Positions 1 to 64,000 of a stretch of DNA of 64,000 nt are shown one piece after another. Numbering within the stretch: position 1 is the first letter of the stretch; each line of letters starts with the position of its first letter. Location of the stretch: assembly GCA_043827405.1 (NCBI GenBank), contig JBDRPD010000083.1, forward strand, positions 141,166 to 205,165, in the 5' to 3' direction. Source of the DNA: Elusimicrobiota bacterium. Its GTDB lineage: Bacteria; Elusimicrobiota; Elusimicrobia; UBA1565. The notes below the pieces were generated by a model. It had not been told where the DNA came from. It made no database searches and saw nothing but the letters and a program-made list of their open reading frames with translations. The position numbers and the translations under genes were made by a program.

Positions 1-6
1 GGCTCA

Positions 7-1125
7 ATGGCAGCCCATATCCTTGTTTGCGACGATGATGCGAATCTGCGCGAAAGCATCCGCGACAACCTCGAGCTCGACGGCTACGAGGTCGTCGAGG
101 CGGGCATGGGCGGCGACGCGGTCGCCGCCGTCACGAAGCAGTCCTTCGATGTTATACTGATGGACTATAATCTCCCCGATATGACGGGGATCGACGCCAT
201 TCACAAGATTCGGGAGATCAACACCGAGAGTCAGATTCTTATGTTGACGGCCCATGCTTCTTTAGATACGGCGCTTAAGGCGATCCAGGAGGCGGTCTAC
301 GATTTCCTGGTTAAGCCCGTCGATTTCGACCACCTCAAGCGCGTCATCGCGAAGAGCGTGGATCGGCTGGCACTGCAGCAGGAAAACAGGCGCCTCGTCG
401 ATGATCTGCGGAAGGCCAACGAGCAGATGCTGTATCTGTCCAATATGAAGTCGAAGTTCCTGTCGATGGCTTCCCATGATTTGTCCAATGTGTTAATGAC
501 GCTGCAGGTCTCCTTTGAGATGCTGTCGGGGTCGATGACTCCCGACGGAGAGCAGAAAAAGCGCATGGGCTATATCTCCAACGGGCTCGCCCAGTTGGCG
601 CGCCTGATTGAGGACCTTGTCGACTGGGCGTCGATCGAGCAGGGCAAGTTCCGCCTTGAGCGTGAGCCCCATGCCCCCGGCAGCATCGTCACCGACGCGG
701 TCGGCGCGATCTCGGCGCGTGCGGCGCAGCGCGGGGTCAATATCAGTCATGAGGTCGAGAAGGACCTGCCGAAAATCAATGTCGACAAGAGGCGCTTGTC
801 GCAGGTTCTGGGCAATCTCCTGGAGAACGCCCTGCGTCATACGCAGAAAAAGGGATCGGTGCGGGTTTGTGTGGCCCGCAACAAGAGGGGACTGTTATTT
901 AGCGTGCAGGACTCGGGCGAAGGCATCGAGCCCCAGGACCTGAAGAGGATTTTTGAGAGTTTTTATCAGTCCTCGGGGAAGGGATCGCAGGGCCGGTTGG
1001 GCTTGGGCCTGTCGATTTCTCGTGAGATCATCCATAGCCATGGCGGGGAGATATGGGTGGAATCCAAAGGCCACGGCAAGGGCGCCTCGTTTTTGTTTAC
1101 GATCCCTGAGGCCGCAAAGTCGTAG
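7..1125 (+). CDS. Hybrid two-component protein: N-terminal receiver (REC) domain fused to a histidine kinase (HisKA + HATPase_c)
   Basis: N-terminal CheY-like motifs (LVCDDD...VILMDYNLPDMTG...LTAH). H-box FLSMASHDLSN, then G-box motifs GLGLSISREIIHSHGGEIWVESKG. ATG at 7, stop at 1125. Confidence 0.85.
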   Translation: MAAHILVCDDDANLRESIRDNLELDGYEVVEAGMGGDAVAAVTKQSFDVILMDYNLPDMTGIDAIHKIREINTESQILMLTAHASLDTALKAIQEAVYDFLVKPVDFDHLKRVIAKSVDRLALQQENRRLVDDLRKANEQMLYLSNMKSKFLSMASHDLSNVLMTLQVSFEMLSGSMTPDGEQKKRMGYISNGLAQLARLIEDLVDWASIEQGKFRLEREPHAPGSIVTDAVGAISARAAQRGVNISHEVEKDLPKINVDKRRLSQVLGNLLENALRHTQKKGSVRVCVARNKRGLLFSVQDSGEGIEPQDLKRIFESFYQSSGKGSQGRLGLGLSISREIIHSHGGEIWVESKGHGKGASFLFTIPEAAKS

Positions 1126-1175
1126 CGATCAAGACGTTGTCGGCGCATAGATTCACGAGCGTTCCAGGAGGGACG

Positions 1176-1877
1176 ATGGCTGCTGCAAAGGCAAAGGCAA
1201 AGATTAAAATTAAGGCGAAGAAGCTGACGGTGCTGATCGCGGACGATCAAACGCTGTTTCGCGAGGGAATCAAGGATCTGCTGGAGAATGAAAAATCCAT
1301 CACCGTCGTCGGGGAAGCTGCGGACGGGCTGGAGGCTGTCGCGCTCGCTAAAAAGCTCAAACCCAACGTCGTGCTGATGGATATCAAGCTGCCGAAGCTG
1401 GACGGCGTGTCCGCGACGCGGAAGGTGCGTGAGGAATGTCCCGACACCAATGTCCTGATCTTGTCGTCTTATGAGGATGAGGCGCATGTCATGGAGTCGG
1501 TGCAGGCGGGCGCGAACGGCTATCTGTCCAAGATGCTCCCCGCCGCGGAGCTGGTCAACGCGCTAAAGACCTTCGCCAATGAGGGTTTGATGATCCCACA
1601 GCCTGTTATGGGCAAGCTGCTTGAGGGCCTGCGGTCCATGTCCTCTTCGACCGCGGAGGCGACTTTGGTGGCGCTGACCAAGACGGAGATCCGGGTGCTC
1701 GCGCTGCTGGGCAGGGGTAATGCCAATAAAGAGATCGCGGCAGGTCTCGGCTGCAGCGTCAAGACCATCAAGAACCATCTTAACAGCATCTTTCAGAAGC
1801 TGGACGTGAGCAACCGGACCGAGGCCGTGGTCAAGGCCATCGAGATCGGCATGATATCGCCCGAGGACAGCGACTAG
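1176..1877 (+). CDS. NarL/FixJ-family response regulator (REC + LuxR-type HTH)
   Basis: REC motifs (LIADDQ...VVLMDIKLPKLDG). C-terminal LuxR HTH (TKTEIRVLALLGRGNANKEIAAGLGCSVKTIKNHLNSIFQKL). AGGAGG RBS 5 nt upstream of the ATG at 1176; the ORF track's 1137 start is TTG. Lys/Ala-rich N-terminal tail (AAAKAKAKIKIKAKK). Confidence 0.85.
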   Translation: MAAAKAKAKIKIKAKKLTVLIADDQTLFREGIKDLLENEKSITVVGEAADGLEAVALAKKLKPNVVLMDIKLPKLDGVSATRKVREECPDTNVLILSSYEDEAHVMESVQAGANGYLSKMLPAAELVNALKTFANEGLMIPQPVMGKLLEGLRSMSSSTAEATLVALTKTEIRVLALLGRGNANKEIAAGLGCSVKTIKNHLNSIFQKLDVSNRTEAVVKAIEIGMISPEDSD

Positions 1878-1904
1878 GCTTCCCGCCGGACGATAAGGCG
1901 ACAT

Positions 1905-1946
1905 GGCCCCGCTCCCCGGAAGGGGGAGCGGGGCCTTGCTTTTTCC
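1905..1946 (+). terminator. Rho-independent terminator after the LuxR-type regulator gene
   Basis: GGCCCCGCTCCCC-GGAA-GGGGGAGCGGGGCC hairpin followed by TTGCTTTTTCC. Confidence 0.7.
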
Positions 1947-2082
1947 GGATATTGAGTGCTAGAATAATTTGCCGAGACGGCAGCCGGACCCTAAGTTCTT
2001 AAGTCTGGCACCGGCGAGCGAAAAGAGGGTAAAGATTTTCGACAATCCCTAAAGACGAACTCCCTAAACGTCTAAAGTGCGG

Positions 2083-2124
2083 CACCGGAGCCCTCGTATC
2101 GCGGGCTCCGGTGTTATTTTATGG
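2083..2124 (+). terminator. Second rho-independent terminator-like hairpin closing a noncoding stretch
   Basis: CACCGGAGCCC-(9 nt loop)-GGGCTCCGGTG perfect 11-bp stem followed by TTATTTTATGG. Confidence 0.55.
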
Positions 2125-2219
2125 CGGAATTTGGTCCCAAATCCGTAGGCCTAAAGGCCAACAAAAAATAGGACCAAGGGCCTATGTGGGCGATTTGGGG
2201 CTGGGTTATAATACCGGGG

Positions 2220-3445
2220 TGAGACGTGCTCTCCTGATACTAGGTCTATCAGTATTGGCGGCGGGACCCCTGTATGCCGCGAATCCCACGATGGAGGATG
2301 ATTTTACGTCCATCGTGGGCTGGTTGACCGCGCAGACGGCGCAGGGCTTGGCGTTCAACTCCGGCTCGACCTTTGATCCGCCCAACGAGATGCGGGCTTG
2401 GCGTATTCAGCCGGACTTCAGTTTGGGCCTCGGCTTGATGCCGTTCGACAAGAACGCTTTCCCTCAGATGCAGGTCGAGGCCCTGGCAGAGAAGGGGCTG
2501 AAAGACGACATGCCCAGCAAGGTCCTGTTCCCTAACTTGACGTTTCATTCCCGCATGGGGCTGCCCTGGCGTATGGATATGGGCATTCGGCTCGTTAATA
2601 TGACGGTCCCCAAAAACTATCGCCTGTCGGAAACCATGGTCGGCAACGGCCAGAGCAATACCATGGGCATCGGCTTGCGCAAGCACTTCTTCGGCCGCGG
2701 GATGCCGCTGCTGACGGTTTCGGGAGCGTATAACCGGGTATTCGGCTACTTCAATTTCAAAACCCGTTTCAATGATATGGAACTGGTGCCGAACGTATTA
2801 ACGGCCAGCAGCAATGTGTTCGGTCAGATGGACTGGAACGTGACGAGCATCGGCGTCAATTTTGTCGTCAGCCAGGTGTACGGCAAGTGGACGCCGTTTA
2901 TCGGCGCCGGCTACAATCGGATTTCGGGCATCGTGGACGGACGTATGGAGGCGGTCTGGGAGACGCCGCTGATCGCCACTACGGTCGGCCGGGCGAGCGG
3001 TCGCCCGGAGCCCCATAACACCCGCTTGCTTCTCGGCTTTCAACGCGACGGCTCGTTTTTTAGCCTATTCGTCAACGGCGAGCTCAAGACCAGCGGCGTG
3101 CATGCCGGCCGGTCCTATATCGTGTCTACCGGGCTGGCGGCGCCGTTTCGTATCGGGGCCAGAAGCAGCGTTGTGCGTTATGGGCGCAATAAGCCCAAGG
3201 GCTACGCGTCGCTTCCCGAGCCGTCGCGCTTTACGTCGAGCAGCCGGGCGCGCCGTAAGAAGAGCCGCGGGGACGACCGCGTCTCTCACCGCAAGAGCCG
3301 GCTGGAGCGGTACTGGAACTGGGGCCGCAACCGCGATATGCGCAAAGCCAAGGCCGCGGCCGAGCAGGCGCCGAAGAAATCGAAGAGCGCCAAGCGCGCC
3401 AAGCGTGCTCGTCGAGAGCCTCCCGAGCTGATCTTCATCTACTAA
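2220..3445 (+). CDS. Secreted hypothetical protein with an Arg/Lys-rich C-terminal tail
   Basis: The in-frame GTG at 2220 gives the signal peptide MRRALLILGLSVLAAGPLYAANP. The ORF track's 2111 start has no signal peptide upstream, and a TATAAT box lies at about 2207. The C-terminal 90 aa are extremely basic. No recognisable family. Confidence 0.6.
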
Positions 3446-3478
3446 ACTCCCAGTTGACGGCACGGTTCTGGGACGATG

Positions 3479-3508
3479 GGCCCACCATATGGAGGGCCTT
3501 TTTCTTTT
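3479..3508 (+). terminator. Rho-independent terminator after the 2220-3445 gene
   Basis: GGCCCACCATA/TGGAGGGCC imperfect stem followed by TTTTTCTTTT. Confidence 0.55.
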
Positions 3509-3575
3509 GCAAAAATCCCTAAAAGACCCATCCGCTCCCGAGGTTCTGCGGCTACCATCTATAGTAGGAGCACCT

Positions 3576-6500
3576 GTGAGAAGATACTGTGCCGTCATCC
3601 TGTCGGCGTCGTTGATCCTGGCCGCTCCCGGCCCGGGGAGCTGGGCGAGCGCCGCCCAGGTGGTGATACCGAAGACCGGAGCCGCGCCCGTGGTTTCGGG
3701 AGGCGTCGCGGTGCCGGTCGGGGCACAGTTTGCTTCGGGCATGCAGGCGGGCTTTAGCGCCGCTCCCGCGCTCTCCTTGGGCGTTTTGCCCGGGATGGAC
3801 AGGACGCCTTCTCAGGGTGCCGTCTTTCAGCTTCCGGTTTCCCTCACGCTTCCCGTTTCCCCCGCGCTGCGGCGCAGTCATCAGGGCCTTTCCGGCGTAA
3901 CCGGCGTCCCGGGTGTTATGCCCGTTCAGCCCGGCACGCATATGGGGGATGCGCAGAAGACCGGCCGGCTGCGGCAGGCTTCACCCTACGCGGCCCAGCC
4001 ATCGCGCGGCGCCTTTAAGAATACCTTGCTGCAGTCGCTGCGGCTGCCCTCGCGTCTGAAGGATAGTTCACAGATGAGCGGGGAGGAGTTGTCGCGGACT
4101 GCTGAACACGATTTCCGCCTGCATGCCGGCGCCGGTGCGGGCGGCGGTTCCGGCGCCGTCAGCGCGACGCCGTATAAAGGAAGCGCGGTTTTCGCAGCTC
4201 CTTCCGGCGCGGGGCACACCGCGGTTCCCGGCGAAGCATCGGGCATCCGTCAGGGCTGGCAGGCGCTCGCCAAGCTCTTCGCGCGCAGCGGACCGGCGGG
4301 GCTCCCTTCCGGAGTGCTGAAGCTGCACACTCCCGACGGACCGGTTAAATCCATGAATATCCGCTCTGTCGCGGGAAGAGCTCCCGGTTCGGCGGGCGGG
4401 AGCGCGGTCCTGAAAAACAGCGCGGTCGCCGAAAAGAACACTGTTTCCGACGTCTCTGCGGAGGCAATCGTGCCGGGCGGAAAAGCGGCGCCGGCTATGT
4501 CCGGATCCAGCGGAGTTAAGCCGGCGGCGGCGATTGAGAAATCTTTTTCCGTAGAGAACGGCTCGGAGTCCGGCGCGCCGGTACGCGAATATCGCTCGGC
4601 CTATTTCCCGCTGACCGTCGCCATGGTTTCGGCGGCGGTGCTGGGGCTCGCCCTCGGCCTGCCGGCGCTGCTGCAGACGATCGCTCCCGCTCTGCTGCCG
4701 AGCGCCGCTCTGCAGTCGCTGTCGGCATCGGCCGGCGTCGAATTCTTCGGCGCGGCCCTGCGTGCCGCCGTGGACGTCATCGCGGCGACGACCGCGCTGA
4801 GCGCCGCGTATGCGCTGTGGGAGGCGTTCACTTTCGCGCTGGGCGTCGCGGTGCGCAAGCCGGTATCCGACCAGGAATTCTGGAGCTTTATCCGCCAGGA
4901 GCTTAAGGGCTGGGACCTGCATCCCAGCGTCCGGGAAAGCCTGTTGGGGACGGGGCCGGGGCGCGGGATGCTCAAGCCTTATCGACCGCCGGGACGCTTC
5001 GGCGGTCTGGCCTACGGCTTTACGGCGGGCGGGGCGATCTACCTGCGGCCGGAGATGATCCGGACGCCGTGGCTGTTCCGCTGGGTGCTCAAGCATGAGC
5101 TGGTGCACCTTAACAGGCATTTCTCCCGCGGCCCGCCGGAGCGGTTAACCGGGCTGCATCGGATCTCCCGCTTTTTTGTTTCGGAACTCGGTGCGCGATT
5201 CGGGGAATGGCGCTCGATTCGCAAGCTGCGCAGCCTGCGCATCCCGGTTCTGCACCGCGTCCTGAGCGCCGCGCGGCTTTCGCTCAAACGCAGCAAGCCT
5301 TATGACATGCTCATCGTTCATCCGGGCCACCATGAATCCCGCAACTCCAAGACCTATGCCGAGCTTTCCGGGGGGCTGGCGAATGTCGTCGAGCTCTATA
5401 CCAAGGATCAGAGCGACAAGGCGGCGCTGCAGATTAAAAATGACGCTTTCGCGCCCGATGTCGAGGCCGGCATCCAGCGCCTGTCGAGCGGCGACCGGAC
5501 GCCGGATGGGAAGCGCGTTCGGGATTATTTGCAGCGCGAGGAGAACGACAGCCGGTTCCGCCTGATCGTCTATCCGCAGTCTTTCGGCGCCCTGCCCGCA
5601 GCCGCCTCCAATGACGGCCGCAAGCTGCGCCGCGCTCTGCAGCGTCTCGACCGGGTGTATATGCTGTCGCGGCAGATGCCGCTTCTGCAGCGCATCGAGA
5701 CGGTCCCGACTCGGCGGATCGGGCAGATCGAACGGCTGATCAATTCGCTCGGCATTGCCTGGAAGCCGGGAATGAGCCCCGAGCATCTCGAACAGCTGAT
5801 CAACGAAATGTATTACCGTGCGTCCCGCGACGTCATGAGCGACGACGCCTTCGTGCAGACTTTGGAGAGCGTCTATGATGCGCTGCATCATCGGGGCTCT
5901 CTGCTGCTGCCCTTCGCGCCGGGCGAGCCGGGACTCGATATGGTCGAGCGGGTCATGCGGTACTGGCGAGCGGAGGACGGGGGACGCTTTAATGTTATGC
6001 GCGTCGACCTGCCCGAAGGCGGGCATGTCCTCGTCGCGCGCAAGAGCGAGCCGCGGGTCGATTTGTGGCTGCGGCCGGCGGCGGATAAGGCGATAAAGAA
6101 GTCGGTGACGAATGTGAACACGGCGCGCAATCAGACGCCCAGCCCCGAGGATATCCTGCGCGAAGCCGGCTTCAACGATGCGGACCTTGAGCGTTTTAAG
6201 AACGCGGACATGGAGGTGCGGCACGTTTTCGGCGCCGATGTCGGCGATAACCGCATTTACGTCAATGTCCGCCGCAGCCATGCGCAGCTGCTCAAGCAGT
6301 ATGCGGTGGAGGCCGGCATCCAGTTCCAGAGCTCTGAGCGTTTCGCCCTGCATCTGGTGGAGAGCGGCCCGCTGCAGAAAGCGGATAAGGTGTGGAAGCT
6401 GGGCTTTACCGGCGCGGGCGGGCGCATCTACGATATCGACACCGGGCTTGATACGAGCCATCCGGATTTTGCGGACCGGCACATGGAATCGGTGGACTTC

Positions 6501-9500
6501 GTCGATGAAGGTCCGGAAGACTGGATCGGGCACGGCACGCATAAGGCGGGCATCTCCTACGCCAACGGCACGATTTATCGAGGCATGGCTCCGGGAGCCG
6601 AAGGACGCATGGGCAAGGTCTTCGCCCAGAACGGCATGGGCGCTTCCGACGGAGAGATTATGGCGGCCGCCGTGGATGCCATGCAGTGGGGCGCCGACGT
6701 CATCAGCCTCAGCCTCGGCAGCCCCGGGGCCGTTGAGTCGCCGCTTGCCGAGTTTTTCTCCCGCCTGACCAAGCAGAAGAACGCCAAGGGCGAATATCCG
6801 ATCGTGACCGGATCGGCCGGCAACTCCGGACCGTTCAACAGCACCAAGAGCCAGCCCTCGGTGGGCGAGAACGTGGCATCCATCACCGCCGCGGCGAAGA
6901 GCCTGGATGACGGCGTGCCGGAGATTTCCTTCTATTCCTCCGTGGGGCCCGCCTACGACCGTCGCTACGGCCGGCTGCGCTACCGGCGGCCGCTGGGGCT
7001 GACGGCTTTGGGCGGCGACGTGACGACGCCGCCCGGCGTCAAGGACGTCTACGCGGACGGCATCGAGTCGGTCAAGTCCAAGGATATGCCGGCGGGTCCG
7101 TCGGACGCCGCGGACGGGCGCCACACGCGGATGTCGGGCACGTCGATGTCCAACCCGATGATCGCGGGCATCGCCCTGCTGGTGAAGCAGGCGGTGCAGA
7201 GCGTCGTCAAATCCGGGACGGAGGCGTACGATTTCTTCACCGCCGAGCTGCCGTTCGCCGTCAATATGATCCTCATGCGTTCCGCCGAGGATATGCGGGT
7301 CCCTATCTTCTTCCAGGAGGGGGGCTTCGTTGACGCGCAGGCCGCCGTGCAGCTCGCGGTCCGGTCGTTCGGCGGCGAGTTGATCGGCGGGATGCGGCGC
7401 GCCGTCCGCGCCGTCCGGTCTTTGGGGCGCTCGACCAATAAGGTGAGCGAAGCCGCCGCGAACAGCGATGCGCGGTCGTGGGATTGGATCGTGCGCGCGA
7501 AAGCGGTATGGGAACTCGAGGATCGTCCCTTCGCGGCGGGCGAGCGGGCGCGGCAGCGCGCCATTAAGAACCTGCAGGCCAAGGCGGTCGCGGCGCCCGG
7601 CGGCAATATCGACGGTCCAGAAGAGAGCCCGCAAGCGGACATGGTCAGCAAGCGGAAGCTCGGTGACGCCGGCAACCGGGCGATGCAAAAGGACTTCGAC
7701 GCCGTGCGCAGCGACGTGGTCCCCGCGCTGATCGAGGCGCTGCAGGATAAGGTTTGGATCGTGCGGATGTACGCGGCCTTTGCGCTGCTGAATCTGCGGG
7801 CGCCCGAGGCGGTCCTGCCGCTGGCCGATGCGGCGCTGCAGGACGCCGACGGACGGGTACGGCAGACGGCCTTTCTCGCGCTGGCGGAGACGTCCGGCTA
7901 CGCCGCGGACGAAGCCCTGCGTCAGGCGCTCAACGATGGCCGCCCCGATGTCGAAATGTACGCCGCCTATGCTCTGGCGCGCCACGGCGTCATGGAGGGG
8001 ATCGCGCGCATCAGCGCCCATGCCCGCAACGCGGACAAGAAAGTGCGCTTTACGGCGGTCTGGCTCCTGGGGCAGCTGGGACGGCGGGCGCCTCCTGAAG
8101 TCACCGATGTCCTGGCCCGGCGCGTTATCGATACCGATGAGCGGGGAAATATTCGCCACCTCTCCGTCGCCTCGTTAACCGAAGTGGCGCGCGCCCGGCC
8201 CGAATCCCTCACCAATGAGACGATACTGAATCTCCTTTACTCTTCCGGCCCGCAGAACTTCGCGCTCACCCGCACGATCGCAAAATTCTTCGCCGTCGCT
8301 GCGCAGTCCTCGCTTATTCGCGATCGTATGGCCGAAAAGCCGCTGCGCGAAGACATCCTCCGCTTTATCCATAAATACAAGAACGCCGTGCATCGGCCCG
8401 GCGCCCTCGGCGAGATGGTGCGCCTGCTGTCGCGGATTTTGAACGTGCCGCTGGACTCTCCGACGCCGCTGCCCAACCCCAGCGGCGAGGGGGTGCCCGG
8501 AGTCGATCCGAACCTCGGCCCGGTCGATCTGATCGTTGAATTCCCGGAAGACGCGCCTGCGGGGGCGCGCATTCAGCGCTTCGAAGATTTTCGCGCTTAC
8601 TCCGATGTAAGCAGGCGGGGCGAACAGTCGCGGCAGCGCGCTGCGCAGACGCTCGGTGAGCTCGGTTTGGCGCCGGAGATGGTGGGCACGCATGGGGCCG
8701 ATCTCCAGGTCGCGATGCCGCACAGCCAGTCGCTGTGGTTCAGCGTGCCGGACGCCAAGGTGGTGGCGTTCGCCAGCGAGATGGAATCGCGCGGCTACCG
8801 CGTGCGCCGGGCGGCGCCGATGTACCGGCTGCTGCACGAGACCGGCGAGCTATCCGGCATGCCGGCGCTGCGCGAAAAAAGCGGGCTGACCGGCGACGGG
8901 GTTCTGGTGGCTTACCTCGATGAGGGGGGTGATACCCAGCACCCGGCCCTCCCGGCCAAGCGCATACGCGTCAAGAAGAATTTTACCACGGACGGCAGGT
9001 CCGGCGAAGTCGAGCGTGAGAGCGTTAGTCATGGGACCCATGGTATGGGCATCGTGGGCGGCGAAAGCGTCGACGGCTCGCCCTACGTCGGCATGGCGCC
9101 GGGCGTGGAGTTCGCGATCGGGAAGGTCCTCGGCGCCACCGGCGGCAGCGAGGCGACGGTGATGGCCGGCATGGAGTGGGCGGCCAGCTTGTCGGCCGAT
9201 CCGCTGAAGGACCCGGTGATTATAAATATGAGTCTCGGCGGTCCCGGTGCGGCCGACAGTCCGATCAGCCGTCTCGTCAACCGCTTGCGGCTGAAGAATA
9301 TCGGCGTCGTGGCGGCGGCGGGCAACTCCGGGCCGATGGAGGGCACGGTCTCCTCGCCGGCGAACGCGGCACTGGCCATCTCGGTCGGCGCGGTGGACAA
9401 GGCGAAGCATCTCGCCGACTATTCCTCACGCAGCGAGAAAGGCGTACGCGAGCTGTCCTGGGTGGACTTCGGCGGCGCGGTGTTCTTCGACCGGCCGAAC

Positions 9501-9998
9501 CTTTACGATATCGTCTCGGCGCTCAATACCCGCCTGCAGGAAGAGATGGCGGATTCTCCGACCGGCGTAAAGTGGAAGGATAAGCTGCTGTACCACACCA
9601 TGTCGGGGACGTCGATGGCCGCGCCGCATACCACGGGCAAGCTGGCGGTGCTCGTCGAGGGCATGCGCAAAGCCTTCCCCGAGGGCCTGCCGACCGGCTA
9701 CCTCTTTTATATTGAAAAGCTCGTCGAAGCGACGGCCGCGCGCATGAAGGACAACGGCGAGAACGAGGTCGGGGCGGGCTTAATAGACGAGGCCGCCGCT
9801 CTGGCGGCCCTTGAGAAGGCGCTCACGGACCCGGCGAAGGTCCGCTCCGAGTCGGAAGCCATGATCCGGCGGGCCGCGGCGGATTACGGGCAGCCCGCCG
9901 CTCCCGCGTCCGCGGGCGGCTGGCTTGCGCACCTGCGGTCGGTGCCGCGGGCGGTCGGCAGCGTCGTGCACTCTTTCATGACGCTGTTTCTCTTTTAG
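3576..9998 (+). CDS. Giant (about 2140 aa) secreted or membrane-anchored multidomain protein: Gly/Ala/Ser-rich N-terminus, HExxH motif, two subtilisin-like S8 peptidase domains separated by PBS-lyase HEAT repeats
   Basis: AGGAG RBS 6 nt before the GTG at 3576, giving the signal peptide VRRYCAVILSASLILAAPGPGSWASA. S8 domain 1 at about 6400-7200 (DTGLDTSHPDF / HGTHKAG / AGNSGP / GTSMSNPMIAG). HEAT repeats at about 7720-8110. S8 domain 2 at about 8890-9700 (LDEGGDTQHP / SHGTHGMG / AGNSGP / MSGTSMAAPH). HELVH at 5092-5112. Confidence 0.8.
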   Translation: MRRYCAVILSASLILAAPGPGSWASAAQVVIPKTGAAPVVSGGVAVPVGAQFASGMQAGFSAAPALSLGVLPGMDRTPSQGAVFQLPVSLTLPVSPALRRSHQGLSGVTGVPGVMPVQPGTHMGDAQKTGRLRQASPYAAQPSRGAFKNTLLQSLRLPSRLKDSSQMSGEELSRTAEHDFRLHAGAGAGGGSGAVSATPYKGSAVFAAPSGAGHTAVPGEASGIRQGWQALAKLFARSGPAGLPSGVLKLHTPDGPVKSMNIRSVAGRAPGSAGGSAVLKNSAVAEKNTVSDVSAEAIVPGGKAAPAMSGSSGVKPAAAIEKSFSVENGSESGAPVREYRSAYFPLTVAMVSAAVLGLALGLPALLQTIAPALLPSAALQSLSASAGVEFFGAALRAAVDVIAATTALSAAYALWEAFTFALGVAVRKPVSDQEFWSFIRQELKGWDLHPSVRESLLGTGPGRGMLKPYRPPGRFGGLAYGFTAGGAIYLRPEMIRTPWLFRWVLKHELVHLNRHFSRGPPERLTGLHRISRFFVSELGARFGEWRSIRKLRSLRIPVLHRVLSAARLSLKRSKPYDMLIVHPGHHESRNSKTYAELSGGLANVVELYTKDQSDKAALQIKNDAFAPDVEAGIQRLSSGDRTPDGKRVRDYLQREENDSRFRLIVYPQSFGALPAAASNDGRKLRRALQRLDRVYMLSRQMPLLQRIETVPTRRIGQIERLINSLGIAWKPGMSPEHLEQLINEMYYRASRDVMSDDAFVQTLESVYDALHHRGSLLLPFAPGEPGLDMVERVMRYWRAEDGGRFNVMRVDLPEGGHVLVARKSEPRVDLWLRPAADKAIKKSVTNVNTARNQTPSPEDILREAGFNDADLERFKNADMEVRHVFGADVGDNRIYVNVRRSHAQLLKQYAVEAGIQFQSSERFALHLVESGPLQKADKVWKLGFTGAGGRIYDIDTGLDTSHPDFADRHMESVDFVDEGPEDWIGHGTHKAGISYANGTIYRGMAPGAEGRMGKVFAQNGMGASDGEIMAAAVDAMQWGADVISLSLGSPGAVESPLAEFFSRLTKQKNAKGEYPIVTGSAGNSGPFNSTKSQPSVGENVASITAAAKSLDDGVPEISFYSSVGPAYDRRYGRLRYRRPLGLTALGGDVTTPPGVKDVYADGIESVKSKDMPAGPSDAADGRHTRMSGTSMSNPMIAGIALLVKQAVQSVVKSGTEAYDFFTAELPFAVNMILMRSAEDMRVPIFFQEGGFVDAQAAVQLAVRSFGGELIGGMRRAVRAVRSLGRSTNKVSEAAANSDARSWDWIVRAKAVWELEDRPFAAGERARQRAIKNLQAKAVAAPGGNIDGPEESPQADMVSKRKLGDAGNRAMQKDFDAVRSDVVPALIEALQDKVWIVRMYAAFALLNLRAPEAVLPLADAALQDADGRVRQTAFLALAETSGYAADEALRQALNDGRPDVEMYAAYALARHGVMEGIARISAHARNADKKVRFTAVWLLGQLGRRAPPEVTDVLARRVIDTDERGNIRHLSVASLTEVARARPESLTNETILNLLYSSGPQNFALTRTIAKFFAVAAQSSLIRDRMAEKPLREDILRFIHKYKNAVHRPGALGEMVRLLSRILNVPLDSPTPLPNPSGEGVPGVDPNLGPVDLIVEFPEDAPAGARIQRFEDFRAYSDVSRRGEQSRQRAAQTLGELGLAPEMVGTHGADLQVAMPHSQSLWFSVPDAKVVAFASEMESRGYRVRRAAPMYRLLHETGELSGMPALREKSGLTGDGVLVAYLDEGGDTQHPALPAKRIRVKKNFTTDGRSGEVERESVSHGTHGMGIVGGESVDGSPYVGMAPGVEFAIGKVLGATGGSEATVMAGMEWAASLSADPLKDPVIINMSLGGPGAADSPISRLVNRLRLKNIGVVAAAGNSGPMEGTVSSPANAALAISVGAVDKAKHLADYSSRSEKGVRELSWVDFGGAVFFDRPNLYDIVSALNTRLQEEMADSPTGVKWKDKLLYHTMSGTSMAAPHTTGKLAVLVEGMRKAFPEGLPTGYLFYIEKLVEATAARMKDNGENEVGAGLIDEAAALAALEKALTDPAKVRSESEAMIRRAAADYGQPAAPASAGGWLAHLRSVPRAVGSVVHSFMTLFLF

Positions 9999-10001
9999 GG
10001 T

Positions 10002-10892
10002 TTAGTCGCCGAGAATCTGCCGGGTTCGCTGTTCGGCGGAAATCACCGTGTTGTAGAGCAGGAAGGTGACGGTCAGCGGGCCGATGCCGCCCGGGACCGG
10101 AGTGATAAATCCCGCGACCTGGCGCGCCGATTCAAAGTCCACATCGCCGCATATCTCATTGCCCTTGCTGTATACGCCGGCGTCCAGCACGATTGCGCCG
10201 GGCTTGAGCCAGTCGCCGTGGATAAAGCGCGGTTTGCCGACCGCCGAGACTACGATGTCGGCGCGGCGGACGAGGCCCGGCAGGTCCTTGGTCTGGGAGT
10301 GGCACAAGGTCACCGTGGCGTCGAGGCAGGACAGCAGGTGCGCCGTCGGTTTGCCGACGATATTCGAGCGGCCGATTATGACCGCCGCCAGGCCCCGCGG
10401 GTCTACTCCGGTCTCCAGCAGCAGCTGGATGGTGGCGATTGCCGTGCAGGGGATGAGGGTGTCGGCGCGCTTGAGCTGCTGGAAGGACTTTTCCCGGAAC
10501 AGCTTGCCGAAGTTCGCCGAGGTCACTCCCTCGACGTCCTTTTCCTGAGGGATCGCTTCGATAATGCGGCGGGCGTCCAAGTGTTCGGGCATGGGCAGCT
10601 CGACGATAATCCCATCAATATTGAGATCCTGGTCGAGCTTGCCGAGGATGCGCAGGACATCTTTTTCCTTGATGGACTGCGGTAGTGCCTCGACGGTGCA
10701 CTCGACGCCCGCGTTCTTGCAGGCGTTGAGCTTATGCTTGAGATATATCTGGGATGACGGATCGCCGCCGATCGAGAGGATGGCGAGATGCGGCGGGCTG
10801 CCGCGCTTTTCCAGGACCAATGAAGAGCGTTCCTGCAGGTCCTTGAGCAGGTTCTGCGCGACCTTCTTCCCTTTGAGCAGCACCGCGCTCAT
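10002..10892 (-). CDS. folD: Bifunctional methylenetetrahydrofolate dehydrogenase/cyclohydrolase
   Basis: Full-length match to the FolD family (GGDPSSQIYLKHK...VELPMP...IGRSNIVGKP...ITPVPGGIGPLT). Confidence 0.93.
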   Translation of the reverse strand: MSAVLLKGKKVAQNLLKDLQERSSLVLEKRGSPPHLAILSIGGDPSSQIYLKHKLNACKNAGVECTVEALPQSIKEKDVLRILGKLDQDLNIDGIIVELPMPEHLDARRIIEAIPQEKDVEGVTSANFGKLFREKSFQQLKRADTLIPCTAIATIQLLLETGVDPRGLAAVIIGRSNIVGKPTAHLLSCLDATVTLCHSQTKDLPGLVRRADIVVSAVGKPRFIHGDWLKPGAIVLDAGVYSKGNEICGDVDFESARQVAGFITPVPGGIGPLTVTFLLYNTVISAEQRTRQILGD

Positions 10893-11833
10893 GGTCGGCG
10901 TCCCTCCAGTACCCGCAGCATCTTGTACAGCGGTTCAATAAAACGGACGGGGCGGCCGTTGCGTCTTGCCGCCGTGATCAGTGGTTTTAGGATGGCGTCC
11001 GCTTCGGTCGGTCGTCCGGCGGCGATGTCCTGAGCCATGGAGTTGACTTGATCGGGGGCCGCGGCGCAGCCGCGAACTACGCGCGCGGCGGGCCGGGAGT
11101 CCAGCGATGGATAGCCGGCGGCTTTGGCGATGTCCGCCGCTTCATTGACGACGCGCACCAGGAGTTCCCGCAGCGCGGGTTCGGAGGCCAGCTCGCCGTT
11201 GGTCCGCATCGCCAGCGTGCCGAGCGGATTGATCGCGGCGTTGTGAATCAGCTTCGTCCACAGCAGGCGCTCGGGCGAGCGCACGATCCGGACGGTCCAC
11301 CCGGCGCCGCGCAGCAGGACTGCGGCGGCGCGGCATGCCGTTTTGTTGGCCGGCGTCTCGGCGAGGGCGATCTCGCGGCCGCCGGTATGGCGGATTGTCG
11401 CGGAGCCCGTGCGCATGGCCGCGATATAGCAGGTTCCGAAGACGGCGCGCGCGGGCCCGTAAGCGCGCAGGATCGGTCCGGTGTGGCCGATTCCGTTTAT
11501 GAGGCTGACGATCGGCGTCGCGGGATCGACGATGCCGCGGACGGCGGCCAGCGCCTTGCTTAAGCCGGCGGCCTTCACGCAGAGGAAGACCGCCCGGCAT
11601 CCCGGACGGCGCGCGGGCCGGGGGGTTATGTCGAGCCAGCCGCGAATGAGCTTCCGGCGGCGGGGAGGCGCCGTGATGGTTAGGCCGCTGCGCTTGAGAG
11701 CGGCCGCGCGGGCGGCGCTGCGCGCGACCAGCAGCACCTGGTCGCCGCGGCGGCGCAGGCTGGCCGCGAGCGTGCCCCCGATCGCGCCCGGACCGACGAC
11801 GGCCGTAAAAGCGTTTGTATGTTTTCGCGGCAT
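10889..11833 (-). CDS. panE: 2-dehydropantoate 2-reductase (ketopantoate reductase, ApbA/PanE family)
   Basis: N-terminal GxGxxG NAD-binding motif (VVGPGAIGG). C-terminal ApbA_C signature region (LLWTKLIHNAAINPLGTLA...EADAILKPL). 4-nt overlap with folD. Confidence 0.8.
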   Translation of the reverse strand: MPRKHTNAFTAVVGPGAIGGTLAASLRRRGDQVLLVARSAARAAALKRSGLTITAPPRRRKLIRGWLDITPRPARRPGCRAVFLCVKAAGLSKALAAVRGIVDPATPIVSLINGIGHTGPILRAYGPARAVFGTCYIAAMRTGSATIRHTGGREIALAETPANKTACRAAAVLLRGAGWTVRIVRSPERLLWTKLIHNAAINPLGTLAMRTNGELASEPALRELLVRVVNEAADIAKAAGYPSLDSRPAARVVRGCAAAPDQVNSMAQDIAAGRPTEADAILKPLITAARRNGRPVRFIEPLYKMLRVLEGRRP

Positions 11834-11914
11834 CGCGCTAATGTACTATTTATCGCCGCAAAGAAAAACCCGCCCAGCATGGCTGGACGGGTTTTGTCTG
11901 CGGAACGTACGGTC

Positions 11915-12154
11915 TTAGCGCTTTTTCGCTTTCTTCGCGTTGACCATCTGGGCCCGGGAGATGTCGCCCTTCTTGTCGAGGAAGTAAAGGTAGCCTTTCT
12001 CCTTCGTGATGCCGGCCTTCGCGACCTTCTTCGGTTTGCCGCCCTTCTTGCCGCCGCGTGCCATGATCGCACGGGACACATCACCCTGCTTGTCGATGTA
12101 GTAAAGGAATCCCGACTCACGCGTCACGCCGACCTTCTGTACTTTCTCAGCCAT
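11915..12154 (-). CDS. Small (79 aa) Lys-rich protein with an internal tandem duplication; unknown function
   Basis: Two about 30-aa repeats (GFLYYIDKQGDVSRAIMARGGKKGGKPKK / GYLYFLDKKGDISRAQMVNAKKAKKR). Complete ORF with start and stop. Local GC drop. Confidence 0.55.
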   Translation of the reverse strand: MAEKVQKVGVTRESGFLYYIDKQGDVSRAIMARGGKKGGKPKKVAKAGITKEKGYLYFLDKKGDISRAQMVNAKKAKKR

Positions 12155-12335
12155 TCTTTTCTCCTGTGCAGCGCCTTGTGTTCAAGCACGCTACGACTTA
12201 ATATCTTCGACGGGGGATGCGGCATTTCCCGTCGGTCGACGGAGGATACTCCATCGGGTCTCAGAATACATTATCTCTCGTCGGAATGCAAGTATTTTCT
12301 CGTCGAGTTCCCGACGAGAAAAATAGGAGGCGGGG

Positions 12336-12596
12336 CTATTTGGTTTTAAACAGCGGGATCTGCGGCTCCGCCGGGCGCGTAATCAGCCGTTCCTTGAGCC
12401 ACTTGTCGATGAGGTCTTTCGAGAAGCGGTATTGGCGTCCGATGCGCGATGCGGGAACCTTTTTCTGCCGGATGAGGTTATAAATTTTGGACCGGCCCAT
12501 TCCCAGGTACTGCGCGAGTGTTTTGATGTCCATCACTTCGGGCGGCGGCCCCAGGAATTGCTTGCGTGAACTCTTTCTTTTTCGCTTTTTTGGCAT
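12336..12596 (-). CDS. Excisionase-family helix-turn-helix DNA-binding protein
   Basis: MPKKRKRKSS... then LAQYLGMGRSKIYNLIRQKKVPASRIGRQYRFSKDLIDKWL matches the excisionase/MerR-like HTH (TIGR01764-type) pattern. The ORF-track start at 12701 is probably too long; ATG at 12596 is preferred. Confidence 0.7.
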   Translation of the reverse strand: MPKKRKRKSSRKQFLGPPPEVMDIKTLAQYLGMGRSKIYNLIRQKKVPASRIGRQYRFSKDLIDKWLKERLITRPAEPQIPLFKTK

Positions 12597-12851
12597 AAAT
12601 TCGCCGTTTACTGCGTGATTAACCGCTTGTTCTAATAATAGGTTACAGTTTGTGTTATATTCTGTCAATAGTTGCTGTCGTCGCGGGGTTGCGAATAGCA
12701 ATTTTTATGGTACAATTTTGCATCTAGTTGGACCCCGCGCGGCGGTAGCCGGCGGCGGACACGGATAGCCGGAGGCTGACGTCCTGGATTCCGGAAGAGT
12801 ATTTTTTTCGGATTGTCGGCGTCGCCTACGTTTTGTTAAAATTGGTGAACA

Positions 12852-13268
12852 ATGCAAACCTATGAGACTGTAATTGTCGCACATCCGCGTCTTACTGATT
12901 CTGAAGTCGGTGTTTTCTCCGATAACGTCAAGGAGCAGATCGTATCGGGGGGCGGCGAGGTCGTGAGCGAGGATAAATGGGGCCGGCGCAAGCTGGCATA
13001 CCCGATCAAGAAGGTGCGGGAAGGTTTCTATATTTACTTCAAGTTTCAGGCGGCGGGTTCCGTCGTCCAAAAAATGAATAAAAACTTCCGTCTCCAGGAG
13101 ACGGTGCTCCGGACCCTGACGGTCGTCTCGCAGAAACCCAAAAGGGTGCGCATCAAGCCGGCAAAAGCGGCCAAGCTCGCGGCGACGGCGGCGGCGACGG
13201 CGGCGGCGACGGCGGCGACGGCGGCGACGGTGACGGCGGAACCATCCGAAATTATGGCGGCGGACTAA
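12852..13268 (+). CDS. rpsF: 30S ribosomal protein S6 with an Ala/Thr-rich low-complexity C-terminal tail
   Basis: MQTYETVIVAHP...EDKWGRRKLAYPIKK...GFYIYFKF is a canonical S6. The tail reads AATAAATAAATAATAATVTA. Confidence 0.93.
   Translation: MQTYETVIVAHPRLTDSEVGVFSDNVKEQIVSGGGEVVSEDKWGRRKLAYPIKKVREGFYIYFKFQAAGSVVQKMNKNFRLQETVLRTLTVVSQKPKRVRIKPAKAAKLAATAAATAAATAATAATVTAEPSEIMAAD
13180..13248 (+). repeat. Imperfect 9/12-bp tandem repeat (GCGGCGACG / GCGGCGGCGACG units) encoding the (A-A-T)n tail of S6
   Basis: Directly visible tandem units in the DNA at the 3' end of rpsF. Confidence 0.8.
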
Positions 13269-13678
13269 TGAAAGATATCCGACTTCTGCAGCAGAATATC
13301 GTACTGATCGCCGGACATTTGGCGCGGGATCCGGAGTTCCGAGTCACTCCGGGAGGCGCCCCCGTATGCAATTTCCGCGTCGGCGTCAGCCGCCGGTTCA
13401 AAGACGGCAAGACCGGCGACTGGAAGGACGAAACCACTTGGATCAACGTCGAGGTATGGCGCGAGGCGGCCGAGCGGCTGAAGGATCAGCTGAAGAAGGG
13501 CAGCCCGGTGCACGTCGAGGGTCGGCTGAAGTCCGAAGACTATGAGGACAAGCAGGGTCAGAAGCGCACTATGTATAAGGTAGTCGCCAACCGTGTGCAG
13601 GCCCTGGAGAAGCGTGATTCCGGCGCGTCGTCTTCCTCGGGCAAGGCCGCGGCGGATATAGAAGAGGTTCCCTTTTAA
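13268..13678 (+). CDS. ssb: Single-stranded DNA-binding protein
   Basis: OB-fold SSB signature ([20 protein letters not shown]...[13 protein letters not shown]). Acidic C-terminal tail ending EEVPF. ATG overlaps the rpsF stop (TAATG). Confidence 0.92.
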
Positions 13679-13998
13679 TGGCTAATACCGCACCGCAATC
13701 GTCGTCTTTTTCACGTCCCGGCGGAAAGTCCAGCGGCGGACCCCGCCGGGCGCCGGCTCCCGGGGGACGTCCCCCCCGTCGCGGCTTTACACCGCGCCGC
13801 AAGGTCTGCCGTTTTTGCGCGGACAAAGTGGGCAATGTGGACTTTAAGCAGGTCAACGTGCTTAAAACATTCACTACCGATCGCGGCAAGATTCTTTCCA
13901 GCCGCATTACGGGCAACTGCGCGAGCCACCAGCGTCAGCTGACGCGCGCAATCAAGCGCTGCCGCTATCTGGCGCTGCTGCCGTTCGCTTCTACTTGA
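13678..13998 (+). CDS. rpsR: 30S ribosomal protein S18
   Basis: [60 protein letters not shown]. Confidence 0.93.
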
Positions 13999-14017
13999 GC
14001 TAAGAGAGTAATTCGCC

Positions 14018-14464
14018 ATGAAGGTCATACTAAAATCTGATGTCGAAAAGTTGGGCCGCGCCGGGGACATTAAGAATGTCCGGCTCGGTTTTGCCCGCAA
14101 CTATCTCCTCGTTCGCGGCCTCGCGATGGAGGCCACTCCGGTCGCCGTCCGCGAGTACGAGAAGAGCCGGGAGCGGCGGGAAAAGGCCCGCACGCAGACG
14201 CTGGAGTCGGCCAAGGCGACCTGTGAGAAGTTGGCCGCCGTCAAGCTCACATTCGACCGCAAGGTCGCCGAGGGAGGCAGGCTCTTCGGCTCCGTCGGCA
14301 AGACCGACATCGTGAAGGGCCTGAAATCTTCCGGCTACACCGTTGAGAAGGGGGACATCCTCCTGGATGCGGCGATCAAAGAGCTCGGCGAGCTAGAGGT
14401 TGAAGTCCGTCTCGCGCCCGAAGCCAGCGCGAAGATCAAAGTCGCGGTTGTAGCGCGCACCTAA
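14018..14464 (+). CDS. rplI: 50S ribosomal protein L9
   Basis: MKVILKSDVEKLGRAGDIKNVRLGFARNYLL... with canonical L9 N- and C-domains. Confidence 0.93.
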   Translation: MKVILKSDVEKLGRAGDIKNVRLGFARNYLLVRGLAMEATPVAVREYEKSRERREKARTQTLESAKATCEKLAAVKLTFDRKVAEGGRLFGSVGKTDIVKGLKSSGYTVEKGDILLDAAIKELGELEVEVRLAPEASAKIKVAVVART

Positions 14465-14496
14465 GCTGTTAAGGGCTTCCCGCCCGGGATCGCCGT

Positions 14497-15906
14497 ATGC
14501 CGACCGATACGCTGCAAGTACCGCCGCAGGCCATTGATGCCGAAAAAGCCGTTCTCGGCTCGATGCTCATCGAAGGCGAGGCGGTCGAAAAGTCTATCGA
14601 GCTCCTCGAAGAGAAGCAGTTCTACAAGGATTCCCACCGCAAGGTCTTTCACGCCGCCGTCAACCTGTTCGAGCAGGGGCGGGCGGTCGATATCGTTACC
14701 GTCGGCGAAGAGCTTAAAAAGCTGAAGTGGATCGGTGAAATCGGCGGCACAACCTATCTTTCCGAGCTCGTTGCGCATGTCGCGACCGCGGCGCACGTCG
14801 AGCATTATGCCCGCATCGTGCGCGATAAGGCCGTCCTGCGCGAGTTGATCCGGGTCTGCACCGGCATCGTCGGCGAGTGCTACGGCGAGATCAAGAAGCC
14901 GGGCGACCTGCTCGACGACGTGCAGGGTCGCGTGCTGGCGGTGGCCCAGAAGCAGGCCACCACCTCGTTCGCGGATATCAAGACTCTCTCGCACGAGGCC
15001 ATCAAGGATATCGAGCGCCAGCATCAGAACAAGAATGCGGTCACCGGCGTGTCTACCGGCCTGGCCGAGTTTGACAAGATCACCGCCGGATTTCAGAAGG
15101 GCGACCTGATTCTGATCGCCGCCCGCCCGAGCCAGGGAAAGACCGCTTTGGCCCTCAATATCGCCGGGCAGGCGGTCCTGCGCAAGGACGGTCCGACGCC
15201 CACCGCCGTATTCTCCCTCGAGATGTCCAAGCATGCGATCATGACGCGCTTTATTTCGACGCAGGCGGGCGTCGACCTGCACAAGGTCCGCACTGGTTTT
15301 TTCCCGCGCAATCGTTGGACGGATTTGACCAATGCCGCGGCGCGCTTCTCGGAAGCGCCGCTCTACATCGACGACACGTCGGTCCTGTCCGTGCTCGAGC
15401 TGCGCTCGCGGGCGCGCCGGCTGGCGTCCGAGCTGCAGTCGCAGGGCAGGGAGCTGGGGCTGATTGTGATCGACTACCTGCAGCTGATGCGGGGTTCCAG
15501 CCGCCGCAGCGAAAGCCGGCAGCAGGAAGTGTCCGATATCTCCCGCGGCCTCAAGGGGCTGGCCCGCGACCTGAACATCCCCGTGGTCGCGCTGTCGCAG
15601 CTTTCCCGGCGCACCGAGGAGAAAGGGCGCAGCGACGCCCGCCCGCAGCTGTCGGACCTGCGGGACTCCGGGGCGTTGGAACAGGACGCCGATCTTGTGG
15701 CATTCATCTACCGCGAAGGCTACTACAAGCCGCAGGACCCGGATCCCGAGCTGCAGCGCAAGGCTGAGATTATCGTCGCCAAGCAGCGCAACGGCCCCAC
15801 CGGCATTATCCACGCCGTATTCGATCGGAACATCACGCGCTTCAGTGATGTGGCCTCCGTTGCCGAACCTGAAGGCGAGGAAGAGGTCCAGGTCGTATTT
15901 TCGTGA
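14497..15906 (+). CDS. dnaB: Replicative DNA helicase DnaB
   Basis: PPQAIDAEKAVLGSMLIEGE N-terminal domain. Walker A GARPSQGKTALALN, Walker B IVIDYLQLM and RecA-like C-terminal domain. 469 aa, no intein. Confidence 0.95.
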   Translation: MPTDTLQVPPQAIDAEKAVLGSMLIEGEAVEKSIELLEEKQFYKDSHRKVFHAAVNLFEQGRAVDIVTVGEELKKLKWIGEIGGTTYLSELVAHVATAAHVEHYARIVRDKAVLRELIRVCTGIVGECYGEIKKPGDLLDDVQGRVLAVAQKQATTSFADIKTLSHEAIKDIERQHQNKNAVTGVSTGLAEFDKITAGFQKGDLILIAARPSQGKTALALNIAGQAVLRKDGPTPTAVFSLEMSKHAIMTRFISTQAGVDLHKVRTGFFPRNRWTDLTNAAARFSEAPLYIDDTSVLSVLELRSRARRLASELQSQGRELGLIVIDYLQLMRGSSRRSESRQQEVSDISRGLKGLARDLNIPVVALSQLSRRTEEKGRSDARPQLSDLRDSGALEQDADLVAFIYREGYYKPQDPDPELQRKAEIIVAKQRNGPTGIIHAVFDRNITRFSDVASVAEPEGEEEVQVVFS

Positions 15907-17072
15907 CCGCGGGGCGCCGTCCCGTGGTCGAGTTCCCCCGGTTGTACCGCCCCACCTGGGCCGAGGTCGACCTCGGCGTCATTCTGGCCAATCTGAGAAA
16001 GCTGAAGCGCCGCGTCCGCGGCGCCGAGCTGCTGCTGGTGGTCAAAGCGAACGGCTACGGGCATGGAGCGGTGGAGGTCGCGCGCGCGGCGGAACAAGCC
16101 GGGCTGGTTCGCGGCTTCGGGGTGTCGTCGGTGGAGGAGGGTATCGCCCTGCGCGAGGCCGGCATCCGGCGCTCCATTCTGATCCTTGGCTCGCTCTATC
16201 CATTCGAGAGCACCATGGCGGCGATCCGTTACGGCCTGACGCCCACGGTCGCGTCGCTTGAAGGCGCGCGCCTGATCGAGCAGGCGGCGGAATCGATGGA
16301 GCGTCTGCATGCGGACGGGACCCAGGCCCTGCCGTTGAGCTGTCACTTGAAGATCGATACCGGTATGAGCCGGGTCGGCGTGCGTTGGCCCGCGGGCCGC
16401 GAGGTCGTCGATTACCTGGAGCGCGCTCCCGGCGTGCGGCTGGAGGGGGTGTTTACGCATTTGGCCTGCGCCGAGAACGACGTCCCGGCGACCCGCCGAC
16501 AGCTCCGGCAGTTCCGGGCGGCGGTGCGGGAGATCGAGCGGCGGGGACGAAAGATTCCCTGCCGGCATGCCGCGAACTCCGCGGCGGCGATGCGCTTTCC
16601 GGAGAGCCGCTGGGATATGATCCGGCCGGGGCTGGCCGCTTACGGTTTGTATCCCGGCTTCGCGCCGGCGCTTAGCCTGAAAACGCGGATCGTCTTCCTA
16701 AAAAGCGTTCCGCGGGCGACGCCCGTCAGCTACGGTGCGTTGTACCGGACCAGGCGCAAATCCCGGATCGCGACTTTGCCCATCGGCTACGGCGACGGAC
16801 TGCCGCGGCTGATCTCGCTGGCGCGGCGCGGCCGGCCCGGCGTGCTGCTGAAAGGAAGACGCTGCCCGATCGTGGGCGCCATCACCATGGATATGACCAT
16901 GGTCGATGTTTCCGGCGTTCCGGACGCCGCGGTGGGTGATGAGATCGTTCTGATCGGACGTCAGGGCCGCGCGATGGTGTCCGCCGGCGACTTGGCGCAG
17001 GCCGCTCAAACCATTCCCTACGAGATTGTTACCGGCCTGCAGCCCCGGCTCCCTCGGATATATATCCGTTAG
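15903..17072 (+). CDS. alr: Alanine racemase
   Basis: PLP-lysine motif VVKANGYGHG plus the conserved C-terminal beta-domain. GTG start overlapping the dnaB stop by 4 nt. Confidence 0.9.
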   Translation: MTAGRRPVVEFPRLYRPTWAEVDLGVILANLRKLKRRVRGAELLLVVKANGYGHGAVEVARAAEQAGLVRGFGVSSVEEGIALREAGIRRSILILGSLYPFESTMAAIRYGLTPTVASLEGARLIEQAAESMERLHADGTQALPLSCHLKIDTGMSRVGVRWPAGREVVDYLERAPGVRLEGVFTHLACAENDVPATRRQLRQFRAAVREIERRGRKIPCRHAANSAAAMRFPESRWDMIRPGLAAYGLYPGFAPALSLKTRIVFLKSVPRATPVSYGALYRTRRKSRIATLPIGYGDGLPRLISLARRGRPGVLLKGRRCPIVGAITMDMTMVDVSGVPDAAVGDEIVLIGRQGRAMVSAGDLAQAAQTIPYEIVTGLQPRLPRIYIR

Positions 17073-17189
17073 CCGTCTTGTGCGCTGTCGCGGCGCCGAG
17101 ATGGAAAACGTATAAAAAACATATACTTTTCTTCCTTTTCGCTTATTAAGGAAAATGGTAACATTGGAAAAGACCGCGCAGCATGCTGT

Positions 17190-17945
17190 GTGCATCACAT
17201 GAGAGCCTTCGCACTTTCCCTGGTTTTTGTTTTCGCTCCCTGCCTCTGGGCGTCCGCTGCCGCCTCGGATGCCGCCGCGCCGGCGGAGGACGCGGAATTC
17301 GGCGACTTTGAGGACGAATTCGGCGGCGCGGCGGAGGCAAAGAAGGTCTTCGATCCGCTGCGGGGCTACAATCGCTTCATGTTCAAGGTGAACGACAAGT
17401 TCTATTATTATTTGCTGCGGCCCCTGGCGCTGCATTACCGTTTCGCCGTTCCGAAGCAGGCGCGCACCGCGGTCAGCAAGTCCTTCCATAACCTGTACTT
17501 CCCGGTACGCTTCGTCAATACGCTGCTGCAGCTGAAATTCAAGAAGGCCGGGATGGAGTTCGGCCGTTTTGTCGTAAACTCCAGCGTCGGCGTCGGGGGC
17601 CTGTTTGATCCCGCGGGCCGCTACCTGAAATGGCGCCCCAGCGACGAGGATTTCGGCCAGACTCTCGGCCATTACGGCATGGGCGGCGGCTTCCCGGTGG
17701 TCCTGCCCCTGCTCGGCCCCAGCAATGTGCGCGACGGCCTGGCGCTGGCGCCGGACGCTCTGCTCAACCCCCTGTCTTATGCCGTCGAGCTGCCGATGAG
17801 CGTCGCCGCCAGGGCGGGGGAAAAATTCAACTATGCGTCGCTCCATCTCGGGGAGTATGAGAGCGTGAAAAAAGATGCGCTCGATCCGTATACTTTCCTC
17901 CGTGACGCCTACGAGCAGAATCGCGACAAGAAAATTCAGGAGTAG
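17190..17945 (+). CDS. mlaA: MlaA/VacJ-family outer-membrane lipoprotein (phospholipid trafficking)
   Basis: Signal peptide, then the VacJ signature DPLRGYNRFMFKVNDKF...GPSNVRDGL. Confidence 0.8.
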   Translation: MHHMRAFALSLVFVFAPCLWASAAASDAAAPAEDAEFGDFEDEFGGAAEAKKVFDPLRGYNRFMFKVNDKFYYYLLRPLALHYRFAVPKQARTAVSKSFHNLYFPVRFVNTLLQLKFKKAGMEFGRFVVNSSVGVGGLFDPAGRYLKWRPSDEDFGQTLGHYGMGGGFPVVLPLLGPSNVRDGLALAPDALLNPLSYAVELPMSVAARAGEKFNYASLHLGEYESVKKDALDPYTFLRDAYEQNRDKKIQE

Positions 17946-17948
17946 CCC

Positions 17949-18587
17949 ATGAACAAGATGATATTCGCCGTGCTCGCTCTTTTGCTGCTGTGCCCGCCGG
18001 TTTTCGCCGACGAAGAGCTGCAGAAGGTCTCCGTTCTCGTCGAGACTTCCGCCAACAAGATCTTGGCGGCGCTCAAGGACAAGACGCTCGAGCGCGAAGC
18101 CAAGCGCAAGCCGGTCATGGCGGAAGTCGACCGGCTTTTCGACATGGAGCGCATGGCGAAGCTGGTGCTGGGACCGACAAATTGGAAGCGGTTCGACGAG
18201 AAGCAGCGCGCGCAGTTTACGGAGCTGTTTGTCCGGCTGCTGAAGGATTCCTATTTTGAGAAGGTCGACCTCCTGTCGGACGAGAAGATCGAGTTCGGCA
18301 AGCCCGCGTGGGAGGAGAAGAAGATCCATATGTCGGCCTTCATCCTGTCGAAGGACAAGCGCTACGAGATGATTTACAAGCTGTACAAGAAGGGCAGCGG
18401 CTGGAAGGCCTACGACGTCGAGATCGAGGGGATCAGCGTGGTGCGGTCCTACCGGTCGCAGTACGAACAGTTTCTCAGGGACGGCACGCCCCAGGAGCTG
18501 CTGGTCAAGATGAAGGAGAAGTCCCTGGCGGCGCCCGCAGCTTTTCAGAAAAAGGACGGCGATAAGCCGCAGGAGAAAAAACCCTGA
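17949..18587 (+). CDS. mlaC: MlaC/Ttg2D-family periplasmic phospholipid-binding protein
   Basis: Signal peptide plus a Tol-tolerance Ttg2D-like sequence (MAKLVLGPTNWKRFDEKQRAQFTELFVRLL...YRSQYEQFL). Confidence 0.8.
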   Translation: MNKMIFAVLALLLLCPPVFADEELQKVSVLVETSANKILAALKDKTLEREAKRKPVMAEVDRLFDMERMAKLVLGPTNWKRFDEKQRAQFTELFVRLLKDSYFEKVDLLSDEKIEFGKPAWEEKKIHMSAFILSKDKRYEMIYKLYKKGSGWKAYDVEIEGISVVRSYRSQYEQFLRDGTPQELLVKMKEKSLAAPAAFQKKDGDKPQEKKP

Positions 18588-18628
18588 TCTCCATCTACGA
18601 ATCCATCGTCCTGCAGCGCGCGAAGGCC

Positions 18629-21070
18629 GTGCTCCTCGTGCTGTTGGCCTGCCTTACCTTTTTCGCCTACTGGATCAAGGACTTCAGGCTCGACGCTTCC
18701 AGCGACTCGCTGGTTCTCGAGCACGACGACGATATCCGCTACTATCGCGAGATCAACGTCCGTTATGAGAGCGGCGATTCCGTCGTTATTACCTATGCGC
18801 CCGAGGCGGATCTTTTCTCCGATCAGTCGCTCGCCCGGCTGACGGCGCTGCGCGACGAGCTGCGCGCTTTCAAGAGCGTGAGCTCGGTCGTTACCCTCCT
18901 GGACGTTCCGCTGCTGAAGAATCCTCCGGGGCTGCTCAATGAGCTCAAGGATAATATTAAGACGCTCGAGTCGCCGGGCGCCGACCGGCGGCTCGCGATT
19001 GCTGAATTTCGCGACAGTCCGATCTACAGCAATATGCTCGTCAGCCCGGATCTGAAGACGACCGTGCTGCAGGTTAACTTTCAGTCCGACAACGACCACG
19101 AGAAGCTCCTGATCCGCCGCTCGGAGCTCCTCGAAAAGAAGTTGGCCGGGCCCCTGCCCGAGGCCGAGCGCGAAGAGCTGGCGCGCATCGAGTTGGAGCA
19201 CCGGCTGTTCAAGGACCAGCGGCGGGCGCAGCGCCATGAGGATATCGCCCGCATTCGCGGCGTTATCAAGCGCTACGGCGCCGACGCCCGGTTGTTCCTC
19301 GGCGGAGTGCCGATGATCGTCGACGATATACTGTCGTTTATCCGCAGCGACCTCAAGATTTTCGGAGCGGGGATGCTCGGCTTCCTGGTGCTGGCGCTAA
19401 GCGTCATCTTCCGCAAGCCGCGCTGGGTGTTTTTGCCGATGCTCTGCTGCGCCGCCTCGACCCTCTCGATGATGGGACTGCTGGGCCTGCTGCGCTGGGA
19501 CGTGACGGTCGTCTCCTCGAACTTCATCTCCCTGCAGCTCATCTTCACCATGTCTTTGGCGATCCATATCGTCGTGCGCTACCGGGAACTGCTTAAGATC
19601 AGCCCGGACGCCGCCAACCGCCGGCTGATCTCCGATGCCGTCGCGTCCACCTTCATTCCCTGTCTCTATGCGGTTCTGACGACGATCGCGGGCTTTACTT
19701 CTCTGGTCGTCTGCGACATCCTGCCCGTCGTCAATTTCGGCTGGATGATGACGCTGGGCCTGGTCGTTTCGCTGCTCGTCACGTTTCTGCTGCTGCCCGC
19801 CTGTCTGGTCCTGATGCCGAAGCATGCGGCCGCAACGGAAAAGGATTTCGGCCTCCCCCTGACGGCCTTCTTCGCCGGTTTAACGGAGAGATACGGGCGG
19901 GCGATACTCGTGGTGAGCGGCTGTGTGGCGGTGGCGGTCGTCGCCGGCATTATGCGGCTGGAAGTGGAAAACAGCTTCATCGATTATTTTAAGGAGTCGA
20001 CCGACATCTACCAAGGGATGCGGTTCATCGACCGGGAGCTCGGCGGAACGACGCCGCTCGACATCATGCTCGATTTCTCGAAGGAGGAGCCGGCTGAAAA
20101 GACGGCGCCGGCGGCGGGCGCTGAGGATGAGGACTTCGACGATTTCGGGGAGTTCGAGGAAGCGGAGAAGGACCCGTCGAAGTACTGGTATACGAAATCC
20201 AAGCTCCAACGCATCAGCGAAGTGCACGACTATCTCGACGGCTTGCCGGCGACCGGCAAAGTCCTGTCTTTGGCGACGCTGTGGAGGACGGCCGGCGAAC
20301 TTAATCAGGGGCGGGAGTTTGATAACTTTACGCTGGCCATCCTGTTCGGACAGATGCCGGATCAGTTCAAGGGCGCACTGGTGACCCCGTACGTCTCGCT
20401 CGAGAACAGCCAGGCGCGCCTGACCACGCGCATTAAGGACTCGATGAAAGATCTTCGCCGCGACGCCCTGATCAAGAAGATCAAGTCGGACCTCGTCAAT
20501 GTATACGGCCTTAAGGAGAGTGAGTTTCGCGTTACGGGCCTGATGGTGCTCTACAATAATATGCTGCAGAGCCTGTTCCGCTCCCAGATTCAGACCATCG
20601 GGCTAACGGTCCTGGCGCTGACGCTGATGTTCCTGGTCCTGTTCCGCTCGCTCAAGATCGCGCTCATCGCGATCTTCCCCAACCTGCTCGCCTCGATGAC
20701 GGTGCTGGGTGTTATGGGGCTCGCCGGGCTGCCCTTGGACGTGATGACGATCACGATCTCGGCCATCAGCGTCGGCATTGCCGTGGATAATACCATCCAC
20801 TACCTGCACCGCTTTCGGCGCGAGATCACTAAGGACTGGGACTACCTGCAAACCATGCACCGCTGCCACGCCAGCATCGGTCACGCCATGTACTATACGT
20901 CGCTGACGATTACGATCGGCTTCTCGATCCTGTCGATGTCCAATTTCATCCCGACGATCCTGTTCGGCCTGCTGACGGCGCTGGCGATGGTGATGGCGCT
21001 GGCCGCCTCGCTGAGCCTGCTGCCCCGGCTCCTGATCATCTTCCGGCCGTTCGGTACGGGCAAGAGCTGA
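18629..21070 (+). CDS. MMPL/RND-superfamily transporter (HpnN-like lipid exporter)
   Basis: Two 6-TM bundles each followed by a large periplasmic loop. RND/MMPL motifs (GVPMIVDDILSFIRSDL; GIAVDNTIHYLHRF). The true start may lie upstream, with an in-frame extension back to about 18584. Confidence 0.8.
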   Translation: MLLVLLACLTFFAYWIKDFRLDASSDSLVLEHDDDIRYYREINVRYESGDSVVITYAPEADLFSDQSLARLTALRDELRAFKSVSSVVTLLDVPLLKNPPGLLNELKDNIKTLESPGADRRLAIAEFRDSPIYSNMLVSPDLKTTVLQVNFQSDNDHEKLLIRRSELLEKKLAGPLPEAEREELARIELEHRLFKDQRRAQRHEDIARIRGVIKRYGADARLFLGGVPMIVDDILSFIRSDLKIFGAGMLGFLVLALSVIFRKPRWVFLPMLCCAASTLSMMGLLGLLRWDVTVVSSNFISLQLIFTMSLAIHIVVRYRELLKISPDAANRRLISDAVASTFIPCLYAVLTTIAGFTSLVVCDILPVVNFGWMMTLGLVVSLLVTFLLLPACLVLMPKHAAATEKDFGLPLTAFFAGLTERYGRAILVVSGCVAVAVVAGIMRLEVENSFIDYFKESTDIYQGMRFIDRELGGTTPLDIMLDFSKEEPAEKTAPAAGAEDEDFDDFGEFEEAEKDPSKYWYTKSKLQRISEVHDYLDGLPATGKVLSLATLWRTAGELNQGREFDNFTLAILFGQMPDQFKGALVTPYVSLENSQARLTTRIKDSMKDLRRDALIKKIKSDLVNVYGLKESEFRVTGLMVLYNNMLQSLFRSQIQTIGLTVLALTLMFLVLFRSLKIALIAIFPNLLASMTVLGVMGLAGLPLDVMTITISAISVGIAVDNTIHYLHRFRREITKDWDYLQTMHRCHASIGHAMYYTSLTITIGFSILSMSNFIPTILFGLLTALAMVMALAASLSLLPRLLIIFRPFGTGKS

Positions 21071-21074
21071 AGTT

Positions 21075-22463
21075 ATGCCGAAGCTGAAATCCATCTATAT
21101 CTGCCAGGAGTGCGGCCAGTCCACGACCAAGTGGGCGGGCCAGTGTCCGGCCTGCCGCGCCTGGAATACTTTGGTCGAGGAGGTCGTCGAAGAGCGGCCC
21201 GCCGCGGCGGTCAAGAGCGCGCCGCGGCCGCTGACGGACTTCACTTCCGAAACGGTCCCCCTGGCCGATGTCCAGGCGGCGGAGGCCGCGCGGACGCCGA
21301 CGCGCCTGAGCGAGCTGGACCGCCTGCTGGGCGGCGGGCTGGTGCCCGGACACGTGCTGCTTCTCGCCGGAGCCCCCGGGATCGGGAAATCCACTTTGAT
21401 GCTGCACGCCGCCGGCAGCCTGGCGGCCGCGGGCAAGGTCCTTTATGTCAGCGGCGAGGAGTCTCTCAGCCAGGTCAGCGGCCGCGCCAAGCGGCTGGGC
21501 CTGCGGGGCGAAGGCATCTACCTGCTGGCGGAGACCGATCTGGTGAAGATTTTGGACGCGATCCGCAAGCATGAGCCGCGCTTTATCGTTATCGATTCGG
21601 TGCAGACCGTCTATCATCCCGAGCTGGGGGGCGGCCCGGGCTCGGTCGGACAGGTGCGCGAGTGCGCCGCCGAGCTCCTGCGGGCGGTCAAGCAGCGGGA
21701 CGCGGCGCTGTTTCTGCTGGGGCATGTCACCAAGGAGGGCAGCGTCGCCGGGCCCAAGGTCCTTGAGCATATCGTCGACACGGTCCTGCAGTTCGACACC
21801 GAAAAGCATCATCAGCTGCGCGTGCTGCGGGCGCAGAAGAACCGCTTCGGACCGACCTCCGAGATCGGAATCTTCGAGATGCGCGAGGACGGGCTGCATG
21901 GGGTAACCGATGCCTCGGCCTTTTTTATTGAGGAACTCGACCGGGCCCCGGTACCCGGGCGCGCGATCTCGGTGGCGGTTGAGGGCTCCCGGCCGATGCT
22001 CGTCGAAGTACAGGCGCTGGTGTCGCCGACCCGCTATCCCTTGCCGCGGCGCATGGCGACCGGTATCGACGTCAACCGCGTGCTGGTGCTGGTAGCGGCG
22101 CTGGAGAAGCATCTGGCGGTGCGCTTTGAGAATCAGGATATCTTCGTGAACCTGGCCGGCGGGGTGCGGCTGCGCGATCCCGCGATTGATTTGGCGGTGT
22201 GCCTGGCGCTTGTTTCCTCGGCGCGCGAGGCCGCGCTGCCGTCGGATCAGGTCTATATCGGCGAGGTCGGCTTGCTGGGCGGCCTCGGCCGGGTCGCTTT
22301 TCTTACCGAGCGGCTGCAGGCGGCCGAGCGCGTCGGCTTTAAGAGCGCGGTCATCCCCAGCCGGTCGCGCAAGGACCTCGCCGGCGGCAAAAGAAAGCTG
22401 CGGCTCGTCCTGCAGGAAGCCGACGACATGGTCGCCGCTGTCGGCCGGGTACTAAAAATATGA
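21075..22463 (+). CDS. radA: DNA repair protein RadA/Sms
   Basis: N-terminal C4 zinc finger (CQECGQSTTKWAGQCPACRAW). Walker A GAPGIGKST, KNRFG motif, Lon-like C-terminal domain. Confidence 0.95.
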   Translation: MPKLKSIYICQECGQSTTKWAGQCPACRAWNTLVEEVVEERPAAAVKSAPRPLTDFTSETVPLADVQAAEAARTPTRLSELDRLLGGGLVPGHVLLLAGAPGIGKSTLMLHAAGSLAAAGKVLYVSGEESLSQVSGRAKRLGLRGEGIYLLAETDLVKILDAIRKHEPRFIVIDSVQTVYHPELGGGPGSVGQVRECAAELLRAVKQRDAALFLLGHVTKEGSVAGPKVLEHIVDTVLQFDTEKHHQLRVLRAQKNRFGPTSEIGIFEMREDGLHGVTDASAFFIEELDRAPVPGRAISVAVEGSRPMLVEVQALVSPTRYPLPRRMATGIDVNRVLVLVAALEKHLAVRFENQDIFVNLAGGVRLRDPAIDLAVCLALVSSAREAALPSDQVYIGEVGLLGGLGRVAFLTERLQAAERVGFKSAVIPSRSRKDLAGGKRKLRLVLQEADDMVAAVGRVLKI

Positions 22464-22473
22464 GGGAGTCATT

Positions 22474-23472
22474 ATGATTACATGGCTGTATCGAGTAATG
22501 GTTTTGGTCGGCTGTCCCGCTCTCGTCTACTTTCAGATCGCCAAAGACCCGCGGGCGGTGCTTATCGGGCTCGGCGTCGGCGTCGTCCTCGTGGTGTTTG
22601 AGCTGCTGCTTGAGAAGATCAGTCTTATTACCTTGGTTTCCGGCGTTCTCGGCGCGAGCGCGGGGCTCATTATGGCGAAGCTCGCCGACTATACGGCCTT
22701 CCAGGTCGGCGACGAGGCCTTTTATCATGCCTGGGGCAAGTATTCCGCGCTGCGCTACTTCGCCTTCGGCATCCTCGGCATGTTCGTGACCATCCGCAAG
22801 ATCCTGCCTGAGATCGATACCCTGGACAAGGATATTCTGGCGATTTCCAAGCGCCGGGGATCCAATATGAAGGTCCTCGATACCAGCGCCATTATCGACG
22901 GCCGGGTCGTGGATATCTGCGAGACCCATTTTATCGGCGGCTCGCTGATCGTTCCGCGCTTTGTCCTTAACGCGCTGCAGCACATGGCGGACTCCGGCGA
23001 CAGCATGAAGCGCGCGCGCGGCCGGCGCGGACTCGACATCCTGGCGCGCCTGCAGGAGAACCCGGAAATCCCGCTCAAGATCATCGACAAGGACGTCCCC
23101 GAGATCGAGGACACGGACGCCAAGGTCGTGCGGCTGGCCAAGCAGCTCGGCGGCAAGGTTTTTACGACGGACTTCAATCTCAATAAGATCGCGTCTCTGG
23201 AGGGCGTGCAGGTCCTCAACGTCAACGACCTGACCAACGCGCTCAAGCCGGTGGTGCTGCCGGGCGAGAAGATGTCGCTGTTTGTCATGAAAGAGGGCAA
23301 GGAGCGCAGCCAGGGGGTCGGCTATCTCGACGACGGAACCATGGTGGTCGTCGAAGACGGCAAGTCGTATATCGGCGAACGCATCGATCTTGTGGTTACT
23401 TCCATCCTGCAGACTTCGCAGGGCCGGATGATATTCGGCAAGTTCCAGGAGCCCGAACAGGAGCCGGCCTAG
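22474..23472 (+). CDS. PIN/TRAM-domain membrane protein (YacL family)
   Basis: Four N-terminal TM helices. PIN domain (VLDTSAIIDGRV...TTDFNLNK). C-terminal TRAM-like beta domain. Typical radA-neighbour position. Confidence 0.75.
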   Translation: MITWLYRVMVLVGCPALVYFQIAKDPRAVLIGLGVGVVLVVFELLLEKISLITLVSGVLGASAGLIMAKLADYTAFQVGDEAFYHAWGKYSALRYFAFGILGMFVTIRKILPEIDTLDKDILAISKRRGSNMKVLDTSAIIDGRVVDICETHFIGGSLIVPRFVLNALQHMADSGDSMKRARGRRGLDILARLQENPEIPLKIIDKDVPEIEDTDAKVVRLAKQLGGKVFTTDFNLNKIASLEGVQVLNVNDLTNALKPVVLPGEKMSLFVMKEGKERSQGVGYLDDGTMVVVEDGKSYIGERIDLVVTSILQTSQGRMIFGKFQEPEQEPA

Positions 23473-25541
23473 CGGTCTTCTTCTTCCGCCGGCAGGTCCG
23501 CCAGCGAGTCGGGGAGCTGCTCCAGCATCCGCAGGAAGTCCTTGACGTCGGGCATCCGCGTCCGGTGGTCGAGGTCGAGCGCGCGCTCAAGCAGCACGGT
23601 CAGGCGCGGGTCCGGCTCGCGTCCGCCGATATGCGGGAGTTCGCCGGTCAGCATCTCGTAGCAGCATAAGCCCAGCGAATAGATGTCCGAGATCGGCGTC
23701 GTCTCTCCGCGCTTAGCCTCGGGCGCCGCGTAGCGTTCGGCGCCTTCCCCGGTGGTGCGCGCCAGCACGAAATCCGAGACCTTGATATAGCCCTTATTGG
23801 TCACGATGATGCGCTCGGGGCTCAAGCCCCCGTGCGCTATGCCGTGATGGTGCGCATGCTCCAGGGCGCGGCAGACGGGGATCAGGATGTCGCGCACCTG
23901 GCCGACCGGGAATTCGCCGACCTCTTCCAGGATGCTGTGAACGCTCTTGCCCGGGGTGTAGCCGTAGACGATATAGAGTCCGGAGGCGATATCGAGAATC
24001 TCGTAGAGGTCGACGATATTGGGATGGCGCAGCTTGGCCGCCGCGCGCGCCTCGTCGAGGCGGCGGGCGCGCTCTTCGGCGGGCTGGGCCTTGCTGCCGG
24101 CGTAGAGCCGCTTGATGAGGGCGGCGCGGCCCAGCGTCTGGTCCTGCGCCTTCCATATTTCGACGGTTCCGTCGTAGCCCATGAAGCGGATTAGATCGTA
24201 CTTCTCGGCGATCGTCATATTGCGCCGCAGCTTCAGCGGCGGCAGCGGGGTGCGTGAGATTATTGTTGTTTTCGTTTCTGTCTTCTGCTTCGGGGCGACG
24301 TTTTCCGTCCAGGAGCGGAGGCGCTTGGCGACGGTTCCGAAGGCGTCCAGCTTCGTCTGCTTCGGGTCTTTACGGCGGCGCGTCAGCATCACGATCGCCG
24401 CCATGAGAGCGACTCCGAGCAGCGCCCCTAGTATCATGAAAAGCGCGTTGGTGCCCGAGCCGCCCTGCGCTGTCGCCGCCGCCGGCGCCTCCTCGTCGCG
24501 CAGCAGCTTCCAGCTGCTGCCTTCGGCATCGAACAGGTCGCGGCTGTCGGCGTATTTTAGGTAGCGCAAAAAGCGAGCCGGGTCCAGCTTGGCGGCGATG
24601 CGCAGGTTCTGCATCCGCAGCTCTTTGTCTCCGCTCTGCTCATGCGCCAGCGCCAGCAGGAAGAAGGCGTCCGCGTTATGCGGTGCCAACGCGGTCGCAT
24701 AAGTTGCGCTTTCCACCGCTTCGGCGAAGCGTTTCTGCTCCAGCAGGCTTTGCGTCAGGATGATGACCGCTTTGATGTCGCCGGTGCCGCCGACCATGGC
24801 GGAGCGCGCCGCGGCCTCGGCCTCGGGGAGGCGGTTGCCGCGCAGCAGCTTCTCCGCCTGACGCAGCGGGGCGCCGCGCACGGCGTTGGTCGCCGCAGCG
24901 CGGGGCAAATCCTTTTCTGTCGCCGGGCGGGGCGGGGGTTCGGCGAATTTCTTAAACGCCGGCCAATCCGACACGGAGGAGGTCGCCGGTATGCTCGCCG
25001 GCGATGCGTCCCCGGCGCTTTTCGGGCTCTTGCGCGCGGGTTCGCGCCGCGTCGCGCGCGCGCCCGCGTCCTGATTATTATCCTGGTCGCCGCCGGATTT
25101 TCTGAACTTCCAGTGATCCCGAGTGCTTATGTCGGGCCGCGGGTCGCGCTTGAGGCTCTGCGCCGGGGGCTTGACGTCGAGGTTGTTGTAGCCCGCGGGG
25201 CGGGTATAGGATACGTCGCCCGCGGGCTTCTGCTCTACGATCGGCTTTTGCGCGTTGAGGTTCTGCAGCATGAGGTCGATCTGTTCGCGCTGTTCGGGGG
25301 GGAGAGATTCATTGGCGGAGATCTTCTTCAGGGTATCGATCTGCCGCATCAGCAGTACCGCGTCGTCCATCTGCTTTTGGCCGTCCTGCATGGAATATTC
25401 GTAGTCCTTGTCCTTGCGCTTGCCGGATTTCTGCTTATCGCCGGACGCTTTCTGCGGCGGCGGGTCGGCGTTCTGCGGCGCGGCGGCGATCAGCAGCGAC
25501 GCGGCGAGAAGGCCGGCGGAGCAGCGGAGGAAGCTCCTCAT
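23469..25541 (-). CDS. Signal peptide + TPR repeats + TM helix + C-terminal Ser/Thr-kinase-like domain with a degenerate catalytic loop (predicted pseudokinase)
   Basis: Kinase subdomains are recognisable (AALIK; E in alpha-C; DFV for DFG; AAPE; DIYSLG). The HRDLKPEN motif is replaced by IAHGGLSPER, so the catalytic Asp, Lys and Asn are lost. TPR-like helices in the N-terminal periplasmic half. TM ALFMILGALLGVALMAAIVML. Confidence 0.75.
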   Translation of the reverse strand: MRSFLRCSAGLLAASLLIAAAPQNADPPPQKASGDKQKSGKRKDKDYEYSMQDGQKQMDDAVLLMRQIDTLKKISANESLPPEQREQIDLMLQNLNAQKPIVEQKPAGDVSYTRPAGYNNLDVKPPAQSLKRDPRPDISTRDHWKFRKSGGDQDNNQDAGARATRREPARKSPKSAGDASPASIPATSSVSDWPAFKKFAEPPPRPATEKDLPRAAATNAVRGAPLRQAEKLLRGNRLPEAEAAARSAMVGGTGDIKAVIILTQSLLEQKRFAEAVESATYATALAPHNADAFFLLALAHEQSGDKELRMQNLRIAAKLDPARFLRYLKYADSRDLFDAEGSSWKLLRDEEAPAAATAQGGSGTNALFMILGALLGVALMAAIVMLTRRRKDPKQTKLDAFGTVAKRLRSWTENVAPKQKTETKTTIISRTPLPPLKLRRNMTIAEKYDLIRFMGYDGTVEIWKAQDQTLGRAALIKRLYAGSKAQPAEERARRLDEARAAAKLRHPNIVDLYEILDIASGLYIVYGYTPGKSVHSILEEVGEFPVGQVRDILIPVCRALEHAHHHGIAHGGLSPERIIVTNKGYIKVSDFVLARTTGEGAERYAAPEAKRGETTPISDIYSLGLCCYEMLTGELPHIGGREPDPRLTVLLERALDLDHRTRMPDVKDFLRMLEQLPDSLADLPAEEEDR

Positions 25542-26938
25542 TTCTTTTTGTGGTAAAAGTCCTTTCCGGGCTGGATCTTAAGCATCATGCCCGGGCGCAG
25601 GAGGCGCGGGTTATGGATATTGTTCTGCTGCATGATATTTTTGACCGTGGTCCGGTAGCTGCGGGCGATTTTTCCGAGGTAGTCTCCGCGGCGGACCTTG
25701 TAGCGGACGAGCTCCGGCCCGGGGTTCCAATCCTTCACTGCGGCAAGTTTTTTCAGGAACTCCTCCTTGACGCCCTGCGGGATGCGCAGCGGAAAGCCGG
25801 GGCGGTTGCGGGGCGTGCACCAGGCGCGGATATGCGGATTGAGCCGCTGGATCACTTCCTTGGTTGTCCCGGCGCACTTGGCCGCGATGCCGAGATCGAG
25901 GTCGCGGTCGAGCTCCACGATGTCGTAGGGTTCGGGTTCCTCGTAGTTGGGCTTGATGCCGTAGTTTTCCGGAGCTTCGCCGATGAGCACGCAGGCCATG
26001 AATTTCGGCACATAGTTGTGCGTCTCCTGCGGCAGGACCTTGCGGTCCGCCAGCTTGCCGAAGTCGGCCGAGTTGGAAAACTTAAGATCGCGGCCGATGC
26101 CGTTGAGCCCCCGGTTGTAGGCGGCCAGCGCCAGGTGCCAGTCCTTGAACCACTGGTGCAGGTCGCTCAGATGACGGATCGCGGCCTTGGTCGCCTTCTC
26201 CGGGTCGAACCGTTCGTCGACCCAGTACGAAACCTCCAGGCCGTAGGCGCGCGCGGTGAAGGGCATGAACTGCCATAAGCCCGCGGCCCCGGAGCGGGAG
26301 ACCGCGTTGCGCTTGTATTCGCTCTCGGTCATGACGAGGTAGAAGAGCTCGCGCGGCAGGCCCGCTTGGCGCAGCTCGGACTCGATGAAAGCGCGGTAGC
26401 GTCCGGAGCGTTCCAGCGCTTCACGGACGGAATCGGGCCGCTTTTCAGTGTAGAGCTGGATAAACTTCTTGGTGATCTCGTTTTCCGGATCGATCTCGAT
26501 GGTATGCTGCTGGGAGGAAATGGGAGCGGCCGGCGCGGGCGGGGTCTCCTCGAGCACTTCAGCGGAAACCTGCAGGTCGGAGGGGTACTCGGTCTGTGTT
26601 TCGCCCGCCTCCCAGGTCCGGACCTTCTCGAGCATGCTCAGAAAATCGGCCTTAAGCTCGATCGTCAGCTGGTCCTCCTCCAGCGAGGAGGTCAGCAGGG
26701 CAAAGGCTTTCTTGACGGCCGCCCGCGCCTGGCGGACCTTGCCTTCCTGAAAGAGCTTGATCCCCTGTTCGTATTGGCTCTCCGCCACCCGCAGCTGTTC
26801 GAGGAGCAGCGCGTCCGGATCGGCGTTCTCTTCCTGTCGGTCGGAGGCGTAGACGGGCGCCTCGGGCGGCGAGGTGTCGGGCGGCAATGCCCGCGCCGCG
26901 GGAACGAGCAGCAGCAGCAGCGCGGCGAACGGTTTCAC
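25538..26938 (-). CDS. MltD-like membrane-bound lytic murein transglycosylase (SLT domain + C-terminal LysM)
   Basis: SLT motif ESEYKRNAVSRSGAAGLWQFMPFTA. C-terminal LysM YKVRRGDYLGKIARSYRTTVKNIMQQN. Confidence 0.85.
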   Translation of the reverse strand: MKPFAALLLLLVPAARALPPDTSPPEAPVYASDRQEENADPDALLLEQLRVAESQYEQGIKLFQEGKVRQARAAVKKAFALLTSSLEEDQLTIELKADFLSMLEKVRTWEAGETQTEYPSDLQVSAEVLEETPPAPAAPISSQQHTIEIDPENEITKKFIQLYTEKRPDSVREALERSGRYRAFIESELRQAGLPRELFYLVMTESEYKRNAVSRSGAAGLWQFMPFTARAYGLEVSYWVDERFDPEKATKAAIRHLSDLHQWFKDWHLALAAYNRGLNGIGRDLKFSNSADFGKLADRKVLPQETHNYVPKFMACVLIGEAPENYGIKPNYEEPEPYDIVELDRDLDLGIAAKCAGTTKEVIQRLNPHIRAWCTPRNRPGFPLRIPQGVKEEFLKKLAAVKDWNPGPELVRYKVRRGDYLGKIARSYRTTVKNIMQQNNIHNPRLLRPGMMLKIQPGKDFYHKKK

Positions 26939-28078
26939 CTAGGCCAGCTTCTTGCCGCAGCCGCCGCAGAACTTCACGGTCGGTCCCGCTTGCGCGCCGC
27001 ACTTCGGGCAGGCGATCGAGCCGAGTCCCTTGCCGCAGTTCTGGCAGAACTTGGCGCCGGCGGCGACGTCGGCCTTGCAGCCGGGGCATTTGGCTGTCGG
27101 CGCGACGACCGGCTTGCCGCATTCGGGGCAGAATTTCGCGGTGGCCGGCACCTGGGCGTTGCACTGGTCGTTGGTGCAGGAAGCCGTCTGCTGCGGCTGC
27201 GTCGAGGCGGCCGAGCCCATGACGCCCGCCATCATCCCGCCCATGCCGGCGCCGGCGCCCAGGCCCATGCCCAGGCCCATGCCGCCGCCCATCATGCCGC
27301 CGCCCTCGTTTTTGGCCGCGCCCTCCATGGTGTCGAAGGTGCGCTTCATGCGGTAGTTCTGGCCGCCGAGGATGTCGATTTCGGCCCGCTCGGAAAGGGC
27401 TTTCTTCAGGCGCTTGACGGTATCGTCGTCGTCCGGGACGTTGACCGACTGCAGCATGAAGTTGACCAGCTGGATGCCGAAGTTCGCGAAATCCTTGCCG
27501 ATCTTCTTATGCAGATCTTCGGAGAGGTCCTCGAGGTAAGCGCTGATTTCGAGCAGGTTGATCTTCTTGCGGATGATCGTCTCCGCGATGTAGTCCTTGG
27601 CCTTGGTCAGGATGATGCCGCGGAAGTAGTCGGTCAGGGCGTTGACCGTGAACTCGTTCTGCGTACCCGCCAGCTGGACCACGAACTTGCGCGCGTCCGT
27701 GACGCGCACGCCGAACTGCCCGAAAGCGCGTATCGGCAGGAAGATGTTGTACTTTGGGTCCAGGATCGGGATCGGGGATTTTGTACCCCACTTCACATCG
27801 AGCTTGGTGGCCTTGTTGATGAAGTATATCTCGGCCGCGAACGGAGTCTCGCCGCCGAACGGGGCCTTGATCAGGCGCCGGAGGAGCGGAATGTTCAGGG
27901 TGCGCAGAGTATGCGTCCCGGGGCCGAGCAGATCAAGCGCCTGGCCGCCCTTGAAGAACAGGGCCTCCTGGGATTGGTTGACGATGACCTGCGTGCCCCA
28001 GGTCAGGTCGTCCGGAGGATGCCGCCAAACCAAGATGTCCGCCGGGCCGTCAAATTTTACTCTGTCGATTATCGCCAT
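26939..28078 (-). CDS. SPFH/band-7 superfamily protein of the COG4260 (virion-core-like) type with four C-terminal zinc-ribbon motifs
   Basis: N-terminal MAIIDRVKFDG...WGTQVIVNQSQEALFFKGG pattern typical of COG4260 SPFH proteins. C-terminal CxxC pairs (CTNDQC...CPECG, CPGCK...CQNCG, CPKCG...CGGCG). GGAGGG RBS before the ATG at 28078. Confidence 0.75.
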   Translation of the reverse strand: MAIIDRVKFDGPADILVWRHPPDDLTWGTQVIVNQSQEALFFKGGQALDLLGPGTHTLRTLNIPLLRRLIKAPFGGETPFAAEIYFINKATKLDVKWGTKSPIPILDPKYNIFLPIRAFGQFGVRVTDARKFVVQLAGTQNEFTVNALTDYFRGIILTKAKDYIAETIIRKKINLLEISAYLEDLSEDLHKKIGKDFANFGIQLVNFMLQSVNVPDDDDTVKRLKKALSERAEIDILGGQNYRMKRTFDTMEGAAKNEGGGMMGGGMGLGMGLGAGAGMGGMMAGVMGSAASTQPQQTASCTNDQCNAQVPATAKFCPECGKPVVAPTAKCPGCKADVAAGAKFCQNCGKGLGSIACPKCGAQAGPTVKFCGGCGKKLA

Positions 28079-28139
28079 ATTCCCTCCGCAGAAAAGCAAA
28101 GTTAGCTTAAGACTCCGTCCGACGGTTGTCAAGCCCTCA

Positions 28140-29597
28140 TTATTTCGCGGGCCGGACGATGGGCGGGTCGCCGGCCTCTATGATCTCGACGGTCGCGCCC
28201 TTCTCGATCGCGCCGCTGTCGGCGAGCGCCTCGACAATCTGGGTGCCGAACTGCACCCGGCCTTCGGGTTTGAGCGGGCCCAGAGCGAGACCACGGCGCC
28301 CGACGGCCAGCTCGCCCTCCTCCGGAGTGTCGAGCGGCGCGGTGCTCCCCGCGTCGGTGTCGAGCGGGCCGCGATTGAACATCGGCAGGCGGGGGATCAT
28401 GAACAGCAGCGATATGATGCCCGCGACCCCGCCGGCGCCCGCGGCGGCCAGGACCCAGAGAACTTCGCGCAGGCGGTCCCACTCCCAAGGAGCGTGCGGC
28501 ACGACAAAAGGGACGATCATGAGATAGAATCCGATCATCAGGCACAGGAAGCCCCCGATGCCTGCGAGCCCGAAGCCCGGCACCACGAAGATCTCGAGCG
28601 CGATCAGAAACAGTCCGGCCAGGACCAGCAGCAGATCGAACCAGCCCGCCATGTCCGCCAGGTAATGGCCCCAGAAGACCACGATGAAGCAGGCGATGCC
28701 GGCGGCGCCCATCCAGCCGAAGCCGGGCATATGCATCTCGCCGGAGATCAGCATGAAGCCGAGAAATACCAGCAGACTCGTCGCGGCGCTGCCGGTGATG
28801 ATATCAATGAACTTTTCCAGCCCGGTCTTGCGGGCATCGATCAGCGTCGGGTCCGGGATGTTTTCCCGGCGCAGCGCATACGTGATCGAGTCGGCCGGCT
28901 CGGCGAGCCCGTAGCGGATCGCCCGGCGGGCGCTGAGGTTCAGGAGCTTCCCCTTGGCGATGACCAGCTCGGGCTCGCCGCGGATTCGCCCTTCCTTCTT
29001 CAGGCGTTCCAGCTCCGGCGCGGTGACGAAGTGCGTTTCGCCGCCGGCGGTGACGCGATGAACTTCCAGGTCCTTGTCGACCATGGCGGCGGCGAGCGCC
29101 GCCGGGTAATTGTTGCGCTCGGCAAGGGCGCGGAACTTCGCCCGCAGGGCGGAGATGTGCTTCTCTCCCGCCGCCTCCGTTTTGCCGCCGCCGCTCATCA
29201 CGGGAGCGGCGGAGCCGATCGAGGCGCTTGGGGCCATGTAGATTTTGCCGCAGGCGAGCGAGATCAGCGCCCCGGCCGACCAGGCCTTGTCCTCTACCCA
29301 GGCGAATACCGGGATATTGGGCTCCTGCGCCGCGCGGGCGATGTCGAGCGCCGCGTCCACGCGCCCGCCGAAAGTGTCGATGCGCAGGACAACGGCGCGC
29401 GCGTCTTCCCTGCCGGCGAGCGAGCGCCGGACATAGGAGGCGAGGCCATGGGTAATCTCGCCGTCGATATGGATGACCAGAACCTTGCTGCCGGCGGTCG
29501 TGGGAGCGGGTCCGCGGCTGGCGGCGAAGCCGACGGCCGCATAGAGCAGGCCGGCGGCCAATGCGGCCAGCGATCTTGTAAGCGGTTGCGCGTTCAT
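28140..29597 (-). CDS. NfeD-family membrane-bound ClpP-class serine protease with C-terminal OB-fold
   Basis: Signal or TM start MNAQPLTRSLAALAAGLLYAAV. ClpP-like region VLVIHIDGEITHG...DTFGGRVDAALDI...KAWSAGALISLA. Several TM helices, then a C-terminal beta domain. Classic partner of SPFH proteins. ATG overlaps the upstream stop (ATGA). Confidence 0.8.
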   Translation of the reverse strand: MNAQPLTRSLAALAAGLLYAAVGFAASRGPAPTTAGSKVLVIHIDGEITHGLASYVRRSLAGREDARAVVLRIDTFGGRVDAALDIARAAQEPNIPVFAWVEDKAWSAGALISLACGKIYMAPSASIGSAAPVMSGGGKTEAAGEKHISALRAKFRALAERNNYPAALAAAMVDKDLEVHRVTAGGETHFVTAPELERLKKEGRIRGEPELVIAKGKLLNLSARRAIRYGLAEPADSITYALRRENIPDPTLIDARKTGLEKFIDIITGSAATSLLVFLGFMLISGEMHMPGFGWMGAAGIACFIVVFWGHYLADMAGWFDLLLVLAGLFLIALEIFVVPGFGLAGIGGFLCLMIGFYLMIVPFVVPHAPWEWDRLREVLWVLAAAGAGGVAGIISLLFMIPRLPMFNRGPLDTDAGSTAPLDTPEEGELAVGRRGLALGPLKPEGRVQFGTQIVEALADSGAIEKGATVEIIEAGDPPIVRPAK

Positions 29598-31486
29598 GCC
29601 TGAAGGTCCTGCTGCGCCTGTTGGTAGAGGAGCTTGCGTTCCGCCGCGATCATGCCGCGGATGTCCTGCGCGTTCATCTTGAGCTGCCGTCCGAAGGCCA
29701 GCAGGGTGTTCATCTCCGGCCGGGATATCTCGCCGTCGGCGAGGCTCATTTGGATGACGCCGCGGAGGAATATCCGAGCCTCCTCGGGCGTCTTCGGCGC
29801 CGGCACTTCCAGGTGTCCGCTGCGGGCCGCGCTGAGCAGCCCGTCGAGCTTGACCCGCGGTATCGTATGCTTCCTGGCATAGGCCTGCGCGAACGCCAGC
29901 TCCCGCTGGTCGATGCGGCCGTCGAGGATCATCGCCCCGACGAGCACGGCCAGCGCCTGTATGGGCGGCATGGCGCCCGACCAGCCGGCGTCCGCGCCGC
30001 GCGCCGCAACGCTCTCGGCGGCCAGCAGCGGAGTCGGCTGGCGCCACTGGCCGTGGGGCATGATGCCGGTCAGGACCCAGCGGCGGCTGCCGTCGTTGGC
30101 CGGCGAGCCGCAGAACTCGCAGGCGGCCTGCCGGCGCTCCGCGGGCGGCGCGCCGCAGCTCGCGCACAGCAGCGAGCGCAGCCCGGAGCCGGCGTCGGTC
30201 TTGGCGGCGGCCTGGCGGCTAAGGATGAAAACGTGGTGGTTGAGCACCGAGCCCTGAGCGGCGGCTTCGCCGTTATGGACCGCGAATTTCTCGCCGGACC
30301 ATTTGACGAGGACGTGGGCCTTGTCGTCGGGCCGGCCCGCCTCTATCGCGAGGATATCGACGGCGCCCACGGCGGCGCCGCGGTACAGGGCGCGGGTGCG
30401 CGACTGGCTTTCCCGGTGCGCGGCGACCAGCGCCTCCGCGGCTACCGGGACCAGCGAGGAGGCCTCCGGCTCCCAGTGCGCCATCTGCCAGCGCCAGAAG
30501 ACGGCCGAGGCGCGGTCCTCCAGGAACTGAACGTTGAGCGCGGGATCGCGCTGCTTGATCTCCACCAGCCCCGGAATCTGCGCCTCCGAGGTGCGGATGC
30601 GCCATTCGCAGGCTTGGGTGATTTCGGCGAGCACCCAGTCATACTCGCCGGAGCTGACCCAGGAGCCGCAGGCCGCGCATTTGGCGGCGTCGGCGATATC
30701 CAGCGGCGCCCCGCAGTTCGGGCAGAACCCTTCAAGCAGTCCGGGTTTTTTCAGGGTCTGCGCGCCCGGGCGCCGCAGGAAGGACCAGACCTCGATAAAC
30801 TCTTCTTCTTTCCCGGAGCGGTTCTTGACGACGCTGTCGTCGTCCAGCCGCACGTCCTGGTCCACCGCCGAGGCGCGAACGCTTACATGGAGCGTGTCGA
30901 AGTGCGCGTCCGATTCGACATGGACCACGTCGGCTTTGAGAACCCGGACCTCGTGCATGCGGTTGCGGATGCCCATCGCCCGCTGCATGCGGATATAAAT
31001 GGCGAAGCGCTCGTTGATCCCGTCGGAGATGAAGGCGCGCGCCGGGCCCATGTCTTGGTTCGACCAGGCCTCCTGGATGCGCAGGAAGGCCTTCTGCACC
31101 CGGTCGAGAAAGGCGGGCGTGCTGAAGCCCGGGTCGCGCTGATGGATCTTCGCGATGCCGGCCATGATGGCATGGGACTGGGCGCGCGCCGCGCCCTGCA
31201 CGATGGTCCGCTGCGTGCGGCCCTCCCCGTTGATGGCGCCGAATACGCGCAGCATGACGAAGACGCCGATGACGGCGAGCCAGATGACGTTTTCCGTCCG
31301 GCTCATGCGCCGGCTGGAACGGTAGCCGCCGTAGCTGCCGCCGCTGAAACTTCCGCCGCTGAAACCACCGCCGCTGAAGCCTCCGCCGCCGCCCGAATAG
31401 CCGCCGCCGCCGCCGGCGCGGGCGAAGACGATCGGGGGCGCGAACAGGGCGAGCAGAAACAGGGCCAGCGCGAGGCGGCGGATCAC
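29594..31486 (-). CDS. Membrane protein with Gly-rich N-terminus, Tim44-like domain(s), two CxxC zinc ribbons and a C-terminal TerB-like domain
   Basis: Signal-anchor MIRRLALALFLLALFAPPIVFA, then GGGGGYSGGGGGFSGG. Tim44-like region FLDRVQKAFLRIQEAWSNQD...HFDTLHVSV. CPNCG...CAACG and CASCG...CEFCG zinc ribbons. C-terminal TerB-like helices (ILDGRIDQRELAFAQAY...SLADGEISRPEMNTLLAFGRQL). Confidence 0.7.
   Translation of the reverse strand: MIRRLALALFLLALFAPPIVFARAGGGGGYSGGGGGFSGGGFSGGSFSGGSYGGYRSSRRMSRTENVIWLAVIGVFVMLRVFGAINGEGRTQRTIVQGAARAQSHAIMAGIAKIHQRDPGFSTPAFLDRVQKAFLRIQEAWSNQDMGPARAFISDGINERFAIYIRMQRAMGIRNRMHEVRVLKADVVHVESDAHFDTLHVSVRASAVDQDVRLDDDSVVKNRSGKEEEFIEVWSFLRRPGAQTLKKPGLLEGFCPNCGAPLDIADAAKCAACGSWVSSGEYDWVLAEITQACEWRIRTSEAQIPGLVEIKQRDPALNVQFLEDRASAVFWRWQMAHWEPEASSLVPVAAEALVAAHRESQSRTRALYRGAAVGAVDILAIEAGRPDDKAHVLVKWSGEKFAVHNGEAAAQGSVLNHHVFILSRQAAAKTDAGSGLRSLLCASCGAPPAERRQAACEFCGSPANDGSRRWVLTGIMPHGQWRQPTPLLAAESVAARGADAGWSGAMPPIQALAVLVGAMILDGRIDQRELAFAQAYARKHTIPRVKLDGLLSAARSGHLEVPAPKTPEEARIFLRGVIQMSLADGEISRPEMNTLLAFGRQLKMNAQDIRGMIAAERKLLYQQAQQDLQA
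31306..31417 (-). repeat. GGC-rich simple repeat encoding the Gly/Ser-rich segment (GGGGGYSGGGGGFSGGGFSGGSFSGGSYGGY)
   Basis: Runs of gccgcc / ggcggc trinucleotide repeats visible in the DNA. Confidence 0.7.
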
Positions 31487-32748
31487 CGCGGGTTCCCGCC
31501 TTGCTGTTGCTGCTGCTGCCCCATGACCTGATTGAGCATTTCCATGCTTTGACCGAGCATTTCGTTGACGCCGCGCGTGGCTTCGATCATCTCCTTAACG
31601 GTGCCGGCGCGGTCCGCCTTGGGGATATTGGGCAGGGTCTCGACCAATGACTGGCGGATGGGCCCGCTCATTTTCGGCCACTCCTTCACCAGCAGGCTGC
31701 TGGTGCGGCTGTCGAGGAGCAGCAGGGTTTCGTTGGGAGGATGCTGCATTTTCTGGTAGCGCTGCATCTCCTGGATGACGCCCATGGGATTGGTCTGCGC
31801 CTGGTGCATCGCCTGCTGGAAGTCGTTGTTGGCCTGCTCGTCGCCCAGCGCCTGCATCATGGCCGAGGCCGCCTGGATGGCCTGCTGGGGGTTCATCGGC
31901 TGCTGCTGTTGCTGCGTTCCGATGACGGCGGGCGGCCCGCCGAAGGAGGAGCTCTGCTGTGTTGAGATCTGTCCCTGGAAGTTGCCGAGCGACGACTTGA
32001 GGCGCTGGGCGGCTATGGCCGCCGAGATGCTGAGCAGCAGCCAGAAGACCGTTAAGGCGCCGAAGACCAGCCAGGCCTTCTTCTTGTCGACCCGGTGCAG
32101 GCCCGCCGCCGCATGAACGGCAAGGTAGAGCCCGCATAGCTGGGGGATGATCGCTCCGGCATAGGGGATGAGGCCCAGAAGAGAACTAATAGGCATCAGC
32201 GCCGCCATGGCGGCGAAGGCGCCGAAGCTGCCGTTGTAGGAGACGCCGCCGCCGAGGACTTTGCACAGGACGTGGAAGATCGCGGCGCCGATGAAGCTCA
32301 TGATGATCGCCACGATCGGCAGCATGAACAGCCCGCCGGTGGCGGCAGCGATCGTGAAGGGGACCGACTGGGTCTTGGCGTAAACCGTGAAGGCGGACAG
32401 CGGGGCGCTGATCAGCGCCCACAGGATGATGACGACCAGCGGCGGGCCGAAGCCGCCGTTGGGGTTGATGCGGGAAAAGAAAAGCGTGGGCTGCTGGGCC
32501 ATGAATACGGCATTGGCGATCAGCTTGCCGGGCTTGAAATCGATAAACCCGCCGACATCGGCTTCCCGGCCGGGGCCGATGGGCGCCGCGGCGGGCGGCG
32601 GCGGGACGTTTTGTGCCATGACGGCCCGGACCGCTTCCTCGATAGCTTCGGGGGGAAAGCCGTTGCCGGCCAGCGCCGTCTTGAGGCTTTCGATGGGGTA
32701 GCTGCCCATGTTCTGGCGCAGATAGTCGACGATTCTCTGGTCGGGCAT
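31483..32748 (-). CDS. Yip1-domain multi-pass membrane protein with a Gln-rich C-terminal extension
   Basis: Five-TM Yip1-like core (LVVIILWALISAPLSAF...LPIVAIIMSFIGAAIFHVL...). Tail rich in Q (TQQQQQPMNPQQ...QQQQQQGGNPR). The ATG at 32748 is preferred over the TTG at 32784. 4-nt overlap with the downstream gene. Confidence 0.65.
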   Translation of the reverse strand: MPDQRIVDYLRQNMGSYPIESLKTALAGNGFPPEAIEEAVRAVMAQNVPPPPAAAPIGPGREADVGGFIDFKPGKLIANAVFMAQQPTLFFSRINPNGGFGPPLVVIILWALISAPLSAFTVYAKTQSVPFTIAAATGGLFMLPIVAIIMSFIGAAIFHVLCKVLGGGVSYNGSFGAFAAMAALMPISSLLGLIPYAGAIIPQLCGLYLAVHAAAGLHRVDKKKAWLVFGALTVFWLLLSISAAIAAQRLKSSLGNFQGQISTQQSSSFGGPPAVIGTQQQQQPMNPQQAIQAASAMMQALGDEQANNDFQQAMHQAQTNPMGVIQEMQRYQKMQHPPNETLLLLDSRTSSLLVKEWPKMSGPIRQSLVETLPNIPKADRAGTVKEMIEATRGVNEMLGQSMEMLNQVMGQQQQQQGGNPR

Positions 32749-32815
32749 AATAGGCAATATACCGCGCTTTGACGACGGAAGCAAGACCCGGCGGGCCCCC
32801 TAGCGTATTTCCTAT

Positions 32816-34753
32816 ATGCAAGCTATGCTCTTCTCAGCGGTGAAAAAGAAGGGCAATAAAAAGTCGGAAAAATTCGGCACGGTTCTGGGCTGCGCTCCCG
32901 GAAACGTGCCGGTTTACTCGTCGGACTACGGTACGGTCGACAAAGAGCGGCTTCCCACGCGGCATACCTTCCGGAGCTATGTCGATGGGATATTCATGGG
33001 GTACAAATGGCAGTGCGTGGAGTTCGCCCGACGCTGGCTGTACCTGAACCGCGGGTTTGTTTTCGACGATATCGCGATGGCATACGATATATTCCGTCTC
33101 AAATCCGTTCGGGTGGTTAAAGACGGCGCCGTTCTGCCGCTCCACTCGTTCGCCAACGGATCGGCACGGCTTCCCGAACCGGGCTGCCTGCTCATATGGA
33201 ACGAGGGCGGGGAATTCGCGGATGCGGGGCATGTGGCTGTCGTTACGGAAGTTTTTCCCGATCGAATCCGTTTCGTGGAGCAGAATGTCGAGCATGAGTT
33301 ATGGCCGGCAGGACAAAATTATTCCCGGGAGCTGCGCGCAAAAGAAGATGAGAACGGCGGCTACTGGATAGAGTGCTTTTACAGCGGAGCGACCATCCTG
33401 GGCTGGGTCATTCAGACCGGCGATCCGCAGGGGGCGGAAATCTTCCCGGACCTCGATATAGAGCTGCTGAATCTTCAGGCGCGCGAGGTTAAGAACCGCG
33501 GCCAGGCCAACCGATCCTGGCTCAATGTCGCCAATCCCGATGAGGCCGCCTATGTGGCTGTCCAGGGTCACAAGGTGACCGACAGGAAGGACAAGGAGTA
33601 TAAGTATTTTTGTATTTCCGAATCGGCGTACGGCGAGCTCAAGCGGGCGACCAACCAGCTGCATTCCATGTTCATGCACGCCACCGACTATGTGCTGCAG
33701 AATGAAGCGGTGCTGGAGAGGTTTTGCATTCCCCGGCCTCTCTGGTCCAGGCTTCGGCGGTCATGGGACAATCGCCGCAATCAGGCGATAACCGGGAGGC
33801 TTGATTTTTCGGTCTCGGAGAACGGGATAAAAATCTATGAATACAACGCTGATTCCGCCGCCTGCTATATGGAATGCGGAGTCATCCAGACAAAATGGTC
33901 CAAGCACTTCGGCTGCAAGGAAGGATGGTGCGCGGGAGAGAAGCTGCACCGCGAGCTGGTCGACGCCTGGAAGGACAGCGAAGTGGACGGCATCCTGCAT
34001 ATCATGCGGGATAATGATCGCGAGGAGGCTTATCATGCCCTCTTCATGAAAGCGGCGATCGAGCAGGCCGGAATCGAGTGCCGGGTAATCACCGGATGCA
34101 GGGGGCTGTCCTGGGACGCGGACGGACGGGTCATCGATTCGGCGGGCGTTCCCATTCGCTGGGTTTGGAAAACGTGGGCATGGGAAACGGCGCTGGATCA
34201 AATCCGCGCCGAATGCGACGAAGATGATACGCGGGAGCCGCAATCCCTGCTGCGGGGTCCCGCGAGGGGGGCGCCCCGCTTGGTCGACGTGCTGCTGGGA
34301 GAGGATGTTCTGGTTTTTGAGCCCCTCTGGACGCTGATCCCGAGCAACAAGGCGATTCTTCCCGTGCTATGGACCCTGTATCCCGGCCACCCGTACCTGC
34401 TTGATTCACAGTTTGAGCTGACTGCGGAGTTGCGGGGAAAGGGGTTCGTGGCAAAGCCCATCGTGGGGCGCTGCGGGGCCAATATAAGTATTTTCAGCAA
34501 AGACGACTCTCTGGTCTCCCGGACCGGCGGTCAGTTCGAAAAGCGTGAGCAGATCTATCAGGAGTTCTTTCCTCTGCCGAAAATCGACGGCGACAATGTG
34601 CAGGTCGGGACGTTTCCGGTGTCCGGAGTGTTTGCCGGGGCCAACGTCAGAATGGACCCATCTCTCATCCTGGTGTCCGACAGCGACATGCCCGCATTAA
34701 GAGTGGTCAACGACGAGGCGCTGCTGGACGGCGGGCGGCTTAGGGGGTCTTAG
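32816..34753 (+). CDS. gsp: Bifunctional glutathionylspermidine amidase/synthetase
   Basis: N-terminal CHAP amidase (FGTVLGCAPGNVPVYSSDY...KWQCVEFARRW...GHVAVV). C-terminal GSP-synthetase ATP-grasp domain. Length and motif order match E. coli Gss. Confidence 0.88.
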   Translation: MQAMLFSAVKKKGNKKSEKFGTVLGCAPGNVPVYSSDYGTVDKERLPTRHTFRSYVDGIFMGYKWQCVEFARRWLYLNRGFVFDDIAMAYDIFRLKSVRVVKDGAVLPLHSFANGSARLPEPGCLLIWNEGGEFADAGHVAVVTEVFPDRIRFVEQNVEHELWPAGQNYSRELRAKEDENGGYWIECFYSGATILGWVIQTGDPQGAEIFPDLDIELLNLQAREVKNRGQANRSWLNVANPDEAAYVAVQGHKVTDRKDKEYKYFCISESAYGELKRATNQLHSMFMHATDYVLQNEAVLERFCIPRPLWSRLRRSWDNRRNQAITGRLDFSVSENGIKIYEYNADSAACYMECGVIQTKWSKHFGCKEGWCAGEKLHRELVDAWKDSEVDGILHIMRDNDREEAYHALFMKAAIEQAGIECRVITGCRGLSWDADGRVIDSAGVPIRWVWKTWAWETALDQIRAECDEDDTREPQSLLRGPARGAPRLVDVLLGEDVLVFEPLWTLIPSNKAILPVLWTLYPGHPYLLDSQFELTAELRGKGFVAKPIVGRCGANISIFSKDDSLVSRTGGQFEKREQIYQEFFPLPKIDGDNVQVGTFPVSGVFAGANVRMDPSLILVSDSDMPALRVVNDEALLDGGRLRGS

Positions 34754-35639
34754 CCGTCATCGCCAGCTTGAATATCTCGGTCACGTCGCTGGAGAAGGCG
34801 AATTCGAACCGCGGATCCAGCACATAGGCCTTGATTTTCAGCGTCGTGCGCAGCTGCTTTTCCGACGGCGCATCCTGGAACAGCACGACGATCGGCTTGG
34901 CGAGATTTATGTAGCGGGAGGTGACAGCCGCCTCCCATGCGGTGCGTTTCGCCGCGAGCAGGTCGGTTTCCGGCGGCAGCGTGATTTCCGTGACGACCTG
35001 GCAGGTCAGTGCTCCGGAATTGGCGTTCGCTATGATGCGGTTGACGATCTCCGCGTTGGGGACCGTAACCAGATTGTCGTCCGATGTGACGAGCCGCACG
35101 GTGCGCAGCCCAATGCCGACGACCTCGCCGTAGTGTTCTCCGATGCGGATCTTGTCGCCGACCTGGAATGGACGATCCAGGATAATGACCAGCCCGCCGA
35201 AGATATTCTTTAAGATGTCCTGGGAGGCAAAACCGATGGCGACTCCGGAAGCGGTTAGTACGGCGAAAAACGCGTCCCTGGTCGGAGAGAATACCCAGCG
35301 GACGATGATATAGGCGGTGCCCGCCCATACCAGTACGCGGATGATCGGAATGCCCTTTTTGAGGAAGCGGTAGCGCGCGCTGCGTTCCCCGATAAGGTCG
35401 AGCAGGTAAGTGCTGGTTAAGATGGCCAGCCAGGCGAGTGCGAACAAGAGCGCCGCGATGAGGATCTTTAGGGAAAGCCTTGACGCGCCGCGGCGGACCT
35501 CGCCCAGTTTCTGCTGCCCCGTGACCGGCGTCGAAGCGGCCTCCGTCGTCGGCACGGAGACGGCGGCGTGAGATGTCGCGACGGCCGCGAAAGCGGTGGG
35601 GACCAGAAGGACGATAATGAGCGGCAGCGCTTTATGCAT
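34740..35639 (-). CDS. Small-conductance mechanosensitive channel (MscS family)
   Basis: Signal or TM start MHKALPLIIVLLVPTAFA. MscS core (GFASQDILKNIFGGLVIILDRPFQVGDKIRIGEHYGEVVGIGLRTVRL). The 3' end is convergent with and overlaps gsp by 14 nt. Confidence 0.88.
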   Translation of the reverse strand: MHKALPLIIVLLVPTAFAAVATSHAAVSVPTTEAASTPVTGQQKLGEVRRGASRLSLKILIAALLFALAWLAILTSTYLLDLIGERSARYRFLKKGIPIIRVLVWAGTAYIIVRWVFSPTRDAFFAVLTASGVAIGFASQDILKNIFGGLVIILDRPFQVGDKIRIGEHYGEVVGIGLRTVRLVTSDDNLVTVPNAEIVNRIIANANSGALTCQVVTEITLPPETDLLAAKRTAWEAAVTSRYINLAKPIVVLFQDAPSEKQLRTTLKIKAYVLDPRFEFAFSSDVTEIFKLAMTAKTP

Positions 35640-38091
35640 GGATGAAGTTTTTGTCCCGGAGCGCTTCCAGCACCGGGCCCAGCAGGATGGGATTGGGCGC
35701 ATACCGCGGTTCGGCGCCTTCCTCGCGGCGGCACGACAAAATCCGCCGGTGCGTCAGGTAGTCCAGCAAGGTCCGGCTCTCGGTGAGGGGCGAGCGCAGC
35801 AGCTGTGAGAGGAGCGGTGCGGTGAGGTGGTCGTGCTCGAGCGTGTAGAGCATCCCGAACAGCTCGCTCAGGGTGAGGTCGCCCAGAATTTCCTTACGGA
35901 AGGGCGAGAGCGGCGCGACGTGGACTTTCCGCCGGCCCTCGCTCTGGGTTGAGCGCAGCCAATAGTACAGAGCGGCGTGCAGGTTGCGTCCGGCGGCGGC
36001 ATGCAGAGTATCGAAGAACTCCTCGCACAGGATCGCCTGGCGCTTCTCCCGGTCTTTAGCCTGGCGCAGCTTCCACCGGATATCGGCCGACAGGCTGGGG
36101 CCCTCAGTGAACTCTAGATCGTAGCCGCTGACCTCGTGACGAGCCATGAGCGCGGATTCGAGTTCCGTCCGGTCGAGGCCTCGGAGCATGATGCACGAGT
36201 CGAAGCGTTTAAAGATATCAAAGGTCCGGTCCAGGTAATCCCATCCGGCCTGTGAAAAAGTGATGATCCAACACGCCTTTCCCTCGGTGTTGGAGAGCAG
36301 TGAGAAAAGGGAGCGTACAGCGTCGAAGCCGCCGACGCGCCGGAGGTGGAGCATGCTTCCGCCCTCGATGACGAACACCGGCCTGTCGGGCAAGGCGCGA
36401 ATCGCGGAGACGAGGTTCGGGAGGGCATTCTCCCGGACCGGGGTGCTCCATCCGATGGATGTCGAGATGAGCTCGACAAAATCGGACTCGGAGCTTAGAT
36501 GTTTTTGGAGCTGTATCCACGCCGGCTTTTGGTCGGGGAAGTGTCTTTGCAGTGCGCAGCGGGTGAAGCTGGTCTTGCCCAGCCCCACCGGGCCGATGAC
36601 GGCGACGGCCGCCGACAGGCCGGAGTTGAACCGCTGGCGGATGGCCCGCATGGCGGGCATGAATTTCTCGCATCCGGTCAGGAAATCCTCGTCGGTTAGG
36701 GGCTCGAAGCGGAACAGGCGGCGGTAGAGGAGCGGGGTATTCTTGAGCGCGAACTCAATGGTCGCCTCCTCCAGAGTCGCTTGGGAGAGTTCGATCTGCG
36801 GCTTCTTGATGCCCAGGGCGGTTTGCAGGCCGGCAAAGGCTTCCCGCCCGCGGGCACGCAAGGCCTCTGTCCAGGAACGGGTGGAGTGGAGTTTGCGTTG
36901 GCCCCGTTCTTCGAACAGACGCCAGGTCGACAGAAGCGATGCGGTCGCGACCGCCACCCGTTCGCCGAACGTATCGGCGACGTCACAATCGCGACGAAGC
37001 TGCTTGCCTGCCCGCTCGACCGCCGTCGACACGGCGGCGGCGAAAGCCGTGGTGAGAGTTTCTATTTCTTCGGGCAGCTTCTCGATGCGGGCTCCGGTGC
37101 GGTCGATCCCGTCGAGCGCGAGCTGGAGGGCTTCGCCCGGCGGTTCCGCGGCGGTTCCCTCGTCGCCGTCAAGCAACGCTCCCGCGGAGTGCAGATTAAA
37201 TCTGGCGATCTTGGCGCTCTCCCGCATCTGGGTGGAGGACTCCGCATAATCCCGGTCCAGCGTTTCAGCGGGTGGGCGAAGATCATCGATCATGTCCTCC
37301 AGCAGGATGCGGACCACGATGGAGCGCAGCGGAATGCGGCGCACTCTTCCCTGGGCTCTGGCTTTGCCGGTCAAGCTGGTCAGAAACAGCGTCAACCGGC
37401 GCTGCAGCTTGAACGCACGCACGAACAGGGTGTCTCCCGGTTCGGCGCCGAGCTGTTCCTTTGTCTGACGAACCCGGTATTCGAGAGGAACGCTTTGCGC
37501 AAGCTTGAGGAGCTCTGCGCGCAGGTGTCGAACCGCGGATAGGCCCAAAGGCGCCGCAGCGGCGGTGTGGCGATGTTCGGATGCCGCGCTGAGTAGGAGG
37601 TGCCCTATCATGCGGGCTTCGCTTTCCAGGAGTTCAATTTGGGCGGATGATTCCTTATCCCGGAAGGCCTTTTTTAACCGGTCGGCGGAAAGCCGGCACT
37701 CTTCGAGAATCGAGCGGGAGACCTGCTGCGCCCGCGCACCCGCTTGTTCCGTCGCTTTAGCTGAGACGGCGGCGGCGGCTCGGGCGAGGTCATCAAGGAC
37801 CAAAGAGACGCTTTCTTCGAGGTGCTGGGATTGGTCGTCAGCGTCGGCGCCGGGTATCTCGGGGGGGAAGGCTGTGACCCAGAACTGGCGCAGTTGGTTC
37901 CAGAGGGCCCGCCGCACGACCAGGGCGAGGCGGGTCACACGGTCGAGCAACCAATAGGCGAGAAGCGCTCCTACCGCGAGCGCCGCGAGCTTGGCGCCAT
38001 ACGCATAGTCTCCCAGTACGGGTAGGGGTTGGTCGAGCCAAGCCAGCAGCGCGTGCCAGGAAAGATGCAGCGGTCGCAGATGCGTCATCAC
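35632..38091 (-). CDS. Large (819 aa) protein: N-terminal TM helix, long helical region, C-terminal P-loop AAA+/STAND-like ATPase
   Basis: TM LAALAVGALLAYWLL. Walker A VIGPVGLGKTS. Walker-B-like RPVFVIEGG. Sensor-1-like CWIITFSQ. Stop overlaps the MscS ATG by 8 nt. Confidence 0.7.
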   Translation of the reverse strand: MMTHLRPLHLSWHALLAWLDQPLPVLGDYAYGAKLAALAVGALLAYWLLDRVTRLALVVRRALWNQLRQFWVTAFPPEIPGADADDQSQHLEESVSLVLDDLARAAAAVSAKATEQAGARAQQVSRSILEECRLSADRLKKAFRDKESSAQIELLESEARMIGHLLLSAASEHRHTAAAAPLGLSAVRHLRAELLKLAQSVPLEYRVRQTKEQLGAEPGDTLFVRAFKLQRRLTLFLTSLTGKARAQGRVRRIPLRSIVVRILLEDMIDDLRPPAETLDRDYAESSTQMRESAKIARFNLHSAGALLDGDEGTAAEPPGEALQLALDGIDRTGARIEKLPEEIETLTTAFAAAVSTAVERAGKQLRRDCDVADTFGERVAVATASLLSTWRLFEERGQRKLHSTRSWTEALRARGREAFAGLQTALGIKKPQIELSQATLEEATIEFALKNTPLLYRRLFRFEPLTDEDFLTGCEKFMPAMRAIRQRFNSGLSAAVAVIGPVGLGKTSFTRCALQRHFPDQKPAWIQLQKHLSSESDFVELISTSIGWSTPVRENALPNLVSAIRALPDRPVFVIEGGSMLHLRRVGGFDAVRSLFSLLSNTEGKACWIITFSQAGWDYLDRTFDIFKRFDSCIMLRGLDRTELESALMARHEVSGYDLEFTEGPSLSADIRWKLRQAKDREKRQAILCEEFFDTLHAAAGRNLHAALYYWLRSTQSEGRRKVHVAPLSPFRKEILGDLTLSELFGMLYTLEHDHLTAPLLSQLLRSPLTESRTLLDYLTHRRILSCRREEGAEPRYAPNPILLGPVLEALRDKNFIHA

Positions 38092-38207
38092 CTGAGGCTA
38101 GCAAAGAAATCGGCACGAAGAACAGAGGACGATTCAAGTATCTTTTCCTCCGTCAGGGATATATACTTTTCGGGAAAAGAGACGCTTATTCCGCTGGATA
38201 ATATGAC

Positions 38208-39737
38208 ATGACCAAGCAGCCATTGGCCGGGCTCCATCGCCCGGTCTCCCCCGACGCTCTGACCTGCGCCGGCTTGGCGACCGGTTTCACGCTGCTGTAT
38301 TTAAGCTTCTTAAGCCGGTATTACGTCTTCGAGGGCTTGGCGCGCGCTATGCCGATCGAGGCCGGCCGGTTCCGGGAGCTCTTCAACGCCAACCATATGC
38401 TCTACGGCACCGTGGGCTGGTGCTTCCACGGCCTGCTCAAGATGCTGGGCGTCGTCCAGCTGTCGGTCCATTCACTGCAGCAGTTGGATGCGCTTCTCGG
38501 CGCCGCGGGCGTCGGGCTGTTTTTTCTGACTTTGCGCCGGCTGGATGCGCCGCGCATCACCGCCGCTTTGTGGGCCGCGGCGCTGGGCTTCTTTCTCGGC
38601 TATTGGCTCTGGAGCATCGATGCCGAAAATTACATCTTTTCCACTTTTCTCCTGCAGCTCAACTTCTTCGCTCTGGTCCGTTATACGCGGCAAAGAAAGG
38701 GGCATCCCGTCCTGCTGGGCGCCCTGCATGCCCTGGCCGTCATGGGACATATCGTCAATGGCGTTTTCGGCGTGGTCGTTTTATGGGTCATCTATCGCAC
38801 CCACCGGCGCAACTGGCTGCGGCCGGCACTCCTCTATGTCGCCGCGGTAGCCGTTCTCACCTTGGGCGCCTATGCCTTGACGCTGGCGGTGATCGTTCGT
38901 CCGCAAACCATGGACGAGGCGAGGCGTTGGTTTATGGGCAGTGCGGGGAGAACCGATGGGGCATGGAATTGGCGCGGCGGCTATGGCTGGACCAAGCTGG
39001 GGCAATGGCTGACGTCGTCGCTCAATGTCATCTGCTCTTTCAAGAGCGGCTATCAGAACCCGCCTCCCTGGCCGCTGGCCGGTCTCTGGCAATGGATCGC
39101 GCGGCTGATGCTCGCCGGTTTCGCCGCCGCCGCTCTATGGAACCGCCGCCGGATATGGCGCGAGAGCGGAACCGAGCTGGGAGCCTGCCTGCTGTGGGTG
39201 GGGGCCTATGCCTGTGTATTCCTCTCCTGGGAACCGCATATGCTGATGTATCACGTCACCAATACGGTCCCGTTCTGCGTCATCCTCTACCTTTCGTCGC
39301 GGGCGATGCGCCTGCCGGCGCCGCGGCAGTACGCGGCCGCCGGCGTCTTTACCCTTTCTTTAGGCTTAGCCAACTTTTCGGCCGAGGTCCTGCCGCGATC
39401 TTATCGGGAGAACAACCCCGCTCTCATGGCTATGGATTTTATCCGGAACCATACCGAGGACCGGGCCTGGATCGCGACCGACCTCGACCTGGATCAGCTC
39501 TATATCCCCTTCTTCGCCCGGCGGCGGCCGCTGCTTCTCGGCCGTTACGGGGGGAGCTCCGGGCATGAGCGGCTCTCAGGCGAACTGGACCGGCTGCTGC
39601 AGGACGGCCAACGGCTCTACCTGACGTCGAATGTGCTCGCTATTGAGGAGTGGCGCCGGTACTTCGGCGGCGCTCAGCTTGAGGTCGCGGCGCGTTATGA
39701 GGACGGTTTTACGCTCTACCGCCTGCGTGGCAGGTAA
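38208..39737 (+). CDS. Polytopic membrane protein, probable GT-C-fold glycosyltransferase
   Basis: About 11 predicted TM helices with a C-terminal soluble domain. No precise family assignable from sequence alone. Confidence 0.6.
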   Translation: MTKQPLAGLHRPVSPDALTCAGLATGFTLLYLSFLSRYYVFEGLARAMPIEAGRFRELFNANHMLYGTVGWCFHGLLKMLGVVQLSVHSLQQLDALLGAAGVGLFFLTLRRLDAPRITAALWAAALGFFLGYWLWSIDAENYIFSTFLLQLNFFALVRYTRQRKGHPVLLGALHALAVMGHIVNGVFGVVVLWVIYRTHRRNWLRPALLYVAAVAVLTLGAYALTLAVIVRPQTMDEARRWFMGSAGRTDGAWNWRGGYGWTKLGQWLTSSLNVICSFKSGYQNPPPWPLAGLWQWIARLMLAGFAAAALWNRRRIWRESGTELGACLLWVGAYACVFLSWEPHMLMYHVTNTVPFCVILYLSSRAMRLPAPRQYAAAGVFTLSLGLANFSAEVLPRSYRENNPALMAMDFIRNHTEDRAWIATDLDLDQLYIPFFARRRPLLLGRYGGSSGHERLSGELDRLLQDGQRLYLTSNVLAIEEWRRYFGGAQLEVAARYEDGFTLYRLRGR

Positions 39738-39762
39738 GGGTATTGACGACTTGATAAATTAA

Positions 39763-39780
39763 TGGTATATTATAATATAC
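39763..39780. promoter_or_regulatory. 18-bp perfect AT-rich palindrome (GGTATATTATAATATACC), candidate operator/promoter of the HTH-NTase module
   Basis: Self-complementary sequence contains TATAAT. Sits in an AT-rich island immediately upstream of the ATG at 39789. Confidence 0.55.
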
Positions 39781-39788
39781 CACAAATT

Positions 39789-40352
39789 ATGCTTGAATTT
39801 AAACAAATAACCAGCCTAAGGAAGAAGAACGAGGTGTCAGAGCGAGGGCTCGCGCGTATAGTCGGCATGAGCCGGATAACGGTCCGAAAATTCGTATCGG
39901 GAGATGGGAATCCCACCCTGCGTACGGTCGAGAAGTTGGCGAAGGGATTCGGGCGCAAGGCGTGCGTCCTCTTGGAGCCGGATGCCGATTGCTGGGCGGA
40001 AATGTCTACGGTAGCCGTTTCGATGCGGACCGCCGCCGGCGAGGATTGGAAGATCGCTTTTTTCGATCTTGTCGACGCCTTGCGCAGTACGCTGGACTAC
40101 CGTCTCGTCCTGCTGCCGCCGGTGCGGAAATTGGCGGACCGTCCGCGGGCGCTGCTGGCGTCCATGGTGTGCGAGCTTTGTCATGAATGCGGATTCACGC
40201 CTCCTTCCTGGGCGGACCGGACATATTTTTTGGACCAGCCATGGTTCGTCGCGGGGATGCGATCGTTAAAGGCTTGCGCAATTCAGGAATCGCCGCTGTG
40301 CTTCCGCCGGAATAATATATTCGTGCTGGCGAATTTCATGCACCGCGTTTAA
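39789..40352 (+). CDS. XRE-family HTH protein with a Cys-rich C-terminal domain (CELCHEC)
   Basis: Cro/C1-type HTH (ERGLARIVGMSRITVRKFVSGDGNPTLRTVEKLAKGFG). About 120-aa C-terminal domain of unknown fold containing a CxxCxxC motif. Confidence 0.65.
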   Translation: MLEFKQITSLRKKNEVSERGLARIVGMSRITVRKFVSGDGNPTLRTVEKLAKGFGRKACVLLEPDADCWAEMSTVAVSMRTAAGEDWKIAFFDLVDALRSTLDYRLVLLPPVRKLADRPRALLASMVCELCHECGFTPPSWADRTYFLDQPWFVAGMRSLKACAIQESPLCFRRNNIFVLANFMHRV

Positions 40353-40353
40353 T

Positions 40354-40881
40354 ATGCTGACGACGAAGGAAATCCGCTCTCTCTTCGCCGAGCTCAATGT
40401 CCGTCTGGCGGAGGCGGGTATGCGCGGGGAGATCGGTATCGTGGGCGGCGCCGCGATGTGCCTTGTCTACAACGCGCGCGAATCGACGCGGGATGTCGAC
40501 GCCGTGTTCGCTCCGGCGGGTGAAATCCGCGCTATGGCGGCCAGGATCGCGCAAGAGAAGGGGATCGGAAAAGACTGGCTCAACGATGCCGTCAAAGGAT
40601 ATATCGAAAAGGGATTCGAGCGCGAGATCGTGCTCCAGCTGTCGCATCTGCATGTCTGGACGCCCGAGCCGCGCTACCTGCTGGCGATGAAGTGCGTCAG
40701 CGCGCGTTTCGACTCGCATGACGGCGACGATATCCGTTTCTTGATCCGGCATCTTGGTTTACGGAAGATCGACCAGGTCTTGTCCGTCATCGAGAAATAC
40801 TATCCGCGGGATCGCGTGCCGGCGAAGACGAGCTTCTTCCTGGAAGAGGTGATTGAGGGATTGAATGACCGAAGCGAATAA
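40354..40881 (+). CDS. Pol-beta-superfamily nucleotidyltransferase-like protein (DUF6036-like minimal NTase)
   Basis: hGG-x13-DVD motif (IGIVGGAAMCLVYNARESTRDVDAVF) typical of minimal nucleotidyltransferases. 175 aa. Starts 2 nt after the HTH gene stop. Its 3' end overlaps the next gene by 17 nt. Confidence 0.65.
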   Translation: MLTTKEIRSLFAELNVRLAEAGMRGEIGIVGGAAMCLVYNARESTRDVDAVFAPAGEIRAMAARIAQEKGIGKDWLNDAVKGYIEKGFEREIVLQLSHLHVWTPEPRYLLAMKCVSARFDSHDGDDIRFLIRHLGLRKIDQVLSVIEKYYPRDRVPAKTSFFLEEVIEGLNDRSE

Positions 40882-42580
40882 ATCCCTTTACGCCGCGGTC
40901 CTCCTGATATTCCTTTCGGGGTTTTGCGCGATCCGGGCTGTGGACCGCCATTCCCTGACCTACGACGCCGTTAAATACCCCGCTTCGGGCTACGACTATC
41001 TGCGCACCCTGCGGCTGCGGACCGATCCCGAGAACCCGCCGGTCGGCAAGGTCCTGACCGCCCTGCCCTTCCTGATTATCGACGCCGACCCTCCCCAGCT
41101 GACCGACGGCTCCGATGAACGGGGCTTCGACACCGGCTGGCGCTTCTTCTTTCGCAACAAGGTTCCCGGCGATGTGCTCGCCTACTACGCCCGTCTGCCC
41201 GCGGTCGCCGCCGGGATGCTGCTGGCGCTGACGCTGTTTCTCTTCGCCCGGCGGCGCTTCAGCGGTTGGGGTTCGCTGGTCGCCTTGGTCTTTCTGCTCG
41301 CCGGGCCGATGTACCGGGCGCTGACGACTTTGGCGACGACCGACATCTTCCTGGCGCTGTTTTTTCTGTCGGCGGTCTATTGGCTCGACAGGGAGCTGGA
41401 GGGCGAGAGGCCCAATCAGCACTACCTAAGCGGAGCGGGGATCTTCGCGGCGGCGGCGGTGCTGACCAAATTCTCGGGCCTGCTGTTTTATCCATTGGCC
41501 GCCGCTGCCGTTCTGCGCCGGCGCCGGCTCATGCTGGGAATCCTGGATCTGATCGTCCTCGGCATGCCGCTGCTGATTCTCAGCACCATGCTCTACGGCT
41601 CCGATTTCGGCCGCTTGTGGGAGGGAGTGCTGTTTCAGAAGACGGTGCTCTCCCGGGGGCCGCACCTGACTTTCTTCTGGGATGTCTTGGAGAAGCGGGC
41701 CTGGCCGCAGTACTATTTGGTCTCGTTTTTCCTCAAGACGCCGTATCCCTTCCTGCTGGCGCTGGCCGCCGGCCTTTTCTTTTGGGTTCGCACCCCGGAA
41801 CGCCGCCAGATCGTCCTGGTGGCGGCGCCGTTTTTGCTCTTTCTGGCGGCGGCGAGCGGCAACCGCTTCTACGCCACGCGCTACCTGTTCCCCGTCTATC
41901 CTCTGCTGGCTTTGACCGCGGCGGCGGCCTGGGACTTCGGCCGCCGGCGCGGCAAGGTCCTGATCCTGATTTTGGCCGCCTGGCAGGTTGGGGAAGCAGC
42001 CTGGGCCTATCCGCATTACCTTTCCTACATGAACCTGCCGTGGCGGGCGCAGGGCCACCGCTACCTGGCCAACTCGGATTTCGACTGGGGCCAGGACTTG
42101 CCGGCGCTGGCTGATTTCCTGACGCTGGAGAGGCGGCCGCCGCTGCAGCTCTGCTACTTCGGCACCTCCGATCCCGAGGCTTGGGGCATCGAGGCGCAGC
42201 AGCTGGCAACGGTCTCCAAGTCCTATGTCTCGGACACGGTGCTGCCGTTGGCGCCGGAGCGGGAGCTCCTGGCGGTAAGCGCCGGCTGCCGGCAGTACAT
42301 GACCGTGCGCGCGGGTGCGGAGACGCTGCGCGCCTGGGCCTGGCTCGATAAGCGGCGGCCGATCAAGGTCGTGGCGGGCACTTTCTTCATCTATGATATC
42401 CGCGACGACGCCGAGGCGCATGGACGTATCGGCCAGCTGCATGCCGCGCAGGGCGACCTCCGCAAAGCCCTGCGCGAGGCCCAGCGGGTTCTCGAGATCG
42501 AACCCGGCAGCGCCGAGGGCAAGGCCTTCCTCTCCTTCGTGCGCGGGCGAATGGGCGGTGAGGCAGGTTTGATACAATGA
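40865..42580 (+). CDS. GT-C glycosyltransferase of the PMT/ArnT type (GT39/GT83-like) with C-terminal TPR motif
   Basis: N-terminal DxD-like loop after TM1. 11-13 TM helices with ArnT/PMT-like topology. C-terminal HGRIGQLHAAQGDLRKALREAQRVLEIEPGS TPR. Confidence 0.7.
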   Translation: MTEANKSLYAAVLLIFLSGFCAIRAVDRHSLTYDAVKYPASGYDYLRTLRLRTDPENPPVGKVLTALPFLIIDADPPQLTDGSDERGFDTGWRFFFRNKVPGDVLAYYARLPAVAAGMLLALTLFLFARRRFSGWGSLVALVFLLAGPMYRALTTLATTDIFLALFFLSAVYWLDRELEGERPNQHYLSGAGIFAAAAVLTKFSGLLFYPLAAAAVLRRRRLMLGILDLIVLGMPLLILSTMLYGSDFGRLWEGVLFQKTVLSRGPHLTFFWDVLEKRAWPQYYLVSFFLKTPYPFLLALAAGLFFWVRTPERRQIVLVAAPFLLFLAAASGNRFYATRYLFPVYPLLALTAAAAWDFGRRRGKVLILILAAWQVGEAAWAYPHYLSYMNLPWRAQGHRYLANSDFDWGQDLPALADFLTLERRPPLQLCYFGTSDPEAWGIEAQQLATVSKSYVSDTVLPLAPERELLAVSAGCRQYMTVRAGAETLRAWAWLDKRRPIKVVAGTFFIYDIRDDAEAHGRIGQLHAAQGDLRKALREAQRVLEIEPGSAEGKAFLSFVRGRMGGEAGLIQ

Positions 42581-44025
42581 GTGTCATGCCGAAGCTGCGA
42601 TTTTTTAATACGCTGACGCGTTCCGTTGAAGATTTCACGCCGGCGCGTGAAGACGGGATCGTCCGCCTCTACACCTGCGGACCGACCGTCTACGACTACC
42701 TGCATGTCGGCAACTACCGGACCTATATTTTTGAAGATGTCCTCAAGCGGACGCTCAAGCTCTTCGGCCTTCCGGTGCGCCACGTCATGAACATTACCGA
42801 CGTCGGACATCTGACCAGCGACGCGGACGAGGGCGAGGACAAGCTCGAGCTCGGCGCCAAGCGCGAAGGCAAGACCGCCTGGGATATCGCCCGCTTCTAT
42901 GAGCAGACCTTTATCGAGGACATTAAGAAGCTCAATATCGACTTCGCTCCCGAGCCGGACCCGGCGCGGGAGGATGCCCCGCGCGCGGCCGATATCCTGT
43001 GCCGCGCCACCGACCATATCAACGAGCAGGCGGCCATGGTCGACCGGCTGGTGCTTAACCGCTTCACCTACGATACCGCGGACGGCATCTACTTCGACAC
43101 CTCCATGCTCCCGGACTACGGCAAGCTGGCGGGGGCGGCGCATATCGCGGGCCTGCAGGAGGGCGCGCGCGTCGCTATGGGAGAGAAGCGCAATTCGACC
43201 GACTTCGCGTTGTGGAAGTTCTCGCCCAAGGGCGAGCAGCGCCAGATGGAGTGGGAGTACCGCGGCCGCAAGGGCTTCCCCGGCTGGCATATCGAATGCT
43301 CGTCGATGGGGCAGACTTATCTGGGGGAGTCCTTCGACATCCACTGCGGCGGGGTCGACCATATCCCGATCCATCACACCAACGAGATCGCCCAGGCCGA
43401 GGCGGCGACTGGCAAGCCCTTTGTCCGCTGCTGGATGCATGCCGAGTTCCTGATAATGAACAAGGCCAAGATGGCCAAGTCGGCCGGCGGCTTTATCAAG
43501 CTCGCCGATCTCGAAGAGAAGCGCATCGACCCGCTCGACTACCGCTACTTCTGCTTCGGCGCCCACTACCGCAAGCAGCTGGAGTTCTCCTGGGAAGGCC
43601 TGCAGGCGGCGCGTACCGCGCGCCGGCGGCTGCGCGACCGGGTGCGGGGCTGGCTCGCCGAGTCCGCGGCGGGCGTGGAGAGCGCGGCGGTGGCCCAGGC
43701 GCGGCGGGACTTCTCCGCGACGCTGGCCGACGATCTGAACGTGCCCGAGGCGCTGGCCTGCGTATACGGCGTGCTCGATAATCTCGGCAGTGCGGGTGAG
43801 CGCATCGCTTTCCTGCGGGAAGCCGAGAAGGTCCTCGCTTTGGGGCTGTTTGCCGCTGCTAAAGAAGAATGCCTGCCGGGCGACGTGCAGCGGGCATTCG
43901 AGGACTACGTCGCCGCCCGCCGTGATAAGAACTTCGCGGTTTCCGACGCCCTGCGCTCCAAGCTTAAGGACTGCGGGATTCAGGTACTGGATTCCAAGGA
44001 TGGTTCCAGCTGGAGGCGTTTATGA
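42577..44025 (+). CDS. cysS: Cysteinyl-tRNA synthetase
   Basis: HIGH motif (YLHVGNYRTY). KMSKS variant (KMAKSAGG). Zinc-binding Cys and His, C-terminal DALR domain. Confidence 0.95.
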   Translation: MSVMPKLRFFNTLTRSVEDFTPAREDGIVRLYTCGPTVYDYLHVGNYRTYIFEDVLKRTLKLFGLPVRHVMNITDVGHLTSDADEGEDKLELGAKREGKTAWDIARFYEQTFIEDIKKLNIDFAPEPDPAREDAPRAADILCRATDHINEQAAMVDRLVLNRFTYDTADGIYFDTSMLPDYGKLAGAAHIAGLQEGARVAMGEKRNSTDFALWKFSPKGEQRQMEWEYRGRKGFPGWHIECSSMGQTYLGESFDIHCGGVDHIPIHHTNEIAQAEAATGKPFVRCWMHAEFLIMNKAKMAKSAGGFIKLADLEEKRIDPLDYRYFCFGAHYRKQLEFSWEGLQAARTARRRLRDRVRGWLAESAAGVESAAVAQARRDFSATLADDLNVPEALACVYGVLDNLGSAGERIAFLREAEKVLALGLFAAAKEECLPGDVQRAFEDYVAARRDKNFAVSDALRSKLKDCGIQVLDSKDGSSWRRL

Positions 44026-44855
44026 GAAAGGAAAAACCTGGACGCCGCCGCTGGGCGGGCGACAAGGGGAGACCGGCGCGGCGGGGCAGGGCGGGCGACT
44101 TCGCGCGTCAGCTCAAGGAGGACGAGCGCTGGGTCTTCGGCCGGCATGTGGTCGAGGAGGTGATCGACTCGCGCCGGTGCCGGGTGCTGAGCCTGTGGGC
44201 GATCGACGGCGACAAGTACGCCGACCTTCTGCGCCGCGTCCGCAAGCGCGGCACCCGGGTCTCCGTCGTGCCGAAGAAGGAGCTCGACCGCATTACCAAC
44301 GGCGGGGCGCATCAGGGGCTGGCGGCCAAGATCGCCGACAAGCCCGGCGCCGCGCTGGAGGATTACCTGGAGGCGCTGTCGCCCGCCGAGAAGGCGAAAG
44401 CCGTCATCGTCGTCCTCGACCAGATACAGGACCCGCACAATTTCGGCGCCATTTCCCGCAGCGCGGTTTGTCTGGGCGCGAGCGCCTTGGTCTATCCGCA
44501 GCGGCGCAGCGCCCCGCTGACCCAGGCGGTGCATGCCGCGTCGGCCGGCGCCATATCCAAAATCAAGACCTTTTCCGTCGTGAACCTCGCCCAGACCTTG
44601 GAGCTGTTCAAGCGGGCGGAATTTTGGATCTACGGCGCGGATGTCGCCGGCCGGCCGCTGGCCGGGACGCGCTTTAACCGGCCGCTGGTGCTGGTGATCG
44701 GCTCCGAGGGCCAGGGCATCCGTCCGTTGGTGCGGCGCTGCTGCGACGAGCTGGTCTCCATCCCGCAGGCCGCGGGCGGCGTGCAGAGCCTCAACGCCTC
44801 CTGTGCGGCGAGCGTACTGCTTTACGAAGCCGCCCGCCAAGGGGCGAAGGGGTAG
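44022..44855 (+). CDS. rlmB: TrmH-family 23S rRNA 2'-O-methyltransferase (RlmB-like)
   Basis: SpoU substrate-binding N-domain and SPOUT methylase motifs (VVLDQIQDPHNFGAISRSA...LVIGSEGQGI...LNASCAASVLLYE). The N-terminal basic extension suggests the real start may be later. Confidence 0.85.
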   Translation: MRKEKPGRRRWAGDKGRPARRGRAGDFARQLKEDERWVFGRHVVEEVIDSRRCRVLSLWAIDGDKYADLLRRVRKRGTRVSVVPKKELDRITNGGAHQGLAAKIADKPGAALEDYLEALSPAEKAKAVIVVLDQIQDPHNFGAISRSAVCLGASALVYPQRRSAPLTQAVHAASAGAISKIKTFSVVNLAQTLELFKRAEFWIYGADVAGRPLAGTRFNRPLVLVIGSEGQGIRPLVRRCCDELVSIPQAAGGVQSLNASCAASVLLYEAARQGAKG

Positions 44856-45736
44856 TGTCCGCGACCCAGCCTACCGGTCTCGAGCATGCGAGCGGGGAGA
44901 CCGCCATCCGGCCGCTCGCGCTCGCCTTCGCCATCACCTTCTGCATCTTCCTGCTCGAGTTCGGCGGCGGCATATGGTGCGGCTCGCTGGCCCTGGTCGC
45001 CGATGCCATGCATATGGCGGTGGACCTCGTCGCTCTGGCCCTCGGCCTGTTCGCCGCTTGGGCGGCGGGCCGGCCGGCGGACGACAAGCGAACTTTCGGC
45101 TATCATCGCGTTGAGGTTCTGGCGGCGCTGGGCAACGGCATCGGCCTGTGGATCATCGTCGGCGTGCTGCTGCATGAGGCCTGGGGCCGGTTCAATGCGC
45201 CGCGCGACGTGCGTGTCGTGGAGATGATTATCATCGCGGTCATCGGTTTGGCCGCCAACCTCATCGCGGCGGCGCTCCTTTTTCGCCACAGCCACAACAA
45301 CCTCAACGTTAAGGGCGTGCTGCTGCACGTGCTCTCCGACGCCTTGGGTTCGATCGGCGCCATCGCCGCGGGTATCGCGATGTGGGCGGGCGGCTGGATG
45401 ATCGCGGACTCCCTGGCCACCGTTTTTATTTGCGTTGTGATTACCTTTACATCCTATAAGCTGATCCGCGAATCGATTCATATCCTGCTCGAGGGGGCGC
45501 CGGCTGATGTGGACATCGGTGCGCTGCGCCGCTCCCTTGGCAGCCTCGAAGGCGTGGTCGAGGTCCACGACCTGCATCTGTGGTCGTTATGCTCGGGCAG
45601 CGCGTCGATGAGCGGCCATCTCGTGATTGAGCCCGGACGGGACGAGCAGGCGGTGCGTCTCGCGGGCGCCGAACTCCTGCGGCGGGAATTCGGGCTCACC
45701 CATCTGACCCTGCAGATAGAAAGACGCGGAGACTAG
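44855..45736 (+). CDS. Cation diffusion facilitator (CDF) family metal efflux transporter (CzcD/ZitB-like)
   Basis: Six TM helices with metal site residues (ADAMHMAVD...HVLSDALGS). C-terminal cytoplasmic domain. Confidence 0.88.
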   Translation: MSATQPTGLEHASGETAIRPLALAFAITFCIFLLEFGGGIWCGSLALVADAMHMAVDLVALALGLFAAWAAGRPADDKRTFGYHRVEVLAALGNGIGLWIIVGVLLHEAWGRFNAPRDVRVVEMIIIAVIGLAANLIAAALLFRHSHNNLNVKGVLLHVLSDALGSIGAIAAGIAMWAGGWMIADSLATVFICVVITFTSYKLIRESIHILLEGAPADVDIGALRRSLGSLEGVVEVHDLHLWSLCSGSASMSGHLVIEPGRDEQAVRLAGAELLRREFGLTHLTLQIERRGD

Positions 45737-46119
45737 CCTTTTGCCATGAGCTCGAAGATGCGGTCGAGCTTGTTCTTGATGATCTCCACGTCGATCGGCT
45801 TGACCACGTAGTCGATGGCGCCGAACAGGATGGCGTCGTTGAGGGTGGCGGCGTCGCTGAGGCCGCTGACTACCAGGATGGGGATATGCGCGGTTTCCGG
45901 ATCGGAGCGGATCTCCTGGGTGAGGCTGATCCCGTCCTGGTCCGGCATCATGATATCCATGAGGATGGCATCGGGCTTGTGCTTTTTGAGGGCTTCCCGG
46001 CACTTGCCCGCGCTGGAAGCGCAGACGACGTCGAAGCCGACGATGGGGAGTCCCTTTTCGTAGATGTCGCAGACGGATGCGTCATCATCGACGGCGAGTA
46101 TCAGTTTCTTGTCAGGCAT
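45733..46119 (-). CDS. Single-domain CheY-like response regulator
   Basis: LAVDDD...ILMDIMMPDQDG...VVSG receiver motifs. 128 aa. Confidence 0.85.
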   Translation of the reverse strand: MPDKKLILAVDDDASVCDIYEKGLPIVGFDVVCASSAGKCREALKKHKPDAILMDIMMPDQDGISLTQEIRSDPETAHIPILVVSGLSDAATLNDAILFGAIDYVVKPIDVEIIKNKLDRIFELMAKG

Positions 46120-46615
46120 GACCGGTGTCCTCTTTTCCCCGTTGGATCCAGGAGCCGATCGGGGCGTACGCGCTCCCTTTCCGATACGCTAAGTATGCCA
46201 GGCATAGCAGCACGCTGTCCAGGGTCAGCGCCTGGGCCGGCGTCAGGTGAAAGCCGCCGAAGCAGCCGCAGCTCTCCAGGGGGACGCCGCGCACGAGCGT
46301 CGAGGCGAGCGCGCCGATGAACATCAGGAAGAGGGCGCCCGCCGTCGCCGCCGAGAGCCGGCACAGGTAGCCGCCCAGAAGCGCCAGGCCGAGCAGGATC
46401 TCCACCGGCGGCAGCGCCCGTGCCATGTTTAACGCCATTTCGGGCGATATGAGATGGTAGGCCTCGATTATGACCGCGAATTCTTCGGCCGGCGCCGCAG
46501 CCTTCTGCAGCCCCGAAACCAGAAAGACCGCGGCCAGCAAGGTGCGCGCCGCCGCTCCCGGGATGTCCCAGGCAGGAGACGACGGCGGCTCGTTCTTTTT
46601 GCGCTGCTTGCTCAT
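46112..46615 (-). CDS. MauE/DoxX-family membrane protein (thiol-disulfide oxidoreductase partner)
   Basis: Four TM helices and a CGCFGG motif, typical of MauE-like proteins found with DsbA-like partners. Confidence 0.7.
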   Translation of the reverse strand: MSKQRKKNEPPSSPAWDIPGAAARTLLAAVFLVSGLQKAAAPAEEFAVIIEAYHLISPEMALNMARALPPVEILLGLALLGGYLCRLSAATAGALFLMFIGALASTLVRGVPLESCGCFGGFHLTPAQALTLDSVLLCLAYLAYRKGSAYAPIGSWIQRGKEDTGHA

Positions 46616-47268
46616 TTTCCCTTGAGGATGTTTTCGATATGGTTTAGGCCGTGGGTGCGCAGCTGGAGGTCCCCGACGAAGCGGCGGCCGTTGATGATGA
46701 AAGTCGGAGTCGAGCCGACCCAGCGTTTTTTGGCTTCCTTAAACTCCGCATCCACCGCCTCGCCGACCGCGGGGGTGTCCAGGCAGGCGGCAAAAGCCGC
46801 TTCATCCAGCTTGAGCTCCTTGGCGAAGGTGAAAAAGACGCCGCGTACCTCGTCTTTCTTCGTCTTCACTGTCCATTGGTGCTGCCGGGCGAACAGGCGG
46901 TCGTGAAAACCCCAGAAATCGCCGCCCTTGCCCGCGCATTCGGCGGCAATGGCGGCGTCGCGGGCCCAGTCGTGAAAATCCCAGGGGAAGTGCTTGAATA
47001 TAATGCGGACCTTGCCGGGGAACAAGATCTGCGCGAACTTGCCGACGGTGGGGGCCGCAACCCGGCAGGCCGGACATTGAAAATCGGAGTACTCGGCGAT
47101 GATTACGGCCGCGTCGGCGGGGCCCTTTTGGCGGTAGGCGGGGGCATCCGGCACGTATGGGGTCGATTTGCCGCGAACGGCGCAGGCCAGCGCCGCCGTC
47201 GCGGCCAGCAGGGCCGCGCCCGCGAATAGTCTTCGTCCCGACTTGGTCGTTGGCAGCATTCGCGCCAT
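46612..47268 (-). CDS. DsbA-family thioredoxin-fold thiol:disulfide oxidoreductase
   Basis: Signal peptide, CPAC active site (EYSDFQCPACR), DsbA-like C-terminus (GSTPTFIINGRR). Confidence 0.85.
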   Translation of the reverse strand: MARMLPTTKSGRRLFAGAALLAATAALACAVRGKSTPYVPDAPAYRQKGPADAAVIIAEYSDFQCPACRVAAPTVGKFAQILFPGKVRIIFKHFPWDFHDWARDAAIAAECAGKGGDFWGFHDRLFARQHQWTVKTKKDEVRGVFFTFAKELKLDEAAFAACLDTPAVGEAVDAEFKEAKKRWVGSTPTFIINGRRFVGDLQLRTHGLNHIENILKGK

Positions 47269-47270
47269 AA

Positions 47271-47306
47271 TAGCAAAAAGACCTCCCGGCGCAGTGCCGG
47301 GAGGTC
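47271..47306 (-). terminator. Bidirectional-looking rho-independent terminator downstream of the S8 protease gene
   Basis: GACCTCCCGGC-GCAGT-GCCGGGAGGTC stem with T-runs on both sides (CTTTTTGC on each strand). Confidence 0.65.
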
Positions 47307-47325
47307 CTTTTTGCCGAATAATCGC

Positions 47326-48603
47326 TTATTGGACGAGCTTGCCCGCGTCCACCATGCCGGCGCCCTGCTGGGTGTCCGGCACGCCGTCGAACTTCGTCGC
47401 GGCGCTCTGCAGCGCTTCCATGACCGCGTCGAAGCCGCTGGCGCCGTTGGCGATCGCGAGCGCCGCCAGGCCCGCCGCATGCGGGCAGGCCATGGACGTT
47501 CCCGAGAGGCTCCGGTAGCCGCCGCCCATATAGGTCGACTCCACGCTGACGCCGGGGGCGATGATGTCCACTTCCGGGCCGCGGCTCGAGAAGTAGGCGA
47601 CCTGGTCGCTCGAGTCCGACGCCGCGACCGCGATCGCTTCCGGGTAGGCCGCGGGATAGCCCACGGCGCGTCCGGAGTTGCCGGCGGCGGCGACGATGGT
47701 CGTCCCCTGCTTTTTGGCGTTGGCGATCGCTTCCGCGAGGGACTCCGTCCCGGATGAAGCGCCGAGGCTCATGCTGCCGATGTCCATATTGTTCTTGACC
47801 GCCCACTGGATGCCGTCGATGACGCCCTCGAAGGTTCCGCTGCCGCTGGCCGACAGGACCTTGACGCCGTAGAGGGTCACGTCGGGAGCGACGCCGACGA
47901 CGCCGATGCCGTTGTCCTGTCCGGCGATGGTGCCGGCGCAGTGTGTTCCGTGGCCGTTGTCGTCCTTGTATGAGACACTGTTGTCGATGGCGTTGTAGCC
48001 GCCGGCCACCACGAGATCCTCATGGTCGAAGTCGATGCCGGTGTCGATAACCGCGACCTTGACGCCCTTGCCGCGGGTGACGGGCCAGGCCGCCTTGGCG
48101 TTGACGCGCTTGATGCCCCACGGTACCTTTTGACCGGCGGCGTCCGGCGGCGCTTCTTCAGTCGTCGTCGCCTTGAGCCAGTTCTGTACGTAGTCCTTCT
48201 CGACGCGCAGCACCTCGCTCAGCGAGGCCAGGCTCCGGTCGACGCCGGCCGCCTTGACCTTGGGCACGATAACCGCCACCGCGTTGACCAGCCATAGGTC
48301 CTTGGTGGGAATGCCGCCGGTGTCGCGCACCAGGCTCATCCGCCGGGTCAGGGACGTGCTTTTCTTGAAAACGACGATGCGCCGCTCGATCGAATCGTCG
48401 AGCTCCTGAACGGCGACCTTTTCGCCCTGGATTTGCTCGGCGGGCGAGGACTTGGACGCCTGCTCCATCTTGGCGACGAGGCCTTCGACCTTAACGCCCT
48501 GGTCGAAGTTGACCGCGGCCGCGGGAAGAGTCGTTTGCGGGGCCAAAAGAGCCGCCGCGCACAACAACGCAGATAGTTTGCTTCGAGACATGACCACCCC
48601 CAT
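47326..48603 (-). CDS. Secreted subtilisin-like serine protease (peptidase S8 with N-terminal I9 propeptide)
   Basis: Signal peptide. Catalytic triad motifs VAVIDTGID / HGTHCAGTIAG / GTSMACPHAAG. Oxyanion-hole N in AAAGNSG. Confidence 0.9.
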   Translation of the reverse strand: MGVVMSRSKLSALLCAAALLAPQTTLPAAAVNFDQGVKVEGLVAKMEQASKSSPAEQIQGEKVAVQELDDSIERRIVVFKKSTSLTRRMSLVRDTGGIPTKDLWLVNAVAVIVPKVKAAGVDRSLASLSEVLRVEKDYVQNWLKATTTEEAPPDAAGQKVPWGIKRVNAKAAWPVTRGKGVKVAVIDTGIDFDHEDLVVAGGYNAIDNSVSYKDDNGHGTHCAGTIAGQDNGIGVVGVAPDVTLYGVKVLSASGSGTFEGVIDGIQWAVKNNMDIGSMSLGASSGTESLAEAIANAKKQGTTIVAAAGNSGRAVGYPAAYPEAIAVAASDSSDQVAYFSSRGPEVDIIAPGVSVESTYMGGGYRSLSGTSMACPHAAGLAALAIANGASGFDAVMEALQSAATKFDGVPDTQQGAGMVDAGKLVQ

Positions 48604-48679
48604 TACGATTTCACCACTAGCCGTAACTTAGCATAATTAAAACCGAAAGGCCTAGTGAAAAATAGGCCTAAAGGGAGGG

Positions 48680-49141
48680 TTATTCTGGGCGCGCTTTGGG
48701 GGCTAAAAGGTCCGGTTCTTCGCCGGGAGCGGCGCTTTTGGCGCAGCCCGGCTCGGCGTCCAGGAGCCCGGAGTTTCCGTCGGTAATATTCGGTTTCGCG
48801 GGCTCCGGTTCAGCGCAGGGCGGGGAGTCTGCAGGGGGAGCTGGATTGCGTACCGCCTCCTGGAAGGCGGCGTCGTCTGCGAACCTGTCGACCACGGTCT
48901 GCAGGCGGCGCCGGTCCGCCTCGGCGGCGCCTTGCTGCAGCGCTGGGCGCAAGCCCGGCACGGCGTCGAGTTCCCGGTTGAAGCCGGCGGCGCCGGGGTG
49001 ATCGTAAAGAGCGTCCAGGTTGAGCAGAACCTGCTTGGCGAAGGTCGTCAGCTCGAAGCGCTCTTCTACCGGCGGTTTCTCCGCCGCGGGCTGGCAGCCC
49101 AGACTGATAAGCGCGAGCGAGATCAGGAGGAGGAGCTTCAT
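48680..49141 (-). CDS. Small lipoprotein, unknown function
   Basis: MKLLLLISLALISLGCQ contains a lipobox Cys. Pro/Ala-rich. The long upstream ORF extension is probably spurious. Confidence 0.55.
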   Translation of the reverse strand: MKLLLLISLALISLGCQPAAEKPPVEERFELTTFAKQVLLNLDALYDHPGAAGFNRELDAVPGLRPALQQGAAEADRRRLQTVVDRFADDAAFQEAVRNPAPPADSPPCAEPEPAKPNITDGNSGLLDAEPGCAKSAAPGEEPDLLAPKARPE

Positions 49142-49833
49142 CGGAAGAGGGACAGGAAGCGGTCTTCGTACTCCGCGAACAAGCCATACTCCCGGAGCTT
49201 GGTTCCCAGGCTCTGCCGGGCGCCGGCGTCGCGGCGCGCCCGCGTGAAGAGCCGGTCTACTTCGTTGCGGCGGCGGCGGTCGGCGTTCGCGCCGGGCTCG
49301 AACATCCCGTGGTTGCTGAGGTCGCGGACATTGGTCGGAAAGGAGCGGGCGGCCTCCTCGATGGTGAAGCGCATAAGAGCCAGCGACCAGGCGGCGTCGG
49401 GGCATTGGATGACGGCGGCCTGCGGGGAGCCGAGGTCGTCGAGCTCCTTGAGAATCCGCTCCGCGGCGACCTGCGGCTTTTGGGCGAGAACGCGGGTTTT
49501 CAGGTCCTGGTTTTTAAACCGGTATTCCAGCGCCTGCAGGACGTCCTGATACTGGGTGCCGAGCCAGTCGGCGAATTCCGCCGCGTTCTTGCCGAAGCCC
49601 TCGAAGCGGTCCCGCAGGGCGTCCGCCGTTAGAATCTTGGGGCGTTCCGATATCACCCAGCCCTCGCGCAGGCGCGTCTTGTTGGGCAGCTGATCGACGG
49701 CGGAAATCAGGTGGTACTGGATGCGGGTGTCGCCGAAGGTCGACAGCGTCTTTTTCGGCGGCCGCAGCAGTTTCGTTTCGCTTAGGAACTTGCGGATCAG
49801 GGATGGCTTCATCTGCTGCCGATATCTTAACAA
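49138..49833 (-). CDS. Conserved-looking cytoplasmic hypothetical protein (231 aa)
   Basis: Complete ORF tightly coupled (4-nt overlap) to the lipoprotein gene. No family recognised. Confidence 0.5.
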   Translation of the reverse strand: MLRYRQQMKPSLIRKFLSETKLLRPPKKTLSTFGDTRIQYHLISAVDQLPNKTRLREGWVISERPKILTADALRDRFEGFGKNAAEFADWLGTQYQDVLQALEYRFKNQDLKTRVLAQKPQVAAERILKELDDLGSPQAAVIQCPDAAWSLALMRFTIEEAARSFPTNVRDLSNHGMFEPGANADRRRRNEVDRLFTRARRDAGARQSLGTKLREYGLFAEYEDRFLSLFR

Positions 49834-49945
49834 CCCCCCAGCGGACCGTCAATGAAGGCCCGTTGTTTTTCGCGAACTCCCTTTAGTACAATGGGCCTAG
49901 TTCAGGATGGGACCTTCGGTCCCAAAGGGGAAGCAAGGGGGGAGT

Positions 49946-50842
49946 ATGGCGGGGTATCTTGCCGCGGTTCTCGCGGTGCTGTTGTCTGCTAATCTGTTCG
50001 CACAGGTGCCGGATTTCGACCAGGGCGTCCCGGACGTCAAGGACGTCGTGGCCGGGCTTAAGAAAGAAGCCGTACCGGATGGCTCCGCCGTCCAGGAGTC
50101 CTACCAGGTCGCTTACCGTTCCGACCGCGACTGCGTGACCTTCGTTTTCCGGCCGGATGGCCCGACGGTATCCGAGAAGGTTTGGCTGCGCAGCACCGAA
50201 TACCGCGAGGAGTGCCGCTGGGAGGGCGACCCGCGCAACGGCGGCCGGCAGTACTGCCGCGAGGTGCCGCGCTGGACCTATCGCGAGCTGGTGCAGGTCG
50301 AACTGCGCGAGCGCAAGGAGCTCTACCCGTGGGAGAAGGAGGCGGTCGCCGTCTGCCTGGACGGGAACTGGCTGAGCGTCCACGAAGTGCAGCTGGCGCA
50401 TAAATACACCGCGTCGCGCAACGGCGGCTACTATACGCTGACCGCCGGCGAGAAGAAGCCGATGGACCCCGACAAGCACGGCATTGAGGCCGCGGCTCCG
50501 GAAAGCACCGGCGATAACCTGGCGGTGACCTTTACCGACCGCTGGGCTTCCTACTATGCCGGCGAGCAGGTTGTGCTCTCGATGAAGCTCAAGCGCGAGG
50601 TCAAGAACTGGTTTGACCCGGTACTGGTCGAGAAGGAGTTTACGTTCGCCGCCGCTGACGCCTATCCGGTCGATTTCGCGCCCTACGCCGCGGAATTCTC
50701 CGAAAAGCTTAAGCCCGGGAGCAACTATTATGTGGAATGGAGCTTTAAGCGTATCGGCGTGATTTCCAAGCCCACCCAGATGAAGCGGGGAGACGGCCCG
50801 ACGGGGACGTATCGGCCGCGCTTGATCATGGTCGCGCGCTAG
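49946..50842 (+). CDS. Secreted hypothetical protein
   Basis: AAGGGGGGA RBS then ATG. Signal peptide MAGYLAAVLAVLLSANLFAQ. Followed by a strong terminator. Confidence 0.6.
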   Translation: MAGYLAAVLAVLLSANLFAQVPDFDQGVPDVKDVVAGLKKEAVPDGSAVQESYQVAYRSDRDCVTFVFRPDGPTVSEKVWLRSTEYREECRWEGDPRNGGRQYCREVPRWTYRELVQVELRERKELYPWEKEAVAVCLDGNWLSVHEVQLAHKYTASRNGGYYTLTAGEKKPMDPDKHGIEAAAPESTGDNLAVTFTDRWASYYAGEQVVLSMKLKREVKNWFDPVLVEKEFTFAAADAYPVDFAPYAAEFSEKLKPGSNYYVEWSFKRIGVISKPTQMKRGDGPTGTYRPRLIMVAR

Positions 50843-50859
50843 AGCCCGAACCGCGTGAG

Positions 50860-50899
50860 GATCCCGGTCTGCTTCGCGCAGGCCGGGATCGTTTTTTTG
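50860..50899 (+). terminator. Rho-independent terminator
   Basis: GATCCCGGTCTGC-TTCG-CGCAGGCCGGGATC 13-bp stem followed by GTTTTTTTGG. Confidence 0.8.
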
Positions 50900-50923
50900 G
50901 TTTAATCTAAAGCAGGGAGCGAA

Positions 50924-51709
50924 ATGGAGAAAATTTGCCCACGCTGCGCGAAGGCTGTTGACGCGGGAGATTCCATCTGCGACGCCTGCGGGATGGAGCT
51001 GCTGATCCAGCATGATCCCCGGTGCCCGGGCTGCGGCCAAATCGTGCGGCCGGGCCGCGACATGTGCAGCAACTGCGGCCTGGAACTCGAGATAACGCCG
51101 GACGTCCCGGCGGCCGGAGGGACCACCTACAAGATCTCGCTGAGCACGCTGCTGGTGCCGTTGGTCGCGGTCTTGGTCGTCGGCGGCATCCTGCGCGGCC
51201 GCAAGGAGCAGGCCCCGAAGGCGCCGTACCAGCCGCCGGTGGCGGCCGTGACGGCCGGCGCGGGTGAGGGCCCGTACGAGGACGATCCCGCGGCGGGCAG
51301 TTCGTCCCATGTCAAGTCCGCGGCCGTCAAGATCCCCGACGCCTTCCTGCTTAAGGGCTCGGTGTTCGATATCCAGACTCTTAAGCCGGTCATGCAGCCC
51401 ACTCTGGTCTTCCACAATCCGAACAGCAATGAGTATTTCGGCGCCTATGCGGACGCCCAGGGCCGCTCCCAGGCCTGGCTCAAGGCCGTGACCGGCGGCT
51501 ATATCGTCACGCTGCAGCATGCGAACTATCAGGAAACGTATACCGCGGACTGGGCGCCGTCGATCCGCACCCTCAGCGAGGTGCAGCGCCGTTTCGTGAT
51601 CGGCGACCTGCTCGCCAATCCGCCGAAGCCGCTGCATCTATACGGCTTGCCGGACGCGAAGATTGAGAAGGACTTCGGGATGATCCCCATTCCGAAAAAG
51701 ATCCCTTAA
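50924..51709 (+). CDS. Membrane protein with N-terminal double zinc ribbon and C-terminal extracytoplasmic domain
   Basis: CPRCA...CDACG and CPGCG...CSNCG ribbons. One TM (LLVPLVAVLVVGGIL), then a 170-aa domain with no recognised family. Confidence 0.6.
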   Translation: MEKICPRCAKAVDAGDSICDACGMELLIQHDPRCPGCGQIVRPGRDMCSNCGLELEITPDVPAAGGTTYKISLSTLLVPLVAVLVVGGILRGRKEQAPKAPYQPPVAAVTAGAGEGPYEDDPAAGSSSHVKSAAVKIPDAFLLKGSVFDIQTLKPVMQPTLVFHNPNSNEYFGAYADAQGRSQAWLKAVTGGYIVTLQHANYQETYTADWAPSIRTLSEVQRRFVIGDLLANPPKPLHLYGLPDAKIEKDFGMIPIPKKIP

Positions 51710-51724
51710 CCGCCGGCCGGCGGG

Positions 51725-52534
51725 CTAACCGAAGGCCAATAGGCTGACCGCCATGACGGCCATCCCCGCGATCAGGCCGTAGACGGCCAGGTGATGCTCG
51801 CCGTACTTGTGCGCCGCCGGCAGGAGCTCGTCGAAGGAGATGAATACCATGATGCCGCCGACCATACCGAAAAGCAGGCCGAAGGTCGCATCGTTGAGCA
51901 CGGACATCAGGAAGAGGTAGCCGATCAGCGCTCCCGCCGGCTCGGCCAGGCCGGAGAGAAACGAGTAGAAGAAAGCTTTGCCGCGGCTTCCCGTGGCATA
52001 GAAGATCGGGACCGAGACACTGATCCCCTCCGGAATATTATGGATGGCGATGGCGGCGACGATGGGGAGGCTGGCCATCGGGTTGTCGAGCGCCGCCACG
52101 AAGGTGGCCAGCCCCTCGGGAAAGTTATGGATGGCGATGGCGAGGCCCGAGAAGACGCCCATGCGCAGCAGGGCGGTCTCCTGATCCTTTTTGCGGGGCC
52201 TTTCCATCTCCTCGATCCCGCGCGACTCGTGCGGGTTCTCGAAGGACGGGACCAGCTTGTCTATTAAGGCGGTGAGCAGGATGCCGCCGAAGAATGCGCC
52301 CGCCGTCGCCCAGCCGCCGGCCGTATCACCCCAGGCCGCGCTCAGGTACTGCCGCGACTTGCTCATGATCTCGGTCATGGAGATGTAGACCATCACGCCC
52401 GCCGAGAAGCCGAGCGAGACCGCCAATAGGCGGGTGTTCGTCTTTTTGGCGAAGAAGGCTATGGCGCCGCCGATGCCGGTGCATAATCCGGCGAAGGTGG
52501 TCAGCCCGAAGGCCCAGAGAAGATTTTCGTGCAT
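51725..52534 (-). CDS. zupT: ZIP-family zinc transporter ZupT
   Basis: Aligns along its length with E. coli ZupT, including HNFPEG and HNIPEG metal-binding motifs. The start at MHENLL matches the ZupT N-terminus. Confidence 0.85.
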   Translation of the reverse strand: MHENLLWAFGLTTFAGLCTGIGGAIAFFAKKTNTRLLAVSLGFSAGVMVYISMTEIMSKSRQYLSAAWGDTAGGWATAGAFFGGILLTALIDKLVPSFENPHESRGIEEMERPRKKDQETALLRMGVFSGLAIAIHNFPEGLATFVAALDNPMASLPIVAAIAIHNIPEGISVSVPIFYATGSRGKAFFYSFLSGLAEPAGALIGYLFLMSVLNDATFGLLFGMVGGIMVFISFDELLPAAHKYGEHHLAVYGLIAGMAVMAVSLLAFG

Positions 52535-52538
52535 GGTC

Positions 52539-53477
52539 TCAGTTAAAGAATACCGCAAATAGCGTCATCGCCGCCGGGATCGTTACCAGCGAGGCGGCGA
52601 AGCTCGCGATCAGGAACTGGTTGGCCGCGTTGCGGTTGCCGCCCATGCGCGATATCGCCACGGGTACGGCGGAGAGCGGCGGGACGGCGCTTTCCAGCAT
52701 GATCAAGAGCGCCACCGGCTGCGGCGGACGGATCAGCAGCAGCAGTCCGAGCGCCGTTAGGGGGAATACGATGTTCTTGAGGAGGACAAACTTGACGCAT
52801 TCGACTGTGTAGAGTTCGCCGCCGCGGCGGAAGTCCGCGTATGCGCTGCCGCCCAGGATCAGCATCAATAGCGGGATCGCGGTCGCTCCCAGCATGCTGA
52901 GGATCTGCAGGCCGAAAGCGGGGAGCAGCCAGTGCAGGCCCGAGAGCTTCAGAACGACGGCCAGCACCGTGGCGATGAGGACGATGTTGAAGATCCGGCT
53001 CAGGTCCAGTTTGCTTTTGCCCGCGCCGTAAAAGAGATGGTAGGAGCCGAAGAAGAGGCTGGGAAACAGCAAGGTGAAGAGAAACAGGTCGACCAGGCGC
53101 GGCGACTCCGCGCCGAAGAGGCCGGTGAGCACGGCGAGCGGAATAAAGATGGCGTTGGGATAGAGCAGGCTCATGGTGAACTCGCGCCGCAGATGAGGGG
53201 GCGCCAGGCGTGAGCCGAGGGCGGTCAGGACGCCGACCATGGCCATAAAGCCGCACCACCAGAGCGGCAGGGACCACCAGCCGGGATGCGCGGCGGGATT
53301 GAAGCCCTTGAGTATGCTGACGAAGATCAGGCTGGGCAGGGCGATGTCGAGCGCGAACGGCGACAAAATGTCGAGCGCGGTTTCGGGCATGACCCGCCGG
53401 CTGATGATCCAGAAGCCGAGCAGGCCCAAGCCGAACAGCACCGCGATCGATTCGAGGGTGGCGTACAGAATCTCCAT
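52539..53477 (-). CDS. AEC (auxin efflux carrier)-family membrane transporter
   Basis: Ten TM helices with an N-terminal pattern (ILPFALDIALPSLIF) typical of the AEC/malate-permease family. Confidence 0.75.
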   Translation of the reverse strand: MEILYATLESIAVLFGLGLLGFWIISRRVMPETALDILSPFALDIALPSLIFVSILKGFNPAAHPGWWSLPLWWCGFMAMVGVLTALGSRLAPPHLRREFTMSLLYPNAIFIPLAVLTGLFGAESPRLVDLFLFTLLFPSLFFGSYHLFYGAGKSKLDLSRIFNIVLIATVLAVVLKLSGLHWLLPAFGLQILSMLGATAIPLLMLILGGSAYADFRRGGELYTVECVKFVLLKNIVFPLTALGLLLLIRPPQPVALLIMLESAVPPLSAVPVAISRMGGNRNAANQFLIASFAASLVTIPAAMTLFAVFFN

Positions 53478-53574
53478 GGCGAGGGGGGATTCTACAATAC
53501 TCCGCGGGCGCGGTTTTCGAATATCCTATACCAGGCTTGGGAAAATCGCTATGATTTGACGCGGAAACAGCTTT

Positions 53575-54378
53575 ATGGTACCGGTAATCACTTTGCTTAT
53601 GGTGCTGGCCCTGATGGTCCTCGTAACGAGGATCGCGGCCATCGCCTTGACCTATACCGGGATGTCGCACGAGACCGCCAGGTTCCAGGCCCTGTCGGCC
53701 TTCACCGGCGCCGGCTTCACCACTAAGGAATCGGAGCAGGTCGTCAATCATCCGGTGCGCCGCCGCATCATGCTGACCTTGCTGGTGCTGGGCAATGCCG
53801 GTATCGTCACCGCGGTGTCGTCGCTGATCCTGACCTTTATCCGCTCCGACGGCACGGGCTCCATCGCCGTCAAGATATCCTTCCTGTTCGGCGGCCTCAT
53901 CGTGCTGTGGTTCGTCGCCGCCAGCCGCTGGGCCGACCGCGTGCTCTCGAGGATCGTAGGCGGCCTCCTCAAGCGCTATACGCGGCTGGATGTGCAGGAT
54001 TATTCGGCGCTGCTGCATTTGGCGGGAGAGTATCAGGTTTCCGAGCTGGTTATTGAGCCCGATGACTGGCTGGAAGGCAAGAGCGTCGTCGACTCGGACC
54101 TGCGCAAGGAGGGCCTGCTGGTCCTCGGCATCCGCCGCGGCGACGGGGTCTTTCGCGGCATCCCTGATACTGATACCCGGTTTGAGGCCGGCGACACCCT
54201 CATCATCTACGGCCGCGCGACCTCGGTGGCGCTCATCGACGACCGCAAGAGCGGCAAGCTCGGCGATATCGAGCACTTCGACGCGGTGCTCGAAGAGAAG
54301 CGCATCGAGGAAGAAGAGAAGCAGCGCGACCCCTCCGAGACGGGTTCCCAGGACGCCCCTCCGCCCTCCGGGGCTTGA
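53575..54378 (+). CDS. Membrane protein with C-terminal TrkA-C (RCK_C) regulatory domain
   Basis: Four TM helices, then an RCK_C-like domain (VSELVIEPDDWLEGKSVVDSDLRKEGLLVLGIRRGDGVF...GDTLIIYG). Confidence 0.7.
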   Translation: MVPVITLLMVLALMVLVTRIAAIALTYTGMSHETARFQALSAFTGAGFTTKESEQVVNHPVRRRIMLTLLVLGNAGIVTAVSSLILTFIRSDGTGSIAVKISFLFGGLIVLWFVAASRWADRVLSRIVGGLLKRYTRLDVQDYSALLHLAGEYQVSELVIEPDDWLEGKSVVDSDLRKEGLLVLGIRRGDGVFRGIPDTDTRFEAGDTLIIYGRATSVALIDDRKSGKLGDIEHFDAVLEEKRIEEEEKQRDPSETGSQDAPPPSGA

Positions 54379-54436
54379 CTCAGGTCAAGGCGGCTGCGCC
54401 CGTTTCCGGCTAACCTAATCCATGAGAGGCGATATT

Positions 54437-54775
54437 ATGAATTCAAGCGATGTCCCGGTGAAAAAGTTCGATATGCCGTGCGCGCTCGCGGAGCTGACGG
54501 CGTATCAAGAGGGCGCGGTGACCAGCCGGCAGATCGTCAAGAAAGATGCCGGCGGCGTCACCGTCTTCGCGTTCGCTAAGGGGGAGGGGCTCAGCGAACA
54601 TACCGCGCCCTTCGACGCCATGGTTTACGTGGTGGACGGGGCGGCGGAAATCAGCATCTCCGGCCGGCCGCACCTGCTCAAGACCGGCGACATGATCGTC
54701 ATGCCCGCCAATGAGCCGCATGCCGTACAGGCGGTCGAGAAGTTCAAGATGCTGCTGGTCATGATCAAGAAGTGA
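54437..54775 (+). CDS. Cupin-domain protein
   Basis: Small beta-barrel cupin pattern (GEGLSEHTAPFDAMVYVVDGAAEISISGRPHLLKTGDMIVMPANEPHAV). Confidence 0.75.
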   Translation: MNSSDVPVKKFDMPCALAELTAYQEGAVTSRQIVKKDAGGVTVFAFAKGEGLSEHTAPFDAMVYVVDGAAEISISGRPHLLKTGDMIVMPANEPHAVQAVEKFKMLLVMIKK

Positions 54776-54784
54776 GGAGGTTTT

Positions 54785-55324
54785 ATGGGCGCCACGAAAG
54801 AGCTGACGAGCGAGCATAAGAATATTCTGCAGGTGATCGATGCGCTCGAACGGGAGTGCGCCGCGCTGGATAGCGGCAAGGCGGTGGATTCGGTGTTTTT
54901 CGCCAAGGCAGTCGATTTCATCCGCAGCTATGCCGACAAGTTCCATCACGCCAAGGAGGAGGATATCCTCTTCGCCGAGCTCAGTGGGCCGGGCGTCGCG
55001 ATGCATTGCGATCCCCGCGAGCAGATGCTCTATGAGCATGATGCTGGCCGCAAGTTTGTGCGGGGCTTGGAGGAGGCCGTCGCGGCCGGTGACAAAGGCC
55101 GGGTTGTCGAGAACGCCGGCGGCTATGCCCAGCTTCTGCGGCAGCATATCTACAAAGAGGACCGGATCCTCTATCCCATGGCCGAACAGGCCTTGGGCGA
55201 GGAGCGGGGCGCTAAGATGGCCGAGCGCTTTCGCGCCGTGGATGAGAAGTTCGCCGCCGCCAACGAAAAGCAGCTCGCTTTCGTGCGTGAGGCTTCCGAG
55301 AGGTATACACAAAAGGCCGCTTGA
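54785..55324 (+). CDS. Hemerythrin-like (HHE cation-binding) domain protein
   Basis: H...HH...E iron-binding ligand pattern (EHKNI..., DKFHHAKEEDILF, HIYKEDRILYP). Confidence 0.8.
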   Translation: MGATKELTSEHKNILQVIDALERECAALDSGKAVDSVFFAKAVDFIRSYADKFHHAKEEDILFAELSGPGVAMHCDPREQMLYEHDAGRKFVRGLEEAVAAGDKGRVVENAGGYAQLLRQHIYKEDRILYPMAEQALGEERGAKMAERFRAVDEKFAAANEKQLAFVREASERYTQKAA

Positions 55325-55327
55325 CCC

Positions 55328-55346
55328 CATATACCCCATGGGGGTA
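55328..55346. promoter_or_regulatory. CsoR-type operator: perfect inverted repeat TATACCCC-ATG-GGGGTATA
   Basis: 8-bp perfect arms, GC-rich core flanked by AT, located between the hemerythrin gene and csoR. Resembles known CsoR boxes. Confidence 0.7.
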
Positions 55347-55365
55347 TACTATGGGCGGAGGCTTT

Positions 55366-55638
55366 ATGGAACAAAAGCATTCCGGCCAGGTGCGGCGGCT
55401 CAACCGCATCGAGGGGCAGGTCCGGGGCATCCGGAAAATGATCGAGGACGGCCGCTACTGCGTCGACATCGCGACGCAGATCAAGGCGGTGCGCGCGGCG
55501 CTCAAGCAGGTGGAGCTCAGCGTCTTCGACTCGCATATGCGCACCTGCGTGAAGTCCGCGTTCGAATCCAAAAACAAGAAGCGCATCGAAGCCAAGCTCG
55601 GCGAGATCCAAAAGCTGCTGCGGGCCCGGGATGGCTGA
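55366..55638 (+). CDS. csoR: CsoR/RcnR-family metal-sensing transcriptional repressor
   Basis: [36 protein letters not shown]...HMRTC carries the Cys-His-Cys copper-site pattern. GGAGG RBS before the ATG at 55366. 8-nt overlap with copA. Confidence 0.85.
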
Positions 55639-58078
55639 GACCGGGCTGGAGCTGCGCATCGAGGGCATGACCTGCGCCTCCTGCGTTCGCCACGTCGAGC
55701 GGGCGCTGGCCGGGGTCGCCGGCGTGCGCACGGCCGAGGTCAACCTCGCGAGCGAGACCGCGCGCGTTACCGCCGACGGAGCGATGCCGCCGCTGGCGCT
55801 CTTCCGGGAAGCGGCGCGACGCGCGGGCTACCGTGCCGAGCTCAGCACCGGGCGGGGGGAGAATATCGCCCGCCGGGACGGCGAACGGGAGGCTCTGCGG
55901 CGCCGGCTGCTGACCGCCGCGGCCTTTACTATCCCCCTGTTTTTTCTCGCCATGACGGAGATGGCTGGTCTTCCTTTGCCGGGGGCTCTGCAGCCGGCGG
56001 CACACCCCCTGCGCTTCTCGCTGCTGCAGCTCATGCTCGTGCTGCCGGCGCTGTTTGCCGGACGGGCTTTCTACACCACGGGCTTGTCGCGTCTTTTTCG
56101 GCTCGATCCCAGCATGGATTCGCTCATCGCGGTCGGCACGGCCGCCGCCTTCATCTACAGCGCCTGGAATACCGGCTTGATCGCCGTCGGCCGTTACGAA
56201 ATGGCCAGGCATCTGTACTATGAGACCGCCGGCATGATCATCACCTTGATCCTGCTGGGCAAATACCTGGAGTCTCTCAGCAAGGGACGGGCCTCCGCCG
56301 CGGTAGCAAAGCTTATGGATATGAGCCCGCAGGCCGCGCGCATGATGCGGGACGGCGAGGAACGCGAGATTCCGCTGTCCGAGGTCGGCGTCGGCGACGA
56401 ACTATTGGTGCGGCCGGGTGAACGGGTGCCCGTCGACGGGGTGGTTCTGGAAGGCCGCACCAGCATCGACGAGTCCATGCTGACGGGTGAGCCGCTGCCG
56501 GCCGACAAGGAGCCGGGCGCCGCCGTCACCGGCGCTACCATCAACCAGCAGGGATTTTTCCGCATGCGGGCCGAGCGCGTGGGCGGCGCCACCGTGCTGG
56601 CGCAGATCGTGCGCATGGTGGAGGCCGCCCAAGGGAGCAAGGCGCCGATCGCGCGCATCGCGGATACGATATCCGGCTATTTCGTGCCGGCCGTCGTCGG
56701 CTTCGCGTTGGCCGCGGCCTTGGGCTGGTACGCCGTCGGCATGGCGGCTCCCTTCGTGCTCAAGATTTTTATCGCGGTGCTGATTATCGCCTGCCCTTGC
56801 GCGCTCGGTCTGGCCACTCCTACGGCGGTGATGGTCGGCACGGGGCGCGGGGCCTCGCTCGGGGTTTTGCTCAAGGGCGGAGAGGCTCTCGAGGCTGCCG
56901 GCCGCCTGGATACCATGGTATTCGACAAGACCGGGACGATTACCTGCGGTCGGCCGTTGGTTACGGACGTCGTGGCGCTGGGCGCGCGTGATGAAGCGGA
57001 GCTGCTGGCGCTCGCTGCCGGCGCCGAGCGCGGTTCCGAGCATGTCTTGGGACAGGCGGTGCTTGCGGAGGCGCGGCGCCGGGGCGTCGAACCGGCCGCC
57101 GTCACGGATTTCCAGGCCTTGACCGGCTACGGAATCGCTGCCGGAGATGTCCTGGTCGGCAGTGCTCGGCTTATGCGTGAGCGCGGAATCTTTACCGAGC
57201 CGCCGCTGGAGCATGCGCGGCTCGCCGCGGAAGGAAAGACCCCTATTTGCGTGGCGGTCGGCGGGAAGCTCGCGGGGCTGATCGCGGCGGCCGACGAGGT
57301 CAAGCCCGACAGCCGTGAAGCGGTCGCCGCGCTGCGCGCGCTGGGCATGGAAATCGTTATGCTCACCGGCGACGGCCGCAGCACCGCCGAGGCGGTCGCT
57401 AAAGAGGTCGGCATCGACCGGGTGTACGCCGAGATACTTCCCGGCGGCAAAGCCGATAAGGTCCGCGAGCTGCAGCGTGAGGGGCGCCGAGTCGGCATGG
57501 TCGGCGACGGCATAAACGACGCGCCGGCGCTGGCGCAGGCCGATGTGGGTATCGCCATGGGGTCGGGGACCGATATCGCCATAGAGTCGGCCGATATCGT
57601 GCTGATGCGCGAAAGCCTATGGGGCGCGGTCGACGCCGTCGCGCTGAGCCGCGCCGCGCTGCGCACGATAAAACAGAACCTGTTCTGGGCCTTGGCCTAC
57701 AATGCCGTCTGTATTCCCATCGCGGCGGGCCTGCTGACCTTGTTCGGCGGTCCGGCGCTTAACCCGATGATCGCGGCGGCGGCCATGGCGCTGAGCTCGG
57801 TCTCGGTGGTGACCAACGCTTTAAGGCTGCGCGGCTTCGTGTCGTTACGACCGGCGGTCGGGAAACGGGGAGTGGATATGAAGAAACTTACCATAGACGG
57901 CATGACGTGCAAAAACTGCGTACGCCACGCTGTCGAGGCGCTGCAAGGCGTCGCGGGCGTGACCAAGGCCGAGGTCGATCTTGAAAGCAAGACCGCGACG
58001 GTCGAAGGCGATGTTCCCGAGCAGTTGCTGCGCGAGGCGGTGGAGAAAGCGGGCTACAAGGTTACCGGCGTCGAATAG
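55631..58078 (+). CDS. copA: Copper-translocating P1B-type ATPase with N- and C-terminal heavy-metal-associated domains
   Basis: N-terminal HMA ([12 protein letters not shown]). CPC motif ([11 protein letters not shown]). DKTGTIT phosphorylation site. [10 protein letters not shown]. An extra C-terminal HMA ([13 protein letters not shown]). Confidence 0.93.
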
Positions 58079-58079
58079 C

Positions 58080-58658
58080 TCAGCCCAGCTGCGCCGCCGC
58101 GAATTTCCAGTTCACCAGCTTCCAGAACGCCTCAAGGTACTTGGGGCGGGCGTTGCGGTAGTCGATATAGTAGGCATGCTCCCATACGTCGCAGGTCAAT
58201 AGCGGCGTTTTCCCAGCGGTCAGCGGATTGCCGGCGTTCTGGGTGCTGAGTATCTCCAGCGTCCCGTCGGCATTCTTCACCAGCCAGGCCCAGCCCGAGC
58301 CGAAAGTCGTGGCGGCTGTTTGGGTGAAGGCTTCCTGGAACTTGGCAAAGGATCCGAAGTCGTTCTCGATTGCCTCCGCCAGCGCGCCGGTCGGGGCGCC
58401 GCCGCCCTGGGGGCTGAGGCAGTTCCAGTAGAAGGTGTGGTTGTAGACCTGGGCGGCGTTGTTGAATAGGCCGCCTTTCGCTTTGCGGATGATGTCTTCG
58501 AGCGCGGCGTCGGCGAACTCGGTGCCCTCAATCAGCTTGTTGAGGTTGGCGACATAGGCGTTGTGGTGCTTGCCGTAGTGAAAATCCAGAGTCTCGGCCG
58601 AGATATACGGCGCCAAGGCGTCCTTCGCGTAGGGAAGATCGGGCAGGGTATGGGTCAT
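58080..58658 (-). CDS. sodB: Fe/Mn superoxide dismutase
   Basis: [16 protein letters not shown]...HHNAYV...[11 protein letters not shown] metal ligands. Convergent with copA, with 1 nt between the stops. Confidence 0.93.
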
Positions 58659-58708
58659 GGTGCGCTCCTTTTTGGTTTCGGTTTTATGGTAGCAAAAGCC
58701 GCCGCTCC

Positions 58709-60187
58709 TCACTCCATGGCGGCGATGATTTCAGCCATGGCAATGACGGCGAATCCGGTCACGCGGTCCGATATGCCGTAGGGCAGGATCAATTGGTCGC
58801 CGTATAGCAGCGCGCCGCAGGTATAGAGGACATTGGGAACATAGCCTTTCCGTTCGGCTCCTTCGGGTGCCATCAGGGGCCGGCGCAGCCGGCCGATCAC
58901 CTTGGAAGGATCGTCGCGGTCCAGCAAAAAAGCGCCGAGGCAGTACTTCCGCATGGGCCCCACCCCGTGACTCAGCACCAGCCAGCCCGCATCCGTCTCG
59001 ATGGGAGACCCGCAGTTTCCCAGCTTCACGAACTCCCAGGGGTGAGCGGGCGAGATGATGCGCCGGGACTTGTTCCAAAAATGCACGTTGTCGGAGTACA
59101 TCAGGGAAATGTTCTCGCCGTCCTGGCGGGAGAGCATGGCGAATCGGCCGTTTATCCGGCGCGGGAAGAGGGCCATCCCCTTGTCCTGCACCCCGGGGCC
59201 GTTGAGCGTGGCGAACTTGAAGTGCCGGAAGTCCTTCGTCGCAAAGAGCTGCGGAAGCACGTTGCGGCCGTCGTAGGCGGTATAGGTGGCGTAATAGATC
59301 GTTTTTCCGTCGTCGTCTCGATGCGCGGTCAGACGCACGTCCTCGAGGCCGTTGCTTTGGATGGGCGTGACGGGAAAGATGATCCTTTCGGAGAGCTCCT
59401 GGCCCGCGGGAAACCGGATGTCGTAGTTGGACTGCGCCAAAAGCCACAGGCCCTTGGCGGTGTCGTTGTCCATTATTTTTTGGCCGGGGGCCGTTTCGCG
59501 CAGGATTTCGTTGAGGCGGCGCTTGAGCTCTTTGAGGGTGAAAAAGTCTCCCAGGCGGTCCAGCACTCGCTCCACCCATTCGCCGGCCAGGCCCATTTCC
59601 GCGACTTTCCGTCCGAAGAGCGCTTTGTGATAAGTCGAGTTTTCAATGACCTCGGGCGTGGTTAGATACCGCGATGCCGGGTCAACGGAAATGCTGGTGT
59701 GCGCGTCAATGACGCCGCTGCGGAAAGAGATGGAAGATATATGGCCCTCACCCGTCGACCGCAAGCTCAGCAGGAAGCGCAGGCTCCCCCGCGGCAGCTT
59801 CGATTGGTCGGGATGGGGAATGATGGACGGATTGAAGAGCGCCGCGGACTCGGCCGAGTATTCGAACATGAAGTAGGAGCCGATCAGCAGCTTGCGCGCC
59901 GGCGAAATGCCGCCGCCCGGGGGCAGATGACGCTCCAGGTGGTGAAACCTCGCCAGCAGGCGCTTGCTCAGCAGCCGGTGGCGGGAGGAAAACTCCTCGA
60001 GGACCTGATCCAGCAGGCGCTCGACGTCGTCCTCCGGCAGCGCCAGCGCGCGGCGAATTATTTTGTCGTACTCCATGTCGGAGGCGAGCCCCAGCGGCCG
60101 CAGGACCACCCGGCTTTGGTCCGGGGACAGCTGGATATCCGTCCGGCGGACGTCGATGGGCTTGGGTTCGCGCGCGGGGCGTTTCAT
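58709..60187 (-). CDS. GH130-family glycoside phosphorylase/hydrolase with an about 200-aa N-terminal extension
   Basis: C-terminal five-bladed propeller GH130 motifs (EDVRLTAH...[12 protein letters not shown]...[21 protein letters not shown]...[10 protein letters not shown]). Confidence 0.75.
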
Positions 60188-62469
60188 TTAACAGGGTGGG
60201 GGTTTTTAAAGGCGGCCAGTTCGTTGTGCGCCCGCTGCATCTCCGCCAGCGAGACAAGGAACGCCAAGGTGGATTCCGCTCCTTGGTTCTGGTTCGCGCG
60301 GTCCACATGCAGGCCGTCCCGGCAGCCGCCGGTGTTGGGATCGTAGAGAAAGAGGCCCAAATCGTTTCGTCCTAAAAACCAGTCGAAGGCGCGGCGCGCC
60401 TGGCTGAACCAATATTCATCCGCGGTGCACCGGTAAGCCTCCAGGCAGGCGGACACCATGGTCTGCGCCTCGATGGGCTGCTGGTCGAAATTCGCCCGCT
60501 CGCCGCCGCGCTCATAAAAACCGTTGGAGCCGATGGGACGGAGATAGCCCCCTTCGGCGGTCTGGATTTCGGTGAGCCAGCGCAGGCTTTTCAAGCCGAC
60601 CTCGAGCACGTCGGCACGGGAGGTTTCCTTGCCGCTGATAATCAGCGCGTGGGGAAGCCCGGCGTTCATGTAGGTCACCGAGTCCTCGAACCAGGGCCAC
60701 TCGGGGGTGGCGGTGCGATGGTAGAGGCCCAGCAAAAGGTCGGTGAGAGTGTCCCGCACTTGGCTTACCTGCCGGTCTCCGTTGAGACGCCGCAGGTATT
60801 CGTGGGCGCCGATCAGGGCCAGCGCCCATGCCCGGGGGGAGCTGAATTCCGTCACCGGAGTGAGCGCCCGCGGGAAAATATGTCCCGCGAGGGCTTGAAA
60901 GCCGGGATTTTTCGAGCGGCCGACGCAGGTCCCCAGGGCCATCAGCGCGCGGCCGCAGCAGTCCTCGGATACGGCTTCGTCTTCCCACGACCGGTTGAAT
61001 CCCATGAAGTTCCGAAAACGCTTCAGCTTCGGGTCGAAGGCGTATTGCAGGAAGGCGGCATAGGTGGTGGCGGCGTTCAAGAGCGGGGGCGAATCTTCCC
61101 CCAGCTCATCGAGAAGAACCGATAAAATCAGGGCGCGGGCATTGTCGTCGGTGCAGTAGCCGGTGTGAAAGTTCGGTACCGCCGCGATGGCGTGCTGAAA
61201 GATGCCCGTGGAGTCGGTCATCCGGTAAAGGTGATCGAGCTTCATTTCGGGCAGGCCCGTGAGCTGCTTGTCGAGCGTCTTCACGGTGAAAAGCTTCCGG
61301 GCCAGGCCGGCCCGTTCATTGCGGGCCTGCTCGAAAACCTGCATGTAGGCGCAGGCCGCGTTGCCCCATACCATTTCCCGTCCCATTTTGTAGGCGTTCT
61401 TGCGCATGGCGTTGCGCCGGACATCGTCGGTCAACAGCCCCAACACCTCCCGCGCGATGGCATCCGGGTCGTTGAAGGGAACCAATACCCCGCGGTTGTC
61501 GGCCAACAGCTCCTGGGCGTGCCAGTAGGGGGTGGACACCACCGCCTTGCCCGCGCCGAAGCAATAGGCCAGCGTCCCGGATACGATCTGGGCTTCGTTT
61601 AAATAGGGAGTGATGTAGATGTCGGCGGCGCCGATGAACTCCTTGAGCTCGGTCAGCTCCACGAAGCGGTTGTAAAAGATCACGTTCTTCTTTACGCCGT
61701 TCTTCTCGGCCAGCAGCTCCAGGCTTAGACGGTAAGACTCACCCGCCTCCCGTCGGAGGTGCGGATGGGTGGCCCCTAAAATGATGTAAACCACGTCGGG
61801 GCGCTCCGCTACGATTTTGGGCAGGGCGTTAAGCACGTGCTCGATGCCCTTGTTGGGAGAGAGCAGGCCGAAGGTCAGCAGCACCTGCTTGCCCTCCACG
61901 CCGAAGAGATCCTTGTAGTAGCTGGAATCCACGAACGAGGTCTCCGGGATGCCGTGGGGAATTATGTCTATCTTGGCGGCGGGGGCCTGGTGAACATCGC
62001 GCAGGAACTCCGCCGCCTTATGGGACATCACCACCGTGCGGGTGGAGAGCTGGATCAGCTCCTGCATCACCCGCTTCTGCTCGGCGCTGGGCGTTTTAAG
62101 CACGGTATGGAGCGTGGTGACGATGGGCAGCTCCACCTCGCGCAGCAGCGCCAGCAGGTGCCCGCCCGAAGGCCCTCCGTAAATGCCGTACTCGTGCTGG
62201 ACGCAGAGCACGTCCACATTGCTGATGCCCAGGAAATCCGCCGCCCGCCCGTACGACGCCAAATTCTGCTCCTCGATTTCAAAGCGGACCTCGTGGGGGT
62301 AGTCGTAGCCTCCCTTGACGTCGTTTATGGGCACGGCGAAGCACTGTACTTTCGGGAATTGGGCCGTGACGGAGGTGCATAGATCCGTGGTGAAGGTGGC
62401 GATGCCGCAAAGCCGCGGCAGGTAGTTGCCTAAAAAGGCGATCTTGCGGATTTCGCAGCGGGGCGTCAT
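60184..62469 (-). CDS. Fusion protein: N-terminal GT4 (group 1) glycosyltransferase + C-terminal (alpha/alpha)6-barrel glycoside-hydrolase-like domain
   Basis: GT4 motifs (LLSPNKGIEHV...FITPYLNEAQIVSGTLAYCFGAGKAVVSTP). C-terminal 380 aa with a six-hairpin glycosidase-like pattern. 4-nt overlap with the GH130 gene. Confidence 0.75.
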   Translation of the reverse strand: MTPRCEIRKIAFLGNYLPRLCGIATFTTDLCTSVTAQFPKVQCFAVPINDVKGGYDYPHEVRFEIEEQNLASYGRAADFLGISNVDVLCVQHEYGIYGGPSGGHLLALLREVELPIVTTLHTVLKTPSAEQKRVMQELIQLSTRTVVMSHKAAEFLRDVHQAPAAKIDIIPHGIPETSFVDSSYYKDLFGVEGKQVLLTFGLLSPNKGIEHVLNALPKIVAERPDVVYIILGATHPHLRREAGESYRLSLELLAEKNGVKKNVIFYNRFVELTELKEFIGAADIYITPYLNEAQIVSGTLAYCFGAGKAVVSTPYWHAQELLADNRGVLVPFNDPDAIAREVLGLLTDDVRRNAMRKNAYKMGREMVWGNAACAYMQVFEQARNERAGLARKLFTVKTLDKQLTGLPEMKLDHLYRMTDSTGIFQHAIAAVPNFHTGYCTDDNARALILSVLLDELGEDSPPLLNAATTYAAFLQYAFDPKLKRFRNFMGFNRSWEDEAVSEDCCGRALMALGTCVGRSKNPGFQALAGHIFPRALTPVTEFSSPRAWALALIGAHEYLRRLNGDRQVSQVRDTLTDLLLGLYHRTATPEWPWFEDSVTYMNAGLPHALIISGKETSRADVLEVGLKSLRWLTEIQTAEGGYLRPIGSNGFYERGGERANFDQQPIEAQTMVSACLEAYRCTADEYWFSQARRAFDWFLGRNDLGLFLYDPNTGGCRDGLHVDRANQNQGAESTLAFLVSLAEMQRAHNELAAFKNPHPVK

Positions 62470-62519
62470 TGCGTGTTCTCGTGCTCGGCCATGAACTTCA
62501 AGGGGCGGGTGCTCACGGG

Positions 62520-63272
62520 CTAATTCTTGCCGTCGGCGAACTTATTAAGCACGCTTAAGAAATCCAGCGGTATGGGGAAGATCACCGTCGAGTTCTTGTC
62601 GACCGAGATCTCGGTCAGGGTCTGCAGGTAGCGCAGCTGGATGCCGGCCGGGTTCTTCGAAAGCACGGCCGCGGCCTGGGTCAGCTTCTCGGAGGCCTGC
62701 AGCTCGCCCTCGGCATGGATGATCTTGGCCCGCCGCTCGCGCTCCGCCTCGGCCTGCTTGGCCATGGAGCGCTGCATGGTTTCGGGCAGGTCCACATCCT
62801 TGACTTCGACCTTGCTGACCTTCACTCCCCATGGATCGGTGTCCGTATCGAGGATCTTCTGCAGTTCCATGTTGATCTTGTCGCGATTGCTGAGCAGGTC
62901 GTCGAGCTCCATCTTGCCCAGCACCCCGCGCAGGGTCGTCTGCGCCAGCTGGCTGGTGGCGTAGTAGTAGTCTTCGACCTCGATGACGGCCTTTTCCGCC
63001 GCCATGACCCGGTAGTAGACCACGGCATTGACCTTCACCGTGACGTTGTCGCGCGTGATGACGTCCTGCGGCGGGACGTCGAGCACTATGGTGCGCAGGC
63101 TGATGCGGGTCATCTGCTGGATGCCGGGGATGACGATGATCAGGCCCGGCCCCTTGACGCCTGAGTAGCGCCCCAAAGTGAAGATGACCCCGCGCTCGTA
63201 CTCCTGGAGTATTTTGATCGCGCTGAAGAGCACGACGACCAGGATGACGACAATAGGAACAAATCCAATCAT
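62520..63272 (-). CDS. Stomatin/prohibitin-type SPFH (band 7) protein
   Basis: N-terminal TM, then a canonical stomatin core ([22 protein letters not shown]...[17 protein letters not shown]...). Confidence 0.9.
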
Positions 63273-63958
63273 TGTTTCTCCTCCTTCCTGCGTGGCGGCA
63301 GCTTCCTTTGGTCGGCCGATATCTTAACATCCTTTTTATGCGCCTCGCGTCCGGCTCGCCCCCGCGCCGCCTCGGCGAGCACTTTGTCGATCTTTGCGGT
63401 CTCTTTAGGCAGCAGGCGCCGCGCCAGCGCGATCCACTCCGGGACGCTATCGGCCAGCGCCCTGTCGTCGCCCCGGTTCTTGACCCCGGCGCCGTCGTGA
63501 TCCGCGAGGGTGAGCTGGTATATCCTGGCGATAAGGTAGGCGTCGTCGAGGTACCTGAAGAGCCCCGAGCTGTTTGCGGGCAAAAAGTCGATGGGGTCAT
63601 AGAGGTAGGCCAGGGCGAATCGCTGCATACGGATGACGCGCGCGGGCAGGCCCGACTGGTCGCCCCAGCGGCGTACTTGGGCGATCATGGGGGGCATGGC
63701 CAGGATCATCCGGCGCAGCGGCTGGCCGTAGCGCGCCGCCTCGCGCGGCCCCGTCAGCTGCCGGATGGTCGAAGCGAAATGGTTCCTTGGGTCCGCGGCC
63801 AGCAGCTTCAGCTGCTGGCCTAGAGCTCTCAGCATCCGGGAGCCGCGTAAACGACGTTCGCCGGGCAATTCATAACCCATAGCATACACCCTATGCCGAA
63901 TGTTATAAACTAGATAATTCGAAGGGATACCTTTCAGAAAACTTATGATTCCACTCAA
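63269..63958 (-). CDS. DUF1232 (YkvA-like)-domain protein
   Basis: [29 protein letters not shown] resembles the DUF1232 signature. The start may be the internal MGYEL at 63880. 4-nt overlap with the stomatin gene. Confidence 0.55.
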
Positions 63959-64000
63959 CTACCACCACCTGTATTACTTCTACAGCGTCGCGCGGGCGGG

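Follow-up and report, generated by a model that had tools for sequence, protein, structure and literature searches.

The locus and its single reading frame

On the forward strand of the window (the whole 64-kb stretch of DNA that was analyzed) lies a gene for a 2140-aa protein with the same sequence as NCBI entry P0001, annotated "S8 family serine peptidase [Elusimicrobiota bacterium]"; its features are collected in Table 1. The earlier note had read it as one gene, and this is borne out by ORF 3576-9998, continuous within a frame that is open without interruption over 3489..9998, and by co-linear homologues from independent assemblies, of which P0002 matches with 53% identity over 99% coverage. 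It could be objected that a sequencing or assembly error joined two or three adjacent genes, since the source sequence is a metagenome-assembled genome and in P0009, one of the relatives, the HExxH segment described below is absent. However, there is no internal stop over 6.4 kb, and the domain order recurs in ~30 cluster representatives and in 12 fetched loci, for which samples and assemblers were independent. Because about 30 relatives are co-linear, and the named ones all come from Elusimicrobia/Elusimicrobiota MAGs, an artefact is effectively refuted and must be rated extremely improbable. The architecture, called unusual on first reading, is indeed rare: an exhaustive search of 1.84 billion representatives yielded 52 clusters at 50% identity, and among named members it is confined to Elusimicrobiota, yet it is assembled from known parts. 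What does not stand is any notion that tandem subtilases are unprecedented, as CspBA of Clostridioides difficile, a CspB-CspA fusion, has two S8 domains in one polypeptide (NCBIfam NF040809; PMC7200643).

The cassette of protease gene and neighbours is conserved across the relatives' loci. Directly upstream in the window is a gene for a DUF6588-like protein in which a signal peptide precedes a body rich in beta-strands and a basic tail whose last residues are ...LIFIY; translation probably starts inside the called frame, near VRRALLILG. Homologues of 33-55% identity occupy the same place at other loci, and 8 of 9 distinct loci have a DUF6588-like, signal-peptide-bearing gene directly upstream. 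On the other side, many relatives have exported alpha-glucan enzymes (GH77/GDE, GH13) downstream or fused, the fused ones including GH13 alpha-amylase domains. Of 10 distinct loci or proteins examined, 8 have a hydrolase gene directly downstream or fused; at locus L002 the downstream GH77/GDE protein has a signal peptide, and an Amidase_3 gene lies downstream of P0002. The window locus has no adjacent hydrolase or glycoside hydrolase partner, and convergent housekeeping genes follow. Another S8 gene, of ordinary type, is also found within the window.

Table 1. Positions of the protease gene, its parts and its upstream neighbour in the window
Feature	Position	Strand	Basis or remark
Upstream partner gene, DUF6588-like	2111..3445	+	Weak Pfam DUF6588 match, 2.1e-4, below cutoff
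Shine-Dalgarno-like AGGAG	3566..3570	+	5 nt before GTG 3576; sequence read
Whole protease gene	3576..9998	+	2140 aa + stop, GTG start; P0002 co-linear
Sec-type signal peptide MRRYCAVILSASLILAAPGPGSWASA/AQ	3576..3653	+	Sequence read; predicted cleavage site
Ala/Gly/Ser/Pro-rich low-complexity linker, ~310 aa	3654..4595	+	Composition, alignment; poorly conserved
Hydrophobic helical hairpin, putative membrane anchor (aa 341-375 and 390-426)	4596..4853	+	Hydropathy, AF2
Zincin-like module, family-specific	4863..5255	+	30-sequence alignment, AF2
RPE motif	5046-5054	+	Within zincin-like module
HELVH (HExxH) motif	5094-5108	+	Sequence read
RGPP motif	5127-5138	+	Within zincin-like module
Glu537, candidate third zinc ligand	5184-5186	+	26 residues on from HExxH
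MID region, ~365 aa	5256..6350	+	Conserved across family
First prodomain-like unit, beta-beta-alpha-beta (last ~70 aa of MID)	~6144-6356	+	AF2, local pLDDT 70-84
Subtilase domain 1 (S8-1)	6381..7358	+	Pfam, PDB sequence matches
S8-1 catalytic residues	D955 (6438), H986 (6531), N1083 (6822), S1190 (7143)	+	Alignment to solved subtilisins
Long helix, then HEAT-type alpha-solenoid, ~14 helices (7 repeats)	7482..8450	+	Pfam, AF2
Second prodomain-like unit, beta-alpha-beta-beta-alpha-beta, directly before S8-2	8493..8840	+	AF2, DSSP
Subtilase domain 2 (S8-2)	8883..9800	+	Pfam, PDB sequence matches
S8-2 catalytic residues	D1782 (8919), H1819 (9030), N1917 (9324), S2013 (9612)	+	Alignment to solved subtilisins
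C-terminal tail, hydrophobic end ...VGSVVHSFMTLFLF	9903..9995	+	Sequence read

Two subtilase domains and their conservation

Scanned alone, each S8 domain is significant in Pfam (Peptidase_S8, 3.4e-27 at nt ~6435-7295 for S8-1 and 2.6e-34 at nt ~8892-9761 for S8-2), and the complete Asp/His/Asn/Ser tetrads claimed for both hold up when aligned to subtilisins of known structure. By PDB sequence matches, S8-1 resembles Tk-SP, thermitase and subtilisins, and S8-2 intracellular and classical subtilisins, the intracellular ones best; the Asp motif of S8-2 reads D-E-G, as against D-T/S-G in classical subtilases. To judge from sequence, both domains are apparently active proteases. Tk-SP, thermitase and subtilisin align with both over the catalytic motifs, but have a single catalytic domain in 300-550 aa, whereas the window protein has two units in a tethered 2140-aa chain. 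The suggested likeness to a proprotein convertase is not supported: Pfam and NCBIfam scans of the protein found no P-domain or other convertase feature, and the solved structures closest in sequence are those of ordinary subtilisins, Tk-SP and intracellular subtilisins. In the models, a separate prodomain-like unit appears to precede each of the S8 domains. The second of these (AF2 pLDDT ~75-80, strand and helix order from DSSP), taken together with S8-2, covers 478 of the 505 residues of ProN-Tk-SP (PDB 3afg) in Foldseek. Since Pfam I9 has no match in the window protein, the prodomain assignment before S8-2 is a structural one only.

The S8-1 tetrad is intact in almost all relatives, and this domain is, as far as its residues tell, the constant catalytic engine of the family. 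The S8-2 tetrad is intact in 10 family clusters, which share <50% identity, and degenerate in 17; in an NJ tree the members with intact S8-2 form one clade that includes the window protein. From these counts, the conserved role of S8-2 is probably not catalysis; as most other clades have a pseudoprotease here, what is conserved is probably a part in binding or regulation. The split parallels CspB-CspA (PMC7200643) and raises the possibility of a zymogen-activating cascade of Csp type, in which a pair of subtilases, both active or one of them a pseudoprotease, cleaves and activates a specific exported hydrolase, as CspB activates the cortex hydrolase SleC in clostridia, with the HEAT solenoid holding the pro-enzyme. 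Its targets would be GH77/GDE or GH13 enzymes in sister clades, the Amidase_3 by P0002, or an unlinked target in the window genome. The hydrolases downstream or fused in relatives and the Amidase_3 downstream of P0002 fit such a cascade, but adjacency or fusion of genes does not show a protease-substrate relation, and the window locus has its housekeeping genes instead. Moreover, the match to NF040809 is weak, at 17 bits against a cutoff of 1250, with no sequence kinship beyond the general S8 fold. Both systems pair a catalytic first S8 domain with a second one that is active in some lineages and a pseudoprotease in the rest; each S8 unit has a prodomain or, in the window protein, a prodomain-like unit of its own, and Csp is tied to hydrolase activation. 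However, Csp are soluble Firmicutes spore proteins that lack a membrane anchor, HEAT repeats and an HExxH module, and CspBA is cleaved into separate proteins, whereas processing of the window protein is predicted. On balance we consider a Csp-type cascade unlikely.

The HEAT solenoid and the HExxH module

The PBS-lyase-type HEAT repeats said to bridge the S8 domains are found by Pfam repeat profiles (HEAT_2 1e-22, HEAT 2e-10, HEAT_PBS 1.2e-5), but they do not end at 8110 as first proposed; the helical solenoid reaches about nt 8450. It is modelled at pLDDT 82-94, and its Foldseek matches are alphaRep/HEAT proteins and the bilin lyases CpcE/F and MpeQ (5n3u, 7mc4), with a weak NCBIfam match to NblB. 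The window protein differs from these PBS-lyase-type proteins in showing no sign of bilin chemistry, and its repeats join two proteases within one chain, in a lineage that does not photosynthesize. Probably the solenoid docks a partner or substrate, and the confident model fits the earlier idea of a scaffolded protease.

The HELVH motif is confirmed, and it belongs to a conserved module of ~130 aa that has no Pfam family. Both His, the Glu of the motif, RGPP and Glu537 are each at least 90% conserved (n=30 sequences). From its composition, 0.046 HExxH motifs would be expected by chance in the window protein. For the N-terminal half AF2 gives a poor model (mean pLDDT 48.8), with which Foldseek found nothing significant; in this model three short strands lead into a predicted helix that holds HExxH, and Glu537 is in the next helix. 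With the adjoining transmembrane helices, this arrangement presumably recalls M48/M56-type cores (minimal gluzincins, membrane metallopeptidases). Pfam gives the HExxH modules sub-threshold matches only, all to putative metallopeptidase families (eCIS_core/DUF4157, DUF6782, M78, YgjP; best E-value 0.022), those to eCIS_core being weak and in 4 of 30 modules. We infer a small zinc-protease-like unit that would bind zinc. Seven relatives have a degenerate motif where most keep it intact, which implies that zinc catalysis is not required for the module to function. DUF4157/eCIS_core proteins (PF13699) likewise have a short HExxH module near the N-terminus and long downstream regions (PMC8213781), but RPE and RGPP are motifs peculiar to the Elusimicrobiota family, and no eCIS or T6SS genes were found near the window gene or in the relatives' loci examined. 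The MID region that follows has no Pfam or NCBIfam match.

Membrane anchor and topology

The earlier note called the protein secreted. A signal peptide is present, and most relatives have similar signal-peptide-like N-termini in the alignment, but simple secretion does not hold, because a conserved two-helix hydrophobic hairpin after the linker points to a membrane-tethered protein. The linker (residues 28-335: 15% Ala, 14% Gly, 12% Ser) has no Pfam match. AF2 gives the hairpin as two long helices of low confidence, with Kyte-Doolittle peaks of 2.27 and 1.5; the second helix is thus marginal in the window protein and contains R, D and E. The C-terminal tail may be a further anchor or an amphipathic helix; P0002, P0019 and P0024 have similar tails, GW..R plus a hydrophobic stretch.

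Counting membrane crossings, a signal peptide and two spans would put the C-terminal part outside. The opposite topology would follow if the first helix alone spans, or if the signal at the N-terminus stays on as an uncleaved anchor: the HEAT scaffold, the zincin module and the two subtilases would then be cytoplasmic, the linker would be the sole extracytoplasmic part, and the protein would be a membrane-bound regulatory or quality-control protease. Arg/Lys residues just outside the hairpin on either side (REYRS before, VRKP after) would, by the positive-inside rule, place the catalytic part in the cytoplasm. The charged, weakly hydrophobic second helix points the same way, as do the intracellular subtilisins that best match S8-2 and the N-termini of P0011 and P0021, which have no signal peptide. 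Most HEAT repeats and GH77/GDE enzymes are cytoplasmic, which counts for this topology and against an envelope setting. However, the gene calls for P0011 and P0021 may be truncated. Most relatives have two hydrophobic segments before the HExxH module, both helices clearly hydrophobic at 1.8-2.5, and the AF2 model has a two-helix hairpin. Prodomain-like units, moreover, are typical of exported subtilases. An envelope setting is favoured by the signal peptides on the protease, on the upstream DUF6588-like protein and on the GH77/GDE protein of L002, together with the conserved cassette. A cytoplasmic catalytic part is thus possible, though doubtful.

A proposed mechanism

The reading that we prefer, at a probability of roughly one half, is that of a multi-protease that is anchored in the envelope, probably processes itself and uses the HEAT repeats as a docking platform. 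The Sec signal peptide would export the N-terminus, and after the flexible linker the hairpin would keep the chain in the inner membrane, with the remainder on the extracytoplasmic side. The small zincin-like module would adjoin the membrane, followed by two subtilase units, each behind its prodomain-like fold, spaced by the rigid solenoid. S8-2 would be catalytic too in the clade of the window protein. Its own subtilases probably cut the 230-kDa chain at the prodomain junctions, predicted to lie at aa ~925-935 and ~1755-1770, the pieces remaining associated; we infer both this self-processing and the physiological substrates. The protease probably partners the co-encoded DUF6588-like protein and, in sister clades, probably also acts jointly with the adjacent or fused exported alpha-glucan enzymes.

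A more mundane role would be that of a surface-anchored, nutrient-scavenging exoprotease that digests environmental protein and glucan, with HEAT as a spacer only and, in relatives, an amylase-type enzyme as companion. Two subtilisin-type domains with ordinary catalytic motifs, a signal peptide and long flexible linker in the fashion of cell-envelope proteinases, the fused GH13 domains and the ordinary S8 gene of the window are all consistent with feeding. However, the protein would be tethered in the inner membrane and has no cell-surface sorting domain. Moreover, most of the family has lost S8-2 catalysis while the HEAT, MID and HExxH modules are strictly conserved, which argues for a specific interaction role and not bulk digestion, and feeding is a distinctly improbable function.

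For the envelope-anchored multi-protease there is a precedent in the Omnitrophota giants ("Archaeovorins"), very large membrane-anchored envelope proteins in which HEAT_2 repeats, predicted extracellular, occur with S8 domains and self-cutting has been proposed (bioRxiv 10.1101/2023.11.21.568195). They belong to another phylum, are much larger and have another domain order, and the HExxH-MID unit is not described in them. The family has a member of such giant type in P0057, an Elusimicrobiota protein of 5537 aa that contains the same module set.

A single gene in a phylum-restricted family

The open reading frame of the large protease is uninterrupted, with no internal stop codon (see table), and GTG 3576 is its likely start, since an AGGAG lies upstream at suitable spacing, the translation opens with a typical Sec signal peptide, and the product, at 2140 aa, is identical to an NCBI protein from a 276-kb contig, [quoted passage not shown] That this is one continuous gene, as the earlier note had it, is borne out by this frame and by the relatives. 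The nearest of these, P0002, aligns co-linearly from end to end, with 53% identity across 99% of the length, and module HMMs built from the first alignment of relatives recover one domain order in about 30 clusters: signal peptide, linker, hydrophobic hairpin, HExxH module, a middle region of about 365 aa (MID), the first Peptidase_S8 domain (S8-1), HEAT repeats, a further unit and the second Peptidase_S8 domain (S8-2). A frameshift or assembly chimera is thereby excluded for practical purposes, the co-linear family numbering about 30, with every named member from Elusimicrobiota. Downstream, folD converges on the protease gene, and its frame ends at 10002, only 3 nt from the protease stop (9996-9998), too close for separate terminators.

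A word-indexed protein search returned only 5-7 relatives, five of them full-length, and understated the size of the family. When 1.84 billion cluster representatives were searched exhaustively with HMMER, the profile covering the HExxH and middle regions, 52 clusters passed E ≤ 1e-3, of which 38 reached E ≤ 1e-30. Named members all come from Elusimicrobia/Elusimicrobiota MAGs, as do the eight loci found in GTDB species-representative genomes, and existing annotation calls them only "S8 family serine peptidase" or "hypothetical protein." The family is real and, as far as sampled, restricted to one phylum; with 52 clusters among so many representatives, the architecture is as unusual as first supposed.

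Coordinates of features in the window and in the fetched loci of relatives (L numbers)
Feature	Sequence	Positions	Strand	Remarks
Hybrid histidine kinase (receiver-HisKA-HATPase)	window	7-1125	+	upstream of protease gene
LuxR/GerE-type response regulator	window	1137-1877	+	upstream of protease gene
DUF6588-like gene	window	2111-3445	+	444 codons; weak DUF6588 match; adjoins protease gene upstream
Open reading frame of protease	window	3489-9998	+	
HELVH motif of protease	window	5094-5108	+	
Ser/Thr kinase	window	23469-25541	-	690 aa; ordinary content
NfeD-family membrane protease-like protein	window	28140-30167	-	ordinary content
CHAP + glutathionylspermidine-synthase protein	window	32816-34753	+	ordinary content
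Single-domain subtilase	window	47326-48603	-	425 aa
Hybrid histidine kinase and response regulator	L001	4559-6426		nearest relative; upstream of DUF6588-like/protease pair
DUF6588-like gene	L001	6808-8004		
DUF6588-like gene	L002	6985-8004		
GH77/GDE_C/MGH1-like enzyme	L002	13401-16550		own signal peptide
DUF6588-like gene	L004	6850-7947		
Protease-glycosidase fusion P0005	L004	8001-16094		

Two subtilases, one of them often degenerate

Scanned whole against Pfam, the window protein matches Peptidase_S8 twice, together with HEAT_2 and HEAT. Scanned as separate segments against PF00082 (cutoff 21.8 bits), S8-1 scores 95.9 bits (E = 3.4e-27) and S8-2 119.3 bits (E = 2.6e-34). Residues D955, H986, N1083 and S1190 of S8-1 align to the catalytic motifs of solved subtilases, and so do D1782 (in a D-E-G motif), H1819, N1917 and S2013 of S8-2. 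By sequence, then, both are S8 subtilases, each with the Asp/His/Ser triad and oxyanion Asn that had been read at these positions. A recent internal duplication of the S8 unit can be set aside, as the two domains are only 32% identical, no closer to each other than to unrelated subtilases. The separate 425-aa subtilase encoded in the window (Peptidase_S8 E = 6.8e-58) is about 30% identical to both.

The S8-1 tetrad (D, H, N, S) is invariant in the first alignment and, with residues read from hmmalign columns, intact in essentially all full-length members, the Asp being Gly in P0020, P0025 and P0039. The S8-2 tetrad divides the family. It is intact in 10 clusters (P0001, the window protein, and P0002, P0019, P0024, P0027, P0033, P0035, P0038, P0054 and P0057) and degenerate in 17, which lack the segment with the Asp and His and have Ala, Gly or a gap in place of the Ser. 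On a rough neighbour-joining tree built from S8-1, without support values, members with intact S8-2 make up one clade, which includes the window protein and a single nested loss (P0037), and those with a degenerate S8-2 make up the second; the outgroup-like giant P0057 is intact. This distribution suggests that S8-2 was ancestrally active and underwent one main loss. S8-2 was modelled poorly by AF2 because 3 of the 5 aligned sequences are pseudoproteases with deletions.

The HExxH module

The HExxH motif noted upstream of the subtilases is conserved in the family. Across a 30-sequence module alignment, at least 90% conservation is found for the Arg and Glu of an RPE motif and a Pro five residues later, for the H, E and H of HExxH itself, for the R, P and P of an RGPP seven residues past the second His, and for two Glu, the first 26 residues past HExxH. 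The expectation by chance is 0.046 HExxH motifs for the window protein, so it is on this conservation that the weight of the motif rests. In the low-confidence AF2 model (local pLDDT 50-80), three short strands are followed by the HExxH helix and then by a helix with a conserved Glu, the candidate third zinc ligand, a predicted layout that is the one expected of a small gluzincin. This model, of aa 335-1290, came from an alignment of just 7 sequences; its mean pLDDT is 48.8, and S8-1 too is poorly built in it. Foldseek matched it to no PDB entry at E ≤ 0.001, and we regard the weak Rossmann/methyltransferase matches (E > 0.1) as noise.

Known families do not claim the module. It has no Pfam or NCBIfam match above threshold, the metallopeptidase families included; sub-threshold Pfam matches are to eCIS_core/DUF4157 in 4 of the 30 members (best E = 0.022) and to DUF6782, M78 and YgjP-like, all putative metallopeptidase families. 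Against PDB sequences its profile finds chance-level matches only (CENP-X, HigA2). More broadly, the linker, HExxH region, MID and the 150 aa before S8-2 have no Pfam match even at E ≤ 10, and the linker, HExxH module, MID and the unit before S8-2 have none in NCBIfam. By its motif the module is thus zincin-like, and it belongs to no curated family. Catalysis by it is likely, yet not obligatory family-wide, because HExxH is degenerate in seven relatives (P0028, P0034, P0038, P0039, P0049, P0052 and P0057), in which RPE and RGPP are mostly kept.

The HEAT solenoid and the units before each subtilase

The region between the subtilases is a HEAT-repeat protein. Scanned as a segment, it matches HEAT_2 at 80.6 bits (PF13646; cutoff 27.7; 1e-22), HEAT at 40.3 bits (PF02985; cutoff 23.5; 2e-10) and HEAT_PBS at 25.8 bits (PF03130; cutoff 20.9; 1.2e-5). 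AF2 builds about 14 paired helices at pLDDT 82-94, and Foldseek matches these with probability 1.00 to alphaRep/HEAT proteins and also to the bilin lyases CpcE/F and MpeQ. The HEAT block proposed from the sequence is thus present, its extent having been underestimated: in the model the solenoid reaches about nt 8450, not 8110.

In the AF2 model of aa 1291-2140, only the HEAT region and the unit preceding S8-2 are well built. In that unit, the 115 aa before the domain follow a β-α-β-β-α-β order (pLDDT 75-80), and the Foldseek alignment to ProN-Tk-SP (3afg) spans 478 columns of the 505-residue pro-enzyme. The stretch before S8-1 has a similar β-β-α-β spacing with a partial fit (pLDDT 70-84). Both units appear prodomain-like, a reading taken from fold order only, because Pfam Inhibitor_I9 matches neither region.

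Membrane anchor and topology

Behind the signal peptide, which had been correctly seen, a linker (aa 28-335; Ala 15%, Gly 14%, Ser 12%) leads into two hydrophobic stretches (aa 341-375 and 390-426). The protein is membrane-tethered, and "secreted" in the simple sense no longer describes it. Since a cleavable signal peptide is followed by two spans, the catalytic part probably lies outside the cytoplasmic membrane. The opposite orientation, with the catalytic part not outside that membrane, draws on the basic residues at both outer ends of the hairpin, on the second helix of the window protein, which is charged and only marginally hydrophobic, and on the best PDB matches of S8-2, which are intracellular subtilisins. 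Against these stand the hairpin helices of most relatives, which are clearly hydrophobic, and the partner proteins (DUF6588-like, and the GH77/GDE enzyme of L002), which are exported by signal peptide; prodomain-type subtilases, moreover, are normally exported. There is also a precedent in giant Omnitrophota proteins, where HEAT repeats occur with S8 domains in predicted extracellular parts (bioRxiv 10.1101/2023.11.21.568195). We consider the extracytoplasmic orientation the likelier of the two.

Conserved neighbours and links to glycosidases

The DUF6588-like gene is a conserved neighbour, found upstream of the protease gene in the window and at L001/L005, L002/3/6, L004, L008, L009, L010 and L012, and absent at L007. 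In several loci its frame runs 4 nt into the start of the protease gene. The homologues, 33-55% identical and adjoining the protease gene upstream, start with a signal peptide, have a body rich in β-strands and end, after a basic or Pro-rich tail, in a common ...(L/V/M)IF(I/W/L)x motif; in the window copy this tail is unusually long and rich in Lys/Arg. The protein may be an outer-membrane partner of the protease; its profile has no match in the PDB, and our literature search found no paper that names DUF6588. A hybrid histidine kinase and a response regulator precede the DUF6588-like/protease pair in the nearest relative as in the window, and may regulate it. Downstream of the protease gene in the window, on the opposite strand, lie folD, panE and then ribosomal-protein and replication genes.

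The second recurrent association is with α-glucan enzymes. In the clade with a pseudo-S8-2, a GH77/GDE-type gene directly follows the protease gene at L002/3/6, L008, L009, L010 and L012, and the enzyme of L002 carries an Ala/Pro-rich linker resembling that of the protease. In P0005 and P0010 the GH77/GDE-type enzyme is fused to the protease. That the P0005 fusion is purely an artefact is argued against by several independent clusters with GH13/GH77 extensions; the counterpoint is P0004, where the glycosidase is a separate gene. C-terminal extensions of 600-1000 aa are found in P0011, P0013, P0018, P0020, P0025, P0032, P0033, P0034, P0038 and P0039. A GH13 α-amylase domain in them is Pfam-confirmed only for P0038 (1.6e-21) and P0033 (1.2e-14), is weak and sub-threshold in P0020, and was judged by eye in the others. 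In P0011, P0020 and P0038 the protein closes with a hydrophobic tail of several spans, which contains a PQ-loop-like "VPQI..N" motif. The window protein and P0002 are without a glycosidase extension and the window locus is without an α-glucan gene; an Amidase_3 gene follows that of P0002.

Known systems and a possible function

Several known systems can be put aside. The bacterial proprotein convertase-like machine suggested by the earlier note falls, as does kexin or any proprotein convertase (S8B), since no P-domain is found anywhere in the protein (P_proprotein, PF01483, no match at E ≤ 10). Type VII secretion mycosin (TIGR03921) scores 131.6 bits against 278.75, which is general S8 similarity only. 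An autotransporter serine peptidase of the EprS type reaches 31.7 bits against a cutoff of 1700, and Pfam finds no autotransporter β-barrel domain in the window protein. For an eCIS or polymorphic-toxin effector there are no such genes nearby, and the DUF4157 similarity is sub-threshold only.

The Csp subtilases of clostridia are a more instructive case. There CspB is active, whereas the state of CspA and CspC varies, with active forms in some species and pseudoproteases in C. difficile (PMC7200643), and CspB is fused to CspA (PMC7200643; NCBIfam NF040809). The likeness to our family is the active/pseudo split of S8 domains; there is, however, no specific sequence relationship, and CspBA (NF040809) scores 17.2 bits against a cutoff of 1250. 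Given this fusion, a chain bearing two subtilases has a precedent; on the whole architecture, no paper was found.

The membrane-tethered chain thus carries one zincin-like centre and two subtilase centres, with a rigid HEAT solenoid between the subtilases, and has a conserved envelope partner gene. After export, each subtilase would fold on its own prodomain and cut at the prodomain junction (near aa 925-935 and 1755-1770), and the cleaved fragments would stay together. The solenoid might dock a partner or substrate, and S8-1 would perform the conserved cleavage; S8-2 would add a second specificity in the clade of the window protein and elsewhere only bind. Pro-enzyme maturation of the kind known from Csp-SleC is, by analogy, an attractive minority hypothesis, favored by the way in which exported hydrolases recur next to the protease or fused to it; a further hypothesis is bulk proteolysis for nutrients. 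Developed in full, the maturation model would make the protein the core of a so far undescribed, phylum-restricted envelope machine, in which a HEAT docking platform bears a tethered zincin together with one or two subtilases. Delivered or positioned by the DUF6588-like protein as a dedicated outer-membrane partner, these proteases would activate exported hydrolases by cleavage (α-glucan enzymes or, in the nearest relative, an amidase), as a diderm counterpart of the Csp-SleC cascade, and the active/pseudo shift of S8-2 would mark a passage from catalysis to substrate sensing. To this whole picture we give a probability of roughly one in eight.

To our knowledge, Elusimicrobiota are almost wholly uncultured. 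In this setting the architecture as a whole is uncharacterised, rare and phylum-restricted, and it joins two unassigned conserved modules (the HExxH unit and MID) to protease and HEAT parts that are familiar and well understood. The split of S8-2 between the two main clades of one family offers a comparative system for the conversion of a catalytic domain into a binding or regulatory one, and the DUF6588-like protein and the exported α-glucan enzymes, both repeatedly linked to the protease, are concrete candidate partners. Should the zincin and both subtilases prove active, one chain would unite three peptidase centres from two catalytic classes, which is unusual. The component domains being familiar, the value of the family is as a lead for annotation and structural genomics, not as a surprise of principle.

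Divergent members

Two relatives depart from the common plan. P0009 (778 aa, partial) runs from signal peptide and linker straight into MID, with hairpin and HExxH module missing, and is deleted at a second internal site as well; the cause is either natural deletion or faulty assembly. P0057 (5537 aa, Elusimicrobiota) has two degenerate copies of the HExxH-type module, with NLMVH at the HExxH positions of one, and two intact S8 domains on either side of a helical region. Many of its segments are hydrophobic and, judged by eye, there are also a nuclease-like stretch and further HExxH sites. In its make-up it looks like an enlarged form of the system seen in the other members.

Follow-up and report, generated by a model that had tools for sequence, protein, structure and literature searches.

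In the genome of an uncultured Elusimicrobiota bacterium (a metagenome-assembled genome, MAG), a six-gene minus-strand cluster contains two genes that recur together across phyla. One encodes a Tim44-like/zinc-ribbon/TerB membrane protein (hereafter, the adaptor) and the other a YdjI/SamI-type SPFH protein with a Band_7_1 domain. This gene pair is conserved but unstudied, and its members are the only two of the six genes whose linkage extends beyond close relatives. We lean, with moderate confidence, toward a chromosomal, vertically inherited membrane/envelope homeostasis cluster with this two-gene module as its functional core. The best reading is a PspA-less, SamGHI-like system that would recruit an SPFH scaffold to the membrane. 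An envelope or membrane homeostasis role, already proposed in a preliminary description of this DNA, is a sensible one.

Organization of the cluster

The window (the whole stretch of DNA analyzed, 64,000 nucleotides) holds all six minus-strand genes previously listed, with no opposite-strand gene inside the block.

32816-34753, plus strand: divergent gene bounding the six-gene block
32749-32815, minus strand: divergent intergenic region upstream of Yip1, 67 bp (sequence read)
32784-32779, minus strand: TTGCTT, promoter-like, upstream of Yip1, 17-nt spacer to TATATT (consensus match only)
32761-32756, minus strand: TATATT, promoter-like -10 element upstream of Yip1 (consensus match only)
31483-32748, minus strand: Yip1-family polytopic membrane protein, 421 aa (Pfam Yip1, hydropathy)
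29594-31486, minus strand: membrane adaptor, bitopic, 630 aa (Pfam Tim44, AF2 model, Foldseek)
30602-31189, minus strand: Tim44-like plus zinc-ribbon module 1 of the adaptor, residues 100-295 (Pfam)
30041-30601, minus strand: Tim44-like plus zinc-ribbon module 2, residues 296-482 (hhalign, AF2)
29597-29974, minus strand: TerB-like all-helical domain, residues 505-630 (family profile and motifs)
28140-29597, minus strand: long-form NfeD (NfeD1b), 485 aa (Pfam, alignment, homolog contexts)
28079-28139, minus strand: NfeD/SPFH intergenic gap, 61 nt (sequence read)
28132-28127, minus strand: TTGACA, promoter-like, in this gap, 17-nt spacer to TAAGCT
28109-28104, minus strand: TAAGCT, promoter-like, in this gap (sequence read)
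28087-28082, minus strand: GGAGGG, strong ribosome-binding site 3 nt before the SPFH ATG (sequence read)
26939-28078, minus strand: YdjI/SamI-type SPFH protein, 379 aa (Pfam Band_7_1, DZR; BLASTP to YdjI)
25538-26938, minus strand: MltD-like lytic transglycosylase, 466 aa (Pfam SLT, LysM)
23469-25541, minus strand: receptor-like TPR pseudokinase, 690 aa (Pfam Pkinase, hydropathy, alignment)
22474-23472, plus strand: convergent gene bounding the six-gene block

Gaps of 0-7 nt or 4-nt overlaps had been described throughout. This holds at four of the five junctions: the Yip1/adaptor (GTGA) and adaptor/NfeD (ATGA) genes overlap by 4 nt, the SPFH and MltD-like genes abut at 0 nt, and the MltD-like and pseudokinase genes share an ATGA overlap. 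However, the NfeD/SPFH junction is the 61-nt gap listed above. The adaptor and SLT-LysM genes begin with GTG. Upstream of Yip1, the promoter scan also lists an overlapping weaker site. Because 7 nt separate the -10 element from the Yip1 ATG and the 67-bp upstream region has no Shine-Dalgarno sequence, the Yip1 mRNA may be leaderless. A single transcription unit is plausible, in which the six genes would probably be transcribed from a promoter upstream of Yip1, and a second transcription start before the SPFH gene is possible. However, stop/start overlaps are frequent between unrelated genes of the window (dnaB/alr, PMT_2/cysS, cysS/SpoU, SpoU/CDF, folD/panE), so the tight spacing, while compatible with co-transcription, is weak evidence of common function.

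The adaptor and the soluble SPFH protein

The domain assignments of the preliminary description hold, with Yip1, Tim44, NfeD, Band_7_1, SLT, LysM, and Pkinase all above the Pfam cutoff. The adaptor consists of a TM1/signal segment (residues 1-27), a disordered Gly-rich stretch, TM2 (64-88), modules 1 and 2, and the C-terminal TerB domain; its homologs form 860 representative clusters at E ≤ 1e-30. It scores 78 bits against Pfam Tim44 (curated cutoff 29.6), and the best Foldseek matches of its AF2 model (pLDDT 81, pTM 0.78) are the human and yeast Tim44 C-terminal domain and mL45. Each module carries the zinc-ribbon motif CPxCGAP...CxxC. Module 2 is an internal duplicate of module 1, with an hhalign probability of 99.7% (E = 2.7e-27) and the same secondary-structure pattern in the AF2 model. 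The TerB region of the window protein falls below the Pfam threshold (19 vs. 24.4 bits). The call is nevertheless accepted, since PF05099 is precomputed in many full-length homologs, the protein has both DGxxxxxE motifs, and over residues 514-618 the family profile matches the TerB structures 2ou3 (E = 0.0017) and 2h5n (E = 0.0026). In passing the Pfam Tim44 threshold and in superposing, as a model, on membrane-binding NTF2-like modules, the adaptor resembles the Tim44/TimA/mL45 family (PF04280; PDB 2cw9, 3qk9). However, it stays below the NCBIfam Tim44/TimA adaptor cutoff (52 vs. 80 bits), its domain is duplicated with a zinc ribbon inserted in each copy and TerB fused, and it has no link to protein import.

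The SPFH protein consists of Band_7_1 (residues 18-218; 158 bits vs. a cutoff of 24), a Gly/Met-rich low-complexity linker (about 258-292), and four C-terminal zinc ribbons (298-379; DZR at 66 bits, and Zn_ribbon). Hydropathy revealed no hydrophobic segment that could be a TM segment. BLASTP aligned it over its full length with B. subtilis YdjI (from locus L086; E = 3e-20), which has the same architecture, and by this alignment it is a full-length homolog of YdjI/SamI.

The preliminary description, whose author knew of no described system with this combination of parts, overlooked B. subtilis pspA-ydjGHI (pspA-samGHI), the closest studied system (PMC8581546; PMC11237479; bioRxiv 10.64898/2026.02.06.704340). 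There, YdjI is soluble and requires YdjG/YdjH for membrane localization, and under alkali shock the machinery of cell-wall synthesis is disturbed in cells that have lost ydjG or ydjH (PMC8581546; bioRxiv 10.64898/2026.02.06.704340). Both SPFH proteins belong to PF13421, lack a TM segment, and have a Gly/Met-rich low-complexity linker followed by C-terminal zinc ribbon(s). The gene adjoining SPFH codes in both systems for a zinc-ribbon membrane protein that also has an alpha+beta domain; this domain of YdjG is described as NTF2-like, and the Tim44 C-terminal domain has an NTF2-type fold. The cell wall is a further point of contact, through a phenotype in Bacillus and the MltD gene in the window. 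However, neither PspA nor a TPM-domain (YdjH) protein was found among the 36 window proteins scanned, and outside the zinc ribbon no homology between the adaptor and YdjG is detectable (hhalign 44%). The adaptor also has the reverse domain order, with the TM N-terminal and the ribbons after the NTF2 domains, and it carries its module twice, in fusion with TerB. The window SPFH protein has four ribbons, whereas YdjI has a single detected zinc-ribbon region, and the window cluster adds NfeD, Yip1, MltD, and the pseudokinase.

By analogy with YdjG/YdjH recruiting YdjI, the adaptor would be a receptor through which an SPFH oligomer, soluble by itself, reaches the membrane on its cytoplasmic side. 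It is predicted to be a bitopic inner-membrane protein with both Tim44-like NTF2/zinc-ribbon modules and TerB on its cytoplasmic part, and its Tim44-like domains may contact lipid. Its partner would be the soluble SPFH protein with its Band_7_1 domain, linker, and four ribbons.

NfeD as a lineage-specific neighbor

SPFH and NfeD genes form known pairs, as in the operons of Pyrococcus PH1510/PH1511, E. coli YbbJ-QmcA, and B. subtilis YqeZ-FloA and YuaF-FloT. The preliminary description was correct in this general respect, and the window has a long-form NfeD directly upstream of SPFH, but the pairing here is not the canonical one: the SPFH protein is of the soluble Band_7_1 (YdjI) type rather than a stomatin, FloA, or flotillin anchored in the membrane. 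NfeD comprises an N-terminal ClpP-like domain, a membrane domain, and a C-terminal OB (NfeD) domain; all three Pfam models pass (NfeD1b_N 121, NfeD_membrane 82, and NfeD 33 bits). Its candidate catalytic residues are conserved as in canonical operons, with Ser107 and Lys146/Lys154 invariant in the alignment.

NfeD lies between the adaptor and SPFH genes in about four genomes. The trio is also found, with the 4-nt overlap conserved, on the contig of P0123; adaptor-NfeD occurs in L087/L088, and L082 retains an NfeD fragment. Since most adaptor/SPFH pairs occur without it and a homolog with 46% identity belongs to a standard NfeD-FloA pair, NfeD looks like a lineage-specific insertion that was secondarily recruited. 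It is a ClpP-like membrane serine protease that carries an OB domain and is the usual partner of SPFH proteins, and its role in the window lineage is probably to bind or trim the SPFH assembly. Whether it would cleave a cytoplasmic SPFH protein is uncertain and depends on the membrane side of its protease domain.

Conservation of the pair and variability of the other genes

Genome loci were the best-scoring 80 of at least 570, with crude ORF calling. In 22 of 84 loci, Band_7_1 was found no more than 10 kb from the adaptor gene, mostly right beside it; these 22 include 12 of 17 Elusimicrobiota species loci. Of the other five Elusimicrobiota loci, three are cut off too soon downstream to judge, whereas L010 and L012 have sufficient room and no Band_7_1 near the adaptor gene. 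The 22 also take in Victivallales (order inverted), a Thermodesulfobacteriota MAG, an unclassified MAG, and Ozemobacter, where Band_7_1 is 3 kb away on the opposite strand. In Monoglobus pectinilyticus (Bacillota), a gap of 16 nt separates a one-module Tim44-like/zinc-ribbon gene from the YdjI-like SPFH gene downstream of it, and the one-module product matches adaptor module 1 (hhalign probability 99.8%, E = 6e-29). At least five phyla have adaptor and SPFH genes as neighbors, with either gene first and with unrelated genes around them, which in the other phyla are housekeeping genes. Genes adjoining Band_7_1 in Ralstonia, Vibrio, Butyrivibrio, and B. subtilis also encode a zinc ribbon. Most of the sampled adaptor loci lack an SPFH gene within 10 kb, including all of about 17 Planctomycetota and all of about 24 Fermentibacterota loci, P0018, and P0069, which suggests that the adaptor also works without an adjacent SPFH gene.

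Yip1, the MltD-like protein, and the pseudokinase are confined to a subclade with syntenic housekeeping flanks. Yip1 (40.3 bits vs. a cutoff of 28.6) has about five TM segments within residues 98-250 by hydropathy and a Gln-rich C-terminal tail; orthologs lie upstream of the adaptor gene in L001, L031, L081, L084, and L087, with a fragment in L082. The MltD-like protein has a signal peptide, an SLT domain (98 bits) retaining the ES(E/x)Y catalytic Glu motif, and one LysM (57 bits), and scores 129 bits, below the cutoff, against NCBIfam MltD; orthologs lie 3' of the SPFH gene in L031, L081, L082, and L084. The pseudokinase has a signal peptide, extracytoplasmic TPR (about residues 230-330; weak TPR_16/19), one TM segment (361-389), and a cytoplasmic Hanks-type kinase fold (Pkinase, 95 bits). 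It was rightly called a pseudokinase: HGGLSPER replaces HRDLKPxN, the catalytic Asp and Asn are absent, and the L081 and L084 orthologs align with the same loss. These three proteins would be subclade-specific additions that may couple the scaffold to peptidoglycan remodeling.

The preliminary description treated all six proteins as one integrated envelope-stress "microdomain machine" encoded by a single translationally coupled operon, which we consider unlikely. The four tight junctions and uninterrupted strand are in its favor, as are L081, with five of the six genes in the same order, L084, with the same five plus insertions, and L082 and L031, which retain adaptor-SPFH-MltD; the cell-wall phenotypes of ydjG/ydjH (PMC8581546) also fit an MltD link. 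However, the six genes occur together in no other genome sampled. Relatives insert other genes into the cluster, with three opposite-strand genes splitting it in L084; the kinase is missing in L031 and L082, and in L031 Yip1 is 4 kb distant, beyond an S46 peptidase gene on the opposite strand. The L081 gaps are 56-88 nt with no overlaps, and in the window itself a promoter-like site lies in the 61-nt gap and unrelated genes share 4-nt overlaps. Since the housekeeping flanks (cysS-SpoU, RadA/TRAM-like) are also conserved in L081 and L084, the five-gene order there is inseparable from plain synteny and may be merely inherited. What recurs across phyla is the pair, not the six-gene unit. A small TPR gene, absent from the window, is present in L001, L002, L031, L083, L084, and L087/L088; in L087/L088, the nearest relative, it follows NfeD, where the window has the 61-nt gap, and the contig ends before any SPFH gene.

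It is also doubtful that this is simply a compact-genome operon of separate functions, in which an adaptor-NfeD-SPFH module does no more than share a transcript with an independent peptidoglycan pair (the transglycosylase and its pseudokinase regulator) and an unrelated Yip1. In favor of this view, the accessory genes are gained and lost independently, unrelated genes are normally packed tightly in the window, and MltD and the kinase, wherever both occur, are always side by side at the 3' end. Against this, MltD follows SPFH in all five subclade genomes with enough sequence (window, L031, L081, L082, L084), and Yip1 lies upstream of the adaptor in six of the subclade loci with sequence there, although these positions count for little because the genomes are related and syntenic.

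Phage defense, metal stress, and the wider Band-7 context

TerB domains occur in Ter stress/phage-resistance loci; terZABCDE loci confer tellurite, phage, or colicin resistance, and DjlA and YebE/DUF533 are other TerB-domain proteins. The adaptor shares the C-terminal TerB-like helical domain with its two DGxxxxxE motifs. However, nothing but this domain is shared and the cluster has no other ter genes, and a tellurite or phage phenotype is not inferable from it. The preliminary suggestion of a phage-defense-like function was not borne out, and an anti-phage/abortive-infection system built on TerB, a kinase-like sensor, and a cell-wall hydrolase is very improbable. Besides TerB, such a system could draw on matches of the kinase domain to the PD-T4-6 and MADS kinase models and on a few Band_7_1 genes near a TIR-domain gene or plasmid restriction-modification/toxin-antitoxin genes. 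However, the PADLOC kinase matches reflect the generic kinase fold, here without the catalytic Asp, and the other five proteins had no PADLOC match, bar a marginal KwaB match to SPFH (E = 0.001). No adaptor relative was found on viral contigs and no full-length copy on plasmids, and the neighbors are housekeeping genes that are syntenic between genomes.

Still less credible is a metal (tellurite or zinc) stress system, as might be suggested by the TerB-like domain, the six Cys4 ribbons over two proteins, and transporters of the CDF type in the conserved flank and of the ZIP and P-type metal classes elsewhere in the window. TerA, TerC, TerD, TerE, and TerZ are absent, the zinc ribbons are structural/interaction modules in YdjI and YdjG as well, and the transporters lie 12-25 kb away with unrelated genes between.

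A further comparison is with PspA/Band-7 operons that include polyamine genes, DUF350, and channels (PMC11237479). The window Band-7 protein likewise sits in an envelope-stress-type neighborhood, with a glutathionylspermidine-synthase (GspS)-type gene and an MscS channel just upstream of the cluster on the other strand. However, the window has no PspA or CesT/Tir. Compared with L081 and L084, the GspS/MscS genes are an inserted block, and their conservation does not follow that of the cluster. Separately, a Ralstonia ydjI-like gene is preceded by DUF350.

Gene order and spacing in the cluster

The window belongs to an Elusimicrobiota MAG; its adaptor, NfeD, and kinase proteins (described below) match NCBI MAG proteins encoded on a 276-kb contig with 100% identity. 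Six consecutive ORFs occupy the minus strand of the window between 23469 and 32748, bounded by a convergent gene (22474-23472, plus strand) on one side and on the other by a divergent CHAP/GSP_synth gene starting at 32816. By ORF calls, the preliminary description of these genes was essentially right, and Pfam searches confirmed the domains assigned in it; TerB, sub-threshold in the window protein itself, is a probable call backed by homologues, a profile match, and the motif pattern.

Genes of the cluster
31483-32748, minus strand, Yip1 protein
29594-31486, minus strand, Tim44-like/zinc-ribbon/TerB membrane protein (the adaptor)
28140-29597, minus strand, NfeD
26939-28078, minus strand, SPFH protein
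25538-26938, minus strand, MltD-like protein
23469-25541, minus strand, TPR pseudokinase

The genes are joined by a GTGA overlap (Yip1/adaptor), ATGA overlaps (adaptor/NfeD and MltD/pseudokinase), and a 0-nt gap (SPFH/MltD). The spacing of 0-7 nt originally reported is wrong for NfeD and SPFH, which are separated by 61 nt. Within this gap lie a promoter-like TTGACA-17-TAAGCT and GGAGGG, which is the one strong ribosome-binding site in the cluster. A second sequence resembling a promoter lies upstream of Yip1 on the minus strand, with TTGCTT (32784-32779), a 17-nt spacer, and TATATT (32761-32756). Since this -10 element ends just 7 nt ahead of the Yip1 ATG and a Shine-Dalgarno sequence is absent, the cluster mRNA may be leaderless. 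At the far end, the stop codons of the pseudokinase (minus strand) and the convergent 332-aa TRAM-like ORF (plus strand) overlap in CTAG (23469-23472), leaving no room for an intrinsic terminator between them. A scan for promoters and terminators gave no convincing minus-strand terminator inside the cluster, and sites were no commoner than in shuffled controls.

As a control on the argument from spacing, we looked at start/stop overlaps of 1-4 nt elsewhere in the window, which join unrelated genes.

Overlaps between unrelated genes in the window
10889-10892, folD/panE
15903-15906, dnaB/alr
42577-42580, PMT_2/cysS
44022-44025, cysS/SpoU methylase
44855, SpoU/CDF transporter

Because the genome is generally compact and unrelated genes overlap in this way, such overlaps are weak pointers to shared function, and the tight packing of the cluster says little about it.

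The Tim44-like adaptor

The adaptor is a 630-aa protein for which AF2 gives a good model (pLDDT 81, pTM 0.78). An N-terminal hydrophobic segment and a disordered Gly-rich stretch precede a second TM helix (residues 64-88), after which come two alpha+beta domains with a CPxCGAP...CxxC zinc ribbon inserted in each, and a helical TerB-like domain. The two modules of domain and ribbon are copies of one another (hhalign 99.7%, E = 2.7e-27). In Foldseek searches, they group with the C-terminal domain of human and yeast Tim44 and with mL45 (against 2cw9, E = 6.6e-5, TM-score normalised by target 0.66), and PF04280 (Tim44) scores 78 bits against a cutoff of 29.6, so that the adaptor has a Tim44 C-terminal domain in both sequence and fold. 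Tim44 and mL45 contact lipid. However, the protein falls below the cutoffs of the NCBIfam Tim44/TimA adaptor subfamily (NF033779, 52.2 bits against 80; NF033778, 31.7 against 200). For TerB, the adaptor scores 19 bits against a cutoff of 24.4; PF05099 is present in many homologues, and the family profile matches the TerB crystal structures 2ou3 and 2h5n with E about 2e-3.

At E <= 1e-30 the family has 860 representative clusters, and GTDB species genomes contain at least 570 of its loci. Database records name it generically, as "transporter" or "TIM44-like domain-containing protein". Two tandem DNA repeats fall within the adaptor coding region: 31338-31389, encoding GGFSGG repeats in the N-terminal disordered stretch, and 30101-30182, in the second Tim44-like module.

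The SPFH protein and its relation to SamGHI

The window SPFH is of the soluble YdjI/SamI type. It matches Band_7_1 (PF13421) with 158.5 bits against a cutoff of 24, and YdjI of the B. subtilis-type pspA-ydjGHI locus, which we recovered from a metagenome through a primer sequence printed in PMC8581546, matches the same model with 146.9 bits. The two proteins align over their full length (residues 13-325 to 9-323; BLASTP, E = 3e-20, 23% identity) and have a common architecture. The window protein lacks a membrane anchor, no 19-residue window having a Kyte-Doolittle hydropathy >= 1.6, and consists of the Band_7_1 domain, a Gly/Met-rich low-complexity linker (GGMMGGGMGLGMG), and four C-terminal zinc ribbons. 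A tandem DNA repeat (27238-27291) falls within the linker coding region. A PDB sequence search with this protein gave no match.

In B. subtilis, YdjI/SamI is soluble, needs the membrane proteins YdjG and YdjH for membrane localisation, and restrains their signalling; without ydjG or ydjH, cell-wall synthesis becomes delocalised during alkali stress (PMC8581546; bioRxiv 10.64898/2026.02.06.704340; PMC11237479). The window cluster differs from this system in its other members. PspA_IM30 (PF04012) is absent from the 36 window proteins scanned (the six and 30 more, the small ORFs being covered in part), and there is no PspA within +/-8 kb of the cluster in its relatives L081-L084. For YdjH, a TPM protein, the cluster has no counterpart, TPM_phosphatase being absent from it by Pfam. 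YdjG has two zinc ribbons, an NTF2-like domain, and a TM segment, and the likeness of the adaptor to it is limited to a zinc ribbon, an alpha/beta domain, and a TM segment. We considered whether the adaptor is a YdjG homologue, and this was ruled out, as the profile matches YdjG over one zinc ribbon only (hhalign probability 44%).

In Ralstonia, Vibrio, Butyrivibrio, and B. subtilis, the gene beside Band_7_1 encodes a CxxC...CxxC zinc ribbon in each case, although these proteins are otherwise unalignable to the adaptor. The presence of the ribbon next to Band_7_1 in four genera is suggestive of a possible role for the adaptor ribbons as interaction elements.

Zinc-ribbon genes adjoining Band_7_1
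5082-6530, Ralstonia (locus L095)
5063-6121, Vibrio (locus L094)
6960-8354, Butyrivibrio (locus L093)
901-1926, ydjG of the B. subtilis-type locus (L086)

A DUF350 gene precedes the Ralstonia ydjI-like gene, and a TIR-domain gene lies near the Vibrio Band_7_1 gene.

Distribution of the adaptor-SPFH pair

All six window proteins served as queries (tblastn, phmmer, iterated HMMs) against 84 loci, made up of the best 80 of at least 570 genome loci and four metagenome contigs, and every neighbouring gene entered a de novo clustering. Band_7_1 was the sole neighbour to recur across phyla, being found in 22 of the 84 loci. The clustering gave no second partner shared across phyla; what else recurred was shadow ORFs or synteny specific to a lineage. 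Among Elusimicrobiota, 12 of 17 species loci have a Band_7_1 neighbour. Only two (L010 and L012) lack it despite having room; the other three (L001, L011, and L015) have too little downstream sequence. The SPFH gene is upstream of the adaptor gene in three Victivallales/Lentisphaerae loci, one unclassified MAG, and one Thermodesulfobacteriota MAG, and in Ozemobacter, Band_7_1 lies 3 kb away on the opposite strand. The flanks of the pair in other phyla are unrelated genes, for example, MutS, PrpD, and AP endonuclease. In the cultured Bacillota species Monoglobus pectinilyticus (NZ_OY725743.1; locus L092, 4569-6821), a 328-aa protein with one Tim44-like and ribbon module (hhalign 99.8% to the adaptor module, E = 6e-29) is encoded 16 nt upstream of a YdjI-like SPFH gene whose product has several zinc ribbons. 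This species is a possible experimental model for the pair.

The adaptor gene stands alone in all Planctomycetota (about 17) and all Fermentibacterota (about 24) loci sampled and in two further contigs. The link with Band_7_1 is therefore real but facultative. Adaptor neighbours in Fermentibacterota include PLD-like, TPR-HD, LarA-like, and histidine kinase genes, of which the PLD-like and TPR-HD genes suggest alternative, lipid-related partners. After the solo adaptor gene in this phylum, eight loci have a small PLD-like (HKD) gene (e.g., L017, 11572-12099) and seven a TPR-HD gene (e.g., L019, 2910-4307).

Lineage-specific genes of the cluster

The six genes had been proposed to form a single machine. 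In the comparison of gene neighbourhoods, only the adaptor and Band_7_1 recur together across phyla; the other four genes are limited to a lineage or subclade. The six-gene arrangement is a lineage-specific elaboration, which should not be counted as a new system. The Yip1, MltD, and pseudokinase genes are confined to one subclade among the loci sampled.

Arrangement of the cluster in related loci (T, adaptor)
L081: Yip1-T-SPFH-MltD-kinase, gaps 56-88 nt
L084: the five genes of L081 in that order, interspersed with two TPR genes and three opposite-strand genes
L031: Yip1, opposite-strand S46 peptidase, then T-TPR-SPFH-MltD; no kinase
L082: Yip1 fragment-T-NfeD fragment-SPFH-MltD; no kinase
L001: Yip1-T-TPR
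L083: T-TPR (inverted)-SPFH

The flanks of these loci are also syntenic, with RadA and the TRAM-like gene on one side and cysS-SpoU-CDF-S8 peptidase on the other, so that the conserved five-gene order is indistinguishable from inherited synteny. In the window, the latter flank is displaced by an insertion of roughly 10 kb (32.8-42.5 kb), the whole of which is extra relative to L081 and L084, where cysS-SpoU abut Yip1.

The related loci have a seventh recurrent member, a small TPR protein (about 250 aa) with no counterpart in the window (tblastn, E <= 1e-3). Its gene lies between the adaptor and SPFH genes in L084 and L031 and after NfeD in the nearest relative (L087/L088), which is the site of the 61-nt gap in the window.

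Small TPR genes
9884-10660, L084
6611-7372, L001
1778-2548, L002
11788-12552, L031
10017-10775, minus strand, L083
4043-4753, L087

NfeD has ClpP-like N-terminal, membrane, and OB domains (NfeD1b_N 121.5, NfeD_membrane 82.1, and NfeD 33.3 bits). Like a canonical NfeD-SPFH pair, it has the NfeD domains, and its gene is directly upstream of SPFH, 61 nt before the start. However, the canonical partner is of the membrane-anchored stomatin/FloA/flotillin type, whereas here it is Band_7_1 without a TM segment. The Ser-Lys catalytic dyad of PH1510 is Ser97/Lys138. Ser107 (KAWSAGA) and Lys146/Lys154 of the window protein, invariant in an alignment of nine homologues, are candidate counterparts. A 71% homologue lies in the order Yip1-Tim44TerB-NfeD-TPR before the contig end (L087/L088); a 52% homologue (P0123 contig) in S8 peptidase-Tim44TerB-NfeD-Band_7_1, with the same 4-nt overlap; and a 46% homologue (P0126) in an ordinary NfeD-FloA pair. 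These contexts, together with the NfeD fragment at the equivalent position of L082, indicate that NfeD was recruited into the adaptor-SPFH pair in one small lineage.

The pseudokinase call stands. HGGLSPER replaces HRDLKPxN in the window protein and its two orthologues (L081 and L084), and the L081 protein also lacks the VAIK Lys and DFG Asp. As the catalytic Asp and Asn are missing from all three, this is a conserved pseudokinase, distinct from active Hanks-type Ser/Thr kinases, which have the HRD Asp and catalytic-loop Asn. Its homologue search was swamped by kinases, returning itself and two generic kinases, and the orthologues were found through gene context only. The MltD protein is predicted to be periplasmic and keeps the catalytic Glu motif.

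Tellurite resistance, phage defence, and mobile elements

The Ter tellurite-resistance proteins TerA, TerC, TerD, TerE, and TerZ are absent from the six proteins and 30 flanking proteins by Pfam. A role in phage defence had also been raised. Against PADLOC-DB 2.0, the pseudokinase gave only generic kinase-fold matches (PD-T4-6, mad6, MkoA, and PglW), the SPFH a marginal KwaB match (E = 0.001), and the remaining four proteins none. No adaptor relative was found in the viral contigs searched and no full-length copy in the plasmids searched; phage records gave eight weak, unannotated matches and no defence or mobile-element signal. With kinase-fold matches, housekeeping and syntenic flanks, and no viral or full-length plasmid copies, the phage-defence idea is unsupported. 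These flanks and the absence of viral relatives and full-length plasmid copies likewise speak against a mobile or defence-island context.

A proposed role for the pair

The duplicated Tim44-like/zinc-ribbon/TerB adaptor and the YdjI-type SPFH form a conserved pairing that is apparently undescribed; no description was found in the literature searched, many subscription papers (e.g., a 2012 survey of Ter systems) being outside its reach. The pairing is a variant of the known theme of SPFH plus membrane partner. To our knowledge, SamGHI of B. subtilis is the only case in which the route of soluble SPFH proteins to the membrane and the processes under their control are known. By homology of the SPFH and by analogy of its partner with YdjG/YdjH, the adaptor would be the membrane receptor for an SPFH oligomer, with its Tim44-like domains contacting lipid and its zinc ribbons acting as interaction elements. 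The probable part of NfeD is to dock on the SPFH assembly or to process it, the conserved Ser107 and Lys146 being candidate catalytic residues. Through the receptor-like pseudokinase, the scaffold may be linked to peptidoglycan remodelling; of the steps proposed, this one has the least support.

A broader reading is tentative, and we consider it rather improbable as a whole: that the Tim44-like NTF2 domain with CPxCGAP zinc ribbon is a general, previously unrecognised membrane receptor for YdjI-type SPFH proteins; that Elusimicrobiota, the PVC group, Thermodesulfobacteriota, and Bacillota use the pair as a module for membrane surveillance that does not depend on PspA, with TerB as a regulatory or metal-sensing input; and that, in one Elusimicrobiota subclade, NfeD, the lytic transglycosylase, and the conserved receptor pseudokinase connect the pair across the envelope with peptidoglycan remodelling.

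If a second adaptor family, unrelated to the first, is paired with this SPFH type in several phyla, it would offer a comparative handle on membrane recruitment and on what these proteins regulate. The pairing would also give the adaptor family its first functional context. It shows that bacteria can couple a lipid-binding fold of the Tim44 type genetically to an SPFH scaffold.

Other features of the window

Rfam and tRNA scans of the whole window found nothing. The CHAP and GSP_synth (glutathionylspermidine synthase/amidase-type) gene and Yip1 start in opposite directions from a 67-bp spacer; next to the former comes a minus-strand MscS channel gene (32816-35702). PspA/Band-7 operons include GspS-like ATP-grasp ligases and channels (PMC11237479). 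A 2169-aa ORF (3489-9998) combines HEAT repeats with a C-terminal subtilase (Peptidase_S8) domain, and a second S8 peptidase is encoded at 47326-48603; S8 peptidases also occur near the cluster in L081, L084, and the P0123 contig. An excisionase-like HTH ORF (12336-12701, minus strand) precedes the canonical rpsF-ssb-rpsR-rplI-dnaB block (12852-15906), which lies in a lower-GC stretch.

Follow-up and report, generated by a model that had tools for sequence, protein, structure and literature searches.

In the window, the 64-kb stretch of Elusimicrobiota DNA analysed here, six co-directional genes end in one that encodes a 690-aa protein with the topology of a receptor and a degenerate kinase fold (Table 1). 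The open reading frame proposed in an earlier, sequence-only reading is real, being intact and giving 690 aa from an ATG start. The protein comes from a metagenome-assembled genome, and an identical protein is present in both the NCBI and Logan assemblies, under the NCBI label 'MAG: protein kinase [Elusimicrobiota bacterium]'. Public databases name the members of its family just 'protein kinase' or 'hypothetical protein', an annotation that gets their catalytic status wrong.

Table 1. Features of the pseudokinase gene and of the genes that precede it (window coordinates)
Feature	Residues	Coordinates	Strand	Description or basis
Whole pseudokinase gene		23469..25541	(-)	690-aa receptor-topology protein
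Sec-type signal peptide	1-25	25467..25541	(-)	MRSFLR, hydrophobic core, PQNA before D; cleavage inferred
Periplasmic helical hairpin	48-97	25251..25400	(-)	pLDDT 89-96
Clade-A motif 'V.Y.RP.G[YF]'	108-119	25185..25220	(-)	orthologue alignment
Pro/Lys/Arg/Ser-rich linker	120-214	24900..25184	(-)	predicted disordered, pLDDT below 50
Periplasmic 3-TPR unit and capping helix	215-330	24552..24899	(-)	AlphaFold2, Foldseek
Membrane-proximal periplasmic segment	331-364	24450..24551	(-)	family-wide motif 'A..G..LFDP...DSW.LL'
Sole TM helix	365-388	24378..24449	(-)	hydrophobicity, then RRRKDPK on cytoplasmic side
Basic cytoplasmic juxtamembrane linker	389-445	24207..24377	(-)	low predicted order
Hanks-type pseudokinase domain	446-680	23502..24206	(-)	full bilobal fold, pLDDT mostly above 90
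Degenerate Gly-rich loop GYDGTV	455-460	24162..24179	(-)	GxGxxG replaced by GxDGxV
Beta-3 'VAIK' lysine, kept	477	24111..24113	(-)	PknA/PknB alignment
Catalytic loop HGGLSPER	570-577	23811..23834	(-)	replaces HRDLKPxN
Activation segment, 19 residues	590-608	23718..23774	(-)	DFVLARTTGEGAERYAAPE
MltD-like lytic transglycosylase gene		25538..26938	(-)	secreted, SLT and LysM; immediately upstream
YdjI-like SPFH protein gene		26939..28078	(-)	Band_7_1 domain, Gly/Met-rich stretch, C-terminal zinc ribbons
NfeD-family membrane protein gene		28140..29597	(-)	
Tim44-like protein gene		29594..31486	(-)	zinc ribbon, weak TerB-like C-terminus
Yip1-domain membrane protein gene		31483..32748	(-)	first of co-directional cluster

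Receptor-like architecture

The protein opens with a signal peptide; its periplasmic part then comprises a helical hairpin, a disordered linker, and a 3-TPR unit, and a TM helix leads to the C-terminal Hanks-type kinase fold. Just two segments are hydrophobic. Residues 3-21 lie within the signal peptide, and all full-length orthologues possess an equivalent N-terminus. Residues 365-388 make up the TM helix and are followed by RRRKDPK, which by the positive-inside rule places the C-terminal side in the cytoplasm. This is a single-pass inner-membrane protein with a periplasmic N-terminal part and a cytoplasmic C-terminal kinase fold, in agreement with the signal peptide, single TM helix, and eukaryote-receptor-like topology of the sequence-only reading.

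The TPRs assigned to the periplasmic part in that reading score below threshold in Pfam (TPR_16, 22.5 bits against 32.7; TPR_19, 19 against 25), yet the AlphaFold2 model contains a confident seven-helix unit at residues 215-330 (pLDDT 87-98) that superposes on the 3-TPR domains of CTPR3 (consensus), CHIP-TPR, and OGT with an rmsd of 1.4-2.0 Å over 113-119 columns (Foldseek, E about 1e-4). These structural matches are generic, and Foldseek singled out no envelope adaptor among them. The linker that precedes the unit, roughly 95 residues long, shows 12% identity among orthologues, and 'V.Y.RP.G[YF]' is the best-kept stretch of the N-terminal half (42% mean identity). The membrane-proximal motif reads DLFDAEGSSWKLL in the 690-aa protein.

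A kinase fold without its catalytic loop residues

The assignment of the C-terminal part to the kinase fold stands. Residues 461-640 match Pfam Pkinase (PF00069) far above the cut-off (E = 7.5e-27, 94.8 bits against 31.7), and the bilobal AlphaFold2 domain finds its best Foldseek matches in Stk1, PknB, and PknA (target-normalised TM-score 0.74-0.79). A HMMER alignment to Mycobacterium tuberculosis PknA/PknB (E about 2e-24) runs without gaps through the catalytic loop, pairing 'iaHGGlSPeRiivT' with 'lvHRDvKPgNiliT', DFV with DFG, ALIK with VAVK, and APE with APE. The replacement of HRDLKPxN by HGGLSPER and of DFG by DFV is thus confirmed: Gly572 occupies the position of the HRD-Asp, and the catalytic-loop Lys and Asn are missing as well. 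A shifted catalytic loop, the case that could have overturned this assignment, was looked for; the ungapped alignment leaves the register unshifted and contains no displaced equivalent of the HRD-Asp.

The VAIK-Lys and the APE motif are retained, as had been read from the sequence. The alpha-C Glu, listed with them, is poorly conserved: in the orthologue clade described below, clade A, the position holds Glu in 8 of 17 members and an acidic residue of either kind in 12. The Gly-rich loop, whose degeneracy the sequence-only reading did not mention, carries Asp in place of the second Gly and Val in place of the third. Asp and Val at these positions are expected to disfavour phosphate binding. 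The activation segment, DFVLARTTGEGAERYAAPE, extends from DFV at the DFG position to APE and is short compared with the 24-104 residues of active paralogues (39-104 in all but one). In sum, the domain has kept HRD-His and DFG-Phe (two canonical regulatory-spine positions), APE-Glu, and its partner Arg662, and has mostly kept the beta-3 Lys and DFG-Asp. Gone are the catalytic base Asp, both the Lys and the Asn of the catalytic loop, the Gly of DFG, two glycines of the Gly-rich loop, and the long activation loop.

The bacterial kinase atlas defines as a pseudokinase any kinase without at least one of VAIK-Lys, HRD-Asp, and DFG-Asp. By this sequence definition the protein is a pseudokinase through Gly572, with Lys477 and Asp590 retained. 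Phosphotransfer is probably absent, given that the catalytic Asp, the loop Lys and Asn, and the Gly-rich-loop glycines have all been lost together. That the protein is a still-active kinase relying on a displaced catalytic residue, as WNK kinases rely on a relocated Lys, is highly improbable: these losses are fixed across the clade, the activation loop is short, and no compensating Asp lies nearby in the PknA/PknB alignment, even though fold, HRD-His, DFG-Phe, beta-3 Lys, DFG-Asp, and APE are intact and one report describes some annotated pseudokinases that proved active (PMC9403797).

Orthologues, active paralogues, and conserved neighbours

An exhaustive phmmer search over 1.84 billion representatives recovered the orthologues P0121-P0136 (E = 1e-149 to 1e-69). 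In total, about 18 Elusimicrobia orthologue clusters from different samples and assemblies share 36-61% identity. All have HG[GAL]L[STA]P[ED]R, while DF[VL], G.DGTV, and the 19-residue activation segment are found in nearly all. The same substitutions are therefore kept among orthologues, a point the earlier reading had raised, and an intact HRD occurs in none of the 17 clade members. His-Gly fills the HR positions and Arg the Asn position in 17/17; the HRD-Asp position holds Gly in 15, Ala in one, and Leu in one. Invariant in clade A are H570, G571, R577, F591, and A606-P607-E608, with R662 present in 16/17, and Asp457 of the Gly-rich loop is shared by 15 of 16 orthologues. Conservation peaks in the pseudokinase domain, at a mean identity of 57% against 12-32% for other parts.

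Such conservation refutes both an error of sequencing or assembly and a gene inactivated recently and nearing loss. The metagenomic origin of the protein and the lack of close relatives in word-index searches could have suggested either, but the probability is next to nil with the same substitutions in about 18 independent clusters, an intact reading frame, a kinase domain more conserved than the rest, and the identical protein in two assemblies.

The retained residues bear on another alternative, in which the domain binds a nucleotide via Lys477, Asp590, and Arg577 and serves as a repurposed enzyme, catalysing a non-phosphotransfer reaction like SelO (AMPylation) or SidJ (glutamylation), or as a nucleotide-driven conformational switch. 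Of the clade-A members, 14 of 16 retain the beta-3 Lys, which is unusual because all seven published bacterial pseudokinase families show its loss, and 15 of 17 retain the DFG-Asp. The invariant Arg577, next to a position 576 that is always acidic (Glu/Asp), suggests a loop re-tooled rather than eroded, and for DLHK and ULK4 an Arg-lined mode of ATP binding that needs no metal has been put forward. Weighed against the conserved Asp and Val in the Gly-rich loop, an alpha-C Glu conserved in fewer than half of the members, and a loop that offers no candidate catalytic base, this alternative appears unlikely. The beta-3 Lys, the DFG-Asp, and the invariant Arg at the Asn position would nonetheless allow for nucleotide binding or some non-canonical activity.

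A neighbour-joining tree recovers clade A as a monophyletic group nested in a larger Elusimicrobia family, defined in the present analysis as the 'TPR-TM-kinase' receptor-topology family. Its members start with a signal peptide and TPRs, carry the 'A..G..LFDP...DSW.LL' motif ahead of a single TM helix, and end in a kinase fold. The 690-aa protein belongs to this family: more than 40 members align with it across residues about 225-680 and share motif and order. The named members are from Elusimicrobia without exception. The other main branch has canonical GxGxxG, HRDLKPxN, and DFG motifs, and its members are presumably active kinases. Both types may be found in one genome: GCA_003505215.1 combines a pseudokinase of clade A (L088) with an active receptor kinase of clade B (L092), and at L083 the gene for pseudokinase P0122 directly follows one for an active-type receptor kinase. 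The 64-kb window contains no active paralogue. Because the losses are fixed in a monophyletic clade that is sister to active kinases of the same architecture, clade A represents a conserved pseudokinase under purifying selection and not a decaying gene. This conserved receptor-like pseudokinase family has apparently not been described so far.

The sequence-only reading placed the gene last in an SPFH/NfeD/TerB operon. Its last position and the SPFH gene hold; NfeD is absent from the orthologous clusters of L085 and L093, and the TerB match of the Tim44-like protein falls short of the threshold (E = 0.0018, 19 bits against 24.4). The adjoining MltD-like gene had been missed, and it is this gene and the SPFH/zinc-ribbon gene that are the conserved neighbours. 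Just upstream of the Yip1-domain gene, a sigma-70-like match at 32775-32747 is not significant. The order SPFH, MltD, pseudokinase recurs in six lineages (the window, L003, L085/86, L087, L090/91, and L093). In the window the MltD stop overlaps the pseudokinase start by 4 bp (ATGA), and in the five orthologous trio loci a gap of 50-157 bp separates the two genes. YdjI-type SPFH proteins act in membrane-stress scaffolding, and loss of the membrane partners YdjG or YdjH leads to a cell-shape defect under alkali stress, which the authors link to delocalised peptidoglycan-synthesis machinery (PMC8581546).

These neighbours could be uninformative. The six trio loci share far wider synteny on both sides, from Yip1 through DnaB, so the adjacency could be mere gene order inherited in related genomes. 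The pseudokinase would then act only in the receptor-kinase network of Elusimicrobia, for example as a decoy or dimerisation partner for an unrelated periplasmic cue. Gene contexts that differ from the trio at L082, L083, and L088/89 fit this alternative, as do SPFH-MltD pairs with no kinase gene after them (L002 and L004) and an active paralogue, P0283, in an unrelated neighbourhood. The gene upstream of the closest orthologue, P0121, is of the ceramidase family and divergently transcribed, and P0281 has SbcCD genes on one side and trehalose genes on the other. That the protein has nothing to do with the SPFH/MltD cluster is nevertheless rather improbable, given that the trio persists across six lineages whose pseudokinases are only 36-47% identical and that the gene start overlaps the MltD stop in the window.

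Proposed role and comparison with known systems

The best-supported role, held with moderate confidence, lies in envelope signalling, where the protein would serve as a non-catalytic transmembrane adaptor or as an allosteric partner, so that the scaffolding or signalling function suggested by the sequence-only reading is favoured over phosphotransfer. The periplasmic TPR and juxtamembrane module would bind a periplasmic protein or peptide; the best candidate is the MltD-like lytic transglycosylase, co-encoded and translationally coupled, or something that its activity yields. On the cytoplasmic side, the pseudokinase domain would pass on the bound state by docking onto a partner, most plausibly an active receptor kinase paralogue from its own family, for which it might be an allosteric activator or a substrate, for example via the conserved activation-loop Thr596/Thr597. 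Alternatively, the partner may be the YdjI-like SPFH/zinc-ribbon protein, a membrane-stress scaffold whose gene lies two genes upstream. In either case, the output could be control of cell-envelope maintenance. The superposition of the 3-TPR unit on peptide-binding TPRs speaks for an adaptor; the SPFH-MltD linkage that is not universal, the MltD gap in five trio loci, and the lack of an active paralogue in the window speak against it.

A bolder and quite improbable version holds that Elusimicrobia independently evolved a eukaryotic-type receptor-kinase system, made up of single-pass N-out receptors with TPR ectodomains, in which a dedicated, conserved pseudokinase receptor (the 690-aa protein) heterodimerises with active paralogues and controls them allosterically, in the manner of HER3 with EGFR or NFR5 with NFR1, while its ectodomain reads peptidoglycan turnover via the MltD-like enzyme. 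If true, a receptor kinase/pseudokinase pair would be on record for bacteria for the first time, along with a new path by which cell-wall remodelling feeds into cytoplasmic signalling in a diderm. Hanks-type pseudokinases have been recognised in bacteria but little studied, and the locus points to a phylum-specific family that joins two rarities, namely a eukaryote-like receptor orientation and a conserved dead-kinase branch beside active paralogues. Its pattern of loss is distinctive, the catalytic loop and Gly-rich loop being gone while the Lys and DFG-Asp are kept. Should pairing with active receptors or coupling to MltD/SPFH hold, the family would provide a convergent bacterial counterpart of receptor/pseudoreceptor signalling and a way into envelope homeostasis in a phylum that is poorly known and mostly uncultured.

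By sequence and fold, the closest solved relatives are the PASTA-type Hanks kinases PknB, PknA, Stk1, and StkP, which likewise join an extracytoplasmic sensor to a cytoplasmic kinase fold through a single membrane pass and act in cell-wall control. PknB, however, is oriented the other way round from the 690-aa protein, with its kinase at the N-terminus and its sensor at the C-terminus, and PASTA kinases combine a PASTA-repeat sensor with catalytic residues, whereas here a TPR unit is combined with their absence. Assignment as a PASTA kinase was rejected: the PknB_PASTA_kin profile (NCBIfam NF033483) scores 142.8 bits against a cut-off of 450, and the match is limited to the kinase part (profile positions 3-210 of 563), with no PASTA domain.

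M. tuberculosis MviN (MurJ), of the ActPs3 family, is also a membrane-tethered Hanks-fold pseudokinase with a shortened activation loop. It is a phospho-dependent scaffold that, once phosphorylated by PknB, recruits FhaA to regulate peptidoglycan synthesis, and by analogy is the best functional counterpart for a putative scaffold tied to cell-wall metabolism. ActPs3 differs in being actinobacterial and fused to a flippase, with the TM region C-terminal rather than N-terminal to the domain, and in having lost all three catalytic motifs (VALT / LSIDHPSR / Y--), while the 690-aa protein keeps the beta-3 Lys and DFG-Asp. EssB/YukC of type VIIb secretion is another single-pass membrane pseudokinase, serving as a non-catalytic scaffold and dimerisation hub. 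It is found in Firmicutes as part of a secretion machine, with an N-terminal pseudokinase whose motifs are all degraded (LDMR / YTFVLAPD / TRG); no T7SS genes occur in the pseudokinase locus.

The atlas (2025) describes seven bacterial pseudokinase families, all with loss of the beta-3 lysine: the VAIK-Lys is substituted in all members of five families, in 34% of CP1, and in 60% of DYD. Membership of ActPs1, ActPs2, ActPs3, GLW, DLHK, CP1, or DYD was rejected, as Lys477 is kept here and in 14 of 16 orthologues. Compared by description, and as far as the available portions of the sources extend, HGGLSPER/DFV differs from the motifs of all seven, and Elusimicrobia are not among the listed taxa. 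Only one of the 42 bacterial kinase families in the atlas, the canonical CCM1, has a TM helix before the kinase, an order that is eukaryote-like and shared by the 690-aa protein. As described, CCM1 differs in other respects: its kinases are canonical, occur in Chloroflexota, Cyanobacteria, and other phyla, and have FHA or PQQ dehydrogenase as partner domains, in contrast to a dead kinase with a TPR ectodomain from Elusimicrobia.

The likeness to eukaryotic receptors is convergent and not homologous, the kinase domain being closest to bacterial Hanks kinases. Among those receptors, HER3 with EGFR/HER2 and plant NFR5 with NFR1 are receptor pseudokinases paired with active receptors. The 690-aa protein resembles HER3 and NFR5 in its ectodomain, single TM helix, and dead kinase, and active paralogues of the same architecture likewise exist in one genome, where they would be the hypothetical counterparts of EGFR/HER2 and NFR1.

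Loss of catalytic residues from a conserved kinase domain

The pseudokinase gene is real and encodes a product of 690 aa; an identical protein is found in NCBI ('MAG: protein kinase [Elusimicrobiota bacterium]') and in one Logan assembly. Residues 461-640 match Pfam Pkinase (E = 7.5e-27), exceeding the curated cut-off, and the closest solved relatives by HMMER are PknA and PknB of Mycobacterium tuberculosis (E ~2e-24), with which the catalytic loop aligns without gaps. HGGLSPER is paired with HRDvKPgN, DFV with DFG, ALIK with VAVK, and APE with APE. The domain thus lacks the catalytic Asp as well as the Lys of the catalytic loop and the Asn that binds Mg; there is no shifted Asp, and a register shift of the catalytic loop is ruled out. 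An earlier, sequence-only reading had claimed exactly these losses together with the change of DFG to DFV, and had proposed the Pkinase alignment as a check; both the match and the ungapped alignment bear it out. Its motif inventory was correct for the catalytic loop and DFG but missed the degenerate Gly-rich loop, GYDGTV versus GxGxxG, in which the second glycine has become Asp.

Word-index protein searches, run with the full protein, the N-terminal 445 residues, or the clade alignment, recovered nothing beyond the query itself and generic kinases of ~30% identity. All orthologues at 36-61% identity escaped them, and searching with a clade profile did not help, since the candidate list was taken up by the many generic kinases. 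The orphan status that they alone suggested was overturned by an exhaustive phmmer search of 1.84 billion representatives, which found the family. It yielded the full-length orthologues P0121-P0132 and P0134-P0136 (E = 1e-149 to 1e-69, 39-61% identity); further full-length orthologues are a translation from locus L003 and the cluster members P0274 and P0281. A metagenome scan with the clade alignment, using patterns drawn from generic kinase peptides, added at least one further clade-A locus, L093, among the matches listed.

These HGGLSPER pseudokinases form clade A, of which 17 sequences (16 at some positions) were aligned. H570, G571, and R577 are invariant. The HRD-Asp position is occupied by Gly in 15 sequences, Ala in one, and Leu in one, and the catalytic-loop Lys position by Ser, Thr, or Ala. 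DF[VL] replaces DFG in 16/17, the DFG-Asp itself being retained in 15/17, and Asp457 of the Gly-rich loop is present in 15/16. The activation segment measures 19 residues (17 in one member), compared with 24-104 in active relatives, all but one of which have 39-104. F591 and APE are invariant and Arg662 is found in 16/17; the structural core is retained. H570 and F591 stand at the HRD-His and DFG-Phe positions, which are canonical positions of the regulatory spine. The beta-3 Lys is kept in 14/16. The alpha-C Glu, said earlier to remain, is Glu in eight of 17 sequences, although the position is acidic in 12. The question of whether orthologues share the substitutions is answered by the HG pair and R577, present in 17/17, and by the HRD-Asp, present in none.

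Mean identity is highest in the pseudokinase domain (57%), followed by the TPR domain (32%) and the linkers, TM helix, and hairpin (12-26%). That the best conserved part is the one with the catalytic losses indicates purifying selection on a non-catalytic function, and the conservation pattern excludes sequencing error or recent decay. The main rival reading is that the domain might serve as a nucleotide-binding switch or a repurposed enzyme. With the ATP pocket assessed from sequence rather than model coordinates, the retention of Lys477 and Asp590 and the invariant Arg577 favour such a role, and the Asp in the Gly-rich loop and the weak conservation of the alpha-C Glu speak against it.

Receptor topology and the Elusimicrobia family

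The protein has only two hydrophobic segments. Residues 3-21 resemble a signal peptide, are followed by PQNA|D, and are probably cleaved off; residues 365-388 form a strong TM helix. As RRRKDPK directly follows this helix, the positive-inside rule places residues 26-364 in the periplasm and the kinase fold in the cytoplasm, in agreement with the topology first proposed (signal peptide, single TM, cytoplasmic kinase). Lipoprotein status was rejected, there being no lipobox and the only Cys of the signal peptide being preceded by Arg.

An AlphaFold2 model of the whole protein, built from an alignment of 57 family sequences, has a mean pLDDT of 74.9. Confidence is high for residues 48-97 (a helical hairpin), 215-330 (a repeat domain of seven helices), and 445-680 (the entire kinase domain) as well as for the TM helix; disorder is predicted for residues 101-215 and for the juxtamembrane linker in the cytoplasm. 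Foldseek finds Stk1, PknB, and PknA nearest to the kinase domain (target-normalised TM-score 0.74-0.79). Pfam TPR profiles give only sub-threshold matches in the 690-aa protein. A separate ectodomain model can be overlaid at 1.4-2.0 A on peptide-binding modules of three TPRs (consensus CTPR3, CHIP, OGT), so the periplasmic TPRs anticipated from the sequence are confirmed structurally, though not by sequence profile. In a fold search, the periplasmic model retrieved generic or designed TPRs, CHIP, and OGT, with no NlpI-, LpoA-, or CpoB-type envelope adaptor prominent; the structure thus points to no partner. The residues for phosphotransfer are lost from an intact and strongly conserved Hanks fold in a protein of receptor topology, and it is very probable that this is a conserved, catalytically dead pseudokinase.

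More than 40 further matches share the order of signal peptide, long variable region, TPRs, membrane-proximal motif ('A..G..LFDP...DSW.LL'), one TM, and C-terminal kinase. The majority carry canonical GxGxxG, VAxK, HRDLKPxN, and DFG motifs and a long activation-loop insert; these constitute clade B and are presumed, from their motifs, to be active. Other lineages degenerate differently, for example to HRN.KPSN/DFA, HKNLRLDN/EFS, or HGELRPSS/DFG. In a neighbour-joining tree of kinase domains, which includes N-terminal-kinase outgroups and is drawn without support values, the family is monophyletic; inside it, clade A is likewise a monophyletic group, with clade B as the other main branch, and the branching of the differently degenerate lineages is tentative. 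All members bearing a source name come from Elusimicrobia.

One assembly, GCA_003505215.1, encodes both a clade-A pseudokinase (locus L088) and a clade-B, active-type receptor kinase (P0283, locus L092, DNYI01000242.1). Neighbours of P0283 are a polysaccharide deacetylase, an ABC transporter, a SurA-like chaperone, a bactofilin, and an M23 peptidase, which hints that the active branch, too, is linked to the cell envelope. At L083:1-1149 (contig JAZHBU011592289.1), an active-type receptor kinase gene (TPR end, TM, GEGGMG, HRDLKPAN, DFG) lies directly upstream of the clade-A gene for P0122; judged by these motifs, the locus shows apparently active and dead paralogues in tandem. The upstream frame is broken once, by an in-frame stop located after the TM and before the kinase domain; sequencing error, a pseudogene, and recoding are all possible explanations. 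No second kinase gene was found across the 64-kb window. Also among the best phmmer matches to the query kinase domain are P0133, P0137, P0140, P0141, and P0149, which are 1536-2592 aa long, contain 4-7 separate kinase-like stretches apiece, and look like multi-kinase-domain giants.

Gene cluster and possible partners

The pseudokinase gene is the last of six tightly packed, co-directional genes, its start being overlapped by the MltD stop (ATGA). Its 3' end overlaps that of a convergent PIN/TRAM gene by 4 bp (23469-23472), leaving no space for an intergenic terminator; at the majority of orthologous loci an ispDF fusion gene separates the two. When 22-34 kb was scanned for promoters and terminators, the counts were near those of shuffled sequence, and no informative terminator emerged between the cluster genes.

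Genes of the pseudokinase cluster and its convergent neighbour
Gene	Position	Strand
Yip1 protein	31483-32748	-
Tim44-like protein, weak TerB tail	29594-31486	-
NfeD	28140-29597	-
SPFH protein, Band_7_1 domain and zinc ribbons	26939-28078	-
MltD-like lytic transglycosylase, SLT and LysM	25538-26938	-
Pseudokinase	23469-25541	-
PIN/TRAM	22474-23472	+

In the SPFH protein, Band_7_1 is joined to a low-complexity stretch rich in Gly and Met and to three zinc ribbons at the C-terminus; close homologues (43-49% identity) occur in Spirochaetota, Clostridia, Verrucomicrobia (Pedosphaera), and Bacteroidales. The Tim44-like protein is unusual in combining an N-terminal signal-peptide/TM-like segment and a Gly/Ser/Tyr repeat of the (GGGYSGG)n type with an internal zinc ribbon and a C-terminus weakly resembling TerB/DUF533; most related Elusimicrobia loci also have its gene upstream of SPFH. 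Called mechanically, the NfeD frame runs to 675 aa from a GTG, 190 aa more than the called gene. Owing to the high G+C (about 63%), positions 15900-32800 are rich, on both strands, in long spurious ORFs that overlap real genes or lie antisense to them, such as 24642-25556 (+, 304 aa), within the pseudokinase gene, and 26366-28105 (+, 579 aa).

Loci L003, L085/86, L087, L090/91, and L093 likewise have SPFH, MltD, and pseudokinase genes in this order, giving six lineages including the window, whose pseudokinases are only 36-47% identical. NfeD is missing from the otherwise syntenic L085/86 and L093 clusters and is therefore no fixed part; with a small TPR protein in its position at L091, the slot between Tim44 and SPFH is variable. 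The operon had been described as SPFH/NfeD/TerB with the pseudokinase last. The final position and the SPFH gene stand, but the MltD gene was omitted, NfeD is not constant in the arrangement, and TerB is weak. With these corrections and those to the motif inventory, the sequence-only reading was essentially right.

The linkage is not universal. Upstream of the closest orthologue, P0121, is a divergently transcribed ceramidase-family gene, P0281 is flanked by SbcCD and trehalose-metabolism genes, and at L002 and L004 no kinase gene follows SPFH-MltD. The trio loci also have long-range synteny in common on both sides, making inherited gene order a live alternative to functional coupling.

The pseudokinase may act as a transmembrane adaptor. 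Its 3-TPR and juxtamembrane module would have a protein or peptide of the periplasm as its ligand, the co-encoded MltD-like enzyme being the obvious candidate, and the cytoplasmic domain would dock onto a partner, most plausibly an active paralogue of the same family, as its allosteric regulator or substrate. Conserved Thr596/Thr597, within the short activation segment, are candidate phosphorylation sites. Alternatively, docking could be onto the SPFH/zinc-ribbon scaffold. This specific model is tentative and somewhat doubtful; joined with the dead receptor-topology pseudokinase, it gives the best explanation overall, held with moderate confidence.

Comparison with known systems

A 2025 atlas of bacterial kinases defines as a pseudokinase any domain without at least one of VAIK-Lys, HRD-Asp, and DFG-Asp, which covers the query. 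According to its family descriptions, all seven published bacterial pseudokinase families have the VAIK-Lys substituted in some or all members, those with a described topology have a TM C-terminal to the domain or none, and their hosts are Actinobacteria, Proteobacteria, Cyanobacteria, or Firmicutes. Compared by description, none of the seven fits the query by Lys, topology, and host. The same descriptions give the TM-before-kinase order, typical of eukaryotic receptors, for one of 42 families, CCM1, a canonical family of Chloroflexota, Cyanobacteria, and other phyla. The Elusimicrobia family shares this order with CCM1, which is known here by description and may include it. A literature search on Elusimicrobia kinases with TPRs returned nothing relevant. 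As far as the searched literature shows, this is an undescribed bacterial family of Hanks-type pseudokinases, reversed in topology and unusual in which residues are lost.

The window SPFH protein shares the architecture described for Bacillus subtilis YdjI, a soluble SPFH protein that carries a low-complexity stretch, ends in a zinc finger, and links PspA to the membrane (PMC8581546); the likeness is one of architecture, not of homology comparison. When YdjG or YdjH, the membrane partners of YdjI, is lost, cell shape becomes defective under alkali stress, which the authors connect with delocalised peptidoglycan-synthesis machinery (PMC8581546).

The comparative result is neat and well supported; the function is a putative one, and the hosts are mostly uncultured. 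A receptor/pseudoreceptor pair in Elusimicrobia would be an intriguing possibility. In layout, the nearest analogues are the eukaryotic receptor pseudokinases HER3 and NFR5, a convergent resemblance. The best functional analogues are the membrane scaffold EssB/YukC and, in M. tuberculosis, the MviN pseudokinase, which PknB phosphorylates and which acts as a scaffold controlling peptidoglycan synthesis.
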